Source of the DNA: a candidate division FCPU426 bacterium
Lineage (GTDB): Bacteria > Oederibacteriota > Muellerivitia > Muellerivitales > Muellerivitaceae
Assembly: GCA_963847625.1 (NCBI GenBank)
Contig: CAWKAR010000027.1
Coordinates: forward strand, 32,001-96,000
Reading direction: 5' to 3'
Length of the DNA: 64,000 nucleotides
Shown here: one piece after another, positions 1 through 64,000 of the stretch
Position numbering within the stretch: the stretch's first letter is position 1
Layout: each line of letters starts with the position of its first letter
Made by a program: the position numbers and the translations under genes
Notes under the pieces: generated by a model
Database searches by the model: none
Told to the model about the DNA's origin: nothing
Seen by the model: the letters and a program-made list of their open reading frames with translations, nothing else

Positions 1-1
1 G

Positions 2-391
2 GGGCGTGAAATCCTGGGTGACGGCATGATCGAAAGGGAGGAAAGCGTCCCAAGCCCCTACGACCCGGTGCCTCCCGAGATGGGCGCAAGGGTGGTGCGC
101 TTGAAGGGCAGTTTCAACCTGCCGGCGGACGCCCAGGTCACTTTCGGGGCCAATACCACCAACCACGTGAAGCTGCAAGTGGACGGCAAGGAGATCCTGT
201 ACCTGAGGCCCTACCAATACCTGAAGTTCCTATCCGGGGAGAAAAAGGTGGACCTGAAGGCAGGAAACCATTCGGTCGTTTATGACACTTATCTGAAAGG
301 CCCAATGGAAATCCCGAAAATATTAATGTGGGTGGATGGAAGGCCGGCCGGGCTGATGGGCGCTCCGGCGCAAAATCCAATCGCCCCGTAA
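2..391 (+). CDS. C-terminal fragment of a protein with a beta-sandwich (PA14-like) domain; 5' end lies outside the window
   Basis: Frame is open from position 2 (GREILGDGM...) to the stop at 391. The LKGSFNLP..VTF....NHVKLQVDGKEIL...VDLKAGNHSV pattern resembles PA14-like domains (inference). Confidence 0.5.
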   Translation, partial: GREILGDGMIEREESVPSPYDPVPPEMGARVVRLKGSFNLPADAQVTFGANTTNHVKLQVDGKEILYLRPYQYLKFLSGEKKVDLKAGNHSVVYDTYLKGPMEIPKILMWVDGRPAGLMGAPAQNPIAP

Positions 392-407
392 GGGCATTGA
401 AGCGCCG

Positions 408-2525
408 TTATTGACCGGGAATAGGTTTTTGACTGAAGGTTTGGAAATACTTGAGGCACTGGTCCCGCCACTGCCGGGCGTCCCGGACCTGCTGGCGCAG
501 TTTACCGGACACGGCTTGGAACCTTTCCCCATCCACCCTGCCCTGGAGCGCTTGCCAACCGTTTTCCAGGTTTTGAGTTTCCTCGACCCCCTTTTGGTAA
601 CACCCGCACAACTCCTCCCAAAGCGTATTCCCCGATTTCATCCGGTGCCCCCAAGGCACGTGGTGGAACCAGAGAAGGTATTTCTCCGGGCAGGTTTTGA
701 GGGAATTGAACTTCTCCGGCAAGGGGACGTGGTACTGGGCGACGGCGCCGCTTCCTTTAAGGGTGCGGTCGAAACCCAAACCCTTTTGGTCGGCGTGGAC
801 GAAATAAGTGGAGGACCAATCCTCGTGCTGGGGATCGAAAGTCCAGGGCATGGGCGCGTAGTGGATATGGGGGTCGGTCATTCCGTTCAGGCCCAGGGGG
901 GAGTCGTAGTCCACGAATGATTCCCGGGAAGCCATCATGATGGAAACGATTGGATCCACTGTTTGGGATCCATTTCCCCAAGTCAATCCCGCCCAGTCCC
1001 GGGCGATGGCCTCGGCGCTCAAACCCGGGTTCCAGGCCAGCCTTCCGAAGGCGTACCAGTTGGCCTGGGCGAAGGGGTGGCCGCACCAGTTCCGGTCATC
1101 GCCAGTATTGGCCACACCCGCGATAGCACTGTCTTTATGGTTGTTGAACTTGCCTTCTACGACTTTTTTAACCGTTGAGCCGGGGCCCTGAGCGTAAGTT
1201 TCCGCGTCCAGGAATTCCTTCCAGAGAGGGGCCAGGTAAACCAGGTGGGTGGATTGCCCCAGGTATTCCTGGGTGACTTGCAATTCTGCGGCCAGGGGAG
1301 TCTTGGGCATGGCGCCGAACAGGGGATGAAAGGGCTCGCGGGGCTGGAAATCCAAGGGACCGTATTTGACCTGGAGGAAAACATTGGGGAGAAATTTGCC
1401 GTCCAGCGGTGTGAACTCCTGGAAGGCGCGCTTGATCCGGTCATGGTCCACTTGGGGGGAATAGACGAAGGCCCTCCACATCACGACGCCCCCGTGGGGC
1501 GCCAGGGCTTTGGCCAGCAGGTTCGCCCCCTGCGCGTGGGTGCGGCTGTAATCGTTGGGCCCGGGCTGGCCCTCGCTGTTGGCCTTGACCAGGAAACCCC
1601 CGAAATCCGGAATCAATCCATAAATCTCACCGGCTTTTTTTGCCCACCACTTTTGCACCGAGGGATCGAGGGGATCGGCGGTGGGGAGGTCCCCCAACGC
1701 CTTAGGGGTTCCAAAGTTGGCCGAGAGATAGACCCGGATGCCGTAAGGACGCAAGGTATCTGCCAGTGCCGCGGTTTTCTTGAGATATTCGGCTTTTAGC
1801 ATCATGGGATTGGCGTTGACGTTGTTCAGGACCGCGCCGTTCAACCCGATGGAAGCGCAAGCCCGGGCGTAATCCCTCACGCGCGGGTTGACCTGGCCCG
1901 GCAAGTCGTTCCAACGCCAAAGGGATTTTCCCGCGTAGCCCCTTTCAATGGTCCCGTCCAGGTTGTCCCAGTGGTCCAACAACCGGCGCTTCAGGCGGGG
2001 TTTTTCAGCGATATCCAGTTTTTCAACGGGCTGGCCGGTGCCTATAAGCCGGAGAAGGTGGAAGGCGCCGTAGAGACAGCCCAAGGGGCTTTGGGAAGCG
2101 ACGAGGGTAAAGTGGCGGCCTTCCGCTTGGCAGGAACGGATCAGGTAACCTTCTTTTCCCAACTTCGGCAGACTTCGCGCCTCTTTCATGCGGGCAACCA
2201 AAGGGGAAGATTCGGGGGTGCCGACCAATAAGGAACCGTCCTGGATTTTCTTTAGGAAAGGGATATTTTTTCCCAGGAAACCCTTGAGGCCCTGTTGCAG
2301 TTCTTCCTGAAGGATTTTTTCGGTAGACGTCGTTCCTTCCACCACGATGGAGGAAAACGCATGTCGGAAGGAATCCAGCAGCCTGGAATTTGCCACCTTG
2401 TCGTAACGAAGCCAAAGCCGGTAACCGTCTTCGGCATGAAGGCCGGAAGGAATTCCGATGAAACACCCTATAAGAATAGGGAGCCGCCAGCGTCTTCGAA
2501 TTGCGGCAACTTGAGTATTTTTGAT
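408..2525 (-). CDS. aguA: Alpha-glucuronidase, glycoside hydrolase family 67, with signal peptide
   Basis: GH67 motifs WDNLDGTIERGYAG, NNVNA, KANSEGQPGP, GPLDFQPREP, QVTQEYLGQ and YLLWFHH. The frame extends 43 codons upstream of the listed GTG (2396) and encodes the typical EDGYRLWLRY N-terminus. The only SD-linked start is ATC at 2525 (GGAGGA at 2536-2531). Confidence 0.92.
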   Translation of the reverse strand: MKNTQVAAIRRRWRLPILIGCFIGIPSGLHAEDGYRLWLRYDKVANSRLLDSFRHAFSSIVVEGTTSTEKILQEELQQGLKGFLGKNIPFLKKIQDGSLLVGTPESSPLVARMKEARSLPKLGKEGYLIRSCQAEGRHFTLVASQSPLGCLYGAFHLLRLIGTGQPVEKLDIAEKPRLKRRLLDHWDNLDGTIERGYAGKSLWRWNDLPGQVNPRVRDYARACASIGLNGAVLNNVNANPMMLKAEYLKKTAALADTLRPYGIRVYLSANFGTPKALGDLPTADPLDPSVQKWWAKKAGEIYGLIPDFGGFLVKANSEGQPGPNDYSRTHAQGANLLAKALAPHGGVVMWRAFVYSPQVDHDRIKRAFQEFTPLDGKFLPNVFLQVKYGPLDFQPREPFHPLFGAMPKTPLAAELQVTQEYLGQSTHLVYLAPLWKEFLDAETYAQGPGSTVKKVVEGKFNNHKDSAIAGVANTGDDRNWCGHPFAQANWYAFGRLAWNPGLSAEAIARDWAGLTWGNGSQTVDPIVSIMMASRESFVDYDSPLGLNGMTDPHIHYAPMPWTFDPQHEDWSSTYFVHADQKGLGFDRTLKGSGAVAQYHVPLPEKFNSLKTCPEKYLLWFHHVPWGHRMKSGNTLWEELCGCYQKGVEETQNLENGWQALQGRVDGERFQAVSGKLRQQVRDARQWRDQCLKYFQTFSQKPIPGQ

Positions 2526-2701
2526 GGTGATCCTCCAACAGGAATCGAGTGATGAATGGAACTGATTTTATCACCATATCCGGCCGGTTTTTTAAATGAG
2601 TTCATCGAGGTTTATTCAAAATCGGGGACGGATTCTTCTTGAAAATCAACCGAGGTTGCCTTTTATTAGTGCCTTTCCCTGTCTAAGAAAGGAAAGTTCC
2701 G

Positions 2702-3331
2702 TTGAAACCCAAACACATCATCCTATTCGACCTCGACGGCACGCTCACCTGGGGCGTGTCCACCACCCGGTTTCTCTTCCGGAAAATGGGCCAGGAGCCC
2801 TTTTTCAAGGAGTTGGAATCCGACTGGCTCCGGGAGCAAACCGACCATTTGACCCTGGCCCGGAAGGTCACCGCCCGGATGAAGGGTTGGAAAATGAAGG
2901 ACATCGAAAAGGCGTTGCGCGCCATTCCCAAGATGAGGGGGATCGGGTCAACGGTGCGCGCCTTGAAAAAAAAGGGATATTACACGGCCCTGTCGACCCT
3001 GGGCTACGAGTTCGCGGCCGAGTTTTTCCGGAGATGGTACGGCTTCGACGAGGTCCAGGGTACGACTTTGGAAATCCGCCGGGGAGTCATCACGGGAAGG
3101 GGAATGAGGATTTTCCGGGAGCATGAGAAGGCTCTTTTCCTCAAGGGCCTGGCCCGCCGGTATTCCATCCCCCTGTCCGAAACCGTGGCCCTCGGCGACA
3201 GCCGCTCGGACCGGGAGGTCTTCAAGGCGGCCGGGTTCCGGATCGCCGTGAATCACGACGGTTTTTTAAAAGGCAAGGCGGATAAGGTACTCAAGGGGCG
3301 GGATTTGGAAAGGATACTGCGATATTTATGA
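2702..3331 (+). CDS. HAD-superfamily hydrolase, phosphoserine phosphatase (SerB)-like
   Basis: HAD motif I FDLDGTL and motif IV GDSRSD; TTG start downstream of AAAGGAAAG. Confidence 0.85.
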   Translation: MKPKHIILFDLDGTLTWGVSTTRFLFRKMGQEPFFKELESDWLREQTDHLTLARKVTARMKGWKMKDIEKALRAIPKMRGIGSTVRALKKKGYYTALSTLGYEFAAEFFRRWYGFDEVQGTTLEIRRGVITGRGMRIFREHEKALFLKGLARRYSIPLSETVALGDSRSDREVFKAAGFRIAVNHDGFLKGKADKVLKGRDLERILRYL

Positions 3332-4200
3332 GGCTCAGGAAAAGCGGCGTTTTTATCATGATGCTGGGAAACCTTTTTTTCGGTTTTCTTCCGGTCCTGA
3401 TCAAGTGGGGAAACGCGATGGGGTATTTATCAACCCAAACGACCTTTTTCAGGTTCGCTTTCGCTACCCTCGGCATCCTGGTTCTGGCGGCCGCGGGGGT
3501 GCAACCCCTCAAAGCAGTCAATACCCGGGCCCTGCTCTGGCGGGGCTTTTGCGGGGGCACGTCGGTTTTCCTTTATTTTTTCACGCTCCAATGGACCACC
3601 GCGGGTAAGGCCACGCTCTTTAACTACACCTATTCCATTTGGGCCAACGTCTTCACGGTAGTTTTCCTGAAGCGAAAGGCCCCCCGGGGATTGGGATACA
3701 TGCTGGCCTTGGCGGGCCTGGGGGTATTCCTGGTCCTGGGGACGAGGTTCGAGAACTTGAACTGGGGAGACTTGACCGGAATTCTTTCCGGCGTCGTGGC
3801 GGGCGCGGCGGTGGCGGCCATGCGCGAAGCACGCCGCACCGACAACGTCCTGACGGTTTTCGGAAGTTTCACCTTTTTCGGTTTCCTGATTTCGGGTTTG
3901 TTCCTGGTTTTCGGGCCGTCCGGGGGGTTCAACCACTGGACCCCCTTGACGGCCAGCGGATGGGAAATCCTCCTGGCCATGGGCGCTTGCTCCATGGTGG
4001 CGCAACTTTTTTCCACGCAGGGCTACGGTTACACCAGCCTGGCCATGGGTACGCTTCTGTCACTCACCGTGCCGGTTTTTGCCTCCTTCTTTGGGTTGGT
4101 TTTTTTGAAGGAAGCCCTGACCCCCCATTTCATCCTGGGGACGGCCATGGTGCTGGCCGCCTGCGGGATTCTATCCCGGTTGGATTCAAACCCTAATTAA
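3328..4200 (+). CDS. DMT/EamA family membrane transporter
   Basis: 290 aa with about 10 hydrophobic segments in two EamA-like repeats; ATGA overlap with the HAD gene. Confidence 0.85.
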   Translation: MRLRKSGVFIMMLGNLFFGFLPVLIKWGNAMGYLSTQTTFFRFAFATLGILVLAAAGVQPLKAVNTRALLWRGFCGGTSVFLYFFTLQWTTAGKATLFNYTYSIWANVFTVVFLKRKAPRGLGYMLALAGLGVFLVLGTRFENLNWGDLTGILSGVVAGAAVAAMREARRTDNVLTVFGSFTFFGFLISGLFLVFGPSGGFNHWTPLTASGWEILLAMGACSMVAQLFSTQGYGYTSLAMGTLLSLTVPVFASFFGLVFLKEALTPHFILGTAMVLAACGILSRLDSNPN

Positions 4201-4437
4201 AAATATGCAATAACTATCTGAAAACTGTTTAATTCCTGGCCCATCCACTTTCCCGAAATTTAATGCTGGAATGCGATGCAATTAAACAAGAAAGATGACA
4301 GAATTTAAGTGAATGAATAAAAACCTATTCTTACGGGGAAATAAAACAGGGACGCGGCTCAGGCGTGTTTTTTCCCTGAAAGAAACCCTGATTTTTGATA
4401 ACCTTTAAGGGATGAAGGTTTTTGGAAGGCGGGCCCC

Positions 4438-4896
4438 ATGTCCATGAAAACGGGTTGGGTCGAGAAGAGGCTCCACGAGCGCGTCGTCGCCACCCTGAAA
4501 GTCGATTACCGGCTGGTGGACCCCAAGGAATCCAAGAAGATCCTGAATCATATCCATTACAGCCAAACCACGATGGACCGTATGCCGGAGCTGGCCAAGA
4601 TGTCCTCCCTCTACCACGCCGTCACCCGGGACATTTCCGTGGGGGGGCTGGCGTTGGTCAGCGAACAACCCTTTGCCGAGGGTTTGCTGGTGGAGATCGG
4701 CCTGTACCTGCCGCAATACAAGAGCGTCCTGAAATTCCTGGCCAAGGTGGTCCACACCGATAAGTTCACTGAACTGGGCCGTAATATCTACCGGGCGGGG
4801 GTTCAGACCCTGGCCATCAACCAGGAGGATCTCAACCGGATTGAAACCTATTTATTCAAGTTGAAGCTGCAGTCGGGACCCCAGGAATCCGCCTGA
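4438..4896 (+). CDS. PilZ domain-containing protein
   Basis: RxxxR (RLHER) and DxSxxG (DISVGG) c-di-GMP-binding motifs. Confidence 0.8.
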   Translation: MSMKTGWVEKRLHERVVATLKVDYRLVDPKESKKILNHIHYSQTTMDRMPELAKMSSLYHAVTRDISVGGLALVSEQPFAEGLLVEIGLYLPQYKSVLKFLAKVVHTDKFTELGRNIYRAGVQTLAINQEDLNRIETYLFKLKLQSGPQESA

Positions 4897-4909
4897 GACG
4901 ATGGCTGCC

Positions 4910-4939
4910 GCCGGATTTCCCAAAAAATCCGGCTTTTCT
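4910..4939 (+). terminator. Intrinsic terminator after the first PilZ gene
   Basis: GCCGGATTT-loop-AAATCCGGC perfect 9-bp stem followed by TTTTCT. Confidence 0.7.
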
Positions 4940-5092
4940 CCCCCCGTTTTTAACCGAATTCCTGCCCAGCTTTTCTCCTCTTCCGCTTTTCTGAAATAAA
5001 GCGCCACATTCCTTGGGCTCTTGACTTCCCAATGTTTTGGAAGATACTGCCCGGTGAAAGGCTTGAGCCCGATTGACCGCCGAGGAGGCCTT

Positions 5093-5530
5093 GTGGAACC
5101 CAGAACGGCCTGGATGGAAAAAAAACTCAAGGATAAGGTGATTGCCACCTTGAAGGTGGATTACAGTCTCGTGGACCCGAAGGATACCAAGAAGGTCCTC
5201 GGCCACTCCCATTACAAGGACACCACCATGGAACGCATGGCGGAACTTTCCCGGAAATCCTCCCTCTGGCACGCCGCGGCCCGTGACATTTCCACGGGGG
5301 GCCTTTCCCTCCTGGCCTACGCGGACATCTCCGTTGGAACCTTTGTGGAAGTCGGCCTGCACCTTCCGCAGTACCATGCTGTCCTAAAATTTCTGGCCCA
5401 AGTCATCCATGTCGAGACCTTCACCGAGATGGGCCGCGTCATCCACCATGCCGACTTGAAGTCCCTGGCCGTCAACAAGGGGGACTTGGAAAACATCGAG
5501 GCCTTCCTGATCCGGCAAATGGAGCAATAG
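5093..5530 (+). CDS. PilZ domain-containing protein, tandem paralog with degenerate RxxxR
   Basis: Highly similar to 4438..4896. GTG start after GAGGAGG. DISTGG is kept but RLHER has become KLKDK. Confidence 0.8.
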   Translation: MEPRTAWMEKKLKDKVIATLKVDYSLVDPKDTKKVLGHSHYKDTTMERMAELSRKSSLWHAAARDISTGGLSLLAYADISVGTFVEVGLHLPQYHAVLKFLAQVIHVETFTEMGRVIHHADLKSLAVNKGDLENIEAFLIRQMEQ

Positions 5531-5539
5531 CCAGAGCCC

Positions 5540-6550
5540 ATGAGCGGATCAAACCTTGCCGTCCCCACCTGCTCCCGCCTGCCCCGCTGGCGGGGTTTCA
5601 ACCTCCAGGGCCGCTATTCCTTCCACAAGCAGAATCATTTCGGGACATTCCTGGAATGGGATTTCCAAATGATCGCCGAATTAGGATTCGACTTCGTGCG
5701 GTTTCCGTTGGATTACCGGTTTTGGATAAAGGACGGCGATTGGAAAAAAATCGACCCGGATGCCTTCCGGGAAATCGACCAGGCTTTGGCCTGGGCGAAA
5801 AAGTACCGGCTCCATGCCTGCATCAATTTTCACCGGGCTCCCGGCTACTGCATCAACCTCCCGAGGGAATCCCGTAACCTCTGGAGTGACCGGGAAGTCC
5901 AGGAGATTTGCGCGGCCCATTGGGCCTTTTTCGCCAGGCGCTTCCGGGGAATCCCCAACCGGGAAATGACTTTCGACCTGTTTAATGAACCCAACGAGGT
6001 GTCCAACGCCGATTACGCAGTGGTGGTGGCGATCATGGCCGCGGCCATCCGCTCGGGAGACCCTGAACGCCTGATCATCGCCGACGGCACGGAAGTGGGG
6101 AACCGTCCCGTGCCCGAGTTGATTCCCCTGAAGGTGGCACAGGCCACCCGCGGTTACCAGCCCATGGAAGTGAGCCATTACCTCGCGCCCTGGTCGCCGG
6201 GCGGGGGACAGTATCCAATGCCATCTTGGCCGTTGGAGAAGGAAGGAAAACGGTTGGACCGTTCCTGGCTTAAGAGGGAATATATCGAACCCTGGAAGGA
6301 ACTGGAGGCCCGGGGGGTGGGAGTGTTCGTGGGGGAATGGGGCGTTTACAAACGCACGCCCCACGAGGTGGTGCTGGCCTCCATGCGGGACCACCTGGAA
6401 CTTTGGAAGGAAGCTGGGTGGGGCTGGGCCTTATGGAATTTCCGGGGGGATTTCGGCTTCCTGGACAGCGGACGGGAAGATGTGAAATATGAGGAATTGG
6501 ACGGGCACAAGCTCGACCGTCAAATGCTGGAACTCTTGCTGGCTTATTGA
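5540..6550 (+). CDS. Glycoside hydrolase family 5 (cellulase family), no signal peptide
   Basis: GFDFVRFP, NFH, catalytic NEP acid/base, GEWG nucleophile and GWALW motifs. Confidence 0.88.
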   Translation: MSGSNLAVPTCSRLPRWRGFNLQGRYSFHKQNHFGTFLEWDFQMIAELGFDFVRFPLDYRFWIKDGDWKKIDPDAFREIDQALAWAKKYRLHACINFHRAPGYCINLPRESRNLWSDREVQEICAAHWAFFARRFRGIPNREMTFDLFNEPNEVSNADYAVVVAIMAAAIRSGDPERLIIADGTEVGNRPVPELIPLKVAQATRGYQPMEVSHYLAPWSPGGGQYPMPSWPLEKEGKRLDRSWLKREYIEPWKELEARGVGVFVGEWGVYKRTPHEVVLASMRDHLELWKEAGWGWALWNFRGDFGFLDSGREDVKYEELDGHKLDRQMLELLLAY

Positions 6551-6563
6551 TTGGAGGTGACTG

Positions 6564-7112
6564 GTGAAAATTATTAGAAGGATTATTGGATTATTTTTAT
6601 TGATGTTAAGCACAATAATTTTTTACCCATGTGCATCGTTTGGCCAAGCAGATTTTACTGAAATTGTGGATCAATTTGTAAAACCTGACAAAAACGGAAA
6701 TACTATTGCATATTTTGGAAAATTTGACCTTTATATCTGCAATGGCCAAAGGAAAATTAATTCCTATGCCTTTTTAGTGACTGAAGAGCAAGTGCATGAA
6801 AAGAAATACCATGTCACTAAAAGCTGGATACGGTTTTTTGCCGATAATACTGAAGGGAAAAAAGGTGGTGGTCACATTGACATCATCAAACCGTTAAACG
6901 TCATTGATATTGGAACGCGGTCGGTTTACGAAGTATTTCCTTTAGTTGACAAGATCGTTTTTGTGCTTAATTCAGGCCAGGTTTATGATGTTCTAACTTT
7001 CAAGTGCAATGGAAATAGTTTAGAAAAATTTTCAGAAGTTTATACAGATAATTTGCCCCAAATAATGTTTGGCGAGCCAGCAAAGGATTTACCGGGCAAC
7101 CTTGGTCATTGA
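6564..7112 (+). CDS. Hypothetical secreted protein, AT-rich
   Basis: GGAGGTG SD followed by GTG start; N-terminal signal-like hydrophobic stretch; visibly AT-richer than its neighbours. Confidence 0.6.
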   Translation: MKIIRRIIGLFLLMLSTIIFYPCASFGQADFTEIVDQFVKPDKNGNTIAYFGKFDLYICNGQRKINSYAFLVTEEQVHEKKYHVTKSWIRFFADNTEGKKGGGHIDIIKPLNVIDIGTRSVYEVFPLVDKIVFVLNSGQVYDVLTFKCNGNSLEKFSEVYTDNLPQIMFGEPAKDLPGNLGH

Positions 7113-7182
7113 TTTCACATTACAACTGAAAATCTCACCGTGTGATCACTTTTCATTTAAAAAGTTTTCAGCAAGCGCCAGC

Positions 7183-7295
7183 CTACTCCCCGAGAAACTG
7201 AAGGATAATCTGCCGCTTGCGGGAGCGGTTGTCGAAATCGATGAGCACGATTTGCTGCCAGGTCCCCAGCGCGGCCTGGCCTTCTTGGACGGGAA
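7183..7295 (-). pseudogene. yjbQ: Duplicated 3' fragment of yjbQ (direct repeat of 10004..10116)
   Basis: 113-bp copy with 9 mismatches by manual alignment; encodes ...PVQEGQAALGTWQQIVLIDFDNRSRKRQIILQFLGE*. Confidence 0.9.
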
Positions 7296-7398
7296 TGATT
7301 AACTAGGAACCTCCGGTTTAACGCTTAAAACCCTGAACTACTGAATCTGTTGTCTGTTTTTGTGCACATTTTCGATTTATCCTGTCAGAAATCATTCA

Positions 7399-7427
7399 TT
7401 GACTATACTTTTCAATGGCGGTACCGT
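7399..7427 (+). promoter_or_regulatory. Putative sigma70 promoter for the AT-rich cassette
   Basis: TTGACT-N17-TACCGT. Confidence 0.45.
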
Positions 7428-7522
7428 CAAAATATTCATTTCTATGGCTATCATAAAAAAAGTTCTAAAGGAATATGTCTCAAAAAAATTTTTTGTTTTC
7501 AATATTTTAGGAGGAGATTTTC

Positions 7523-9055
7523 GTGAAAAAGAACTTGTACCTCTTGGTCCTTCTTACCAGTTTCATCATTCCCATAGCTTGTAGTAAAGTTTCTTCTCCA
7601 ACGACCGCTACTGGGTCGCCGGTTACGGCCCAGGACATGAATCAACCCACTTCCATCTACGTTTCTCCATTAACGAGCATTACTTTTACGCCCATTCCTC
7701 AAATCGTTTTGTCTCCGTCATCCAAGGACTCTTCCTGCAAAAAGTGGCCCACCATTTCTTTTACGCCAAATCCTGCGCGAAAAAAACATAGAGACCCATG
7801 CATCGACAGCGGCGATGGGTATGACGCCGGATTGGACGGGCCGGCGACTTTTTACGCTGTAACTACCCCATCTCTGATTTTTGAAGGCCCCATAACTTGG
7901 GGTAATCCTTGTGGTAATTCCACGTGGCTTAGCATTCCTGGCGTTGAAGTACCACCTGTTTATCCAATGGCTGGGATTGCCGATTTAAGGTGCTTTAACA
8001 TTAGCTCGGCAAGTGATTTAAATGGAACTTTTACCCTTACTTATGAAGGGCAGGATATCGTTTCTGTTATCGTAAACGGTTCTGCCGCCAATCAGCCTTG
8101 TACTGATTGCGCTATTACAACCTGTCAAACACTTACGATACCCAATAATCTTTTACAACTTGGCGAGAACAAATTGGAAGTAATCGCAAGTAGTTTCGGA
8201 AGTGATAATATTGGTATGGATTTTGAATTTTGTGGCCCATTCGAGCCATTGTACTGTTTTTCCACCTTTACGCCCACGCTGACGAACACGCCGACCATCA
8301 CTCAAACAAATACGCCAACCCCTACGATAACACCTACGATGACCCCGTCAAACACGCCCACTCCGTCCCTGACCTTGAGCATTACTTCAACGGTTTCAAT
8401 TACAACAACCAACACAACTACTCCAACACCTTCTTCAACTGAAGGATCAATAACGCCAACAGCTAGCCAAAGCCCAAGTGGGAGCCCAACACTTACACCC
8501 AGTCCTAGCCCGACTACCTCGGTAACGACTACGCCGACTTGTCCAGGGTTTGATTATAGAGTTCCATTGATTCCTTATTTCCAAGGTACGGCACCATGGG
8601 GAAGCATGGATTTGGATAGTTCTGATCTTACGATAAGTGCCAAAGGTTGTTTTTTGACTTGTTTGGCAATGCTTGCCCAAATAAATCCAGGGGCATTAAA
8701 CTTGGATTTGAGCAATTACCAAAATGCGATATCAAAAAATGGAAATCTTGATCAATATAAGGCGGCACAATATTTGGGTTGGCCAGACGCCTATGACGAT
8801 GTTCTGCCCGGTAGTACTGATATTGTCAATGCGCTAAAACAGGGTCGTTATGTTATCGCGCATGTTCCTTCAACTACGCCTGCCGGACACTATGTTATCG
8901 TGACGGGGTCTGTTTATGATCCACAATACCCCGGATGCCGTTATACCATCCAAGACCCAAATGGCAATCTGGATTACCATTATTTAGATCAGTATGGTAA
9001 CCCACTTGAACTTAGAACTTTTGGTTCCAATGGAAATACAACACCAGCCCTATAG
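7523..9055 (+). CDS. Lipoprotein with Thr/Pro linker and C-terminal peptidase C39-like domain
   Basis: Lipobox-like ...PIAC; C39-like triad pattern GCFLTCLAM ... GHYVIVTG ... IQDP; SD GGAG followed by GTG. Confidence 0.72.
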   Translation: MKKNLYLLVLLTSFIIPIACSKVSSPTTATGSPVTAQDMNQPTSIYVSPLTSITFTPIPQIVLSPSSKDSSCKKWPTISFTPNPARKKHRDPCIDSGDGYDAGLDGPATFYAVTTPSLIFEGPITWGNPCGNSTWLSIPGVEVPPVYPMAGIADLRCFNISSASDLNGTFTLTYEGQDIVSVIVNGSAANQPCTDCAITTCQTLTIPNNLLQLGENKLEVIASSFGSDNIGMDFEFCGPFEPLYCFSTFTPTLTNTPTITQTNTPTPTITPTMTPSNTPTPSLTLSITSTVSITTTNTTTPTPSSTEGSITPTASQSPSGSPTLTPSPSPTTSVTTTPTCPGFDYRVPLIPYFQGTAPWGSMDLDSSDLTISAKGCFLTCLAMLAQINPGALNLDLSNYQNAISKNGNLDQYKAAQYLGWPDAYDDVLPGSTDIVNALKQGRYVIAHVPSTTPAGHYVIVTGSVYDPQYPGCRYTIQDPNGNLDYHYLDQYGNPLELRTFGSNGNTTPAL

Positions 9056-9075
9056 AACTATAGAAGGAGACGGTC

Positions 9076-9945
9076 ATGAAAAATAAATGGGTATTAATTA
9101 TTGTTGGATATTTTTTAATGAACATTGTGTCAGTAGTCCAAGGAGAAATACCGCAAGGTTATAAAGTGAAAAAAGATTTTTTCACAATATCTACGAATAC
9201 ACCTCCCGCATTATTGTATGTTGTTGATTCCCAAGGCCGCAGAACGGGCATCAATCCTTCTTATTTATCTAAGATCGATCAATATGGGATTTTAGAGGAC
9301 TTACATGGTTTGCTGAGTGAAATTCCTCTTTCAAATTCAGAGCAACAAAATAATGGTGATCCCAATAATAATTTTGCACCTAGTCCGACTACTCCTTGTC
9401 TGATTACGATTCTAGATGGTGGCAATCAAACATATACGATTAACTTGATTGGTATTACTCAAGGTGTTCAAGATATTGTTGTTCAGGATGCTCCCCTTAC
9501 CCCTTTGCCCAAAGCACCACAGAATGAATTTTTCGTATTAATTCAACCCAATGGTGTGAAACAAATAAACGTTGCTGTTAATACTGATGCCCATACAACG
9601 GCTATTACTAGGGTTGTTGGAAATAGCGATCTTTTAAGTGATGTGATGATTGCTTGCCAACAAAACCTGATCACTTCCAAACATGTTTGCAAATATTTAG
9701 AGAAAAAAGCTGAAGCCATCCAGGGCGCCTTGGAGGATAAAAATTACAAAAGAGCAGAGGAATTAATTTGGGATTTTCTCCATTTGCTGGGCGATTCCAG
9801 GCCTGCGGGATGCCATGATGACGACTATCACAATGTCATTGAAGAACCGGCTTTGACTATTCTCAAGGAAGACGCTAAGGCCCTCTCGGCGCAGTTAGAG
9901 GAAAATCAAAAGCATCCCCATCATAATCATGATGATGGGAGGTAA
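9076..9945 (+). CDS. Hypothetical secreted protein with C-terminal helical (FIMAH-like) domain
   Basis: SD AAGGAG followed by ATG; signal peptide; LYVVDSQGRRTG...EIP motif; helical C-terminus (domain name is inference). Confidence 0.65.
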   Translation: MKNKWVLIIVGYFLMNIVSVVQGEIPQGYKVKKDFFTISTNTPPALLYVVDSQGRRTGINPSYLSKIDQYGILEDLHGLLSEIPLSNSEQQNNGDPNNNFAPSPTTPCLITILDGGNQTYTINLIGITQGVQDIVVQDAPLTPLPKAPQNEFFVLIQPNGVKQINVAVNTDAHTTAITRVVGNSDLLSDVMIACQQNLITSKHVCKYLEKKAEAIQGALEDKNYKRAEELIWDFLHLLGDSRPAGCHDDDYHNVIEEPALTILKEDAKALSAQLEENQKHPHHNHDDGR

Positions 9946-10003
9946 GGCCTGAAACTTCTCCAACACCCGATTCTGATTTACTTCTATCTATCTGAAATTT
10001 GTC

Positions 10004-10432
10004 CTACTCCCCGAGAAATTGAAGGATGACCTGGCGCTTGCGGGAACGGTTGTCGAAATCGATGAGCACGATTTGCTGCCAGGTCCCCAGCGCGGCCTGG
10101 CCCTCCAAGACGGGAAAGGTTTGGCTGGTGCCGATCAAGGAAGACCGCAGGTGGGAATGGCCGTTCCCGTCCTGCCAGGTGTCATCGTGGTGGTACCGCC
10201 CCGGGGGCGCCAGCTTGTCCAGCATTTCGGGAATGTCCTGCACCAAGCCGGGTTCGAATTCCATGGTGGTAATGCCGGCGGTGGAACCCACCACCGAGAT
10301 CGTGACGATGCCCTGGCGGCATTTCAGGGACGATAGGAAATCCTGGACTTCCCCGGTCAGGTCCTGGATATGGCTGTTGCCCCGGCTGGAGACATGGATG
10401 GTCTTCGACTCGTTTTTCATGGATGTTGCCAT
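10004..10432 (-). CDS. yjbQ: YjbQ/UPF0047 family protein (secondary thiamine-phosphate synthase enzyme)
   Basis: GSTAGITTMEFEPGL, YHHD, DGNGHSHLRS and LGTWQQI motifs; ATG at 10432 behind GAGAGGAG. Confidence 0.9.
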   Translation of the reverse strand: MATSMKNESKTIHVSSRGNSHIQDLTGEVQDFLSSLKCRQGIVTISVVGSTAGITTMEFEPGLVQDIPEMLDKLAPPGRYHHDDTWQDGNGHSHLRSSLIGTSQTFPVLEGQAALGTWQQIVLIDFDNRSRKRQVILQFLGE

Positions 10433-10510
10433 AGCTGCTCCTCTCATTGATTCAAATTATTACTCGACTCGACTTCGGCAAATTTCGAAAAGTATATCCC
10501 TAGTGATGAT

Positions 10511-10660
10511 TCCCCCCTTTGAAAAAGGGGCATTTCGGTTTGTGGGTACCATAGGGGGTTTTCCCTATGAGCGCTGTTAGGGAGGGGGGTATTAGTTGTT
10601 TTCAGAACGGTACGGAAAGACTAACTCCCCCTTTATCCCCCTCTTTCAGAGGGGGATAAA
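10511..10660. repeat. REP/REPIN-like palindromic element with nested hairpins
   Basis: Hairpins CCCCTTT-GAA-AAAGGGG (10514-10530), CATAGGG..CCCTATG (10550-10569) and a perfect 13-bp stem TTTATCCCCCTCT-TTC-AGAGGGGGATAAA (10632-10660). Confidence 0.55.
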
Positions 10661-10729
10661 TCCAACGATTTCCGCCTTTTCAACAATTAATCTACCGACC
10701 CATCAAAATAGCAAAAACCATAAGCATCA

Positions 10730-11605
10730 TCATCCCGGGTGGGTTTGCATGATTACCTTCTTAAGAGCCTCGGCGGCGGGGGAAAGCTTTCCCTTTTTTC
10801 TCCAGGCCAGCGAAAGGGTGCGGATGGCCTTGGGTTGGGAAATGACCGGATAGGCCACGCCGGGAAAAGTCGCCACCATCCGGGGAACCAGGCTGATGCC
10901 CAGCCCCGCCGCCACCAGCGCCTGCACGGTCTCGATACCGCCGCTCTCAAAAACCACCTTCGGTTCCAGCCCCGCCTGGCGGAAAAGGTCCAGGGTGATC
11001 TGCCGGAAACCGTGGCCCGCCTTCATCAGGATGAAAGGTTCGTTGGAAACTTGCTTGAGGGCCAGGGATTTTTTCCCCGCCAGGGGATGCTTGGCGTGAA
11101 GGGCTAATAGCAACTCCTCGGCCAGGATGGTTTGCTGGTCTAAGCCGGGCCTTAAACCCGCCTCGTCCATGACCGCCAGTTCCACCTCCCCCTGTTCCAG
11201 GGCCAGGGCCAGGTTGGGCGAGGATTCCTCCCTCAACTGGACCTGGATCTTCGGGTGAGCCTTCCGGAACGCCGTGAGAATAGGAGGCAGGAGATGGGCG
11301 CCAGTCGTGGGCATACAGCCCAGACTGACCTTGCCCAGGGTGAGTCCCGACAGGGCTTTGGCGTCCTCGCGGGCGGATTCCATTTCCTGCAAGATAGCCT
11401 TGGCCCGTGGGAGGAAGGTTTCCCCCCTGGCCGTGAGGTTGCCGCCTTTGCGCGTCCGCTCGAAAAGGGGGCCGCCCAACTCCTCCTCGAGCTTGGCGAT
11501 CTGGATGCTCAAGGAAGGTTGGGAAACGTTGCAGGTCCTGGCCGCGCTCGTGAAGCGTCCCGTCTGGGCCACGGCCAGGAAGTAACGAAGTTGGTGGGTT
11601 TCCAT
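10730..11605 (-). CDS. LysR-family transcriptional regulator (OxyR/GltC-like, lacking redox cysteines)
   Basis: HTH QLRYFLAVA...FTSAA..CNVSQPSLSIQIAKLEEELG..LFER; LysR substrate-binding domain; divergent from leuCD. Confidence 0.92.
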   Translation of the reverse strand: METHQLRYFLAVAQTGRFTSAARTCNVSQPSLSIQIAKLEEELGGPLFERTRKGGNLTARGETFLPRAKAILQEMESAREDAKALSGLTLGKVSLGCMPTTGAHLLPPILTAFRKAHPKIQVQLREESSPNLALALEQGEVELAVMDEAGLRPGLDQQTILAEELLLALHAKHPLAGKKSLALKQVSNEPFILMKAGHGFRQITLDLFRQAGLEPKVVFESGGIETVQALVAAGLGISLVPRMVATFPGVAYPVISQPKAIRTLSLAWRKKGKLSPAAEALKKVIMQTHPG

Positions 11606-11726
11606 AAAACCTCAAGTCTTTCACCACAGCGGCGCTTCGCGCCACACAGAACTCTTCGCACCGCAGCGAAGAGTCGTTGACAGTTAAAGATTTTATTTTC
11701 TTATGCCATAATGGATATAAACAATT

Positions 11727-11752
11727 ATAGCTTAAAACTATTATTAATATAG
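11727..11752. promoter_or_regulatory. Putative LysR binding site
   Basis: ATAG-N7-CTAT-N7-ATAG (T-N11-A dyad) in the AT-rich lysR/leuC intergenic region. Confidence 0.6.
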
Positions 11753-11821
11753 AATCTATATCTTTTACAAATGACTCCATTTAGAGATATATTTCTGTCA
11801 TTCCAATCAAGAGGTTTTCAC

Positions 11822-13229
11822 ATGAGTAAAGGCACTCTCTACAACAAAGTCTGGGATTCGCACATCGTGGACAAACTCCCCACGGGACAGTACCAGCTTT
11901 TCATCGGATTGCACCTGATCCACGAGGTGACCAGCCCCCAAGCCTTCGACATGGTCGGGGAAAAGGGAGTGAAGGTGGCCTATCCCCAACGGACCTTCGC
12001 CACCGTGGACCACATCGTTCCCACCCAAAGCCAGGCTCGGCCCTTTTCAGACCCCGAGGCCGAGCAGATGATGGGGGCTATCGAGAAGAACGTGAGGAAG
12101 TATGGGATCCAGTTCTTCGGGTTCGACTCGGGCCGCCAGGGAATCGTGCATATCGTGGGCCCCGAGCTGGGGTTGACCCAGCCCGGTATGACTATCGCCT
12201 GCGGGGACTCGCACACCTCTACTCATGGGGCTTTCGGGACACTCGCTTTTGGCATCGGCACTTCCCAGGTGCGCGACGTCCTGGCCACCCAGTGCCTGGC
12301 CATGGACCCCTTGAAGGTCCGCCGGGTCAACGTGAACGGCAAATGGAGGCCGGGCGTCACCGCCAAGGACGTCACCCTTTATATCATCCAGAAGCTGGGG
12401 GTGAAGGGCGGCATCGGCTACGCCTACGAGTACGGCGGAAGCGTGTTCGACTCCATGACCATGGAAGAGCGCATGACGGTTTGCAACATGGCCATCGAGG
12501 GAGGGGCCCGGGTGGGCTACGTGAACCCGGACCCAGACCACCTTCGATTACCTGAAAGGACGGCCCTACGCCCCCGCCGGGGACAAGTGGGACAAGGCCG
12601 TGGCCTACTGGAAATCCGTGGCCTCGGACAAGGACGCCCAGTACGACGACGTGGTGAATTTCGACGCCTCGGATATCGAGCCCATCGTGACCTGGGGCAT
12701 CACGCCCGACCAGTCCGTGGGCGTGAACGGCAGGCTTCCCGAAGTCAGCCGATTCTCCGCCGATGAGGCCAAGACGGTGGAATTGGTCTACAAGCACATG
12801 GATTTTAAACCGGGGGCGCCGATCAAGGGTACGCCCATCGACGTGGCTTTTATCGGCTCCTGCACCAACGGCCGCATCAGCGACCTGCGGGAAGCGGCCA
12901 AGGTGGCCAAAGGCCGCAAGGTTTCCAAGACCGTACGGGCCTTCGTGGTGCCAGGTTCCCAGCAGGTGAAGGCCCAGGCGGAAAAGGAAGGCCTGGACCA
13001 GATCTTTACCGAGGCTGGTTTCGAGTGGCGCGAGGCGGGCTGTTCCATGTGCCTGGCCATGAACCCCGATAAGCTCAAGGGCCGGGAAATTTCCGCCTCC
13101 TCGTCCAACCGCAATTTCATCGGGCGCCAAGGGAGCAAGGACGGCCGGACCATGCTGATGAGCCCCGCCATGGTGGCGGCGGCCGCTATTAAAGGGAAAA
13201 TCGCGGATGTCCGGGAGGTGTTGAAATGA
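11822..13229 (+). pseudogene. leuC: 3-isopropylmalate dehydratase large subunit with a +1 frameshift near 12532-12534 (pseudogene or sequencing error)
   Basis: N-terminal half has HEVTSPQAF and [12 protein letters not shown]-terminal half ([25 protein letters not shown]) is in another frame. Removing one C from GAC-C-CAG restores [14 protein letters not shown]. Confidence 0.9.
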
Positions 13230-13828
13230 GCAAAATCACCAAAATCGAGGGAAGGGCCTTGCCGGTGGAAGGGAACGACATCGATACCGACCGCATCATT
13301 CCTGCCAGGTACCTGAAAGAAATTACCTTTACTAACATGGGAAAGTACCCCTTCTATGACGAACGTTTCGACTCCCAGGGGAAATCAAAGGGCCATCCCT
13401 TTGATATGCCCCCATACCAGGGAGCTTCCCTCCTATTGGTGAACCAGAACTTCGGCTGTGGTTCCTCGCGCGAGCATGCGCCCCAGGCGCTCATGCGCTG
13501 GGGAATCAAGGCCATTCTGGGGGAATCCTTCGCGGAGATATTCGCGGGCAACTGCACCATGCTGGGGATTCCCACCATGACGGCGCCCCAGGTGGAAATC
13601 CAACGGTTACAAAAGATGGTCAGGGAGAATCCGAAATCTTCCTATGCCGTTGATTTGGAGAAGAAGACCTTGTTTTGCGATGGGAAAGAGGCTTTGAAAT
13701 TCGAAATCCACGAGTCCAAGCGAAACGCTCTTATCAACGGGACTTGGGATTCAACAGGATTGCTCTTGGCCAACGCTGGCAAAACCGCCGAGGTGGCCAA
13801 GCGGCTTCCATACGTCAGCGGCTTTTAA
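13226..13828 (+). CDS. leuD: 3-isopropylmalate dehydratase small subunit
   Basis: [26 protein letters not shown] and SFAEIFAGN motifs; ATGA overlap with leuC. Confidence 0.95.
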
Positions 13829-13869
13829 ACCCGGCTGGGTTTTCGAACCACCTTTTTATTTGCATGGAT

Positions 13870-13898
13870 TTGACTTCACCCTCCCGCTTTGTTACCAT
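13870..13898 (+). promoter_or_regulatory. sigma70 promoter of the toxin-antitoxin operon
   Basis: TTGACT-N17-TACCAT with an extended -10 TG. Confidence 0.65.
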
Positions 13899-13941
13899 AG
13901 TGGCATCAATATGGATACAAAACGGCTACAAGGGGTAGAAT

Positions 13942-14274
13942 ATGAAATTTCGCCAGGTTCGTGAAATAAGAACCCATTACGGCAAGGTGCTGGAGGACCT
14001 CCGAAAGGAGAAGAAAATCGTCCTTATGAGTAAGGGAAAACCGGTAGCGTTGCTGACTGAATTGACCGAGGATAGTTTTGAGGAGCGGATCACCGAAACC
14101 AAAAACACGCGTTTCGCCGCGGAACCCTCCGGGTTATACACGGCCGAAGATCCGGAAATACTTAAGGCTTGGATCGGGGAAGCGGAAGGCCGTCGCCGCG
14201 ACTACCTGGAAGGCAAAGCAAAACTCATTCCCGCCAAAAAAGTATTCGCCGGTCTCCGCCAAAAAAACAAATGA
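13942..14274 (+). CDS. Antitoxin: Phd/YefM-like N-terminus plus addiction-module-type C-terminus
   Basis: MKFRQVREIR...KIVLMSKGKPVALL (Phd/YefM pattern) and AWIGEAEGRRRDYLEGKAKLIP (addiction module pattern); lies upstream of the toxin. Confidence 0.75.
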   Translation: MKFRQVREIRTHYGKVLEDLRKEKKIVLMSKGKPVALLTELTEDSFEERITETKNTRFAAEPSGLYTAEDPEILKAWIGEAEGRRRDYLEGKAKLIPAKKVFAGLRQKNK

Positions 14275-14573
14275 TCCGTTTCCACCAGGAAGCCGCCGCG
14301 GAATTGGAGGCTTCTTTCGATTATTACGAGACCCAACGGCCCGGCTTGGGACTGCGTTTTCTCGAGGGCGTGGAAAAAGCACTGGAAAAAATCCAGTCCC
14401 ATCCCAACGCCTGGCCTTCCTTGACGCCGGGAAGAGGACCCTTGCGCCGCCACCTGTTGAGGTTGTTTCCCTACGGCTTGATCTACGAGAGGGAAAAACA
14501 GGACATCCTTGTTTGGGCTGTCATGCATTTGGCCCGTAAACCCGGATATTGGAAGAAAAGGAACCGGGGTTAA
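14271..14573 (+). CDS. RelE/ParE family type II toxin
   Basis: MIRFHQEAAAELEASFDYYE..RPGLG..F, FPYGLIY and AVMHLARKPGYW patterns; ATGA overlap with the antitoxin. Confidence 0.85.
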   Translation: MIRFHQEAAAELEASFDYYETQRPGLGLRFLEGVEKALEKIQSHPNAWPSLTPGRGPLRRHLLRLFPYGLIYEREKQDILVWAVMHLARKPGYWKKRNRG

Positions 14574-14624
14574 AGGAATTGGCGTTTAACTATAATGGCC
14601 GTAGGCATTCACAAAAGAATTAAC

Positions 14625-15500
14625 TCACCTGAATTCCACGCACCTCATGGACAGCATGCCGTAATCAAATCCCTCGAATGGAAAACGCACCTTGGGTTTG
14701 CCGTGCGTGCCGGCCGCGGCCGCGGCAACCAGAAGTGGCGTGAAATGCTCGTCGGTGGGATGGGATTGGGCTCCGCCGGGGGCTTCCCTATAATTGGACA
14801 GGGCCCCCAGGTCGAACCGGCCGAGGGTATTCTTCACCCACGCGTCAAACTCCACCACCCAGGCCGGGGGAGCGGCCGACCGATCGGAAAAATCCACCAG
14901 GCCCAGGTTATGGGTGATATTGCCGCTTCCCAGGATGAAGACTCCCTTGGACCGCTGGGAAGCCAGGGCCTTGCCCATCGCCAAGTACTCGGAAAAAGAG
15001 ACTCCGGTGGGGATGGAAACCTGGAGAACCGGAATATTGGCGCGGGGGAACAGGTGTAACAAGGGAACCCAGGCGCCGTGGTCCAAGCCCCGGTCCGAAT
15101 GGGTGGCGGGTTTCAGGCCGATATTGTCCAACAAGCCCAGGACCAGCTTGGCCAGTACAGGCGCTGTGGGGGCGTTGTATTCAAGGCCGTAAAGCTCCCC
15201 GGGGAACCCGAAAAAGTCGTAGTTTAAGGGGACTTCGTTCAGGGGGCCCAGGTGGGGGGGCCATTGCAGCCAATGGGCCGAAACCACCAGGATGGCCTTG
15301 GGCCGGGCTTCCCGGCCTTCCTCGGGGTTCAGGAGGGACTCCCCCCAGGCCTTCCAGGCCCGGGTGATCTCGTTATCCTCCGCAGCCAGGGTGGGCGCGC
15401 CATGGCCCACGAATCCCACCGGCATCAGGATTTTCGATTCCAGGTATTCCTTCGGTTCGCCCGATTTCCCGTCTTTCTTTTTGTTTTTATGGGACGACAT
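14625..15500 (-). CDS. DODA-type class III extradiol ring-cleavage dioxygenase (YgiD/LigB-like)
   Basis: GHGAP, SAHW, YDFFGFP, RGLDHGAWVPL, GSGNITHNL and HPTDEHF motifs; ATG at 15500 behind GAAAGGA. Confidence 0.88.
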   Translation of the reverse strand: MSSHKNKKKDGKSGEPKEYLESKILMPVGFVGHGAPTLAAEDNEITRAWKAWGESLLNPEEGREARPKAILVVSAHWLQWPPHLGPLNEVPLNYDFFGFPGELYGLEYNAPTAPVLAKLVLGLLDNIGLKPATHSDRGLDHGAWVPLLHLFPRANIPVLQVSIPTGVSFSEYLAMGKALASQRSKGVFILGSGNITHNLGLVDFSDRSAAPPAWVVEFDAWVKNTLGRFDLGALSNYREAPGGAQSHPTDEHFTPLLVAAAAAGTHGKPKVRFPFEGFDYGMLSMRCVEFR

Positions 15501-15639
15501 GGCCGATAATCCTTTCATGTCTTCCGCCCGGAACCGGCGTGAAACAAGGCCAAACCGGGGGGACAAGACCTAATAGGATAGAGATTTTTTTGAAAAAACC
15601 AAGGAAGGAAATAAGCGGTATAAATAATAGGAAACAAAT

Positions 15640-15843
15640 TTAGTTATTGGAGATTTTTCCCACCTTCCAAAAGAGGTTTTGGGTCAAACCCCTTGGAATT
15701 TGCCGCGCGGGGCCCTTGGGTTCCAGGGAAGCGGAAGGTTTTTTTCGCTTTTTACAACAGGAAGAAGGGGCACCGTAAAGAGGCCAAACGAGGAATAGAG
15801 GTTTCTTGAAATCCCGGGAATATTTGGTGCTTCGGAAACGCAT
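15640..15843 (-). CDS. Possible small basic ORF (67 aa)
   Basis: AAGGAG SD 5 nt before the ATG at 15843 in an otherwise empty ~500-bp gap; no recognisable domain. Confidence 0.25.
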   Translation of the reverse strand: MRFRSTKYSRDFKKPLFLVWPLYGAPSSCCKKRKKPSASLEPKGPARQIPRGLTQNLFWKVGKISNN

Positions 15844-16001
15844 GAAGGCTCCTTGGCTTTTTGAGTTGTAATAAAAAAAGGATATCCAAGTCGGGGCGGG
15901 TCCTCTATGCGTTAAATCATCCTGGATGGAAAAATATTTTGAAGGGAGGTGTTGCTTTTTCAACGCCGCTTTATTCTGGATGCGGGAAGAAATCCAATCA
16001 C

Positions 16002-16030
16002 TTGACCCTTGAACCGGTCGGACCTACCAT
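16002..16030 (+). promoter_or_regulatory. sigma70 promoter
   Basis: TTGACC-N17-TACCAT upstream of 16085. Confidence 0.6.
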
Positions 16031-16084
16031 GGGCATGTACAATAATTCAAACACTTTTTTTGATCGATATTCCGGGGGAAACTC

Positions 16085-16561
16085 TTGAAAAAATTTTTCT
16101 GGGTGGCGGGTTTATTCCTGCTTTCGAACATGGTCCTGGCACAGGATGGACTGACTCCGGTCATTCAAGGTAATGGCGCCCGATTATCCCGAAAGATCCC
16201 CTTCAAACAAAACAGGCATGCCGGCCCTAATAACGGTTCCACGAGGCGGGTGATTCCTGGGTTAAAAGCAAACGCCCCGGCCAACGGCTATTACCCCTTG
16301 GCTCAAAAAACACAGGTGCCGGGGAAGGGACCTTTGGCGAAAACGGCGGCTGGGAAAGGCCGAGGGAAACGAAATTCCGTCATAGGAAATCCCAAGTCGA
16401 ACCCCCAGACTTTTCTAAAAAAACTGCCTACCCCCGGCAAGGGGTTCTCGGCCTATATGAAGAACATGAAGACTTTTCCCGGTTATAAAAATCCTCCGGG
16501 CGCGGTACCCACCACGGGGCCCGCCTCCCTGAAATATCCGACCCTTTACCAATCCAAGTAA
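16085..16561 (+). CDS. Hypothetical secreted, very basic, low-complexity protein
   Basis: TTG start after GGGGGAA; signal peptide MKKFFWVAGLFLLSNMVLA|Q; K/P/G/N-rich mature part. Confidence 0.6.
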   Translation: MKKFFWVAGLFLLSNMVLAQDGLTPVIQGNGARLSRKIPFKQNRHAGPNNGSTRRVIPGLKANAPANGYYPLAQKTQVPGKGPLAKTAAGKGRGKRNSVIGNPKSNPQTFLKKLPTPGKGFSAYMKNMKTFPGYKNPPGAVPTTGPASLKYPTLYQSK

Positions 16562-16608
16562 TTTCAAACATTTCAACTGGCTATTTCCCGAGTCTTGCCG
16601 AGAAGGGT

Positions 16609-17574
16609 TCAGCCGGCGGTGGGACGTTTTCTAAGGATTTCCCAAAGTTCCTTGCGGCCGAACATGCCCTTGGGCCTCAAGAGCATCATGAGGACCAGCA
16701 GGAGGGAATAAATGACCATGCGAAGGTCGATCCCGGTCAACTGCTGGAGGGGCCGCAGAGCCTCGGGTAGGAAGGTCAGGATGAAAGCTGCGATCAGGGA
16801 GCCTGAGACGGACCCCATGCCCCCCAAAACCACCATGATGACGATTTCCACGGACTTCATGAAGTCAAACGAGCTGGGGTTGATGAAGGAAAGGTAGTGG
16901 GCGAACAGCCCGCCCGCCACGCCCGCTGCTGCGGAGGACACCACGAAGGCTTGCACTTTATAGTGGGTGGTATTGACGCCCATGGCCTCCGCCGCGATCT
17001 CGTTCTCCCGGATGGACAGGAGTGCCCGGCCATGTGTGGACAGGATGAAGCGGTGCGTGGCCAGGACGCAGAGCGCGAGGATGAAGACCACCAGGAAGGC
17101 GGTGGTGGTTCCGGGAATTCCGATGAAGCCCCTCGCCCCGCCCACCGTTTGGATGTTCAGGATTAAAACCCGGATGATCTCGCCGAACCCCAGGGTGGCG
17201 ATGGCCAGGTAATCGCCCCTCAAGCGAAGAGACGGCAGGCCCACGAAGTATCCCGCCAGGGCGCTCAAAAGGGCCGCGGCCAGGAGGGAAATAATGAGCG
17301 CACATTGGTCGCCCGCGAAGCTTCCATGGAGGGGGGAGAGAAGAAACACGTTCACCGAAGCGGCGGTATAGGCACCGACGGCCATGAATCCCGCGTGGCC
17401 GAGGGAAAACTGCCCCGACAGGCCGTTCACCAGGTTCAAGGAAACCGCCAGGATGGCGTTGATGCTGGCCAGGATGAAGAGCTCGCTGAAATAGGGCGGC
17501 ATCACGGCCGTCAACCCTTGGGCCGCGCCCGCGATCGCCAAAAGCAGAAACAACCACTTCAAATTGGAAACCAT
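16609..17574 (-). CDS. livM: Branched-chain amino acid ABC transporter permease LivM
   Basis: GQFSLGHAGFMAVGAY, LRLRGDYLAIATLGFGEI, IRENEIAAEAMGVN and VVLGGMGS motifs. Confidence 0.92.
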   Translation of the reverse strand: MVSNLKWLFLLLAIAGAAQGLTAVMPPYFSELFILASINAILAVSLNLVNGLSGQFSLGHAGFMAVGAYTAASVNVFLLSPLHGSFAGDQCALIISLLAAALLSALAGYFVGLPSLRLRGDYLAIATLGFGEIIRVLILNIQTVGGARGFIGIPGTTTAFLVVFILALCVLATHRFILSTHGRALLSIRENEIAAEAMGVNTTHYKVQAFVVSSAAAGVAGGLFAHYLSFINPSSFDFMKSVEIVIMVVLGGMGSVSGSLIAAFILTFLPEALRPLQQLTGIDLRMVIYSLLLVLMMLLRPKGMFGRKELWEILRKRPTAG

Positions 17575-17593
17575 TAAAGCTCCCTAGCAGGCT

Positions 17594-18433
17594 TTACCAA
17601 CGTTCCGCCGCTTCGACGGTTTGAGCGATGAGCGTCACGATGGTCATGGGGCCGACCCCGCCGGGAACCGGCGTATAGGCGGAGGCTCGGTCCTTCACAC
17701 CTTCCAGGTCAATATCCCCCACTCCGCCTGGATGGAAACCCGCGTCCACCACCACCGCGCCGTCCTTGATCCAGGATGCCTGGATGAATTTGGGTTTTCC
17801 GACCGCCCCCACCACCAGGTCGCCCCGCCGCACCACTTCGGCCAAGTCCTTGGTCTTGGAATGGCAGATGGTGACCGTGGCGTTGGCGTTCATGAGCATC
17901 ATGGCCATGGGTTTTCCCAAGATGGGGCTTCGCCCCACCACGACCGCCTGCAAGCCGGCCAGGGCGATCTGGTAGTGTTTCAACAGGGTCATGATGCCCT
18001 GGGGAGTGGCGCTGCCGTAGGCCCTCTCCCCCATGGCCAGGCGACCGAACCCATGGGTGGTCACGCCGTCCACGTCCTTTTCCAGCTTGATGGAGTCGAA
18101 ACAATGCCTCTCGTCGATTTGCTTGGGAACTGGGTGCTGAAGGAGGATTCCCGCCACGTCCGGGCTTTCATTCAATTCCCTGATTTTTCCCGCCAACTCG
18201 CCGGTGGTGGTGGTCTCGGGCATCTCCACCTTCAGGGACTGAAGGCCCACCCTCTGGCAGGCGTTACCCTTCATTTTCACGTAGGTCACCGAGGCGGGGT
18301 CCATGCCCACCAGGATGGTGGCCAGCATGGGGGTCCGGTTCGGGTGTTTTTCCCTCAGCTTTTTCACCCGCTCGATCAACTGCAGTTCGATTTCCTTCGC
18401 CAGCGTTTTTCCGTCCATGACAATGGGAGCCAC
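17594..18433 (-). CDS. folD: Bifunctional methylenetetrahydrofolate dehydrogenase/cyclohydrolase
   Basis: [26 protein letters not shown] and [11 protein letters not shown] motifs. Confidence 0.96.
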
Positions 18434-18475
18434 GTTTCACCTCTTTTTAGTTTTAACAGCATTAATAAAGTATTT

Positions 18476-19378
18476 TCAAACCTTTTCCGGCTGGTACTTG
18501 CCGAAGAGGCCCGCGGGCTTTAACAGCAGGATGAGGATCAGGATGGCAAAGGCCAGCGCGTCCCGGTAGGTCGAGGAACCGTATCCCACCACCATGGCCT
18601 CGGCGATGCCCATGATCAGCCCCCCTACCACCGCCCCCCGGATGCTTCCGATGCCCCCCAGGACCGCCGCCACGAAGGCCTTGATTCCGATCATGACCCC
18701 CATGAGGGGGTCCACTCTCGGATAGCAGATGCCCACCAGGATGCCCGCCGCGGCCGCCAGGGCCGAGCCGATGATGAAGGTGAAGGAAACGATGCGCCCG
18801 GTGGGAATGCCCACCAGCGAGGCGAGTTCATGGGAATGGGAAACGGCCCGCATGGCTCTTCCCAGCTTGGTCTTCAGCACGATCCATTCCAGCACGATCA
18901 TCAGGAAAAGGGCTGTCATGAAAACCGTGATTTGCTGGTTGGTCACGGCCACCTGGCCGAATTGGAAGAGGGCCGTCTGGGGCATGATGTCCGGAAAGAC
19001 CCGGGGAGTGGCGCCGAAGATCACCTGGCCCAGGTTCTCCAGGAGAAGGGAAACGCCCACGGCGGTGATCAAGAGGTTGAGCCGGGGCACGTGCATGAGG
19101 GGCCGGTAGGCGAAACGCTCGATCAGGAAACCCAGGAGGGCCGAGGCCAGCATGGCGGCCGCGAGCACGACCAGGAAACGGCCGATGCCCGGGTTTTGGC
19201 CGGCCCCTACGGCGATCGCCGTGAAAAGGCCCGCATAGGCCCCCACCATCACGATGTCGCCATGGGCAAAATTGATCAGGCGCAGGATTCCGTACACCAT
19301 GGTGTAGCCCAGGGCGATCAGGGCGTAGATGGAACCAAGGGCCGCACCGTTCAATAAAAGTTGTGAAAAACCTTCCAT
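18476..19378 (-). CDS. livH: Branched-chain amino acid ABC transporter permease LivH
   Basis: GSIYALIALGYTMVYGILRLINFAHG and KAFVAAVLGGIGS motifs. Confidence 0.93.
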   Translation of the reverse strand: MEGFSQLLLNGAALGSIYALIALGYTMVYGILRLINFAHGDIVMVGAYAGLFTAIAVGAGQNPGIGRFLVVLAAAMLASALLGFLIERFAYRPLMHVPRLNLLITAVGVSLLLENLGQVIFGATPRVFPDIMPQTALFQFGQVAVTNQQITVFMTALFLMIVLEWIVLKTKLGRAMRAVSHSHELASLVGIPTGRIVSFTFIIGSALAAAAGILVGICYPRVDPLMGVMIGIKAFVAAVLGGIGSIRGAVVGGLIMGIAEAMVVGYGSSTYRDALAFAILILILLLKPAGLFGKYQPEKV

Positions 19379-19513
19379 CCAACCATCCTCCGTTTAATGG
19401 AGCGATTTTACCCACGAAGCGGGAAACACTAAACAGAAAAACAAGCGAGCGCGCCGCTTCCTTGACGGGCGGTGTGCTGTGATAATAGGCTTATCGGACT
19501 CAAAGGAGAAAGC

Positions 19514-20686
19514 TTGGCTTCCAAAAAAACCGTCCTGATCGCGAACCTGGTCTTCACCCTATTCTTCATCCTGAACGTCACCGCCATCGTGACGGGACTT
19601 TCCTTCTACCCCGAGCAATGGCGGTTTTTTCTGCTCGCTGGCGTCCTGGGCAACCTCCTCTGGCTCCTCTTTCCCCTCATCCTCAAGCGGCATTCCTCCC
19701 CTTTTTTCCGGCTCTCCCGCGCGGTCCTGGGCCCGTTATGGGTCTTATGGAACTTCTTCATCCTGCTTTACTCGGCTTTCATCCTCGTTTTAGGGCTCAT
19801 ATGGTTTCCTTTGGGAAAATGGGCAGGAATTTCTTTCGACCATTTCGCCTATATTCCCTCCACCGTCTTCCTGGCGGCCATCGCCTTCATTTGCGTGGCG
19901 GGATACCTCCAGGCCCTGATTCCCGTCAAGTTGGAGAAGATCACGGTCCCAATCCGGAACCTTCCCAAGGAATTTGCCGGTTTCAAGATCGCCATGATTT
20001 CGGACCTACACGTGGGGCTCTTTACCCGGTTTTGGCGGCTCCGGAAGTTCGCCCGGACCGCCCAGGATGCGAATCCGGACCTCTTCGTGGTTTGCGGGGA
20101 TATCACCGATGACGATCCCCAGTACCTGCCGAAGTTTCTGAGAAGCCTGGAGGCTTTGGACCCTTATATTCCCGCCCTGGGTGTGCTGGGTAACCACGAC
20201 GTCTATGCCGACCCGGAAAAAACCCTGCGTTTCCTGGAGGACAGCCGCCTGCAAATGCTGGTGAATGAGGGGATGGAAATCAGGCGGGGAGGTGCCTCAC
20301 TGTGGGTGGCCGGAGTCGGTGATGCGGGGGCGCGGCAATTAGGAAAATGGGGATCCGTGGCGCCGGATTTCGACGCCGCGTTGAAAGGAAAACCCGAAAA
20401 GGCCCCGACCGTATTGCTATGCCACCAGCCCCAGGGTTTCCCGGAGTCCGTGGCGCGGAAAGTGGAACTGACCTTGAGCGGCCACACCCACGGGGGCCAG
20501 TTGGGGTTCCGTCGCTTGAATTGGTCCCTGGCCAAGCTATTCATGAAATACCACATGGGGCTGTTTAAGGAAGGGGAGAGCTGGCTTTACGTTTCCACGG
20601 GAACGGGCACCTGGGGCCTGCCGATCCGGTTCGGCCTCACGCCCGAGGTCACGCTAATTGAATTAGCAATAGAAAATGAACAATGA
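19514..20686 (+). CDS. Membrane-anchored metallophosphoesterase (YkuE/YaeI-like)
   Basis: Several N-terminal TM segments followed by SDLH, GDITD, GNHD and SGHTHGGQ; TTG start after AAAGGAG. Confidence 0.88.
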   Translation: MASKKTVLIANLVFTLFFILNVTAIVTGLSFYPEQWRFFLLAGVLGNLLWLLFPLILKRHSSPFFRLSRAVLGPLWVLWNFFILLYSAFILVLGLIWFPLGKWAGISFDHFAYIPSTVFLAAIAFICVAGYLQALIPVKLEKITVPIRNLPKEFAGFKIAMISDLHVGLFTRFWRLRKFARTAQDANPDLFVVCGDITDDDPQYLPKFLRSLEALDPYIPALGVLGNHDVYADPEKTLRFLEDSRLQMLVNEGMEIRRGGASLWVAGVGDAGARQLGKWGSVAPDFDAALKGKPEKAPTVLLCHQPQGFPESVARKVELTLSGHTHGGQLGFRRLNWSLAKLFMKYHMGLFKEGESWLYVSTGTGTWGLPIRFGLTPEVTLIELAIENEQ

Positions 20687-20724
20687 AAAATCGCGGAAAA
20701 ACCCGGGCATGCCTGTAGTCGTTC

Positions 20725-21030
20725 GGAATCTGCCAGTAGGACCCCTGGACCTACCAGTAGGAGCCCTGGAATCTGCCAGTAGGACTTCCGGCACCTGCTC
20801 CTAGGACTCCCGGCACCTGCTCCTAGGACCCCGGGCACCTGCTCCTAGGACTGCGGGCCTCTGCTATTAGGACCCCGGGCACCTGCTCCTAGGACTTCCG
20901 GCACCTGCTCCTAGGACCCCCGGCACCTGCTCCTAGGACCCCCGGCACCTGCTCCTAGGACTCCGGGCACCTGCTCCTAGGACTCCGGCACCTGCTCTTA
21001 GGACCCCCGACCTGCCAGTAGGGGGCCGGG
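20725..21030. repeat. Tandem array of about 14 x 22-bp units, consensus GGCACCTGCTCCTAGGAC-NNNN
   Basis: Read directly. Units have an 18-bp conserved core plus 4 variable bases, and edge units degenerate (GGAATCTGCCAGTAGGAC). Lies between convergent genes. Confidence 0.92.
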
Positions 21031-21137
21031 AACCCAGTACACGGGCCCCGGGAACATGAGCCGATAGTCCCGGGAACATGCGTCGGTAGGCGGCATCGGA
21101 GGTGTCGATAGGTGTCGTCAGGATAATCTGGTTCAGA

Positions 21138-22265
21138 TTACGGGTTTACGGTCGTGACGAAGGATTCCTTCCCGTTTTCGACCTTCAAGACCACCGCCGA
21201 TTTCACCGCGTCGCGGTTCTCGTTCAGGCTGATGGTTCCCGTCACGCCGGGGAAGTTCTTGGTGGCCGCGATGGCGTCCCTTATATCCTGGGGACCGAGG
21301 CTCTTGGCGGTTTTCAAGGCCGCCGCCAGGACCCCCACTGCGTCATAGCCCAGGGTGGCCAGGGCGTCGGGGATATGGCCGAAACGGGAATTGTACTTGT
21401 TCACGAAATCCACCACCTTGGGGTCCTTGGACATGGAGGAAAAGTGGGTGGAGAAGTAACAGCCTTCCAGGGCCGTCCCGCCGATCTCAAAAAGCTTGCT
21501 CGACTCCCAGCCGTCGCCGCCCAGAAGCGGCACCTTGAGGCCCAACTCGCGGGCCTGCTTGGCGATGAGTCCCACCTCGGTGTAGTAACCCGGCACGAAA
21601 ATCACGTCCGGCTTCACCTCCCGGATGGTGGTTAATTGCGATTTGAAATCGATGTCCCCTTGGACGTAACTCTGGTCGCTGACGATGGTCCCGCCCTTCT
21701 CCTTGAACCTTTTGATGAAGTAATCCGCCAGGCCCATGCTGTAGTCGGATTTCTGATCCCGGAAGATAGCCGCGGTCTTGGCCTTGAGGTGGCCCAGGGA
21801 AAAATCGGCCATGACCTGCCCTTGGAAGGGATCGATGAAGCAGACGCGGAAGATGTAGTCGCCCTGCTGGGTGACCTTGGGGTTGGTGGAGGAGGGGGAG
21901 ATCATGGGGGTTTTGCGGTCCTGGCAGATGGGCGCCGCCGCCAGGGAAAGGGAACTGGCCACCTCGCCGATGACCACTTGGACCTGGTCCTGCGTGATGA
22001 GTTTGGTGACGGCCACCGCCGCCTGCTCGGGCTTGCCCTGGTCGTCCAGGGTGGTGACGATGAGCTTCTTTCCGTTGATTCCCCCGGCCGCGTTGATTTC
22101 GTCCGAGGCGAAAATCACGCCCTCATGGTTGGACTGGCCGAAAGTGGCCTGGCCCCCCGTGAGGGAGGCGAATTCCCCGATCCGGATCTCGTTGGGATTG
22201 ATCTTGGGCCCGCAGGAAAGGCTGAGGATGCCCAGGACGGCCAGGGCCATGATGGTTTGACGCAT
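21138..22265 (-). CDS. livK: Branched-chain amino acid ABC transporter substrate-binding lipoprotein (LivK/LivJ family)
   Basis: Lipobox LSLSC; SLTGGQATFG, STNPKVTQQGDYIFRVCFIDPFQG and GVTGTI motifs. Confidence 0.88.
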   Translation of the reverse strand: MRQTIMALAVLGILSLSCGPKINPNEIRIGEFASLTGGQATFGQSNHEGVIFASDEINAAGGINGKKLIVTTLDDQGKPEQAAVAVTKLITQDQVQVVIGEVASSLSLAAAPICQDRKTPMISPSSTNPKVTQQGDYIFRVCFIDPFQGQVMADFSLGHLKAKTAAIFRDQKSDYSMGLADYFIKRFKEKGGTIVSDQSYVQGDIDFKSQLTTIREVKPDVIFVPGYYTEVGLIAKQARELGLKVPLLGGDGWESSKLFEIGGTALEGCYFSTHFSSMSKDPKVVDFVNKYNSRFGHIPDALATLGYDAVGVLAAALKTAKSLGPQDIRDAIAATKNFPGVTGTISLNENRDAVKSAVVLKVENGKESFVTTVNP

Positions 22266-22453
22266 TTGGAACTCCTTCATCAATTAGGGGTGGGATTGAA
22301 ACGGGGGCTAGGATAGGCAAGTTTCAAGGGAGCGTCAAGAACGGGGAAAGGGTCAAAACCACTTGCAGGTTTCCCCGAATAATTAATGGATACCTATTGA
22401 ATCTAGTGCCAAACAAATGAGATATGGCGGAATTCCTTCGCCGCAGAAAACCT

Positions 22454-22462
22454 TGTTATAAT
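22454..22462 (+). promoter_or_regulatory. Extended -10 element, suggesting a leaderless transcript
   Basis: TGtTATAAT 6 nt upstream of the ATG at 22469 with no SD in between. Confidence 0.5.
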
Positions 22463-22468
22463 CCCCCC

Positions 22469-24409
22469 ATGAATCCAGGCCCCGCAACCGGTTCCTCGAC
22501 ATCCTCCGACCTATCCCAAATATTTCGCTGGTCCAATCCATGGGCCTACGCCCTGGCCGGTTGTTTCCTATTGCTCATCCTATTCGGGGCGCATCGCATC
22601 GACGACACCGACATGGGTTTCCATTTAAGGAGCGGCCAATGGATCCTGCAGAACCATTGGGTGCCCACCCAGGAACCCTACACTTATACGGTCCCCAGCC
22701 ACGAGTACCTGGATATGGAGTGGCTTTACCAGGTTCCCCTCTACCTTCTATATATAGCGGGTGGATACACTTCTATCTCCCTAGTCCATATCGCCTTGAT
22801 GGTCCTGGCCTTTTTACTGTTATTCAAGCGTCTTCGGATGACCGGAACCCCTTGGTGGATATGCGCATTCCTGTTGGCGGCGGCGGTGCTGGCCTCGGAA
22901 ATCCGGTGCCGGGTCAGGCCTGAAATCCTCAGCTGGGTCCTCCTAGGCTTGACTCTTTGGGTGCTGGAATCCAGGGCCGAAAAAAAAGGGGACCGGCTTT
23001 TTTGGCTCCCCTTCATCCAATGGTTTTGGGTCAACACCGAGGGCCTTTTCGGGCTGGGCCTGGGCTTGATGGTTTTCTACTGGATTTCCAACCTGGTGCA
23101 TACCCGCAAGAACGACATGAAATTGCTGAAATTCACCGGGCTTTCCCTGGCGGCCTGCCTGGCCAACCCTTACTTTATCCGCGGATTGTTGTTCCCCCTG
23201 ACCCTGCTTTCCAAGTTGAGGTTATCCGATACCAACATCTTCAAGTTCGCGGTCAAGGAATTCCAACCGCCCTGGTCCCTGTCTTTCCCCAACCAACTGT
23301 TACCACCTTCCTATCTCTTGACCTACAAGTTCTTCTGCTTCTTCCTGTTGTTTCTTCTCCTGGTTACCTTCCGCAAGAGGAAGATCCATGAGTGGCTGAT
23401 GGCCCTAGTCTTTTTCGGCTTTTCCGTATCCGCCATGCGCAACATCCCCCTCTTCCTGTTGGCCTGCGCACCGCTGGCCGCCACCTGCTGGGGGGAACTG
23501 AAGTGGAACTGGCTGAGGCGGTTCCAGGAGAAATTTCTCTCCAAGCCGGTTTGCGCCTGGGCCCTGGCGCTGTTCCTGCTGGGTTTTTCCCTGAGGATGG
23601 TGACCAACGCCCACTACGTTTCCCGCCGGCTGGCGGAGCGTTTCGGCCTGGGGTTGGACCAGAGTACCCTGCCGGTGGCGGCCTGCGAATACCTGATTCA
23701 AAATCACTTGGACGGAAAAGTCATCAATACGCTGGATGAAGGGGACTGGCTGGACTGGAAGGGACCCCAAAAGACCTTTATCGACGGGAGGCTGGAGGCT
23801 ATGGGCGAGGAATTCTTCACCGAATACATGCAATCGATGTCTCCGGGAGCCCTCAAGCCCCTGTTGGACAAATACCAACCCGACATCCTCTTCTTCCACC
23901 CCCTCCACGCGCCCCAGTGGGTGTTCGAAATGAAGAGCATGGCGGGATGGAGACTGGTTTACGTGGACAGCCACACCGCCATCTACCTGCGGCAGGGCTA
24001 CGCGGACAATCTCCTGGCCGTGGATTACGACCGGGTGCTGGCGGACTGGGGGGTGGACAAGGCCATCCTGGGGAACGTGGACAACCTGCTTCAGACGCCC
24101 CACCCGACGTCTTGGGTCCGCTTTTTGGAGGGATTCGTCGTGCCGGCGTATTATCCCGACGGCCTCCAGAACATGGGCATCTTCTGCGCCCGCAATGACC
24201 ACCTGAAGGAAGGCAAATGTTTTTTCCTGGAGGCCATCCGGAGGACGGGGGGCTGGTATTACGACTTTTATTTCAACCTGGGAAGCATGGATTTTTACCT
24301 CACCCAAAGGTACCAGGAGGCTTTGACTTGCATGAAAAGGGTCCTGGAGGACCAGCCTGAAAACCCGTTCGCCCTCAAGGTACTGCAGGATGTTTCGAGG
24401 CTCCGCTGA
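22469..24409 (+). CDS. Polytopic membrane protein, putative GT-C-fold glycosyltransferase, with C-terminal TPR
   Basis: DTDMGFHLRSGQWI first-loop motif, EWL, RPE, WVNTEG, NPY and FIDGRLE; many TM helices; TPR-like tail. GT-C call is inference. Confidence 0.65.
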   Translation: MNPGPATGSSTSSDLSQIFRWSNPWAYALAGCFLLLILFGAHRIDDTDMGFHLRSGQWILQNHWVPTQEPYTYTVPSHEYLDMEWLYQVPLYLLYIAGGYTSISLVHIALMVLAFLLLFKRLRMTGTPWWICAFLLAAAVLASEIRCRVRPEILSWVLLGLTLWVLESRAEKKGDRLFWLPFIQWFWVNTEGLFGLGLGLMVFYWISNLVHTRKNDMKLLKFTGLSLAACLANPYFIRGLLFPLTLLSKLRLSDTNIFKFAVKEFQPPWSLSFPNQLLPPSYLLTYKFFCFFLLFLLLVTFRKRKIHEWLMALVFFGFSVSAMRNIPLFLLACAPLAATCWGELKWNWLRRFQEKFLSKPVCAWALALFLLGFSLRMVTNAHYVSRRLAERFGLGLDQSTLPVAACEYLIQNHLDGKVINTLDEGDWLDWKGPQKTFIDGRLEAMGEEFFTEYMQSMSPGALKPLLDKYQPDILFFHPLHAPQWVFEMKSMAGWRLVYVDSHTAIYLRQGYADNLLAVDYDRVLADWGVDKAILGNVDNLLQTPHPTSWVRFLEGFVVPAYYPDGLQNMGIFCARNDHLKEGKCFFLEAIRRTGGWYYDFYFNLGSMDFYLTQRYQEALTCMKRVLEDQPENPFALKVLQDVSRLR

Positions 24410-24535
24410 GGGGTTAAGAGAACTTTTTAAGCGTCTGGATGGTGTTATATTGGTTTCGCGGGAGTAAAATCCTGTTTATTCAATATAACCACGCCCGTCA
24501 TCGATAAACGCCTCTTTTGGAAATAAAGGGAAACC

Positions 24536-27406
24536 ATGAACTTCCGATATTTGAAGAAGCGAAAACCCCTCTTGCTTGGCCTTCTGGCCTTGCTTTGTTT
24601 TTCCACGGCCCTTTGGTTTTTCCATTTCAGGACCCATCGGATGGGGGGGGACATGGACGGGGACTCGGACAGCGAAAAGGAAGTGCATCCCAGGGTGTTG
24701 CAGGAATGGTTCAACCGGGGCCGGAAGAGCCTTGATTCCCGCCCCGCCGCGGCCCACCGCCTGGAAGCCAGGAAAAAGGCCCGCAGCCTGTCCTTGGCCC
24801 GTCTTTCAAACAATGGTCTTCAGGCTCTGTTGAGCTCCTCCAACCGCATCTCCCGCAACTCGGGCAACTGCGATTGGGCCGAGATGGGCCCCTCCCCCGA
24901 AAACGACTCGGTTGATTTTGAAACTTCCTATGTCTACGGCACCGTCTCGGGCCGGATCACCAGCCTGGCCCTGGACCTCGTCCATGACAGTACCGGAAAC
25001 ACGCTTTACCTGGGGGCGGCTTACGGGGGGGTCTGGAAAACCACCAACGGCCTCAGCGCATCCCCCTCTTTCACGCCCATCAGTGACCCGACCCAAAGCC
25101 TGGCGATGGGGGCACTGGCGCTCGATACGAGCGTGACTCCCCCCATTCTTTACGTGGGGTCGGGGGAATTGAACATGGCGGGCGATTCCTATTTCGGGAC
25201 CGGCATCCTGAAGTCCACCGACGACGGCAACACTTGGACCCTTTCCGGGACCGCCAACGGCGGGGCGCTCTCTTTCGAAGGTTTGGCTTTCTCCAAGCTC
25301 CTGGTGGACCCCACCAGCCCCTCCACGGTCCTGGCGTGCGCGGGTTTTTCCTGCTGCCATCCGGGAATCATCAACCTGAACCAGGGGCTTTACCGCTCCA
25401 CGGACCAGGCCAATAGTTGGACGCAGGTTTCCACCGTCAACGGCGGGGGCCAAGCCATCGCCGGGCATTCCTTCACGGACATTATCTACGACGGGAGCGC
25501 CACTTTTTACGCCGCCGTCCGGTTCCAGGGGGTTTACGCCTCCACGGACCACGGGAACAGCTGGACCCAACTGCCTTCCCCCTTTCCCAGCGGCACGGCC
25601 CCCTCCACCAGCAATTTCGCCCGGGCCACCCTGGCCTTCCGGGGAGGAACCCTTTGGTGCCTGGTGACAGACGCGAATGAGGGCCCCTCCATCCCGGTCA
25701 ACGGAACCGACACGGGCCTTTCCCAATCCACGGACGGAGGCAATACCTGGACGGCCGTAAACCTCCCGGCCAACCTCTACGGAGGCTCCGGCGCCATGCA
25801 GGGAAACTACGACCAATACGTTGCGGCTCCGCCCGGCTCCAATGCCCTGCTGGTGGCCGGAATCGACCTTTTCAAAACTTCCGCGGTCAACGGCACCTCA
25901 ACCTCCTGGGCCAATATGACGAACGCCTATTCCAACAGCCCAAAAAGCCATCCGGACCAGCACGCCATCGCGTTCCTGAACGCCAACACCTGGTTCATCG
26001 GCAACGACGGCGGTATTTGGGCCACCCAGAACGGGGGATCACAATTTACCAACAAGAACACCAACCTGGGGACCATCCAGTTCTACAGCGTGAGCCCCGA
26101 CCCTTCGGGCTACGGGAAATTCCTTGGAGGCTCCCAGGACAACGGGACTGCCGCCAACCACGGCAACAGCGGTTCCGCTTGGACGCTTTATTACGGCGGG
26201 GACGGGGGTTACACGGACGCCAATCCGGCCATGCTAGGCCAGTTTTATTCCGAGAATTTCATGATCGGCTTGTTCCGGACGGACAATTACGGGGCCGACT
26301 TTTTCGGCCATACCGTTATCGACGGTAATTACAGCCCCATCTCCTCGGATGAATGCGCCATGCTCATGCCCTACCAGGTGCTCCCCAGCAATCCGGCCAC
26401 GGTGGTCCTGGGAACCTCCCGGGTTTGGGAGGGTCCCGGAAACCCCTCGTCGGACGGGGCCGGATGGAATCCCATCAGTGGCTACCTGATCGGGAACGGC
26501 GCTTTCCAGTACATCCTGGCCCTGGCTGTGGCCCCGAGTAATACAGGTTACATCTACGCCACCACCGGGGACGACCTCGCGGGAAGCTACCAGGTCTTCA
26601 CCAACTCCGGCGGGAGCAATTGGACCAACGTTTCCACCGGCCTTCCCTCGGGGAACCCCATCGCGGGGATCGCCGTGGATCCCGGCAACCCCGCCATCGC
26701 CTACTCCGGTATCCAGGGTTTCACCGGCACGACGGGTTCCGGGCACGTTTTTCAGACCACCAACGGGGGAGGGAGTTGGACCGACATTACCGGCACCCTT
26801 CCCGACGCGCCGGTGAATTGGCTCCTGGTGGATCCCCAGTTTCCGGGGGATCTCTACGCGGCCACGGACGTCGGAGTTTTCGCGACCCAGGCCGTGAACG
26901 GTTCCTCCACCAGCTGGGCCAGAATGGGGACCCTGCTTCCGGACAGCATGATCCTGCAGATCAAGATGTCCGTGACCTGCCCCCGGCAGATCGTGGCCAC
27001 CACCCACGGTCGCGGCGCCTGGGCCATCTGCCCCTTGGACACCTCCTGTCCCCCCACGCCTACTCCCACGGTCACTTTCACGCCCACCTTCACGCCCAAC
27101 CTCACCCCACTTACTTCCCCCGGTTTCACCGTCCAGGCCCTGCCCAATACCACCGACGGCCAGACTCCCGTCAGCTTCGTCGTGGGACTGCCCGCGGCGA
27201 TGAATATCCAACTGAAAATCTTCGACCTGGCGGGAGAGCTGGTTTACTCCAAATCCGTCAACGGCGTGAATGGAACCAACGCGATCGGCTGGCTGCCGAG
27301 GAACCAGGGAGGAGAGCCTTTGGCCAGCGGAGTCTATATTTATTTCGTGCAGGGCGGCGATTCCTCCGACCTCCAGAAGACCGGGAAGATCGCGGTCGTC
27401 CATTAG
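24536..27406 (+). CDS. Secreted BNR/Asp-box beta-propeller protein (sortilin/GH74-like) with T9SS-like C-terminal domain
   Basis: Repeated S/TxDxGxTW Asp boxes, HPDQHAI, GGSQDNG and THGRG; Thr/Pro linker; tail IFDLAGELV...LASGVYIY...KTGKIAVVH. Confidence 0.85.
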   Translation: MNFRYLKKRKPLLLGLLALLCFSTALWFFHFRTHRMGGDMDGDSDSEKEVHPRVLQEWFNRGRKSLDSRPAAAHRLEARKKARSLSLARLSNNGLQALLSSSNRISRNSGNCDWAEMGPSPENDSVDFETSYVYGTVSGRITSLALDLVHDSTGNTLYLGAAYGGVWKTTNGLSASPSFTPISDPTQSLAMGALALDTSVTPPILYVGSGELNMAGDSYFGTGILKSTDDGNTWTLSGTANGGALSFEGLAFSKLLVDPTSPSTVLACAGFSCCHPGIINLNQGLYRSTDQANSWTQVSTVNGGGQAIAGHSFTDIIYDGSATFYAAVRFQGVYASTDHGNSWTQLPSPFPSGTAPSTSNFARATLAFRGGTLWCLVTDANEGPSIPVNGTDTGLSQSTDGGNTWTAVNLPANLYGGSGAMQGNYDQYVAAPPGSNALLVAGIDLFKTSAVNGTSTSWANMTNAYSNSPKSHPDQHAIAFLNANTWFIGNDGGIWATQNGGSQFTNKNTNLGTIQFYSVSPDPSGYGKFLGGSQDNGTAANHGNSGSAWTLYYGGDGGYTDANPAMLGQFYSENFMIGLFRTDNYGADFFGHTVIDGNYSPISSDECAMLMPYQVLPSNPATVVLGTSRVWEGPGNPSSDGAGWNPISGYLIGNGAFQYILALAVAPSNTGYIYATTGDDLAGSYQVFTNSGGSNWTNVSTGLPSGNPIAGIAVDPGNPAIAYSGIQGFTGTTGSGHVFQTTNGGGSWTDITGTLPDAPVNWLLVDPQFPGDLYAATDVGVFATQAVNGSSTSWARMGTLLPDSMILQIKMSVTCPRQIVATTHGRGAWAICPLDTSCPPTPTPTVTFTPTFTPNLTPLTSPGFTVQALPNTTDGQTPVSFVVGLPAAMNIQLKIFDLAGELVYSKSVNGVNGTNAIGWLPRNQGGEPLASGVYIYFVQGGDSSDLQKTGKIAVVH

Positions 27407-27570
27407 AAAAACCAGGTTTAAAAATGTTTTAAGAGCCGCCCCAAGAAAAATTTTATCGGTAAAACGAGTAACAAATTACCAATCCTCCCCGCCAAGTCAG
27501 GTTATCCGGTAAATCTCGCGTTAAAAGCTTTTTCCTTCTTTCCAGGGCCGAAATTTTTTTCTATTATTTT

Positions 27571-27600
27571 TGGACTAAAACAGCACTTTGCCGTCTATAG
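27571..27600 (+). promoter_or_regulatory. Putative ECF-sigma promoter
   Basis: TGGACTAAAA...TTTGCCGTCTATAG; related to the motifs at 30646, 32271 and 41273. Confidence 0.5.
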
Positions 27601-27642
27601 AGGGAATTGAAGTCCTTAAAAAATATCTTTTGTAGGGATTTA

Positions 27643-28986
27643 ATGAAATTATTTTTCCAGTTGGTACCAAGAATATCATTTCCTAACTGTATTTCCCCCA
27701 CCGGCTCCCCTCGAAAAAGTAGGCAATCCTGGGCGGCCATCTTCGCCGTTTTTTTCTTCTGGCCCCTCTTTTTAAACGCGCAGACACCGACGCCGGCCTG
27801 CTTCCTGGGCGCGACACCCTGGAATGCCCCCACTGGGTCCGGGAACAATGGAGTGGCCTATGGAGTGGCCGTGGACCTGTCGCGGTACCGCGTTTATTAT
27901 GCCGACCCCTATTACGTGAGCGGGGGCGTCACGGGCGCGGTGTTTGCCCTCGATTACCAGGGCGACCCGGTTACCGGGTTCGGAACCAACGGGATGGTTC
28001 CCTTGCCGGGAGCTTGGGGGGTGGCTATAGGGTATTGTGCTTATGAGGGCTTATACGTGACCCAAAATGGAACAGTCAACAAATTAGACGCCAACGGTGT
28101 TCTGATGGGCGGTGGTTGGCCCACCACCCTTAACAGCGGGGGTTTAAGGAATATCACGTTAGATAGATCGGGTAATGTGTACGTTGTGGATAGTTACACG
28201 ATTTATTCCTTGACCTCAACAGGAAGCCTTAATTCTTCCCTTAGTCCTGTGGATGCCTGGAACCAACCCTCGGGGTTGGTGATGGTTGGCCATGTCTTGT
28301 ATGTGGCGGATACAGTCAACGATAGGATCATGGGCTATCCGGTATCCAATCCGGGGTCTGGGGTGACCATCCTGGACAACGCCGCTACCGAGCTTTCAGG
28401 TTTGGAATCGGCACCTTATGGCCTGGCCCTGGATTCACAGGGCCGTCTTTACGCGGCCATGGGCACCGGCTACGACGTGTTCACCAACAACGGCGTTTCC
28501 TGGAGCCTTTCGTCCTCCAATTTCAACGCCGGTTTGGTGAATGGCTCGTATGGAATCGGCGTGGATGGGTTGGGGGCTGTTTACTTGGCCCCGGTGGGCG
28601 GCTTACAGCTGATGAAGATGGGTCCCTGTTTCTCGCAACAGCAACCACCGCCTCGCTGTACGGCGACACCAACTCCGACGCTTTACTACCAGGGCTCCAA
28701 CCCGCCCGCCCCAGGGCAATGTTTCATCTTTCCTTCACCGGTCCGGGGGGACCACGCCACCCTTGCCTATGACATGGCCGAAAGCGGCCGGATGGACCTG
28801 AAGATATGGACCTATAGCGGGGAATTGGCGGCCGGAATCACGGACCGGAAACCAGCCGGCGTCCAGGAAACGCCCTTCGACCTGACCCGGCTCGCGCCAA
28901 GGATTTATTTCTATGCCGTGACGTTGAGTTACGATTCGGGAAGAATTGAAAAAATCAAACCCCGCAAATTCGCCGTGATTCGTTGA
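27643..28986 (+). CDS. Secreted NHL-repeat beta-propeller protein with T9SS-like C-terminal domain
   Basis: GVAVD/GLALD/LYVAD blade repeats; signal peptide ends NA|Q; tail FPSPVRG...IYFY...KPRKFAVIR. Start chosen from the homologous ATG at 41351. Confidence 0.8.
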   Translation: MKLFFQLVPRISFPNCISPTGSPRKSRQSWAAIFAVFFFWPLFLNAQTPTPACFLGATPWNAPTGSGNNGVAYGVAVDLSRYRVYYADPYYVSGGVTGAVFALDYQGDPVTGFGTNGMVPLPGAWGVAIGYCAYEGLYVTQNGTVNKLDANGVLMGGGWPTTLNSGGLRNITLDRSGNVYVVDSYTIYSLTSTGSLNSSLSPVDAWNQPSGLVMVGHVLYVADTVNDRIMGYPVSNPGSGVTILDNAATELSGLESAPYGLALDSQGRLYAAMGTGYDVFTNNGVSWSLSSSNFNAGLVNGSYGIGVDGLGAVYLAPVGGLQLMKMGPCFSQQQPPPRCTATPTPTLYYQGSNPPAPGQCFIFPSPVRGDHATLAYDMAESGRMDLKIWTYSGELAAGITDRKPAGVQETPFDLTRLAPRIYFYAVTLSYDSGRIEKIKPRKFAVIR

Positions 28987-28992
28987 AGTGTT

Positions 28993-30549
28993 ATGAAAAC
29001 AAGAAAATTATTAAACGGGATCTTTGATAGAGGCTTATCCATGTTTATTTGGAATCCGGAATTGAACCTTACCCACACCTCAAAAAGCTTCCGGGTCTTC
29101 ATGGCAATCCTCTTGCCGGTTTTTTTCCTGGCCGCGCGATCCCCGGCCCAAACCACCCAGACTTTTTATTCCCCGGCGGGCCAGTTGAACTCCCTGGACA
29201 TTAATAATCTTTCCGCCCGCGCCGCTGCCTTGGGGTCGGCCTTCACGGGGCTGGCGGACGACTCCTCCGCCCTCTTCTCCAACCCCGCGGGTCTGGCCTG
29301 GCTGACAAAAGGGGAAATTACCCTGAACAGCCATCTGGGGCTGGCGGATACCCTTCAGGAAACGGCGGTGCTGGGCCTCGCGACCGGGAAATGGGGCGGC
29401 TTTGGGTTGGCCTGCAGTTACCTGGATTATGGCACGATGGAAGGCCGGGATAATTTGGGTTCACTGGCACCCAACTACAGCGCCAACCGGTGGGGCCTGC
29501 AGGAGGGTTGGGGGGTTAAAATCCTGGAGCCGTTGTCCCTCGGCGTGGCTCTGTTGTATTCCAGGGAATCCGTATCGGGAACGGGTTCTTCTTTCTTCGT
29601 CCCCGAGGCGGGCCTCCTTTGGGAACCCCTGAAGAATCTTAGGTGTGGACTGGCTTACGAGTATGGCGGCTGGAGTTCCATCCCCGGAAATTTGGATTCC
29701 TTCCTCAAAGTCGGCGCCTCTTATCTTTTCCGGATCGATCCTTCCTTCCAGCTTCTGGCGGCCTTAGATGATTCCATGGAGTTGAATTCCCTCAATTATT
29801 TCCAAACGGGAGTGGAAGCCTCCTGGAAATCCCGGTATTTCCTGCGGGCGGGATACCGGGGGGCCTTTACCGACAATGAATATGGAGGCTTCTGGGGTTT
29901 TTCCTTCGGAGGCGGTTTGGCACTGGCTGGTTTTAATTTGGATTACGCCTATTTGCCCTACGGGGACCTGGGCAACATGCACCGCTTCAGCGTCACTTAT
30001 CCTTTTGGAATTTTGGGCGGGTCTTCCGACCTTGCCACCCATTCCAAAACGCGTACGGGTGTAAAGGTTTCCGCCGCGGGTGTGGGAAATAAAAGTGCTG
30101 TGCCATCCGGGAATTCCATCGACCCCGGTTCCTATCCGGCATATTCCAGGGGTGCCTCGCCCGCGGCCGAGAACGGGGGAGGACCCAACGGGATTTCAAC
30201 CGGCGGTTCCAACGCTAATCAAGCCTCAACCCAAAGCCCTTCCAAACCCGATGCCCAAAGCACCTCCCAAAACAGCCTGGTCCTTCGCTTTAATATTCCC
30301 CCCGATTTCATGGCTCAAGGGAACGATATGATGGCCCAAAACAGGCCTTCCGAGGCTGTCACCCTTTACCAACAGGCCCTCAAAGAAAACGACCAGAATC
30401 CCCAGGCATGGTGGGTCCTTGGCAAAGCCTATTTCCGGCTCCATCAAAAAAATCATGTCATTCTCTGCTTGGAAAAGGTCTTGGCGTTGAACCCGGAGGA
30501 TACAACCCTTCGGGAATGGCTGGAAAAATATAAGGCCCAAAAGCCCTGA
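28993..30549 (+). CDS. PorV/PorQ (UPF0164, FadL-like) outer-membrane beta-barrel protein with C-terminal TPR domain
   Basis: Signature SARAAALGSAFTGLADDSSALFSNPAGLA and barrel end LDYAYLPYGDLGNMHRFSV, followed by a linker and TPR repeats. The start may be 29041. Confidence 0.85.
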   Translation: MKTRKLLNGIFDRGLSMFIWNPELNLTHTSKSFRVFMAILLPVFFLAARSPAQTTQTFYSPAGQLNSLDINNLSARAAALGSAFTGLADDSSALFSNPAGLAWLTKGEITLNSHLGLADTLQETAVLGLATGKWGGFGLACSYLDYGTMEGRDNLGSLAPNYSANRWGLQEGWGVKILEPLSLGVALLYSRESVSGTGSSFFVPEAGLLWEPLKNLRCGLAYEYGGWSSIPGNLDSFLKVGASYLFRIDPSFQLLAALDDSMELNSLNYFQTGVEASWKSRYFLRAGYRGAFTDNEYGGFWGFSFGGGLALAGFNLDYAYLPYGDLGNMHRFSVTYPFGILGGSSDLATHSKTRTGVKVSAAGVGNKSAVPSGNSIDPGSYPAYSRGASPAAENGGGPNGISTGGSNANQASTQSPSKPDAQSTSQNSLVLRFNIPPDFMAQGNDMMAQNRPSEAVTLYQQALKENDQNPQAWWVLGKAYFRLHQKNHVILCLEKVLALNPEDTTLREWLEKYKAQKP

Positions 30550-30645
30550 AACCAGTCTTTAATGGTAAGCGCCCAATAAACTTATAAAATATTTGGTTGA
30601 AACCTGACAGAGGATTTCACAGAAACGCTTTTAGTTTCTTAAAAA

Positions 30646-30676
30646 TGGAATAAATCGTCAATTTTGACCACTAGTA
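30646..30676 (+). promoter_or_regulatory. ECF-type (autoregulatory) promoter
   Basis: TGGAATAAAtCGtcAATTTTgACCACTAGTA, 27/31 identical to 32271..32301. Confidence 0.7.
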
Positions 30677-30735
30677 ATCACCAAACAGCCATGGAGCGGG
30701 GTGATTATGTTTACAGTGGTTTTAAGGAGATTTCT

Positions 30736-31308
30736 TTGGACGACCGGGAATTGGTTAAAAAACTCCTGGCCAAGGACGAAAAGGCCCAGCACTATTTTTT
30801 CAACACCTATTGGAACAAGCTTTATAAGGCTTGCGTCTATATTTTGGGCCAAAAGGACCATGAGGCCGAGGATTTGGCCCAGGAAGCCTTCATCGTGGCG
30901 CTTCGGAAACTTCCCGAGTTCGAGTTCCGATCCTCCCTCCACCACTGGCTTTTCCGGATCTGCACTTACCTATGCTACGAGCACATCCGCGAGCGCAAAA
31001 AGAAGCTTCTCCGGCTGGAAGAGAACCTGGATAACCTGCCGGGTTCCATCCAGGTGGAGCAGGGACGTTGGAAACAAGAGGAGGCCGACCGGCAAAGGAT
31101 GCTCCAACTGGTGGAGAAGCAGAAGGAACTGCTGGGTGAACCCTGCCGGGGCCTGCTGCGCCTGAGGGACGAAGAGGAGAAAAGCTACGCCATGATCGCC
31201 GAAAGCCTGAGAATCCCCATCGGGACCGTCATGTCCCGCCTAGCGCGATGCAAGGAAGCCCTGAAGCAGTTGGTGACCGGCGCTTTGGAGGAATTGACCC
31301 GTGTCTGA
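30736..31308 (+). CDS. ECF-family RNA polymerase sigma-70 factor
   Basis: Region 2 EAEDLAQEAF...WLFRI and region 4 SYAMIAESLRIPIGTVMSRLAR; TTG start behind AAGGAG. Confidence 0.92.
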   Translation: MDDRELVKKLLAKDEKAQHYFFNTYWNKLYKACVYILGQKDHEAEDLAQEAFIVALRKLPEFEFRSSLHHWLFRICTYLCYEHIRERKKKLLRLEENLDNLPGSIQVEQGRWKQEEADRQRMLQLVEKQKELLGEPCRGLLRLRDEEEKSYAMIAESLRIPIGTVMSRLARCKEALKQLVTGALEELTRV

Positions 31309-32179
31309 TTTGGTTAAAAAATTTTTTCGCGAGGATTTGACCGAGGCCGAGGATAAGGCCTTGAGCGAATCGTTATTGTCCTCGGACGAGGCCGCCGAAG
31401 AGTTTGTGAAAATATCGGAGGAAGCCTACACGCGCTACGGGCTACCGAAAGCCGATTGGGAAGGACCGATTCCCCACACCCTGCTAAAGCCACACGGTGG
31501 AAGCCCCTGGTTCGGGGCGACGATGGTGGTTTTGGGCTTGACCGCCGGTATTGTGTATTGGATTTGTCACCGGCAGGTGACGTCCACTCAGGAAATTTCC
31601 TCACCTGCTTCCACCGTCAAACCTCCTGCGGCAGTCCCGGTGAATAAACCAGCGAGGCATGAAAGCTTTCCTATTAATAGAATACAGAAGGTGATTTCGG
31701 AGACGGGAACAACTCTTCCCAAGGCCGTCCCCGAAGCGTTAAAGTCTCCATTAGCAGCGGTGAAGAAAACAGTTTCAAACGCGGTGCCAAATTTAAGCCA
31801 AGGGATTCCCGCGGCTTCCGAAATCCGTCCGGCCCCATCCGTTCCCAGCCTCCCAGGGCAACAAGCCATCGCTTCAACCGCCGGTTCGCCGGTTCGTTCC
31901 AGCACGACCCCAGTCCATTGGGACCAGGCCAATTCGCAGAATTATTCCAGCCTTTCGGTGGTGGTCCAACAAACTAGGCCTTCGGCCATTGAGGTCAATG
32001 TCCTGGACAGCCATGGGACCCTCATCGACCTTTTGTACCGGGGTTCCTTGGGCATCGGCGACTGGATATTCCAGTGGAACGGTAAACTAGCGGATGGAAG
32101 TCCCGCCCAAGCGGGGTATTACCAGATCGAGGTCAAGGTCGGGGCCTATTCCCAGCGCAAGACCATCCAGATCCACTGA
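31301..32179 (+). CDS. Putative membrane anti-sigma factor with C-terminal FlgD-Ig/CTD-like domain
   Basis: Overlaps the sigma stop codon. Helical cytoplasmic N-terminus, one TM segment (WFGATMVVLGLTAGIVYW), Pro/Ser-rich linker, and tail VLDSHGTLI...WNGKLADGSPAQAGYY...RKTIQIH. Confidence 0.75.
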   Translation: MSDLVKKFFREDLTEAEDKALSESLLSSDEAAEEFVKISEEAYTRYGLPKADWEGPIPHTLLKPHGGSPWFGATMVVLGLTAGIVYWICHRQVTSTQEISSPASTVKPPAAVPVNKPARHESFPINRIQKVISETGTTLPKAVPEALKSPLAAVKKTVSNAVPNLSQGIPAASEIRPAPSVPSLPGQQAIASTAGSPVRSSTTPVHWDQANSQNYSSLSVVVQQTRPSAIEVNVLDSHGTLIDLLYRGSLGIGDWIFQWNGKLADGSPAQAGYYQIEVKVGAYSQRKTIQIH

Positions 32180-32270
32180 CTTTACCGTTTAACCCGTTTT
32201 TCCCGTCATAACATTCCCAAAAAATAAACAGAAATCGTTTTTCGTTTTCCCAAATTTTTTAAATATTTTT

Positions 32271-32301
32271 TGGAATAAAACGGGAATTTTTACCACTAGT
32301 A
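32271..32301 (+). promoter_or_regulatory. ECF-type promoter upstream of the giant NHL protein
   Basis: TGGAATAAAaCGggAATTTTtACCACTAGTA. Confidence 0.7.
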
Positions 32302-32330
32302 GGCGCCCCATATCAACGAAGGAGAATTCT

Positions 32331-35300
32331 ATGAACCGAAATTTGGATATCGACTGCAGTCAATATCTGATTCGCGGGGCGGTCTTCATGGCCGCTCTTT
32401 TATTTTTGTTGTGTTCCCAGCCAGGAAAGGGTTGGGCGCAATACCTTGATGTCCCGGCGCTGACGCCGAATCCCAATTACAAATTTCCACCTCGAGGAAT
32501 ATCGGGAGACCTTTGGGCCGATTTAGTACTCGGCCAAACCGATATCGGGAATATTTCACCCAACCAGGCCACGTCTAATACCGTTTGGAGTGCAGGAGGG
32601 GTTGTGGTGGATGCCCCTCATAACATCTTGTACACTTTTGATGGCTCCAATAACCGCGTTTTAGGTGTCGTAAATATCAGCGAAGCTCACTCAAACTTTG
32701 GGCCAAGCGACCCACCTTGCACCGCCACAATCCTTATAGGCCAACCTGACTTCACCCATACGGGTTGCAATTGGGACGCAAACTTCCAGGATTACCCCAA
32801 CCCGACGCAACCCACATCCTTTTGCCTCTGTGTGATGCCTCAAAATGACAACTCCGTAGCTGAATCATTTCCCACGGCTAATTTGGCTGTGGATTCCAGT
32901 GGCGACCTTTATGTTCCGGATTACTCCAATAATCGCGTATTGCGTTATGATTTTAATGATTTGCAACCAGCCCTTACCCCAGGCGCTGTTGTTACGAAGC
33001 CAGGGGCTAGTCATGTTTGGGGTCAGGGGCCCGTTGGAAATGAATTCTTCACCTCTTTAATCAATTTAGGTGGATCAGCGCCGACTTCATATAGCTTGTC
33101 TTTTCATGGTGTTGCAGGTTATGACTACAATGTTACAACTGCGGGTGTAGCGGTGGATTCCCAAGGCAACCTTTGGGTGGCTGATTTGGGAAACAATAGG
33201 GTTTTGAGGTTTCCCGGCTCGGGTTCGTGCTGTGTGGCTCCTTCAAATGGTGCAGACTTGGTCCTGGGTCAATCGAACTTTAATTTGAATGTCCAGGCCG
33301 GAAATGTGGATGATACCCTCCATATGTCCCGTCCGGTGGCAGTCAGGGTGGATAGCGCCGGAAATGTGTATGTCGCGGATAACCCACCAGCGCCCGGTGA
33401 ACCAAATGGCGCTGCGGGCAGGATTTTGGTTTATGAAGCTACTCCAGCTGTAACTCCTGCTCAATATACTTATGCTTCGTCACCCAGTGCTACTTTAAAC
33501 GCATATTTTTTAGCCCCGAAAGCATTGGAATGGGATGTTCAGAATGGGGTGACGGACGGTTTATGGGTGAGCGACTATCAAGAGCAACAGGTTGTTCTTT
33601 TACCCGTAAGCACTAGTAATCCCTCAAACTTTCTCCCTGCTTCAAAAGTATTATTACGCGATGTGCCCTGGATCGCGACAACCACCCCCACACAGCCACC
33701 TTCAAATTTTACTTGTTCCGGGGTAAGCATTACTTATTCCTATCCAGTAGGTAACCTTCAATCCTCCTGCTCCGGCGTTCCGTATGGAGTAGGCGTCGAT
33801 CAAAATGGTAATGTTTATGTGGGGTTTTCCCAATATTCCAACACGGATGTTTGGCGGTTTCCCAATGCCACCCCCATACCCAATCCCACCCCGGGTTCTT
33901 CCTGGTCAGCCGACTTGGCGGTTTTCAAACCCGCGCAATATAGGATGGTGAATAAAATGGGGTTGGGAAATTTCACTGGTGAAAGCGCCACATATGGAAT
34001 TGCAGTGGCCGATCATTTTACTTCATCCCCGCAAATTATTGCTGCGGATGTCAATCGGCTTTTGTTTTGGAATATTCCGCCGGGTGGCGTGACGGATAAA
34101 ACCAATCTCTACAATGGGAAAAATGCGGATGGGGTTGCGGGCAATCTTTTGGGTGCGGAAACATTTAAAGTGGGGACAAAGGCATTCGGCCGGATGCGTA
34201 CTGATGATGCCATTGTCGCAGCGATGACACCGACACCGAATTTCACACCTATCCCCCATCTTTGGACCTGCAGAGTAGATAATGGAACATTGGAAGTTTA
34301 CCAATTACCTTTGCAACCTTATGCTACGCCGATTGCAACCATTGCTCCCCCCATTGCGGTGTTGGGTTCTTCAAATCTTTTGACATGGGATAAATTAGTT
34401 GGCATCGCAGTGGATCCGCAATTGAATATATGGGTAAGCGATAATACTAACAGTCGTATTTTACATATTCGTAACCCACTAACATCCAATCCGGTTGTGG
34501 ACATAATTCTTGGACAAAACAGCGCTTCCGCAACACAAATCAACCAAGGTCAGGGAGAATACAAAGCGTCCGCGTCAAGTCTTTTTAGCGCTCAAGAAAT
34601 TGCTATGGATCATCATGGAGATTTATTTGTTTGCGACTTTAACCAGGAGTCTAGTGGAAATGGGAGGATTTTGAGATTCGATAAAGCCACGATCCAAAAC
34701 AATTCTAATAAGAATGCTTTATTCGGCATACCGGCATCGGCGGTTTTTGGAAGAAATGGGAATTTCTCCACTGGTTTTGGAGATTGTTTGCCAAATCCAA
34801 CGGGGAATACAAATATGGAAGTTTGCCACGTGGGAAGTTTGGCGTTTAATCAGGACGATAGTTTGATGGTGGTGGGAGAAAACGGTTATTCCAGTAATTG
34901 GTTCCCAGTGGTATTCACCAATCCGACATTGCCTCAAACGGTGTTAACAAGTACTGGGCAGGATTGGCCCGTGACTTATTTACAAGATTTTTATTCCGGC
35001 CCTACAGCTATAACATTCGATAAAGATGGAAACTTATTTGTAGGCGACTATCAGCGCTCCCGTTTACTGGCTTACTACCACCCCTTTCCCTCGCCTACTC
35101 CTACCCTAACCCCCACACTAGGCGTAAATCCCATGTGTACTCCGACGCCAAATTGGGTGAACAATATAAAACCTTATGGGATTGCGGCGAATAATAGCTA
35201 TATTTATGAGGCGGACCAAACAAGCGATTGTGTGAATGTATTTCCTCAAGGGAGTGGAACGGGGTCCCAGATATGTAATAACAATTTGAAAAAACCTTTT

Positions 35301-38300
35301 GGAGTGGCGGCAGATAATAATTATGTTTATGTGACTGACCAAACCCAAAATGAAGTTTTTGTTTTTCCTACTCCTGGTGGAACCCCGATTGCGAGTTGGG
35401 GGATCATTGGAAGCCGTCCAGGAGAGTTTAATAAGCCTTCCGGTATCGCGGTCACAGTCAATACTTCCTCTGTTACTCAAGTTTATGTTGCAGATACAGG
35501 GAACCATCGAATTGAGATTTTTTCATTGGATGGCCAATGGCACGCAAGTACACCCATTGTTTGGGGAACTCCTGGAAATATAGGCCATGGAACATTCAAT
35601 ACTCCAACGGGGATAGCTTTGGATTCCCAAGGTAATATTTACGTGGCGGATTCAACCACGGGTTTAGTTCAGGTTTTCAATCCCCAAAGGGTTTTTCTTT
35701 TCCAATGGGACGCGACGATGGGATCAACAACCCCCTGCGCTGAATTTATAACTATCCAGGGTTGTCTTGTTTTTGTATCAGATGGTCCTGGAAATGGACA
35801 TGGAAATGTACGTGTTTTCCAATTGAACGGTTCACCCGTCAATTCTGTCTCACCTGTCGGTATTTACCCAGGCGGATCAGATACGGAAGGTTTAGCAATC
35901 GGACCTAATTCGGGAACCTTATATGTCGCGGATTTCAGTATTGGAAATATATCTGCATACACAAAATGTTCCTGGCCCACTTGTGTCCCGACGGTCACAC
36001 CTCCAATGACATGGAATCCTGCGACTGCGGTCCCAACGTATATTCCTTCCAATACACCAACAAACATAATTACAGTTTCGCCTACTTTTACAGGCACATT
36101 ATCGACCAACACTCCCACGCCATTTGAAACATTAACTCCAACGAATACATTCACCTATTTTCCAACAAACACGCCCATTAATACTCCCTCGCCCACACCG
36201 GTTTTATGTTCCGTCTCAATTTTTCCTTCCAGCCTGACGCCCTATCCAGTGACCCAGCCTTATGGATTGGCTAGCGATGGGACAAATATATACGTGGCCG
36301 ACCAATTCGCGAATCAAATCATTGAATTGGGTTCCTCGGGGAGTTTTATCAACGAGTTTGGATATGATGGTACAACCAATTATTTAACCGAGCCTTTGGG
36401 AGTGGCTGCGGATGGGAACGGCGTTTATGTTACGGATGAAACTCAAAATGAATTGTTCATCTTTAATACTCATGGTTCAGCGCCTAATGTGACCTATGGT
36501 AGTGAAGGAGGGGGTCTGGGCCAATTCGAATCGCCCGCCGGAATTGCTGTTACTACGGCCAATGGATCAACCACAATCTTTGTAGCGGACCAATACAATA
36601 TGCGGGTTCAGGAATTTACTTGGGCTGGCGGTTCATCCGTCCCTACCCCTGTGGCGCAGTGGGGCAGTGAGGGTATCATGGGGAACGGAACTTTCGTAGC
36701 CCCGACCGGTATTGCCATTGATAATTACTTTGGAACAGGTTACGTATTCGTATCGGATTGGGAAACGGGGTTGGTGCAAGTGTTTAATCCCTTGAACCCG
36801 CCACAGAATCAGTTCATGTGGCAATGGGACGCGACTTTAAATACCCCCCTATTAGGCGCGGAATTTATAGTGCAAAACGGTTGTTTGTTTTACGTTTCGG
36901 ATGGTTTTGGCAATATCGGCGTATTCGACTTATATGGGAATTACCAGGACGCGATCTCGGTTCCAGGTGGTTTCTACAATGTGGAAGGTCTCGCTGCGGA
37001 AGGAGGGTCCCTTTTTGCGGCCGATTACGGATTAGGCCAAATCGATCAAATACAATCTTGTTCTATCCCAACTTGTGTGCCGACCAGCTACCTATCCCGA
37101 ACCCCGACCTTTACACCCATATGGACGCCAACTAATACTCCAACACCTAATTTAACATCTGTCTGCTGTCAAGTCGCAACTGATTGGTTACCTACTCCGA
37201 CTTTCTCAACAGTTATGGGTGTGGCAGTGGATCGGTGGAGGGGTCGTGTTTATGTTGCGGATAATAATGACGGTATCTTACAGGCTATGGATTATTGGGG
37301 AAATCCCATCTCCGGTTTCGCAGGGTTAGAGAATGGCAAATTACCATTGAACAGTGCTTGGGATGTTGCGATGGGGAATTGCGGGAATGATTATGTTTAT
37401 GTTGTGACGCGAGGGGCAAGTGCTGGGGACTCGCTAAACAAATTGAATCCGTCAGGAACACCCGTCGCAACAGCTGTCCTTGGTTCAACAGGCCCTAGAG
37501 CCTTAAATGTGGATAACAATGGAAATGCCTATATTGCAACAGACCAGAACAACATACAAATTTTTAATTCCAATTTAACGCCAGTAGCTACTATCGGCCC
37601 AAACATGGGTAGCTTGGGATCTTTAAGTGCACCATCAGGTTTGGTAAAGTTGGGTCCTAATTTGTATGTTTCAGATACCATGAATAATCGGGTTGTCTTA
37701 TTCCCGGAAACAACACCCAATACCAATATTTATGGGACGCCGACCCCGATTGCGACGATTGGTTATCCATGTGGATTAACCGCGGACTTAAATGGAAATT
37801 TTTACGTGACTACCGATCAGCAAGGGGTCAATGGTTATGATATTTATGATTCGGGATTTAATTTTAAAAGCGCTTGCGCCAATTCACAGATAGTATGGCC
37901 CTTTGGAATCGGAGTCGATGAAAATGGTGCGGCTTATGTGGGTGCGGGAGTCAATGGCGTTGTAAAAATGAAGCCTTGTTATATCCAGTCTCCCGTGCCG
38001 ACTTGTACGACCATTCCTACCAGGACCTATACATCCACACCCACCCCCACGAACATCCTTTATCCCTGCGCCGTATCTTTTACTTTCCCCGCGGGTTACC
38101 CGGAAGGTGTAGCTATGGATAATGCCGGGAGCATTTATGTGGCCGATGAGGACGCGGGCGTAGTGGATGTTTACAACCCCAATTGGAGCTCTACCATGCA
38201 GATAGGCGCCGGTTATTTAACCCAGCCTTTTGGGGTGGCCCTTGATGGAGCGGGCAATATCTATGTCACGGATGTGGCCCAGAAAATGGCATATGAATTC

Positions 38301-40709
38301 GACCTCCATGGTGCGCTTATAACGGAATGGTCTTTACCCGGAACACCAGGAGGGATCGCTGTCTATTCGCCTAATCAATATGTCTATATTGTGGATCAAG
38401 ACCATCAGGAAGTTGATTGGTATGAATTTATCGGTGGCCAATTTGAACTACAAAATTATTGGAATGGAACAGACGGCTCGAATGGAAGTAATGGAAGCCA
38501 TGGACAACGATTTGTTAATCCTGAGGGGGTTGCTGCTAGTTATGATCCTAATGATTTAAGCCACAGTTATGTTTATGTATCAGACTGGGGGACTGGGTTG
38601 GTCCAGGCTTATAATGATTCTGGATCACTATGGGTTGGCAGTTGGGATGTAACTAAGGATCCCAATACTGGTACACCAACCGGTCTATTGGGAGCCAATT
38701 TCATTGGCCTATATAAGAATTGTTTGGCTTATGTCTCGGATGGTTATGGATCAGTAGGATTTTTCCAAATATCTTTTACAGGCAACTCCTTAAATCCCCC
38801 GTTAAATAAAGGAACAAATCAAGGCCCATTTTATGATACCGAAGGGATTGGTGTTGGGAACGGAACTTGGGCAGTGGCCGATATTCACAATGATATGACA
38901 GGACAAGTGGATGCTTTTGGCCCCTGTCCTAATGTCTGTTGGTCTCCAACAAACACGCCCACCAACACACCAACTTGGACAACTGCCTATACTCACACGC
39001 CGACCTATACGTTCACATATACCCAGACCTATACGTATACTTACACATATACCTATACCTGCCCACCTACTGCGCCCCCCAATATTGTTTGGAGCACTCC
39101 AACCCCTCAATGTTGTCAAATCGCGAGCGAATGGGTACCAACCCCGGTATTCAATACTGTTAATGGTGTGGCAGTAGACCGATGGAGGGGCCGCGTTTAT
39201 GTAGCAGATAAGAATGATGGTATCGTTCAGGCCATGAATTATACGGGAAAACCAGTCAATTCTTTTGGCGGGGTAGGGACGGCATTATTACCGAATGCTT
39301 GGGATGTTGCCATGGGGAACTGTGGGAATGACTTTGTTTATGCTGTGACGCGGGCAGGCACTGGGAGTTCGTTAAATAAATTTAATCCTGCTGGAACACC
39401 TGTCGCAACAGTTGGCATTGCAACCAACACCAGGGCCATAAATGTGGATATTAATGGAAACGCCTATGTTGCGGCAGATGATAGCGTTATAAGAATTTTC
39501 AACTCTAGCTTAACACCAGTAGCTACTCTTGGTCCTAACATGGGTTGCTTGGGGTCTTTATACTTACCTTCAGGTTTGATGAAGGTTGGGTCCAACTTAT
39601 ACGTTTCAGATACGAATAATAATCGAATTGTTGTGTTCCCGGAAACAACACCAAACACCAATATTTATGGTACGCCGACCCCGGTTGCGGCGGTTGGATA
39701 TCCTTATGAAATGACTACGGATTTGAACGGGAATATTTATTTGGTTTCTCAAGGTTTAGGTGGCTATGCAATATTTAACCCGTCGCTTACATCGAATATA
39801 ACGACCTGCGATAATGGATATACAGGGGGATCATGGGGGATTGCTGTTGATGAAAAAGGCGCGGTTTATTTGGGAGTCGCGGGATCAAGCAGTGTCGTAA
39901 AAATGCAGCCTTGTATTTCAAGCCAGTCTCCCGTGCCTTCTTGCACCCACATCCCAACCAGGACACCAACACCTATTAATACGCCAACTTGGACTTACAC
40001 ATATACGCCGAATAATACGAACACGCATTCGCCTACCCCTAATACGCCGACTAAGACACCGACACCCACATACACGTATACACCGAACAAGACGACTACC
40101 CATTCGCCTACCCCTAATACGCCGACTAAGACACCGACACCCACATACACGTATACACCGAACAAGACGACTACCCATTCGCCTACCCCTAATACGCCGA
40201 CTAAGACACCGACACCCACATACACGTATACACCGAACAAGACGACTACCCATTCGCCTACCCCTAATACGCCGACCCGGACGCCTACACCCACATTCAC
40301 GTTTACATATACGCCGACCAAGGGGACTACCCCTGGAATAGCGGCACAGGGGAATGAGAAAGAAATGATGTTGGTAAAGGGGTGCTCATCATCGACTCCA
40401 ACTCCCGCGATGGAAGGGATATTGGGAAAAGTCATAGCGGCACCGAGCATATCCAGGGGCGGGGAAGCGGTACAAATTCGGTTCATCCTGGGGCATGCGG
40501 CGAAGGTGACGCTAAAGATTTACACAGTAGCGGGAAGATTGGTTTACGAGAAACAAGCGCTAAGTTCTGTCGGTTCCAACAAACTGGCATGGCAAGTGGA
40601 AAATCAGCGGAACCAGATTGTGGCCAACGGACTTTATTTTTACATGTTGCAAGCTGAGGCGGAAAATAGCATCGTTCGCAAAACAGGCAAGATAATTGTT
40701 TTGCGTTGA
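32331..40709 (+). CDS. Giant (2792 aa) secreted multi-NHL-propeller protein with T9SS-like C-terminal domain
   Basis: Signal peptide ...GWA|Q; many NHL blades (P.G[IV]A.D..G..YVAD..N.R[IV]); Thr/Pro linkers; tail IYTVAGRLV...VANGLYFY...KTGKIIVLR. Confidence 0.88.
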   Translation: MNRNLDIDCSQYLIRGAVFMAALLFLLCSQPGKGWAQYLDVPALTPNPNYKFPPRGISGDLWADLVLGQTDIGNISPNQATSNTVWSAGGVVVDAPHNILYTFDGSNNRVLGVVNISEAHSNFGPSDPPCTATILIGQPDFTHTGCNWDANFQDYPNPTQPTSFCLCVMPQNDNSVAESFPTANLAVDSSGDLYVPDYSNNRVLRYDFNDLQPALTPGAVVTKPGASHVWGQGPVGNEFFTSLINLGGSAPTSYSLSFHGVAGYDYNVTTAGVAVDSQGNLWVADLGNNRVLRFPGSGSCCVAPSNGADLVLGQSNFNLNVQAGNVDDTLHMSRPVAVRVDSAGNVYVADNPPAPGEPNGAAGRILVYEATPAVTPAQYTYASSPSATLNAYFLAPKALEWDVQNGVTDGLWVSDYQEQQVVLLPVSTSNPSNFLPASKVLLRDVPWIATTTPTQPPSNFTCSGVSITYSYPVGNLQSSCSGVPYGVGVDQNGNVYVGFSQYSNTDVWRFPNATPIPNPTPGSSWSADLAVFKPAQYRMVNKMGLGNFTGESATYGIAVADHFTSSPQIIAADVNRLLFWNIPPGGVTDKTNLYNGKNADGVAGNLLGAETFKVGTKAFGRMRTDDAIVAAMTPTPNFTPIPHLWTCRVDNGTLEVYQLPLQPYATPIATIAPPIAVLGSSNLLTWDKLVGIAVDPQLNIWVSDNTNSRILHIRNPLTSNPVVDIILGQNSASATQINQGQGEYKASASSLFSAQEIAMDHHGDLFVCDFNQESSGNGRILRFDKATIQNNSNKNALFGIPASAVFGRNGNFSTGFGDCLPNPTGNTNMEVCHVGSLAFNQDDSLMVVGENGYSSNWFPVVFTNPTLPQTVLTSTGQDWPVTYLQDFYSGPTAITFDKDGNLFVGDYQRSRLLAYYHPFPSPTPTLTPTLGVNPMCTPTPNWVNNIKPYGIAANNSYIYEADQTSDCVNVFPQGSGTGSQICNNNLKKPFGVAADNNYVYVTDQTQNEVFVFPTPGGTPIASWGIIGSRPGEFNKPSGIAVTVNTSSVTQVYVADTGNHRIEIFSLDGQWHASTPIVWGTPGNIGHGTFNTPTGIALDSQGNIYVADSTTGLVQVFNPQRVFLFQWDATMGSTTPCAEFITIQGCLVFVSDGPGNGHGNVRVFQLNGSPVNSVSPVGIYPGGSDTEGLAIGPNSGTLYVADFSIGNISAYTKCSWPTCVPTVTPPMTWNPATAVPTYIPSNTPTNIITVSPTFTGTLSTNTPTPFETLTPTNTFTYFPTNTPINTPSPTPVLCSVSIFPSSLTPYPVTQPYGLASDGTNIYVADQFANQIIELGSSGSFINEFGYDGTTNYLTEPLGVAADGNGVYVTDETQNELFIFNTHGSAPNVTYGSEGGGLGQFESPAGIAVTTANGSTTIFVADQYNMRVQEFTWAGGSSVPTPVAQWGSEGIMGNGTFVAPTGIAIDNYFGTGYVFVSDWETGLVQVFNPLNPPQNQFMWQWDATLNTPLLGAEFIVQNGCLFYVSDGFGNIGVFDLYGNYQDAISVPGGFYNVEGLAAEGGSLFAADYGLGQIDQIQSCSIPTCVPTSYLSRTPTFTPIWTPTNTPTPNLTSVCCQVATDWLPTPTFSTVMGVAVDRWRGRVYVADNNDGILQAMDYWGNPISGFAGLENGKLPLNSAWDVAMGNCGNDYVYVVTRGASAGDSLNKLNPSGTPVATAVLGSTGPRALNVDNNGNAYIATDQNNIQIFNSNLTPVATIGPNMGSLGSLSAPSGLVKLGPNLYVSDTMNNRVVLFPETTPNTNIYGTPTPIATIGYPCGLTADLNGNFYVTTDQQGVNGYDIYDSGFNFKSACANSQIVWPFGIGVDENGAAYVGAGVNGVVKMKPCYIQSPVPTCTTIPTRTYTSTPTPTNILYPCAVSFTFPAGYPEGVAMDNAGSIYVADEDAGVVDVYNPNWSSTMQIGAGYLTQPFGVALDGAGNIYVTDVAQKMAYEFDLHGALITEWSLPGTPGGIAVYSPNQYVYIVDQDHQEVDWYEFIGGQFELQNYWNGTDGSNGSNGSHGQRFVNPEGVAASYDPNDLSHSYVYVSDWGTGLVQAYNDSGSLWVGSWDVTKDPNTGTPTGLLGANFIGLYKNCLAYVSDGYGSVGFFQISFTGNSLNPPLNKGTNQGPFYDTEGIGVGNGTWAVADIHNDMTGQVDAFGPCPNVCWSPTNTPTNTPTWTTAYTHTPTYTFTYTQTYTYTYTYTYTCPPTAPPNIVWSTPTPQCCQIASEWVPTPVFNTVNGVAVDRWRGRVYVADKNDGIVQAMNYTGKPVNSFGGVGTALLPNAWDVAMGNCGNDFVYAVTRAGTGSSLNKFNPAGTPVATVGIATNTRAINVDINGNAYVAADDSVIRIFNSSLTPVATLGPNMGCLGSLYLPSGLMKVGSNLYVSDTNNNRIVVFPETTPNTNIYGTPTPVAAVGYPYEMTTDLNGNIYLVSQGLGGYAIFNPSLTSNITTCDNGYTGGSWGIAVDEKGAVYLGVAGSSSVVKMQPCISSQSPVPSCTHIPTRTPTPINTPTWTYTYTPNNTNTHSPTPNTPTKTPTPTYTYTPNKTTTHSPTPNTPTKTPTPTYTYTPNKTTTHSPTPNTPTKTPTPTYTYTPNKTTTHSPTPNTPTRTPTPTFTFTYTPTKGTTPGIAAQGNEKEMMLVKGCSSSTPTPAMEGILGKVIAAPSISRGGEAVQIRFILGHAAKVTLKIYTVAGRLVYEKQALSSVGSNKLAWQVENQRNQIVANGLYFYMLQAEAENSIVRKTGKIIVLR
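39993..40292 (+). repeat. 4 x 75-bp coding tandem repeat (TYTYTPNKTTTHSPTPNTPTKTPTP)
   Basis: CATTCGCCTACC recurs at 40026, 40101, 40176 and 40251. Confidence 0.9.
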
Positions 40710-40737
40710 AAAAAAATATAAAACGAAGGAGAAAAAG

Positions 40738-41124
40738 ATGAAACTTATTACAACTTTTACACTGGCGGCGACAATGATAGTGGGCGTGGCATTCGCTCAA
40801 AGCAAGCCGGTACCAACCCATGTTCCGGCGGGGGCTGGGGCGAAAGCCTCGAACCTGCGCACGGTCAACCCGCAGGGAGCCAACCTGCAAGCGCCCAACA
40901 TGCATGCCATCGGCTTGCGAATGAGGGACCAGAAGCGTCAGCTCGCGAAGGCCATGAGGTCGGGCAAGTTGAGCAAAGAACAGGCCAAGGCGGTTTTCCA
41001 GAAATTGAAGGAAGCCCGCAAGAAGGAACTGGATTTTTTCCACCAAAACAATTCCAAAGAAATCTCGGCTGACCAAAAAGCCCAGTTGGACAAAATGCTG
41101 GACGAGAACGCTAGTTCTCTTTAG
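40738..41124 (+). CDS. Small periplasmic helical protein (Spy/CpxP-like)
   Basis: AAGGAG followed by ATG; signal peptide ...AFA|Q; LSKEQ and ISADQKAQL resemble LTxxQ motifs (inference). Confidence 0.6.
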   Translation: MKLITTFTLAATMIVGVAFAQSKPVPTHVPAGAGAKASNLRTVNPQGANLQAPNMHAIGLRMRDQKRQLAKAMRSGKLSKEQAKAVFQKLKEARKKELDFFHQNNSKEISADQKAQLDKMLDENASSL

Positions 41125-41272
41125 CCAATAGGGGGTTTCATCCGGTAAATTGCGAACCCTTTGGGTAGATACAAGTAAGCCAAGGGCCGTAATGCCGTGA
41201 TATGGTTGAAAATTCGCTGATTTTAAAGGTTTTTCCCCACTTTTCAGGGCTGGAAAAATTCCTAATTATTCC

Positions 41273-41303
41273 TGCAATAAATATCACTATTTGCCGTCTA
41301 TAG
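41273..41303 (+). promoter_or_regulatory. Putative ECF-sigma promoter of a gene remnant
   Basis: TGCAATAAAT...TTTGCCGTCTATAG, homologous to 27571..27600. Confidence 0.45.
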
Positions 41304-41350
41304 TATTGAATGTGAATGTTTATTAAGAAATTATCTTTTGCAGGGAACAG

Positions 41351-41536
41351 ATGAAATATTTTCCTGGGACTGGATTAAAAAAATTCCCTCTGAGGTGGTT
41401 TTTTCCCACCGGTTCCCGGAATAAAAGCGCGCATTCCTGGGCGGCCATCTTTGCCGCCCTTTTCTTTTTGCCCACCCTTGCAAACGCACAGCCGGTGCGC
41501 GGTTGTAAGGTTTTTAAAGTCATCGTGATACGATAA
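41351..41536 (+). pseudogene. Truncated paralog of the 27643 gene (signal peptide only)
   Basis: PTGS....SWAAIFA..FF.P...NAQ matches the N-terminus of the 27643 protein, and the upstream DNA is also homologous; the ORF stops shortly after the cleavage site. Confidence 0.7.
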
Positions 41537-41675
41537 GTCCAATTATTTCTTGCGAAAAATTGAGATCAGCCATGATTTATAGCGGCGGAAGACTTCTAGG
41601 TATATATATAATTAACCTTTCTGGGGAGAGACGGTTTGGAAACTGTTTCATATTTCCTTTGAAAGGATGTGGATT

Positions 41676-43703
41676 ATGAGGAAATTTATTTTTCTATGGG
41701 TGTTCTTCTGTTTTATGGGCTTTGCTTACGCGCAAAAAGCCCAGCCTCTTTCGCCCACCCCCAATTCTGCCCCGGCTATTCCCGAGGTTTCACCCACGCC
41801 GCCTCCCTCCACACCCATCAACCAGGCGCCCATCACATTGGGGGAGGTCGAAGTCTATGGCCAACGGGTTGGGATTGCAGATAAGGAAATATCTTCTGAG
41901 AACATCCAAAACATCCTGGACACCGGCAACCTTGGAACGGCACTTGACGAACTATCCGGCTTGGAAACCCAGGGAGAGGGCGTGGGCAAGACATGGAATA
42001 CTTTGGCCATCAGGGGCCAATCCTTCCGCGAGACAGTGATCCTGGTGAATGGCGCGCGTGTCCCGGAAAGCTTCAACCTGGGCACCCTTTCCACCGATGA
42101 CGTCCAAAAGATGGAAGTCATCGAGGGGCCCCAGGCCCTGGCTTACGGTTCGGACGCGATAGGCGGGGTCCTTAACATTACCACCCGGACGGAAGGGGAC
42201 GATGATTTCCACCTCCAGGCGAGCGGGGGGGACTTCAACACCTACCAGTTCCGGGGATCCCTGCCGACCTTCAGGCTCGGCGCGGTTAAAAACAGCCTGA
42301 GCGGGAGCTGGTATACCAGCGACGGTTACCTTCCCCAAGACACGTGGGTCAATCCAGCGAATGGGGTCACTTACAACTTCACCAACGAACAGCACTGGGA
42401 CATCAACCACGCCGCCTCCCTGGACCTGGACAACGGCAAGCTAACCCTTGCCAGCGGCTTTTTCCGGCACATCGGCAACGCGCCGGACGCCGACAACCCG
42501 GTCGCGGCAGGAACGGACCAGTACGATATGGACGGATATCAGGATTCCTGGGGCGTCCAATCGGTCTTGAAGAGCGAGCACTCCCTGGGCGACTGGCGGA
42601 TGGAGCCACTGTTTTACGGTAATTACTCGGATGTGCTCCGGTCCAATCCCATCGGCCACGATCCCACCTCGGGCCAGTACGATCCCTTCCATAACCAATA
42701 CCTGAACTATGGGGCGCAGGTTTATTTCCGGGGAACCTCGCTGAACCATTGGGCCGAACCCTTTATCGGCTTTGAGGCGAGGGAGGAGTGTCTTTGGAGC
42801 GGCCTGTACGGGGTTTTCTATCGCAACGAGGATTCGTTGGCGGCGGGCGGAACCTTGAAATTCGACGAGTCCCTGCACCTCAATCTGGCGAACCACCTGG
42901 ACTATTATTCCTATTACAATCTTGTGGACAATCCCACCGGCACCCTAGTCTGGGACGCCGATAAAAACAGTCAGGTTCATTTAACCGTGGGGAAGGGTTA
43001 TCAAGTTCCCACTTACGACGAGCTTTACCTGCCTTATACGGATTTCAGCACTCTTCCGCCCGCCCACTTGCAGCAGATCTATGGTTCCAAGTTCACGATC
43101 TACGCGGGGGACAAAGGAAATCCCAATTTGAAACCCGAAGAATGCCTGAACAGCGAACTGGGAACCGACTTGAAATCCGGGCCTTTCTTATTCCAATTGG
43201 CGGGTTTTTTCAACTATTACTGGAGCCTGATCAATCCCGAGGTGGATCCCAAGGATAATTATTGGACTTATTTCAATCTTGACGGGGCCTTTTTCGCAGG
43301 GGCTGAGGGAATGCTGAGGTGCCGTTTCAGCAACCAAGCGTCCGCCTATACATCCGGCACTTACGTCCGCTCTGTAGACAATAACGGCAACGACATCCAG
43401 GGCAGGTTGAGGGCTAAGGTTGTCATGGGCCTGGAACTCAAGCCGGAAAGCCAATGGTCATTGGATATGAACGCCCGTTACGTGGACCGCAACCAGGTCT
43501 CGACTGTGTACTTGACGGATTTCGGCATCCAACCGCCACCCACCGGTTACTGGGACCTGAACGCAAAGGCCCAATACACCGTTTCTACGCACCTCAAAGG
43601 TTTCCTGGAGGTGGAAAATATCCTCAATAGCCAGATGGCGACCTTCCAGGGAATCCTTCTTCCCGGCAGGTATTTCCAAAGCGGACTCCAAGCCGAGTTT
43701 TAA
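41676..43703 (+). CDS. TonB-dependent receptor (BtuB-like)
   Basis: TonB box-like EVEVYG; plug motifs IRG..ILVNG and EVIEGPQALAYGSDAIGGVLNI; GNPNLKPE; C-terminal PGRYFQSGLQAEF. Confidence 0.9.
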   Translation: MRKFIFLWVFFCFMGFAYAQKAQPLSPTPNSAPAIPEVSPTPPPSTPINQAPITLGEVEVYGQRVGIADKEISSENIQNILDTGNLGTALDELSGLETQGEGVGKTWNTLAIRGQSFRETVILVNGARVPESFNLGTLSTDDVQKMEVIEGPQALAYGSDAIGGVLNITTRTEGDDDFHLQASGGDFNTYQFRGSLPTFRLGAVKNSLSGSWYTSDGYLPQDTWVNPANGVTYNFTNEQHWDINHAASLDLDNGKLTLASGFFRHIGNAPDADNPVAAGTDQYDMDGYQDSWGVQSVLKSEHSLGDWRMEPLFYGNYSDVLRSNPIGHDPTSGQYDPFHNQYLNYGAQVYFRGTSLNHWAEPFIGFEAREECLWSGLYGVFYRNEDSLAAGGTLKFDESLHLNLANHLDYYSYYNLVDNPTGTLVWDADKNSQVHLTVGKGYQVPTYDELYLPYTDFSTLPPAHLQQIYGSKFTIYAGDKGNPNLKPEECLNSELGTDLKSGPFLFQLAGFFNYYWSLINPEVDPKDNYWTYFNLDGAFFAGAEGMLRCRFSNQASAYTSGTYVRSVDNNGNDIQGRLRAKVVMGLELKPESQWSLDMNARYVDRNQVSTVYLTDFGIQPPPTGYWDLNAKAQYTVSTHLKGFLEVENILNSQMATFQGILLPGRYFQSGLQAEF

Positions 43704-43788
43704 AAGGGAAGGGGAGCGAAGGGAAAGAACCCATCGGTTTCACCAGGTACCTGAAAGGAATCCGGCTGTGGGGCTCAGCCGATGATCT

Positions 43789-44496
43789 TTACCACTTGAG
43801 AGGGTTCCCGTCGTTATAAAGGAAAAGCGATGTTTGGGCCATGGTCAGGCCCTTGACCATTTTCACGATGGCGGAGGCGGATTCCTCCGGAGCGAGTGAC
43901 GCGTTGGGGCCGCCCATATCCGTTCGGACCCTGCCCGGGTCCATGCAAACGACGATGATGTTTTCTCCCTTGAACTCGAAGGCCATGGTACGCGTGACCA
44001 TGTTCAAGGCGGCCTTTGAAACTCCGTAAGCATAAAAATGCCCCTCATTCTTGCCAGCCAAAGACGCCAGACCCGAAGTCGAGTTCACGACACGGGGTTT
44101 TGCCGATTTGCGAAGAAGGGGAAGAAAGGCCCGGGTGACCCTCATGGGGCCCAGCACGTTCACCTCGAAGGCCTCCCGGCATTTTTGTAATTCCACTTTT
44201 TCCAAACTCGAGTCAAAGGGGGGTGGGGAAATGCCGGCGTTGTTGAATAGAATATCCAGGTGCTGAACCTTTTGGGCCGCTTCCTTGGAGGCGGCCTCCA
44301 CTTGCTGGTCCGAATCCACCCCCATGGCCAGGATTTCAAGTTTACCCGGGTTTAATTTTTTCAAGGTCTGGAGTTCTGAAGCCTGTTGGGGCTGGCGGCA
44401 GGCCGCGAAAACCTGGTCCCCCTGACTTAGCAGTACTTTTGTGATCGCCAAGCCAATACCCCGGTTGGCTCCTGTGACGAGAATGTTTTCCGGCAT
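43789..44496 (-). CDS. Short-chain dehydrogenase/reductase (CsgA/C-factor-like)
   Basis: TGANRGIG, NNAG, YGVSKAALN (YxxxK) and PGRVRTDMGG motifs. Confidence 0.9.
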   Translation of the reverse strand: MPENILVTGANRGIGLAITKVLLSQGDQVFAACRQPQQASELQTLKKLNPGKLEILAMGVDSDQQVEAASKEAAQKVQHLDILFNNAGISPPPFDSSLEKVELQKCREAFEVNVLGPMRVTRAFLPLLRKSAKPRVVNSTSGLASLAGKNEGHFYAYGVSKAALNMVTRTMAFEFKGENIIVVCMDPGRVRTDMGGPNASLAPEESASAIVKMVKGLTMAQTSLFLYNDGNPLKW

Positions 44497-44552
44497 GTGA
44501 ACTCCTGTTCGTTTTTTCAATTTTAACTTCGGGTTTTTATGAAGCAATCAAA

Positions 44553-44602
44553 TGGTAACGTTTCCAGCTTGTTTGTGGAAACAAAAACTTGAACCGGTTT
44601 CA
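44553..44602. promoter_or_regulatory. Two LacI/cre-like operator palindromes
   Basis: TGGTAACGTTTCCA (44553-44566) and TTGAACCGGTTTCA (44589-44602) between the SDR and GH8 genes. Confidence 0.45.
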
Positions 44603-44779
44603 TAACGGGTTGTTTCGCTAAAACGAAACGATCCCAGGATGTTTCCGAAGGGATTTTTAAATGCCGAACAAGTATTTCCCCGAAAGTAAGAAGTAAGTTG
44701 GGAACTGTAGTATATTTTATTGTTAAAGCTAATATTCCTTTCCTTTTCTGATGGATTCCATCCATATAAAGGTGCCGCT

Positions 44780-47700
44780 TTGCGGGTAAAAATCCAATAT
44801 TTTTTGCAGCTCATGCTGTTAATTCCGGTCTGGGGTTTCATCAGCCCGGCCCAGGGTCAAAGCATCAACGGCACGACCGGGAAATATCCCTTTCCCCAAA
44901 ACCGCGCCAACCCTTACGGCATCCGCGCCACCAATTACGTCAACCAGGACGTCATTGACGCCTACAACAAATGGTACGCGGACTGCGTTACCTCCTCGGG
45001 CGCCGGTGGCTACTTGAGGGTCCAACGGCCCAATGAACCGGGACTTATTGTGGATTCTACCGTTTCCGAAGGCATCGGCTACGGAATGATCATCGCCGTT
45101 TACATGAACGACGAGAACCTCTTCGACAACCTGTGGAAATACGAGCAGATCCACTTGGACGGCAACGGCGTCATGAATTGGTACATCAACACGACCGGAG
45201 GAAACGCGGGGACCGGCGGTGCCACGGACGCGGACGAGGACATGGCCTGGGGCTTACTCATGGCCTCGCGCCAGTGGGGGGGAAGCGGAACCCTGAGCGC
45301 CACCTACCTGAGCTACGCTGTCTCCCAGATCAACATCATTTACAACACCGAAGTCTCCGGGGGAAACCTGATCGCGGGGGACGGTTACGTCGCTTACAAT
45401 CCCTCCTATTTCGACCCGGCCTACTACCGGGAATTCGCCACCGCCACGAGCAACAGCAATTGGCCGAACGTGTCCACCAGCTGCTATACCATCCTCAACG
45501 ACAACCTTTCCCAGGGCTATGGAAACGCCAACAACGGCCTGGATTCGGCCTGGTGCAACAGCTCGGGGGTCTCCGTGAACCAGAATGGCGTGGCTTTCTT
45601 CGACTACCAGTATGACGCCTGCCGGACGCCCTTCAGGATCGGCGAAGACTATGTGTGGTTCGGGAACTCGCAGGCCCAGACGTACCTTTCAAAGACCAGC
45701 GCTTTTTTCTCGGCTATCGGCGCAGTTTCCATCGTGGACGGCTACCATTTGAACGGTACGACCGACGCCCAATTGCCCACCCTGCAGGTCAGCGTGAACC
45801 CGGGGTTCCAATCTGCGGCTTTCGTGGGGCCTGCCGGATGCGGGGCCATGAGCAGCGCGACCTACCAGACATACGTGAACAACACTTACACCGACCTGGT
45901 CGGGTCGAAACTCCTGGTCGGGGGTACCTATTACGACGAGTGTTGGACCGTGATGTCGTTGCTCATGCTCTCTGGCAATTTCCTGGACTATAACCTTTAT
46001 GTCACTCCGACCGTCACCCCCACAGTGGGAAGCCCCACCTCGACCCCCACACGCACGCCCACCATCACGCCGACCGCGACTATCACTCCGACGCCGACCT
46101 CGACTTCCACCATCACCCGAACCAGCACACCCACCCCGACAGCGACCCGGACGAACACGCCGACTAATACAGTTACGACTACACCCACAAATACGGCAAC
46201 AGCCACGCCAACCCCGACCAGGACAAATTCGCCTACTAATACAGTCACTCCTACGTCGACAAACACATCCGTGAATACGGCCACGAATACGGCGACTTCC
46301 ACTCCTACCGCAACCCGGACGAACACGCCGACTAATACGCTATCCAGCACACCTACCCCAACTTTGACCCGAACGAATACGCCGACTTATTCAGTAACCA
46401 ACACACCTACGAATACTGCGACCGGAACATCTATCCCAACCCGGACGAACACGCCCACGAATACCTTGACGAATACAGCGACATTCACACCAACTCTAAC
46501 CAGGACAAATTCGCCAACCAATACGATCACGCCTTCACCTACCGACACTACTTTTCCTTTGTTTACTTCGACTTCAACCAACACTAGGACGAATACGGCG
46601 ACTTTTACGCCAACTATCACTTCCACGAACACTCTAACCAGCACTCCTACCCTAACTTTAACCCGGACGAATTCACCCACTAGTACACTCACACCTACAC
46701 CCACGAATACCCCAACCAACACGCCCACGAGTACGGCGACAGCCAGTTCAACTCCTACCAGGACGAACACCCAAACGAATATACCGACTTCCACGCCCAC
46801 GAACACTTCCACCTATACAAGGACAAACACACCAACTTCTACTCCCACCGCAACGGCCACCCATACGCCGACGGTGACGTCCACGGTCACCAATACCAGC
46901 ACGGGAACCACATCACCCACACCGACTTTCACGAACACCCCAACTCGTACGCTAACTCCAACATTGACGAATACGGTAACCTCTACGCCATCGCCGCCGG
47001 TGACGAACACGTCCACCAGCACGCCCACAGCGACACCGACTAGGACATTGACCCCTACATCCACGAATACCTCATCGAATACGGCCACAGCCACACCGGC
47101 CAACACTTTAACCAGCACGAGGACAAACACACCAACTTCTACTCCCACCGCAACGGCCACCCATACGCCGACGGTGACGTCCACGGTCACCAATACCAGC
47201 ACGGGAACCACATCACCCACACCGACTTTCACGAACACCCCAACTCGTACGCTAACTCCAACATTGACGAATACGGTAACCTCTACGCCATCGCCGCCGG
47301 TGACGAACACGTCCACCAGCACGCCCACAGCGACACCGACTAGGACATTGACCCCTACATCCACGAATACCTCATCGAATACGGCCACAGCCACACCGAC
47401 CAACACTTTAACCAGCACGAGGACAAACACACCAACTTCTACTCCCACCGCAACGGCCACCCATACGCCGACGGTGACGTCCACGGTCACCAATACCAGC
47501 ACGGGGACTACATCGCCCACACAGACTTACACGAATACCCTAACCCGTACGCAAACTTCAACACCCGCGAATACGGCAACCTCTACTCCGACACCGACGG
47601 TGACGAACACGTTCACCAACACTCCTACGCCTACATTGACACCGTTACCTACAGCTACAAACACCCCTACGATGACCCCGACTTCGACATCAACCAACAC

Positions 47701-48580
47701 TGCGACTTCAACTCGAACCCTCACCTGGACTAATACGCCGACCACGACTTCGACACCAACGTCCACGGATACACCGACGACCACGTCCACGCCCACGGCC
47801 ACACTAACCGGGACTCAGTCCCCGACGAACACCCCGACAATCACCCTTACCCCCACTTCTACATTTACTCTCACGAATACTCCAACCATCACCTCCACTC
47901 CTACCAACACGCCGACGGATTCTATGACTCTCACACCAACCTTTACCGCGACACAGACCTCTACATCTACTCCAAAAAATACACCAACTTCAACCTCTAC
48001 TCTAACACCCACATCGACCCCGACAACGACTCCTTCATTCACCTCAACCTATACCAATTCCACAACACCCACTCTGGCCTGGACGCCTACGTCCACTTTA
48101 ACAAATACACCCAGCCTGACGTCGACCGATGTGCCGATTCCGACTTCCTCTTCCACGCCTTCGCCAACGAATACACTGACCCCCATGCCCACAAACGCGC
48201 CAACGTCGACGTCAACACCGTCCGTGACAGAAACCCCGTTCGAAACTGCAAGCCCCAGTCCGATACAAACGGCTGTTATGACACAGACTCCGACACACCC
48301 CGGGATCCCTTCCTTAAAGATCTATCCGAATCCGGTCCTAAACGACCAGCCGTTGATCATTCTGCTTTCCATCACGTCCACTTCCGACGTGCGGGTTGAA
48401 ATCTTCACTCTAGCTTTTAGGAAGGTGAACGAACTTAACTTTTCCCAGGTGGCTCCGGGTGGCAGCGTGACGGTTCCCTTGACGGATCGCTGGAACAAGC
48501 CTCTGGCCGATGGCCTTTATTACGTGGTGATAAAAACCGGCCAGGGCAGGTCCATCGGGAAATTACTAATCTTTAGGTGA
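44780..48580 (+). CDS. Glycoside hydrolase family 8 (endoglucanase-like) with long Thr-rich stalk and T9SS-like C-terminal domain
   Basis: GH8 motifs [24 protein letters not shown] and YDACRTPFR; (Thr-X)n region ~46000-48300; tail IYPNPV...[11 protein letters not shown]...LADGLYY...GKLLIFR. TTG start after AAAGGTG. Confidence 0.9.
46820..47510 (+). repeat. 300-bp coding tandem repeat (~2.3 copies) in the GH8 stalk
   Basis: AGGACAAACACACCAACTTCT at 46820, 47120 and 47420, with near-identical sequence between. Confidence 0.88.
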
Positions 48581-48676
48581 AATCGAACCATCGATTTGAG
48601 CCCTACAGGCCTTCCAGAGGGCCTTCGCCGGGTTGAAAACCTTGGCGCAAGCAAAGTCCTATGATAGTCTCAACCC

Positions 48677-50470
48677 ATGAACGCCAAACTTCCCCGGAAT
48701 TCGCCCGCCTTACGCAACCTACTGGTTCAGGAAGGTTTTTTGTCCATCCTTAAGTATTACGTCGACTTGAATTGTTCCGTCGTCTCATTCGCTCCGGGTA
48801 GGTTTTGGGTGCCCATTCACCAGCATCAAAGAGCGGCGACCTTTTTCGATTTGGAAAAAAAATACGGGCTTGTTCGAAAGCTTGATGAAGTCGACAACCC
48901 GTACTTTCGGACCGCTTACCAGGAAAAACGCACCGTCCTGGGGGAATACCAAGACCTGGGATTTTACGATCTTTTCGTTCCGGTGGTGCGCAATGGGCGG
49001 TGCCTGGGCATGGTGATATCAGGTGTTTTCTCAAACCAGGAGTGGACCCGGCAGAAATTGGAGGAAAGTTGGTTGAAGATCAGCCGCCAGGAAACCACGA
49101 CGGAAAATCCAGGGTTCTTGGAATTCGTGAAAATTGCCTTGGAAACTCCCGTGTTGGAAGGCGACGGATATCTCGCATACCGGGAAGCCACCGAAAACTT
49201 CGCGCAGATCTTAAGCGGTGAAAAGCAATGGCCGAAGACTGATCGGTTTCATGAACTGAAGGTCAAAGTTTTTTCCAAAGTATTCCCCCATAGTTTTTGG
49301 TTGGATTGGGCCTTGGGCCGCAAGCCCGTCATGCAAGCTTGGGGCATTGAAGTCCAGGAATTGGATTGGGTCCAGGAAGAGATAGGAATTACTCGGATTC
49401 CCACAACCGTGATCGCGGCGATCCCGATAAAATTAACGGGAGGGAAAGTCGATCCGGTCGCCGAAATGCTTCGGATCCATAATTTACAACGCCTGAGTTT
49501 TAATTTCGCTAGGACCCTGCCCCAAACCGTCTGCGGAAAACTTGAGAATTACGGCGTCGTTTTCGTCACTTCAGCAGACCTCTCGAAAAACCGCCTTCAA
49601 CGCAGGAACCAAATCGAGGACACTGCAAGGAAAATTCACCGGTTTGCCATCGACAATTTGGGAGGGCCTGCCCTGGTCGGAATAGGGGAAACGGTGGCCC
49701 CAGGAGAACCATTGAATCGCTCCTACCGCCAGGCTGTATTAGCCCTCCATTTGGGCAGCTATTCGGGAAAGGAACTGGTTTTTTTCAACGCTGCCCGCGA
49801 ACCAGAAGCCGAGGGCTTGTCGGAACTCAGACGAGTCCTGCTGGAGCTGAAACGACAATTTGTCGTCGCTTCTTATTCCGATATGGAAATGGTGTTGGAT
49901 GGATATTTAAAAATGGTCTTAACCCTTTCCTTTAGGAGTCCTGATGAAATTCGGTGGCATTTACAATATGCCCTTATCCAATTGGTCGAAGCAGTCCGCG
50001 ATCGTTCCGACCTTCATGAGCAGGAAGCCAATTGGTTGCACCAAAACCTGGCCAGGACTTTGGAAAAGGCTGTCACCACACAAGAAATGGTTTTGGCTTT
50101 CCGGGAATCGTTGTCGAAACTCTCCGAAAGGTTCGGGAAATTCAAGACACTCAAAGCCGTTTATTCGATTGAAAAAACGCGGGATTATATCGACGGTCAT
50201 TTTCGAGAACCTTTGCGGGTTTCCCGACTGGCAAAATTCACCGGTGTTTCCAGTTCAACATTCAGCCGCCGGTTTAAAAGATTGACGGGAATGGGATTGG
50301 AAACGTACGTGCAAAAGTTGCGTTTGGGCGAAGCAAAACGTCTTTTGAAAACCAGCGGGTTGCCCGTGGCCCGGATCGGTCAATACTGTGGATTTAAATC
50401 CGCTTCCTATTTCATACATTTATTTCAAAATAAGATTGGTCTGTCACCCCGGAAATTCCGCCAAAAATAA
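48677..50470 (+). CDS. AraC-family transcriptional regulator with N-terminal PocR-like sensor
   Basis: C-terminal AraC double HTH (LAKFTGVSSSTFSRRFK...CGFKSASYFIHLF...GLSPRKFR); N-terminal GFYDLFVPV...GMVISG is PocR-like (inference). Confidence 0.85.
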   Translation: MNAKLPRNSPALRNLLVQEGFLSILKYYVDLNCSVVSFAPGRFWVPIHQHQRAATFFDLEKKYGLVRKLDEVDNPYFRTAYQEKRTVLGEYQDLGFYDLFVPVVRNGRCLGMVISGVFSNQEWTRQKLEESWLKISRQETTTENPGFLEFVKIALETPVLEGDGYLAYREATENFAQILSGEKQWPKTDRFHELKVKVFSKVFPHSFWLDWALGRKPVMQAWGIEVQELDWVQEEIGITRIPTTVIAAIPIKLTGGKVDPVAEMLRIHNLQRLSFNFARTLPQTVCGKLENYGVVFVTSADLSKNRLQRRNQIEDTARKIHRFAIDNLGGPALVGIGETVAPGEPLNRSYRQAVLALHLGSYSGKELVFFNAAREPEAEGLSELRRVLLELKRQFVVASYSDMEMVLDGYLKMVLTLSFRSPDEIRWHLQYALIQLVEAVRDRSDLHEQEANWLHQNLARTLEKAVTTQEMVLAFRESLSKLSERFGKFKTLKAVYSIEKTRDYIDGHFREPLRVSRLAKFTGVSSSTFSRRFKRLTGMGLETYVQKLRLGEAKRLLKTSGLPVARIGQYCGFKSASYFIHLFQNKIGLSPRKFRQK

Positions 50471-50546
50471 AATAAACGTAGCTAAATCGCACTTCATGTT
50501 TTTGAAAGTATTTTTCACTTGTTTATGAGCCATACGAACACCCCCG

Positions 50547-50763
50547 CCGATTAAACGAGAAACTTCCTTGAACTATAACGGTCCAATGCCAAATGAAATA
50601 AAAAGCAATTAAAATGGGATTAAAAAGATAGTAACTTTGGCCCGGGATAGTGATATTTCCAATAACAGGGGTATATTTACTTTAATTAGGAATAAAAACC
50701 CTTTCATGGGGGGCGAGCTATACCCCTTTTTGCATTGGTTGGAGAGTATCGTGACCGATATTC
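50547..50763 (+). repeat. Conserved promoter/5'-leader block, copy 1 (copy 2 at 57294..57510)
   Basis: Gap-free alignment at offset 6747, including GGGGTATATTTACT, a G/C hairpin with U-tract, and GGAGAG-TATC-GTG. Confidence 0.85.
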
Positions 50764-53700
50764 GCGAAAAAAATTTAAAACGATTTTTTTTATTTTATAT
50801 CTGCCAAAACCGTAATTTCAATAAGCTTTCCAATGTTTTTTTAGCCCCATTATTCTCCTTGAAACCGGTTTTGATGTGCCTAACAATCCTGTTTTTCGGG
50901 GCGAACCTTTCCTTTTTATGTGCCCAAGTCAGCATCACTGTGAACGCCGGCACGACCATCGTTACCATTCCCAATGCGATTTACGGCAACAATGCGCAGT
51001 ATTACAACGCAGCCAATAACGGTACGGTCTCCACTTACAACACCCTCATGCAGGTTTCCGGCTGCCGCAACATCCGCTGGCCGGGTGGATCCGAGGCCGA
51101 CATTGTGGATTGGAATAATCTCGTTTGCGAAGATGCTGGTGCCGCCACAACCCCCCAGTTTATCACCTTCTTGCAAACAATCGGCGGAACCCTGCAACCC
51201 ATCGTGAATTTCAGCGCTTACTGGTGCAGCGGAGGCTCCGGGTCCGGAACTACCACCCAATACACCGAATCCCAAGCCGTCAGCCTGGCTGAGGCGTGGG
51301 TTACTTGGAACATGAGCAATACGGGTACGGCCAAGGCGAAATATTGGGAAGTCGGCAACGAAACCTACGGCACCTGGGAGCAGGACGGGGGCATCAGCGG
51401 TACGACCTACGGCCAGGAATTCGTCACTTTCTACAATGGGATGAAAGCGATCGATTCCACCATCGAGATTGGGGCGGTAGCGTCGCCTGGTTCAGGGGAT
51501 TACAGCAACTGGACGCCCAACATGCTCACAGCCGCGAAAGCTGGCGGAGTCGTGCCGGACTTCCTTATCATCCACAATTATCCGGTTACTTCTGGCGCCC
51601 CCGCGGGCGCGGGCACGGATGCCTACATCCTCAGTTTCCCCTCCACCATCGCAACCCAAACAAGTAGCCTGAACTCCATTGTGTCCTCTGCTTTGGGAAG
51701 TTCCTATGTCGGACAAGTAAAATACTTCATGAGCGAATACAACTCAAGCCTCGGGCCGGATGCCCAAACCAACGAGTACGTAAACGCCATGTTCTGTTCC
51801 GAATGGATCCTGGAAATGGCCAAAAACGGCTGGATTGGCGCAAATCTTTGGGCCACCCTGAATGGCGGCACCCCCGATTACGGTTTCGTCAACACCACCA
51901 CCTACGCCCCATTTCCAAATTATTACATTTTCCCCATGCTGACTGGTAAGTTCGGTACCTACATGGTTTCCTGCACCAGCAGCAACGCCACTACCGTATC
52001 GGCCTATGCGGCCAAGGATTCATCGGGGAACCTCACCCTTTTCTTGGTCAACAACAACCCCACGGCTACTGTTCCAGCCACGGTCACAGTGTCCGGGTTC
52101 ACACCCTCTTCTTCTGGCCAGGCTTGGGTGATGCTGCCCCAAGGAACCTCTTCGAGCGGGGCCCCCCAAGAAGCTCCAGGTCTCCAGATCAACGGCACCG
52201 CCAACCCCGCGCCAAGCGCCATCAGCGGCATCGCGGGGGTTGCCCAAACCACGGGGACGACTTTTACTGTTAGTCTTCAACCTAGTGAAATGGACTTGAT
52301 CGTTATTCCGGGAACCAGCGGGGGATCGCCTGTTCCCACGAATACTTTCACCTGGACCCCTACCCGTACCAACACCCCTACCCCCACCTTAACGACCGTG
52401 CCCCCCAAAATCATCCTGACCAAGACCACCAGCGGTCCCACCTCCAATTATTCGGATAATGGGCCCATTACGATGACTCTGAATGTTTGCAACGGATCGG
52501 GGTCGGTCACGGCCAATTCGGTCACGGTCACGGACAGCATTACGAATCCCTTAGGGTGGTCCTTCGAGGGGCCCGGTTACAGTCAATGGACCGTGACGGT
52601 ATCGGGGGCGGCGGTGACGATCAATCCCACGAGTACGACCTATCCGAACCTGACCTGGGTGGTGAGCAACCTGCCCGGGGGGAACTGCGTGCCGGTCACC
52701 TTCATCGTGGGTTCCTATAGCGTCAACTCGAGCGATTATTGCAATGTTGTCACCGACGCGGGGATAGCCAACTGGTCGGGCGGGGGCCCGGTGACCAGCA
52801 ATAGCATTTCCATCTCGGTGGTTTGCACCGTCGTGAACACCGCGACCAACACGCCTACAAGGACCTTAACCCCAACAACCACCAATACTTCGACGATTAC
52901 CCGGACAAACACTGTAACAGGCACACCTACCTCCACCCCGACCCGGACAAACTCGCCGACCAACACGTTCACGACGCTACCCACGAACACTTTAACCAGC
53001 ACCCCTACGTCCACCCCTACCAGGACGAACACGGCCACTAATACGTACACGACAGCGCCGACGAACACGTCCACGTCGACCCCAACCAGGACGAACACAA
53101 CGACCAGCACACTTACAAATACACCGACGAATACACCCACGAATACGGCAACCTCCACATCAACCCCGACCCGGACGAATTCGCCTACTAATACAGTCAC
53201 TCCTACGTCGACAAATACGTCCGTGAACACGCCAACGAACACCTCTACGCCTACACCAACCCCAACCAGGACGAACACACCAACCAGCACACTTACAAAT
53301 ACGCCGACGAATACGCCCACGAATACGGCGACCTCCACACCGACCCCGACAAGGACGAACTCGCCGACCGTTACGATCACAAGCACGTCGACGAATACGT
53401 CCGTGAACACGCCAACGAACACCTCTGCGGCCACGAATACGGCAACCTCCACACCGACCCCGACGAGGACAAATTCGCCTACTGATACAGTCACCCCTAC
53501 GTCGACGAACACGTCCGTGAATACAGCCACGAACACAGCGACCCTCACGTTAACCCCGACCAGAACGAATTCACCGACTGTTACGATCACAAGTACGTCG
53601 ACGAACACGTCCACGTCGACCCCAACCAGGACGAACACAACGACCAGCACACTTACAAATACACCGACGAATACACCCACGAATACGGCAACCTCCACAT

Positions 53701-56700
53701 CAACCCCGACCCGGACGAATTCGCCTACTAATACAGTCACTCCTACGTCGACAAATACGTCCGTGAACACGCCAACGAACACCTCTACGCCTACACCAAC
53801 CCCAACCAGGACGAACACACCAACCAGCACACTTACAAATACGCCGACGAATACGCCCACGAATACGGCGACCTCCACACCGACCCCGACAAGGACGAAC
53901 TCGCCGACCGTTACGATCACAAGCACGTCGACGAATACGTCCGTGAACACGCCAACGAACACCTCTGCGGCCACGAATACGGCAACCTCCACACCGACCC
54001 CGACGAGGACAAATTCGCCTACTGATACAGTCACCCCTACGTCGACGAACACGTCCGTGAATACAGCCACGAACACAGCGACCCTCACGTTAACCCCGAC
54101 CAGAACGAATTCACCGACTGTTACGATCACAAGTACGTCGACGAACACGTCCGTGAATACAGCCACGAATACGGCGACCTCCTCATCAACCCCGACCAGG
54201 ACGAACACACCCACCAGTACACTTACAAATACGCCGACGAATACGCCCACGAATACGGCGACCTCTACATCAACCCCGACCAGAACGAATTCGCCGACCG
54301 TTACGATCACAAGTACGCCGACGAATACGTCCATTTACACGTCAACGAACACCAATACGCCAACGAACACCTCTACTTCCACGTCAATCCCGACCAGGAC
54401 GAACACACCGACCAACACACTTACAAATACACTGACGAATACGCCCACGAATACGGCAACCCTCACGTCAACCCCAACCAGGACGAACTCGCCGACCGTT
54501 ACGATCACAAGCACGTCGACGAACACGTTCGCGAACACGCCAACGAACACCTCTACGTCCACGAATACGGCGACCTCCACATTCACCCCGACCAGGACGA
54601 ACACGCCGACCGTTACGATCACAAGCACGTCGACGAATACGTCCATTTACACGCCAACGAACACTAATACACCCACGAACACGGCGACTCCCACACCAAC
54701 CCCGACCAGGACGAACACGCCGACTGTTACGGTCACGAGTACGTCGACGAATACGTTCGCGAACACGCCAACGAACACCTCTACGTCCACGAATACGGCG
54801 ACCTCCACATTCACCCCGACCAGGACGAACACGCCGACCGTTACGATCACAAGCACGTCGACGAATACGTCCATTTACACGCCAACGAACACCAATACAC
54901 CCACGAACACGGCGACTCCCACACCAACCCCGACCAGGACGAACACGCCGACTGTTATGGTCACGAGTACGTCGACGAATACGTCCATTTACACGTCAAC
55001 GAACACCAATACGCCTACGCGCACGAATACGCCCACGCCGACGAATACCCCTACGAATACGGCAACTTCCACACCAACCCCGACCAGAACGAACACGCCG
55101 ACCGTTACGGTCACGAGTACGTCGACGAATACGTCCATTTACACGTCAACGAACACCAATACGCCCACGAACACGGCGACGAGCACTTCCACCAGCACAC
55201 GGACGAACACGCTCACCAGCACGGCCACGAATACGCCGACAAATACACCCACGAATACGACGACCGCGACGAACACCCTGACCCGGACATCCACGCCCAC
55301 GCTGACGAATACTCCCACGAACACACCGACGAATACGCCCACGAATACGCCGACGAATACTTTAACCAGCACCCGGACGCCCACGCCGACGAATACACCT
55401 ACGTCGACGATAACGTTCACGGCGACCGATACCAGCACAGGGACTCAGTCGCCCACGCCCACGGCGACTAATACGCCCACGGTCACCCATACGCCTACAA
55501 ACACTAATACTCTAACCCAGACGAACACACCGACGCGGACTTCTACATCCACAGCCACACCCACGCCAACGAGTACATCCACGAATACTCCTACGAACAC
55601 GCCGACGCGGACCTCCACAGCCACACCTACGCCAACGAATACGTCCGTTAACACATCCACAAACACACCGACGAACACGCTGACACGGACCTCTACGCCC
55701 ACAGCCACACCCACGCTGACGAATACGCCCGTTAACACGATTACGGACACCTCTACGCCCACGCCGACGAATACGTCCACGAACACACCCACGAACACTC
55801 CGACGCGGACCTCCACAGCCACAAACACGCCGACGAATACACCCACGAACACGCCGACGAATACTTTAACCAGCACCAGGACGAATACGCCGACAAACAC
55901 ACCGACAATGACGATCACCAGTACGCCGACGATAACGCTGACGTCGACCCCGACAGTGACAATTACGCCGACGAACACGCCGACGCGGACCTCTACGTCC
56001 ACAGCCACAAACATGCCGACGAATACGCCCACCAATACGCCGACGAATACTTTAACCAGCACCAGGACTCCCACGCCGACGAATACACCTACGCCGACGG
56101 TAACGTCCACGGCGACCGATACCAGCACAGGGACTCAGTCGCCCACGCCCACGGCGACTAATACGCCCACGGTCACCAATACACCGACCTATACAGCGAC
56201 ATCCACGGCGACGAGTACGCCCACGGTCACCAATACGCCGACCCGCACACCTACCAACACGCCCACGCCCACAAACACCAATACCCCGACCCCGACTTAC
56301 ACCTCCACGCCGACGCCCACCCCAACGCCGACTAACACAGCTACTTCCACCCCGACGCCCACGAGCACGTCCACGAATGTTCCCACGAATACGTTTACTC
56401 CGACATCCACCCCAACCCCGACTGTCACGTCAACCCCGACTCCAACACCTGTGACCTTGCAAGTTTCGCAGGGTACTTCACCCCCTCCAAATACGAGCCA
56501 GGTACCCGGGGCATCGGCTGTGACGGTGCAACAAGTTCTAGTGTCAAATCCAAGCAACAACCCGGTGACACTCACCAGCCTCGTTTTGACGGATACGAGT
56601 ACGTCGGGGAATCCTTCCACGGACATCACATCGGTGACGGTGTATGAGAATGGGGTGTCGGTTACCAGCGCGACGTTTAGCGGGCCATCGGTGACGCTCA

Positions 56701-57230
56701 ATTTGAACAATACTGTTGTGCCGGGGAATGGGAGTGTAACATTCGAGATTACGGCCGCGATTTCAACCACGGCCATTGGGACAGACACGGACTCATTCAG
56801 CGTAACGGGTATAACCGGGACCAACGGGCAGTCCACCCATTCCAACGGGTTACCAGTCCAAGGGGCGGTGGTTACGATCGAGGCTCCAACCGCGACGGCG
56901 ACGTCCACATATAAGAGGACATCCTCCCCCACGGCGACTCCGGTTGGGAAAAATGGAGTGGTTGTATATCCAAATCCGGTGAGCGGCCCGGGCCCGGTGA
57001 CGATCCAGGTTAATTTGACCCAAAAGGAATCGCTTGTTCGGGTGGAGATCTTCACGCTGGCCTTCCGGAAGGTGAATGAGATCGATCTGACCCAAGTGCC
57101 GGCGGGGACTACCAGTGTTTCCGTCCCCATGACGGACAGGGGCGGAAAACCTCTGGCCGACGGCCTTTATTACGTGGTTGTCCAAATGCCCCAGGGGCGT
57201 CTCGTCACCAAATTGCTTGTCTTGAGATGA
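50751..57230 (+). CDS. Secreted clan GH-A glycoside hydrolase (GH51/GH44/GH79-like) with DUF11-like domain, ~1200-aa Thr-rich stalk, Ig-like domain and T9SS-like C-terminal domain
   Basis: IRWPGGS, YWEVGNE (acid/base) and MSEYN (nucleophile); tail VYPNPV...[13 protein letters not shown]...LADGLYY...KLLVLR; GTG start behind GGAGAG. Confidence 0.82.
53059..54152 (+). repeat. Perfect 540-bp coding tandem duplication in the stalk
   Basis: Lines 53101-53580 are identical to 53641-54120. Confidence 0.9.
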
Positions 57231-57293
57231 TCTTTGGGCATGAAACATCTAGCGACTTTTGAAAAATAAAGTTCATTTAATAAGAGCGCCCTT

Positions 57294-57510
57294 CCGATTA
57301 AACGAGAAACTACCTTGAACTATAATGGCCTACGGTTAAATGAAATAAAAAGCAATTATAATGATGTTAAAAAGACAGTAACTTTGACCCAGGATTGTGA
57401 TAATTTCGATAACAGGGGTATATTTACTGTAAATAACAATAAAAACCCTTTCATGGGGGGCGGGTTAAACCCCTTTTTGCATTGGTTGGAGAGTATCGTG
57501 ACCGATATTC
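57294..57510 (+). repeat. Conserved promoter/5'-leader block, copy 2
   Basis: Homologous to 50547..50763. Confidence 0.85.
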
Positions 57511-60500
57511 GTAAAGAAAATTCAAAACGTTTTTTTATCTGTCTTTTGTTATGGAACCGGTTTCTTAATTACTTTTCCAAGGTTATTTTACCTTCCATTC
57601 TTATTGTCATCACCCCCTTATGGTCTTCCGTAGCTTGGGCGACAACCTCCACCGTCACGGTCAATGCCGCCAGCGTGAGTGTCGTCCTCCCCAACACCCT
57701 ATTCGGGCAGAACTACGCTGTTTACGACGGATCGGCCACCGTCGGCAAGACCGCCTACATCCAGGCGGTCTCAGCCATGGGAGCCTACCAACTGCGTTAT
57801 CCAGGCGGAGGCTATGGCGACATGATCAACTGGAACAATGTTACCTGCCAGGCTTCCTACATGCCCACCATAGCCCAGAGCGTTTCCTTTGCCAGTGCGG
57901 CGGGAGTAAAACTTCAACCTATTGTGAATTACGCCGGCTATTGGTGCGGCGCATCAAACGGCCATACTGCTGCAGTGAGCCTGGCGTCGGCCTGGGTGAC
58001 TTATATGAATAAGAGTCCTGCCGCCATGCCCACCACCTACTGGGAGGTTGGAAACGAAACCTTCGTCAGCGGGGAGGAAGGATACACGTCGGATGACAAC
58101 ACGGGAGGAGCCACTTACGGCAATAATTTCGTGGATTTCTACAACTCGATGAAGGCCGTGGATTCCACTATCAAAATCGGAGCTCAGTGCCAGTTCGACC
58201 ATGCGGGCTTTTCCCAGGGCGCCGTCACAGCCATCAAGGCCAAAGGCGTCACAATGGATTTCATCATTTCGCACTCCTACCCAATTTATAACGCCACCGA
58301 CACTCAGGCGGAGGATTACACCCTCCTCACCACCGACGTAACCGCAGCCACCACTCAAACCACCGCCTTGAACAACATTCTCTCCGCAGCGGGTTATCCT
58401 ACCACCATCCCCAAGTGGATGACCGAATACCGCTCCAGCGTGCCCGAAAACAAGGCCGTCGAATGGGTGGACGCCATGTGGGTGTCCCAGTACCTCCTGG
58501 AACTCGGCCGGAACGGCTGGCAGGGCGCCAACATTTGGGACATCAAGAATGGATTCAACACCAGCTATTCATCCGATTACGGACTCCTGCGCGGCGGGAC
58601 CAGCAATTCGGACGACACGCCCATCGACACGCCTCGCCCGACCTGGTATGTTTATCCATTCCTTTCGAGGGTATTCGGCAGGAATCTGGTGAACAGCAGC
58701 TCCAGCTCGGCCAGCTTGGGATGCTGGTCATCCACGGATACATCCGGAAATTTGACCATTTTCATGGTCAATAACGATTTTTCAAACGCCTGCACCGCGA
58801 CAGTCTCCATCAGCGGCTTCTCACCCGGCACCGCCGGTTCAATATGGACCCTTCAACCGGGTGGAACCACGAAATCCAGTGGAACCACTCCCATTGAACA
58901 ACAACGCGGCGTGACCATTAATGGGACCTTTAACCCCGCAGTCTCCTCCATCCCAGGCACCGGTAATTCCATCACCACCGGCGCCAGCTTCAACGTGACG
59001 GTTCCAATCGCCTCCATGGTGCTGGTGAAAGTCCCCTCGGGCGGTTCGCCTGTCCCCACCTCCACTTTTACCCGGACCTTTACTTCGACCACCACACCGA
59101 CCATGACCCCGACCAAATGCGCAGTCGTTTTCAACGGCTGTAACACGGCTACGGATAACGGAACCTGGAGTGGTACTGTCGGCACACGCACTTTCATCAC
59201 ATCCGGGTACCCGACAGGTGCCTTAACTGAGGGAACCGGACTCATGAAGGTGGCGGTGGGTGCTACCACCCTCACCTGGGATAATGCTCTCTTCAATCTT
59301 GCCGGTTTTACGCCTACTGTGTTCACTGGTTATGTCCAACTGACCCTGGACCTAAATCTGGACGCCGCAATCACCAACCTTTGGGGAAGTTACCATACTA
59401 TGCAGTTGGTCGCCGATTCTTCCACTAACAACCTCTATTCAGTGAGCATATCCTCGACACAGCCAACTCTTGTGGCCGGGCAGCAAACTTTGTCTTTTAC
59501 ATTGGACTACCCGGCGAGCATAACCTCCACAATGCCCTTATCCACCCTGTATTTCGTTTTGAACACCGGAAGCGCGGTTACGGGCATCAATATGTATGTG
59601 GATAATATACGTTTATTAGCTTCCTGCGGTGTGCCAACCGCAACACTAACCCCCACTCAAACCAATACCCCAACCATTACCCGAACAAACACGTCAACAA
59701 ACACTCCCACCTCGACGCCGACCAATACCCGGACGAACACACCGAACAATACACCGACTTATACGGCAACCAACACCTCTACGAACACTGCAACCAGCAC
59801 GTCAACCCCCACACGGACGAACACGGCCACTAATACGTACACGACCGCGCCTACGAACACGTCCACGTCGACCCCTACGGCAACCCCCACACGGACGAAC
59901 ACAGCCACTAATACGTACACGACCGCGCCGACAAATACATCCACGTCGACTCCTACGGCAACCGCAACGAGGACAAATTCGCCTACTAATACAGTCACTC
60001 CTACGTCGACGAACACGTCCGTGAATACAGCCACGAATACGGCGACCTCCACATCAACCCCGACCAGAACGAACACACCCACCAGCACACTTACAAATAC
60101 GCCGACGAATACGCCCACGAATACGGCGACCGTCACACCCATCGCAACGAGGACAAATTCGCCTACTAATACAGTCACTCCTACGTCGACGAACACGTCC
60201 GTGAATACAGCCACGAATACGGCGACCTCCACATCAACCCCGACCAGAACGAACACACTCACCAGCACACTTACAAATACGCCGACGAATACGCCCACGA
60301 ATACGGCGACCGTCACACCCACCGCAACGAGGACAAATTCGCCTACTGGTACAGTCACCCCTACGTCGACGAATACGTCCGTGAACACGCCAACGAACAC
60401 CTCTACGGCCACGAATACGGCGACCTCCACGTCAACCCCGACCAGGACGAACACACCCACCAGTACACTTACAAATACGCCGACGAATACGCCCATTTAC

Positions 60501-63500
60501 ACGTCAACGAACACCAATACGCCAACGAATACCTCTACTTCCACGTCAACCCCGACCAGGACGAACACAACGACCAACACACTTACAAATACACTGACGA
60601 ATACGCCCACGAATACGGCAACCCTCACGTCAACCCCAACCAGGACGAACTCGCCGACCGTTACGATCACAAGCACGTCGACGAATACGTCCATTTACAC
60701 GTCAACGAACACCAATACGCCCACGAATACCTCTACTTCCACATCAACCCCAACCAGAACGAACACACCCACCAGCACACTTACAAATACGCCGACGAAT
60801 ACGCCCACGAATACGGCGACCTCCTCATCAACCCCGACCAGAACGAATTCGCCGACCGTTACGGTCACGAGTACGTCGACGAATACGTCCATTTACACGT
60901 CAACGAACACCTCTACGGCCACGAATACGGCGACCTCCACGTCAACCCCGACTAGGACGAACACACCCACCAGCACACTTACAAATACGCCGACGAATAC
61001 GCCCACGAATACGGCGACCTCCTCATCAACCCCGACCAGAACGAATTCGCCGACCGTTACGATCACAAGTACGCCGACGAATACGTCCATTTACACGTCA
61101 ACGAACACCAATACGCCCACGAATACCTCTACTTCCACGTCAACCCCGACCAGGACGAACACACCGACCAACACACTTACAAATACACTGACGAACACGC
61201 CCACGAATACGGCGACTCCCACACCAACCCCAACCAGGACGAACACGCCGACCGTTACGATCACAAGTACGCCGACGAATACGTCCCTTTACACGCCAAC
61301 GAACACCAATACACCTACGAATACGGCGACCTCCACATCAACTCCGACCAGAACGAATTCGCCGACCGTTACGGTCACGAGTACGTCGACGAATACGTCC
61401 ATTTACACGTCAACGAATACCAATACGCCCACGAATACGGCGACTCTCACACCAACCCCGACCAGAACGAACACGCCGACCGTTACGGTCACGAGTACGT
61501 CGACGAATACGTCCATTTACACGTCAACGAATACCAATACGCCCACGAACACGGCGACGAGCACTTCCACCAGCACACGGACGAACACGCTCACCAGCAC
61601 GGCCACGAATACGCCGACAAATACACCCACGAATACGACGACCGCGACGAATACCCTAACCCGGACATCCACGCCCACGCTGACGAATACTCCCACGAAC
61701 ACACCGACGAATACGCCCACAAATACGCCGACGAATACTTTAACCAGCACCCGGACGCCCACGCCGACGAATACACCTACGCTGACGATAACGTTCACGG
61801 CGACCGATACCAGCACAGGGACTCAGTCGCCCACGCCCACTGCGACTAATACGCCCACGGTCACCCATACGCCTACAAACACTAATACTCTAACCCAGAC
61901 GAACACACCGACGCGGACCTCTACATCCACAGCCACACCCACGCCAACGAGTACATCCACGAATACTCCTACGAACACCCCGACGCGGACATTCACGTCC
62001 ACAGCCACAAATACGCCGACGAATACGTCTGTTAACACGGCCACGGCCACACCCACGCCAACGAATACGTCCGTTAACACATCCACAAACACACCGACGA
62101 GCACGTTGACGCGGACCTCCACGCCCACAGCCACACCCACGCTGACGAATACGCCCGTTAACACGCTTACTAACACCTCTACACCCACGCTGACGTACAC
62201 GCCCACGAACACGCCGACGAATACGTCCACGAACACACCCACGAACACTCCGACACGGACCTCCACAGCCACAAACACGCCGACGAATACGCCCACGAAC
62301 ACGCCGACGAATACTTTGACCAACACCAGGACGAATACGCCAACAGACACACCGACAATGACGATCACCAATACGCCGACGGTGACGTCCACGATCACCA
62401 ATACCAGCACAGGGACTCAGTCGCCCACACCCACGGTGACCAATACGCCCACGGTCACTAATACGCCGACCCATACCGCGACACCCACACTGACGAGTAC
62501 GGCTACCTCTACGCCGACACTGACGGTGACGCTCACATCGACACGGACGCCGACATCCACGTCTACAAACACACCGACCAACACGGCAACGAATACGCCA
62601 ACGTCGACCGGAACAAGCACAGCAACGAGGACGCCGACTTCCACATCCACATCGACTCCGACGATAACGCTGACGCCGACCCCGACAGTGACAATTACGC
62701 CGACGAACACGCCGACGCGGACCTCCACGTCCACAGCCACAAACATGCCGACGAATACACCCACCAATACGCCGACGAATACTTTAACCAGCACCAGGAC
62801 TCCCACGCCGACGAATACACCTACGCCGACGGTAACGTCCACGGCGACCGATACCAGCACAGGGACTCAGTCGCCCACGCCCACGGCGACTAATACGCCC
62901 ACGGTCACCAATACACCGACCTATACAGCGACATCCACGGCGACGAGTACGCCCACGGTCACCAATACGCCGACCCGCACACCTACCAACACGCCCACGC
63001 CCACAAACACCAATACCCCGACCCCGACTTACACCTCCACGCCGACGCCCACCCCAACGCCGACTAACACAGCTACTTCCACCCCGACGCCCACGAGCAC
63101 GTCCACGAATGTTCCCACGAATACGTTTACTCCGACATCCACCCCCACTCCGACTGTCACGTCAACCCCGACTCCAACACCTGTGACCTTGCAAGTTTCG
63201 CAGGGTACTTCACCCCCTCCAAATACGAGCCAGGTACCCGGGGCATCGGCTGTGACGGTGCAACAGGTTCTAGTGTCAAATCCAAGCAACAACCCGGTGA
63301 CACTCACCAGCCTCGTTTTGACGGATACGAGTACGTCGGGGAATCCTTCCACGGACATCACATCGGTGACGGTGTATGAGAATGGGGTGTCGGTTACCAG
63401 CGCGACGTTTAGCGGGCCATCGGTGACGCTCAATTTGAACAATACTGTTGTGCCGGGGAATGGGAGTGTAACATTCGAGATTGTGGCCGCGATTTCAACC

Positions 63501-63962
63501 ACGGCCATTGGGACAGACACGGACTCATTCAGCGTAACGGGTATAACCGGGACCAACGGGCAGTCCACCCATTCCAACGGGTTACCAGTCCAAGGGGCGG
63601 TGGTTACGATCGAGGCTCCAACCGCGACGGCGACGTCCACATATACGAGGACATCCTCCCCCACGGCGACTCCGGTTGGGAAAAATGGAGTGGTTGTATA
63701 TCCAAATCCGGTGAGCGGCCCGGGTCCGGTGACGATCCAGGTTAATTTGACCCAAAAGGAATCGCTTGTTCGGGTCGAGATCTTCACACTGGCTTTCCGG
63801 AAGGTGAATGAGATTGATCTGACCCAAGTGCCGGCGGGGATTACCAGTGTGACCATTCCCCTGAAGGACATGGGAGGAATTCCCCTGGCCAACGGCCTCT
63901 ACTACATAATTGTCCAAACGCCCCAGGGCCGCCTCGTCACCAAATTGCTTGTCTTGAGATGA
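57498..63962 (+). CDS. Paralogous secreted clan GH-A glycoside hydrolase with CBM-like domain, Thr-rich stalk, Ig-like domain and T9SS-like C-terminal domain
   Basis: [14 protein letters not shown] and WMTEY; CBM-like ...YVDNIRL domain; the last ~1.3 kb is nearly identical to the 50751 gene. Confidence 0.82.
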
Positions 63963-63981
63963 ACTTTGGGTAAGGCAATTG

Positions 63982-64000
63982 TGGGAGTAAAATACTCCCA
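63982..64000 (+). terminator. Hairpin after the last gene, possible terminator cut by the window edge
   Basis: TGGGAGTA-AAA-TACTCCCA perfect 8-bp stem; no U-tract is visible inside the window. Confidence 0.4.

Follow-up and report, generated by a model that had tools for sequence, protein, structure and literature searches.

The window, a stretch of 64,000 nucleotides from a candidate division FCPU426 bacterium, carries a cluster of genes that all lie on the forward strand. Open reading frames at 28993-30549 (518 aa), 30664-31308, 31301-32179 (292 aa) and 32331-40709 (2792 aa) encode in turn a PorV-family barrel, an ECF sigma factor, a single-TM protein and a giant CTD protein, and these positions bear out the gene order described in an earlier, sequence-only reading of the same DNA. 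Two parts were absent from that reading: an upstream gene, here called X (27607-28986), and the barrel's periplasmic tail, which consists of a linker, a lone beta-strand and TPR helices. X encodes a signal peptide, an NHL/SBBP beta-propeller and, after a Pro/Thr linker, a type A-like CTD specific to the module, and the giant combines multiple NHL propellers with a CTD of the general cargo type, as judged from Pfam and CTD profiles. Sigma70 promoter and terminator scans gave no more than chance-level matches.

The barrel passes the PorV family model NF033709 (96.8 bits, cut-off 90), and is modelled with 14 strands at about 29206-30006; among its fold matches, 8gl6_F and 6h3i_F, both T9SS translocon entries, rank first. 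It is not PorV proper, scoring 26.3 against the NF033710 equivalog with its cut-off of 250. The gene may start instead at ATG 29041 or ATG 29101. The barrel is followed by a disordered linker (25-203 residues among the relatives), by a predicted donor strand (residues 427-438; 30271-30306) and by TPR helices (30307-30537; Pfam TPR_2, 38.7 bits; pLDDT >95). A Phe of the donor strand is kept in 65 of 70 alignment rows, L431, F433 and I435 point to the predicted partner, and the segment is unstructured in the monomer model of the barrel (pLDDT about 51). The module barrels group as one clade (support 0.951), and within this genome the three module barrels score 44-100 bits with the tail profile, one further barrel scores 23 and the other 13 have no match.

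The sigma factor matches TIGR02937 (75 against a cut-off of 42.9) and Sigma70_r2 and r4_2 in Pfam, with sigma2 and sigma4 domains only. Its frame is open from 30664, and a ribosome-binding-like AAGGAG (30724-30729) together with the family alignment suggests that the true start is likely TTG 30736, giving a protein of 190 aa (30736-31308). An ECF-type motif, GGAATAAA-N13-CCACTA, lies upstream of both the sigma gene and the giant gene; the first copy is a candidate autoregulatory promoter, GGAATAAA-N12-ACCACTAGTA (30647-30676), found by scanning the window and the upstream regions of the family, and the second (32272-32301) ends 30 nt 5' of the giant gene. Two such matches were observed in the window where 0.05 were expected. 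Across the family, 80 of 100 sigma genes have GGAATAAA, with at most one mismatch, in the 130 nt that precede them (shuffled mean 6.7, maximum 11), the -10 element is mostly CACTA, and in relatives 14 sites with similar motifs lie 5' of the adjacent large gene.

The 292-aa protein comprises a three-helix domain (31304-31435), a TM helix (31511-31573), a P/S/T/A-rich linker and an Ig domain (31943-32176), and its model accordingly shows, after three N-terminal helices and a helix at residues 71-91, a disordered linker that leads to an Ig sandwich. A gene at position +1, an N-terminal helical domain and a single TM helix form the layout of a class I anti-sigma factor, and the N-terminal fold resembles those of MucA-cyto (Z 6.8, rmsd 3.4, 63 residues aligned) and RsiW (Z 6.2), both at middling Z values. 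The columns of sigma K88 and anti-sigma D18 covary (z 11.4; shuffled maximum 6.1). Relatives show a TM hydropathy peak of at least 1.6 in 42 of 63 cases and a weaker one in the rest, and about half of 64 linkers span 51 residues or fewer. As the sequence-only reading had anticipated, residues 217-279 pass the FlgD_ig profile (PF13860; 32.2 against 27) and the C-terminal domain models as an all-beta Ig fold, matching the PorU CTD (Z 8.1, rmsd 2.1, 77 residues aligned) and FlgD (Z 7.8). An anti-sigma factor carrying a CTD-fold domain is likely, on the basis of the N-terminal fold match, the TM helix and the Ig model.

That reading had further proposed that the Ig domain bears the same pattern as the tails of the secreted cargo. 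The two are indeed related (profile-profile probability 97.9), but they are not the same, because the first strand is absent: the Ig model contains six strands of three or more residues and a short bridge at 205-206, and anti-sigma Igs match the cargo-CTD HMM from profile position 5-15 onward, with a median of 22.6 versus 79.7 bits. The protein has no TIGR04183 match at E<=1, and two cargo tails match that model weakly. Classification of the Ig as a T9SS type A CTD, a complete seven-strand sandwich with a first PNP strand, was thus rejected on the missing strand and the lack of a TIGR04183 match. A type A CTD-like feature is present in the K287 column, a Lys six residues from the C-terminus in 51 of 70 rows.

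Our structure predictions suggest that the missing strand is supplied by the barrel. Complex prediction of the barrel tail with the anti-sigma Ig gave a score of 0.75, against 0.07 for the best control, all controls being unrelated proteins and none of them another CTD; the mark applied to this score, reached by 116 of 157 solved pairs and 2 of 215 mismatched pairs, is a rough one based on our own alignments. The predicted contacts join barrel residues 427-438 with anti-sigma residues 215-226 and 276-289, the runs share at least 92% of contacts, and the partners have pLDDT values of at least 77. The lone strand of the barrel is placed in the groove left by the absent first strand of the Ig, and would thus complete the Ig fold in trans. 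Tail and Ig covary weakly, with 3 of 25 top pairs in the interface, a level also reached by shuffles, and a search of the PDB by sequence found no similar complex. The earlier proposal that the anti-sigma domain engages a PorV-like protein survives in the form of predicted binding to the periplasmic tail of the barrel, but not in the manner of a cargo CTD.

Conservation was assessed at loci selected by anti-sigma or sigma similarity only. Among 102 sigma loci, the anti-sigma is present in 95, a barrel also in 81, the tail in 77 and all four genes in 73, and this linkage is seen in three gene orders; a survey of co-occurrence, suggested by the sequence-only reading, thus finds a PorV-like gene at 81 of 95 sigma/anti-sigma pairs. 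At 160 outgroup loci, with distant sigmas taken from among the matches listed in a sigma-alignment search, anti-sigma or X domains occur at none and weak barrel matches at five, and no PorV-family gene lies on the same contig as any of the five other ECF-type sigmas of this genome. The 35 loci from the sigma search, many of them on short contigs, include 16 complete units, eight with sigma and anti-sigma only and five with sigma only; six of the sigma/anti-sigma-only loci have full flanks. Loci L259 and L257 lack the anti-sigma and have barrels without the tail, and at L258 the anti-sigma is followed by an unrelated protein that bears the tail, with no X. Up to seven paralogous modules occur per genome. 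The N-terminal anti-sigma profile, which recovers two of the three anti-sigmas of this genome and so misses divergent copies, matched nothing in five single genomes, in 151 genomes of the phylum of an Elusimicrobiota genome or in 101 genomes of the phylum of a KSB1 genome, and it matched one protein without an Ig among 121 genomes of the phylum of a Bacteroidota genome. Its 57 matches (7999 candidates scored) include no fused forms; 55 carry FlgD_ig and two are short. Atlas matches, all below 0.9, are Bacteroidota CHU_C proteins, and a sigma followed by a short CHU_C protein was not found in five fragmentary Bacteroidota genomes.

X lies within 109 nt of the PorV-family frame or overlaps it at all 78 loci that have both. 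Its CTD (about 28708-28983) scores 114.6 with the X-CTD profile built from relatives and 0 with the general cargo profile; the X and cargo CTD profiles nevertheless align over their full length (probability 98.6), and 35 of 56 X proteins, the one in the window not among them, match PF18962 (E<=0.001). CTDs are described as binding the extracellular loops of PorV inside SprA (PMC10994853), and we consider X to be a likely surface sensor held by the barrel. Covariation between X and barrel places 11 of 15 top pairs in loops 1-2, a result that is not specific, given 7 of 15 in the barrel-sigma control. Passengers are carried by 58 of 77 X proteins, and their type tracks the downstream enzyme; X proteins with PA14 and CBM9 precede one single downstream cluster at 12 of the 13 loci with a downstream gene (12 of the 37 downstream genes in this comparison match GH30), those with pectate-lyase and malectin domains precede a GH28 cluster in both of two cases, and NHL giants lie downstream of NHL X proteins in 8 of 12. 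This match of sensor and output may reflect shared descent. In the pectate-lyase-like passenger a Ser replaces the first Arg of the RxPxxR found in solved lyases, an Arg that has a catalytic role in pectate lyases. The X of the window, a propeller, matches NHL, SGL and SBBP in Pfam. Two propellers of the giant (about 37110-38027 and 39096-39965) share 33-36% identity with the X passenger (E 6e-36 and 3e-33), and another giant, encoded elsewhere in the genome, matches X as well. With its motif copy, the 2792-aa giant is likely a regulated output of the sigma.

For export, the genome encodes SprA (TIGR04189, 236 against 200), and RseP passes TIGR00054; of 99 genomes examined from the phylum, 92 carry SprA-like genes. 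GldM and the C25 sortase were not found in this 94% complete genome, which would make the export machine atypical, although the controls likewise gave no match above cut-off.

Taken together, we consider it probable that the conserved four-gene unit is a trans-envelope surface-sensing switch in which the barrel strand is predicted to complete the anti-sigma Ig; on our best reading, it would work like TonB cell-surface signalling or RsgI, built from parts of type IX secretion. X would likely be exported through the SprA translocon, and its CTD retained by the outer loops of the cognate barrel, as gene adjacency and T9SS biology suggest. In the periplasm, the barrel strand is predicted to fill the Ig groove and so tie both membranes, and the anti-sigma, while latched, would be stable and keep the sigma bound, by analogy with FoxA/FoxR and RsgI. 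Engagement of X with an external polymer or surface might then pull or loosen the latch, leading to anti-sigma proteolysis that ends at RseP; this is the weakest step, and the latch signal may run in either direction. The freed sigma would likely read GGAATAAA-N13-CCACTA at its own gene, at the giant and at about ten other, mostly surface-protein genes, where the motif sites are observed and their use as promoters is presumed. No signal route across the barrel is apparent, and this and the disordered linker before the tail count against the switch. A broader proposal, which we offer tentatively, is a new signalling class outside Bacteroidota with a CTD-anchored antenna, a PorV-type barrel and an in-trans latch that is force-opened on insoluble polymer, versions with a bare CTD reporting export.

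The same latch could instead take the state of export or assembly as its input, X acting as a reporter substrate that arrives on the barrel or builds up in the periplasm, which returns to the idea of the sequence-only reading by another route. This would suit the 19 of 77 X proteins that consist of a bare signal peptide and CTD (116-161 aa), with nothing obvious for sensing, and it has a precedent in PorA, whose CTD is described as binding PorY in the periplasm and activating PorXY-SigP (PMC12152298). We regard it as unlikely: the remaining X proteins have passengers that track the downstream enzyme, up to seven modules per genome suit many inputs better than one, and sprA lacks the motif, with weak two-mismatch matches at only 2 of the 21 genes checked. 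Still less probable is that the latch is an envelope tether reporting outer-membrane assembly or inter-membrane distance, with X a mere passenger of the barrel. Two flexible linkers totalling at least 65 residues, and locus L258, where X is absent and an unrelated protein anchors the tail, would fit such a tether; however, summed barrel and anti-sigma linkers of 65-260 residues make a poor ruler, and the motif-bearing genes encode surface proteins and enzymes, not envelope repair.

The sequence-only reading itself had taken the anti-sigma Ig for a tethered secretion signal that enters SprA, binds the outer loops of PorV and frees the sigma according to secretion capacity. Despite the CTD-like fold, the conserved Lys and the wide occurrence of SprA-like genes, we find this highly improbable: the first CTD strand is missing, the linkers are short, the predicted contact is with the periplasmic tail of a dedicated PorV paralogue, and sprA has no motif. 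The anti-sigma is unlikely to read secretion capacity directly. A version with the Ig on the barrel is disfavoured by the contact predicted with the tail, in a complex prediction that paired the Ig with the tail. The linked claim that the sigma transcribes cargo genes may hold for the giant, which shares the motif of the sigma, but the motif lies 5' of just 2-3 of 108 CTD cargo genes. Finally, that the four genes are a co-inherited cassette with barrel and anti-sigma physically unlinked is scarcely credible, for while the loci are related and some sigma/anti-sigma pairs lack a nearby barrel, linkage persists through three gene orders, presence of the tail follows that of the anti-sigma, and the complex prediction passes.

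The four-gene arrangement was not found in the literature searched, and the closest systems resemble the surface-sensing switch in part. As in FoxA-FoxR-FoxI and FecA-FecR-FecI (ECF239-type), a periplasmic extension of a barrel would bind the C-terminal domain of a single-TM anti-sigma, and the FoxA domain is described as shielding FoxR from proteolysis without signal (PMC11637429); here, however, the barrel is of the PorV family and not a TonB receptor, its extension is C-terminal and made of strand and TPR, the anti-sigma has a FlgD-type Ig and no FecR match, and sensing likely falls to a separate CTD protein. TonB cell-surface signalling proper was rejected, there being no TonB receptor, N-terminal signalling domain or FecR-type Pfam match in barrel or anti-sigma. 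In SigI-RsgI of Clostridium thermocellum and Bacillus subtilis, a beta-strand in a sheet is described as having to separate before RseP cleavage, and there too genes for polysaccharide degradation are governed by several paralogous switches whose sensors are of CBM, PA14 or enzyme-like type (PMC10328401; PMC10556640). RsgI is a single autoproteolysed chain in a monoderm, whereas here three proteins (sensor, barrel and anti-sigma) would span two membranes, the strand coming in trans; the sigma is ECF-type and the periplasmic domain an all-beta Ig, not an autoproteolytic SEAL domain, which excludes SigI/RsgI itself. In Porphyromonas gingivalis a PorV-binding T9SS CTD protein feeds an ECF sigma through PorA-PorY/PorX-SigP (PMC7712824; PMC12152298), but through a two-component system, with T9SS machinery genes as targets and no anti-sigma. 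Type B cargo has a specific CTD encoded beside its own PorP/SprF barrel (PMC12618676), whereas the CTD in the present unit is type A-like and is matched with a PorV-family barrel bearing a signalling tail.

The sigma was compared with known ECF groups through their published descriptions. ECF21, in Bacteroidetes, combines a single-TM anti-sigma with a fused or adjacent outer-membrane barrel and a -35 of GCAACC (PMC7826278); the -35 here is GGAATAAA and the host lineage is not Bacteroidetes. ECF26 and ECF207 share the -35 GGAATAAA with this family, but their -10 is given as GTT or GTC, against mostly CACTA here, and ECF207 has a zinc finger (PMC7826278), whose Cys motif occurs in none of 89 anti-sigmas. 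The portion of the PMC7826278 supplement text available contains no FlgD or PorV term.

If true, the switch would carry an ECF signal through both membranes independently of TonB and of two-component systems, and would show that PorV-type barrels and CTD folds have been turned to signal transduction; it would also be a diderm counterpart of RsgI biomass sensing in which the sensors can be exchanged. An export system of SprA/PorV/CTD type, for which no GldM was found, is likewise indicated in this uncultured phylum, and the two-domain complex (about 190 residues) with its defined promoter is small enough for in vitro tests. Among the 11 genes downstream of a motif, one matches the strict lipobox pattern and seven have, by eye, a signal ending in Cys.

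The ECF sigma gene belongs to a real, conserved four-gene module, a probable variant of ECF signalling across the envelope that the literature searched does not describe. In the window it comprises X (27607-28986), a PorV-family barrel (28993-30549), the sigma factor (30736-31308) and a likely single-TM anti-sigma (31301-32179), all on the forward strand, with a giant gene (32331-40709) downstream; an ORF check placed barrel, sigma, anti-sigma and giant in the order of the sequence-only reading. Profile searches put the 518-aa barrel protein over the PorV_fam cut-off, with C-terminal TPR repeats, identified the gene after it as an ECF sigma factor, and found NHL repeats and a weak match to a T9SS C-terminal secretion domain (CTD) in the giant (2792 aa). 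The FlgD-type C-terminus proposed for the anti-sigma is borne out, as residues 217-279 of 292 pass FlgD_ig. In its model three N-terminal helices are predicted with confidence; a further helix at 71-91 is followed by a disordered linker and then an Ig sandwich. The Ig matches the folds of FlgD and T9SS CTDs, and the N-terminus those of MucA and RsiW with middling Z. In the sigma4 region two Cys (PCR and ARC motifs) are invariant across 61 sigmas and a third nearly so, possibly a metal or redox site judging from sequence. Shortly upstream of X, 24536-27406 encodes a propeller protein of the BNR/sortilin type (956 aa) that carries a general cargo CTD and that we do not count as a module member.

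The survey of co-occurrence covered 100 regions (60 best anti-sigma matches, 35 further sigma matches and 5 additional anti-sigma matches), giving, with the genome's own three copies, 102 family sigmas. An anti-sigma accompanied 95 and a PorV-family gene as well 81; a tailed barrel was present at 77 and the complete unit at 73, counts that are not independent because the loci are kin. Complete units occurred at 16 of the 35 sigma-picked loci, many on short contigs. Three gene orders were found, sigma-anti-X-barrel, sigma-anti-barrel-X and X-barrel-sigma-anti, although in this tally one locus was wrongly assigned its neighbour's barrel, and none of 160 outgroup sigma loci had the anti-sigma or X domains. 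At L257, L259, L260 and L261, related sigmas in another family do not adjoin an anti-sigma gene. At L262:1214-5989, a gene of 1156 aa, whose end looks CHAT-like by eye, stands between a family sigma and a protein that shares the N-terminus of this anti-sigma but has a C-terminal domain of a different kind. Of 30 other genomes in the family, 29 matched the anti-sigma and 26 the sigma profile (E<=1e-45); the latter also matched 4 of 5 and 1 of 2 genomes in two other families, and none in the rest of the phylum.

The barrel offers a candidate partner for the anti-sigma. Beyond its last barrel strand the chain runs through a disordered linker to a lone strand of alternating pattern (residues 427-438), which includes a conserved Phe, and then to TPR helices; the monomer model gives this lone strand no structure. 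Predicted together, tail and anti-sigma scored 0.75, versus 0.07 for the best control; 116 of 157 solved pairs and 2 of 215 mismatched ones attained the score mark, a rough calibration because our own alignments were used. Contact agreement between runs was at least 92% and partner pLDDT at least 77. The predicted contacts join barrel L431, F433 and I435 to anti-sigma V220, V222, I276, V278, K287 and I289, and we read the lone strand in these models as sitting between the first and last Ig strands, the missing-strand position. Covariation adds little to this case, and PDB sequence searches for such a complex returned only generic TPR and FlgD. Two loci without an anti-sigma have tail-less barrels; at L066 a complete barrel with a degenerate tail adjoins the anti-sigma. 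The 35 module barrels sampled form a single clade, with 3 tail-less ones nested inside it, apart from the 13 other paralogues. At L258:7720-8763 the strand and TPR tail lie on a glycine-rich non-PorV protein immediately 3' of the anti-sigma. In the anti-sigma monomer model a short segment (residues 201-210; 31898-31930; pLDDT 89) packs against the Ig and might cover its groove while the donor strand is absent.

The sequence-only reading had proposed that the Ig, patterned like the cargo tails, is a tethered CTD that could engage PorV or the secretion machinery and release the sigma to transcribe cargo genes according to secretion capacity. A profile of 108 cargo tails matched cargos from its very first position, with a median score of 79.7 bits; the anti-sigma Ig scored 22.6 bits, mostly from position 5-15. 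A profile alignment begins past the first cargo strand, and the Ig pattern is related to that of the cargo tails without being identical. X has a full CTD of a separate subtype, whose profile ranked the three module X genes first in the genome (115, 99 and 61 bits; next 40). CTDs are bound by PorV extracellular loops inside SprA (PMC10994853); with anti-sigma linkers of 37-130 residues, half of which do not exceed 51, the Ig would often struggle to reach those loops. The window has exactly two copies of the motif GGAATAAA-N12-ACCACTAGTA, one upstream of the sigma and one upstream of the giant; genome-wide, spacer 13 to CCACTA gave 6 exact matches versus 0-1 for other spacers, and the -35 element precedes 80 of 100 family sigmas. 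A relaxed scan of this genome found 27 sites, at 2 module sigmas, 3 CTD cargos and about 8 other secreted or lipoprotein-like genes, while others could not be assigned to a clear gene; under a stricter test the motif stood at 2/108 cargos and 12/1904 other long ORFs. Since so few cargos carry the motif, and sprA and the third, divergent module sigma lack it in the genome scan, the regulon looks local, not secretion-wide. The further module copies lie at C22:75353-78338 and C22:62388-66813; one has a bare 128-aa X and the other is the divergent, motif-less one.

We consider a trans-envelope latch fairly probable, in which X would be seated on the barrel's outer loops, the barrel tail would complete the anti-sigma Ig fold, and latch release would lead to anti-sigma proteolysis by RseP, which the genome encodes. 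X passengers include PA14+CBM9 (17/56), NHL (17/56), malectin, pectate lyase, Kelch and ice-binding domains; one lyase-like passenger lacks the Arg taken to be the catalytic base. Downstream genes include GH30 (12/37), NHL giants, GH28, PL4 and S8, and passenger type pairs with downstream type locus by locus. At some loci X duplicates a domain of its own giant, at 82% identity in L037 and at 33-36% in the window. A bare CTD in 19 of 77 X proteins counts against a sensor-passenger reading. Thr/Pro-rich long tandem arrays lie within giant genes (39996-40307, 46820-47622, 52908-56320 and 59799-63052), and 41667-50470 encodes a TonB-dependent receptor, a short-chain dehydrogenase, a GH8 protein (1286 aa) and an AraC regulator.

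The proposed latch would work like TonB cell-surface signalling (PMC11637429) and RsgI (PMC10328401; PMC10556640), but the module lacks their defining parts; the precedent for a CTD that acts as a signal is PorA (PMC7712824; PMC12152298), and cognate cargo-shuttle pairs are established for type B CTDs (PMC12618676). ECF21, ECF26 and ECF207 each share single traits with the module, and FlgD and PorV terms are absent from the main text and part of the supplement of the ECF reclassification (PMC7826278). The literature searched, which lacks most subscription papers, does not describe the four-gene unit.

The genome encodes lipid A and Lpt genes, a SprA above the profile cut-off, about 16 PorV-family genes (17 with a looser profile) and 110 FlgD_ig matches; across the phylum, 92 of 99 genomes have matches to SprA-like genes. 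Because profile searches, with weak controls, did not find GldM or the C25 sortase in the genome, its export machinery may differ from that of Bacteroidota. A profile search at E<=1e-30 gave 262 clusters, some of them multi-Ig repeat proteins, and the ESM Atlas holds Bacteroidota clusters (360-390 aa, CHU_C tail, score 0.87-0.88) that are possibly analogous proteins, no more than a lead. The 17 PorV-like paralogues carry diverse C-terminal extensions, OmpA-type, FN3-type or TPR by eye, and sprA (L295:2658-15490; G000:C45 in this genome) adjoins lptFG and lpxDCA.
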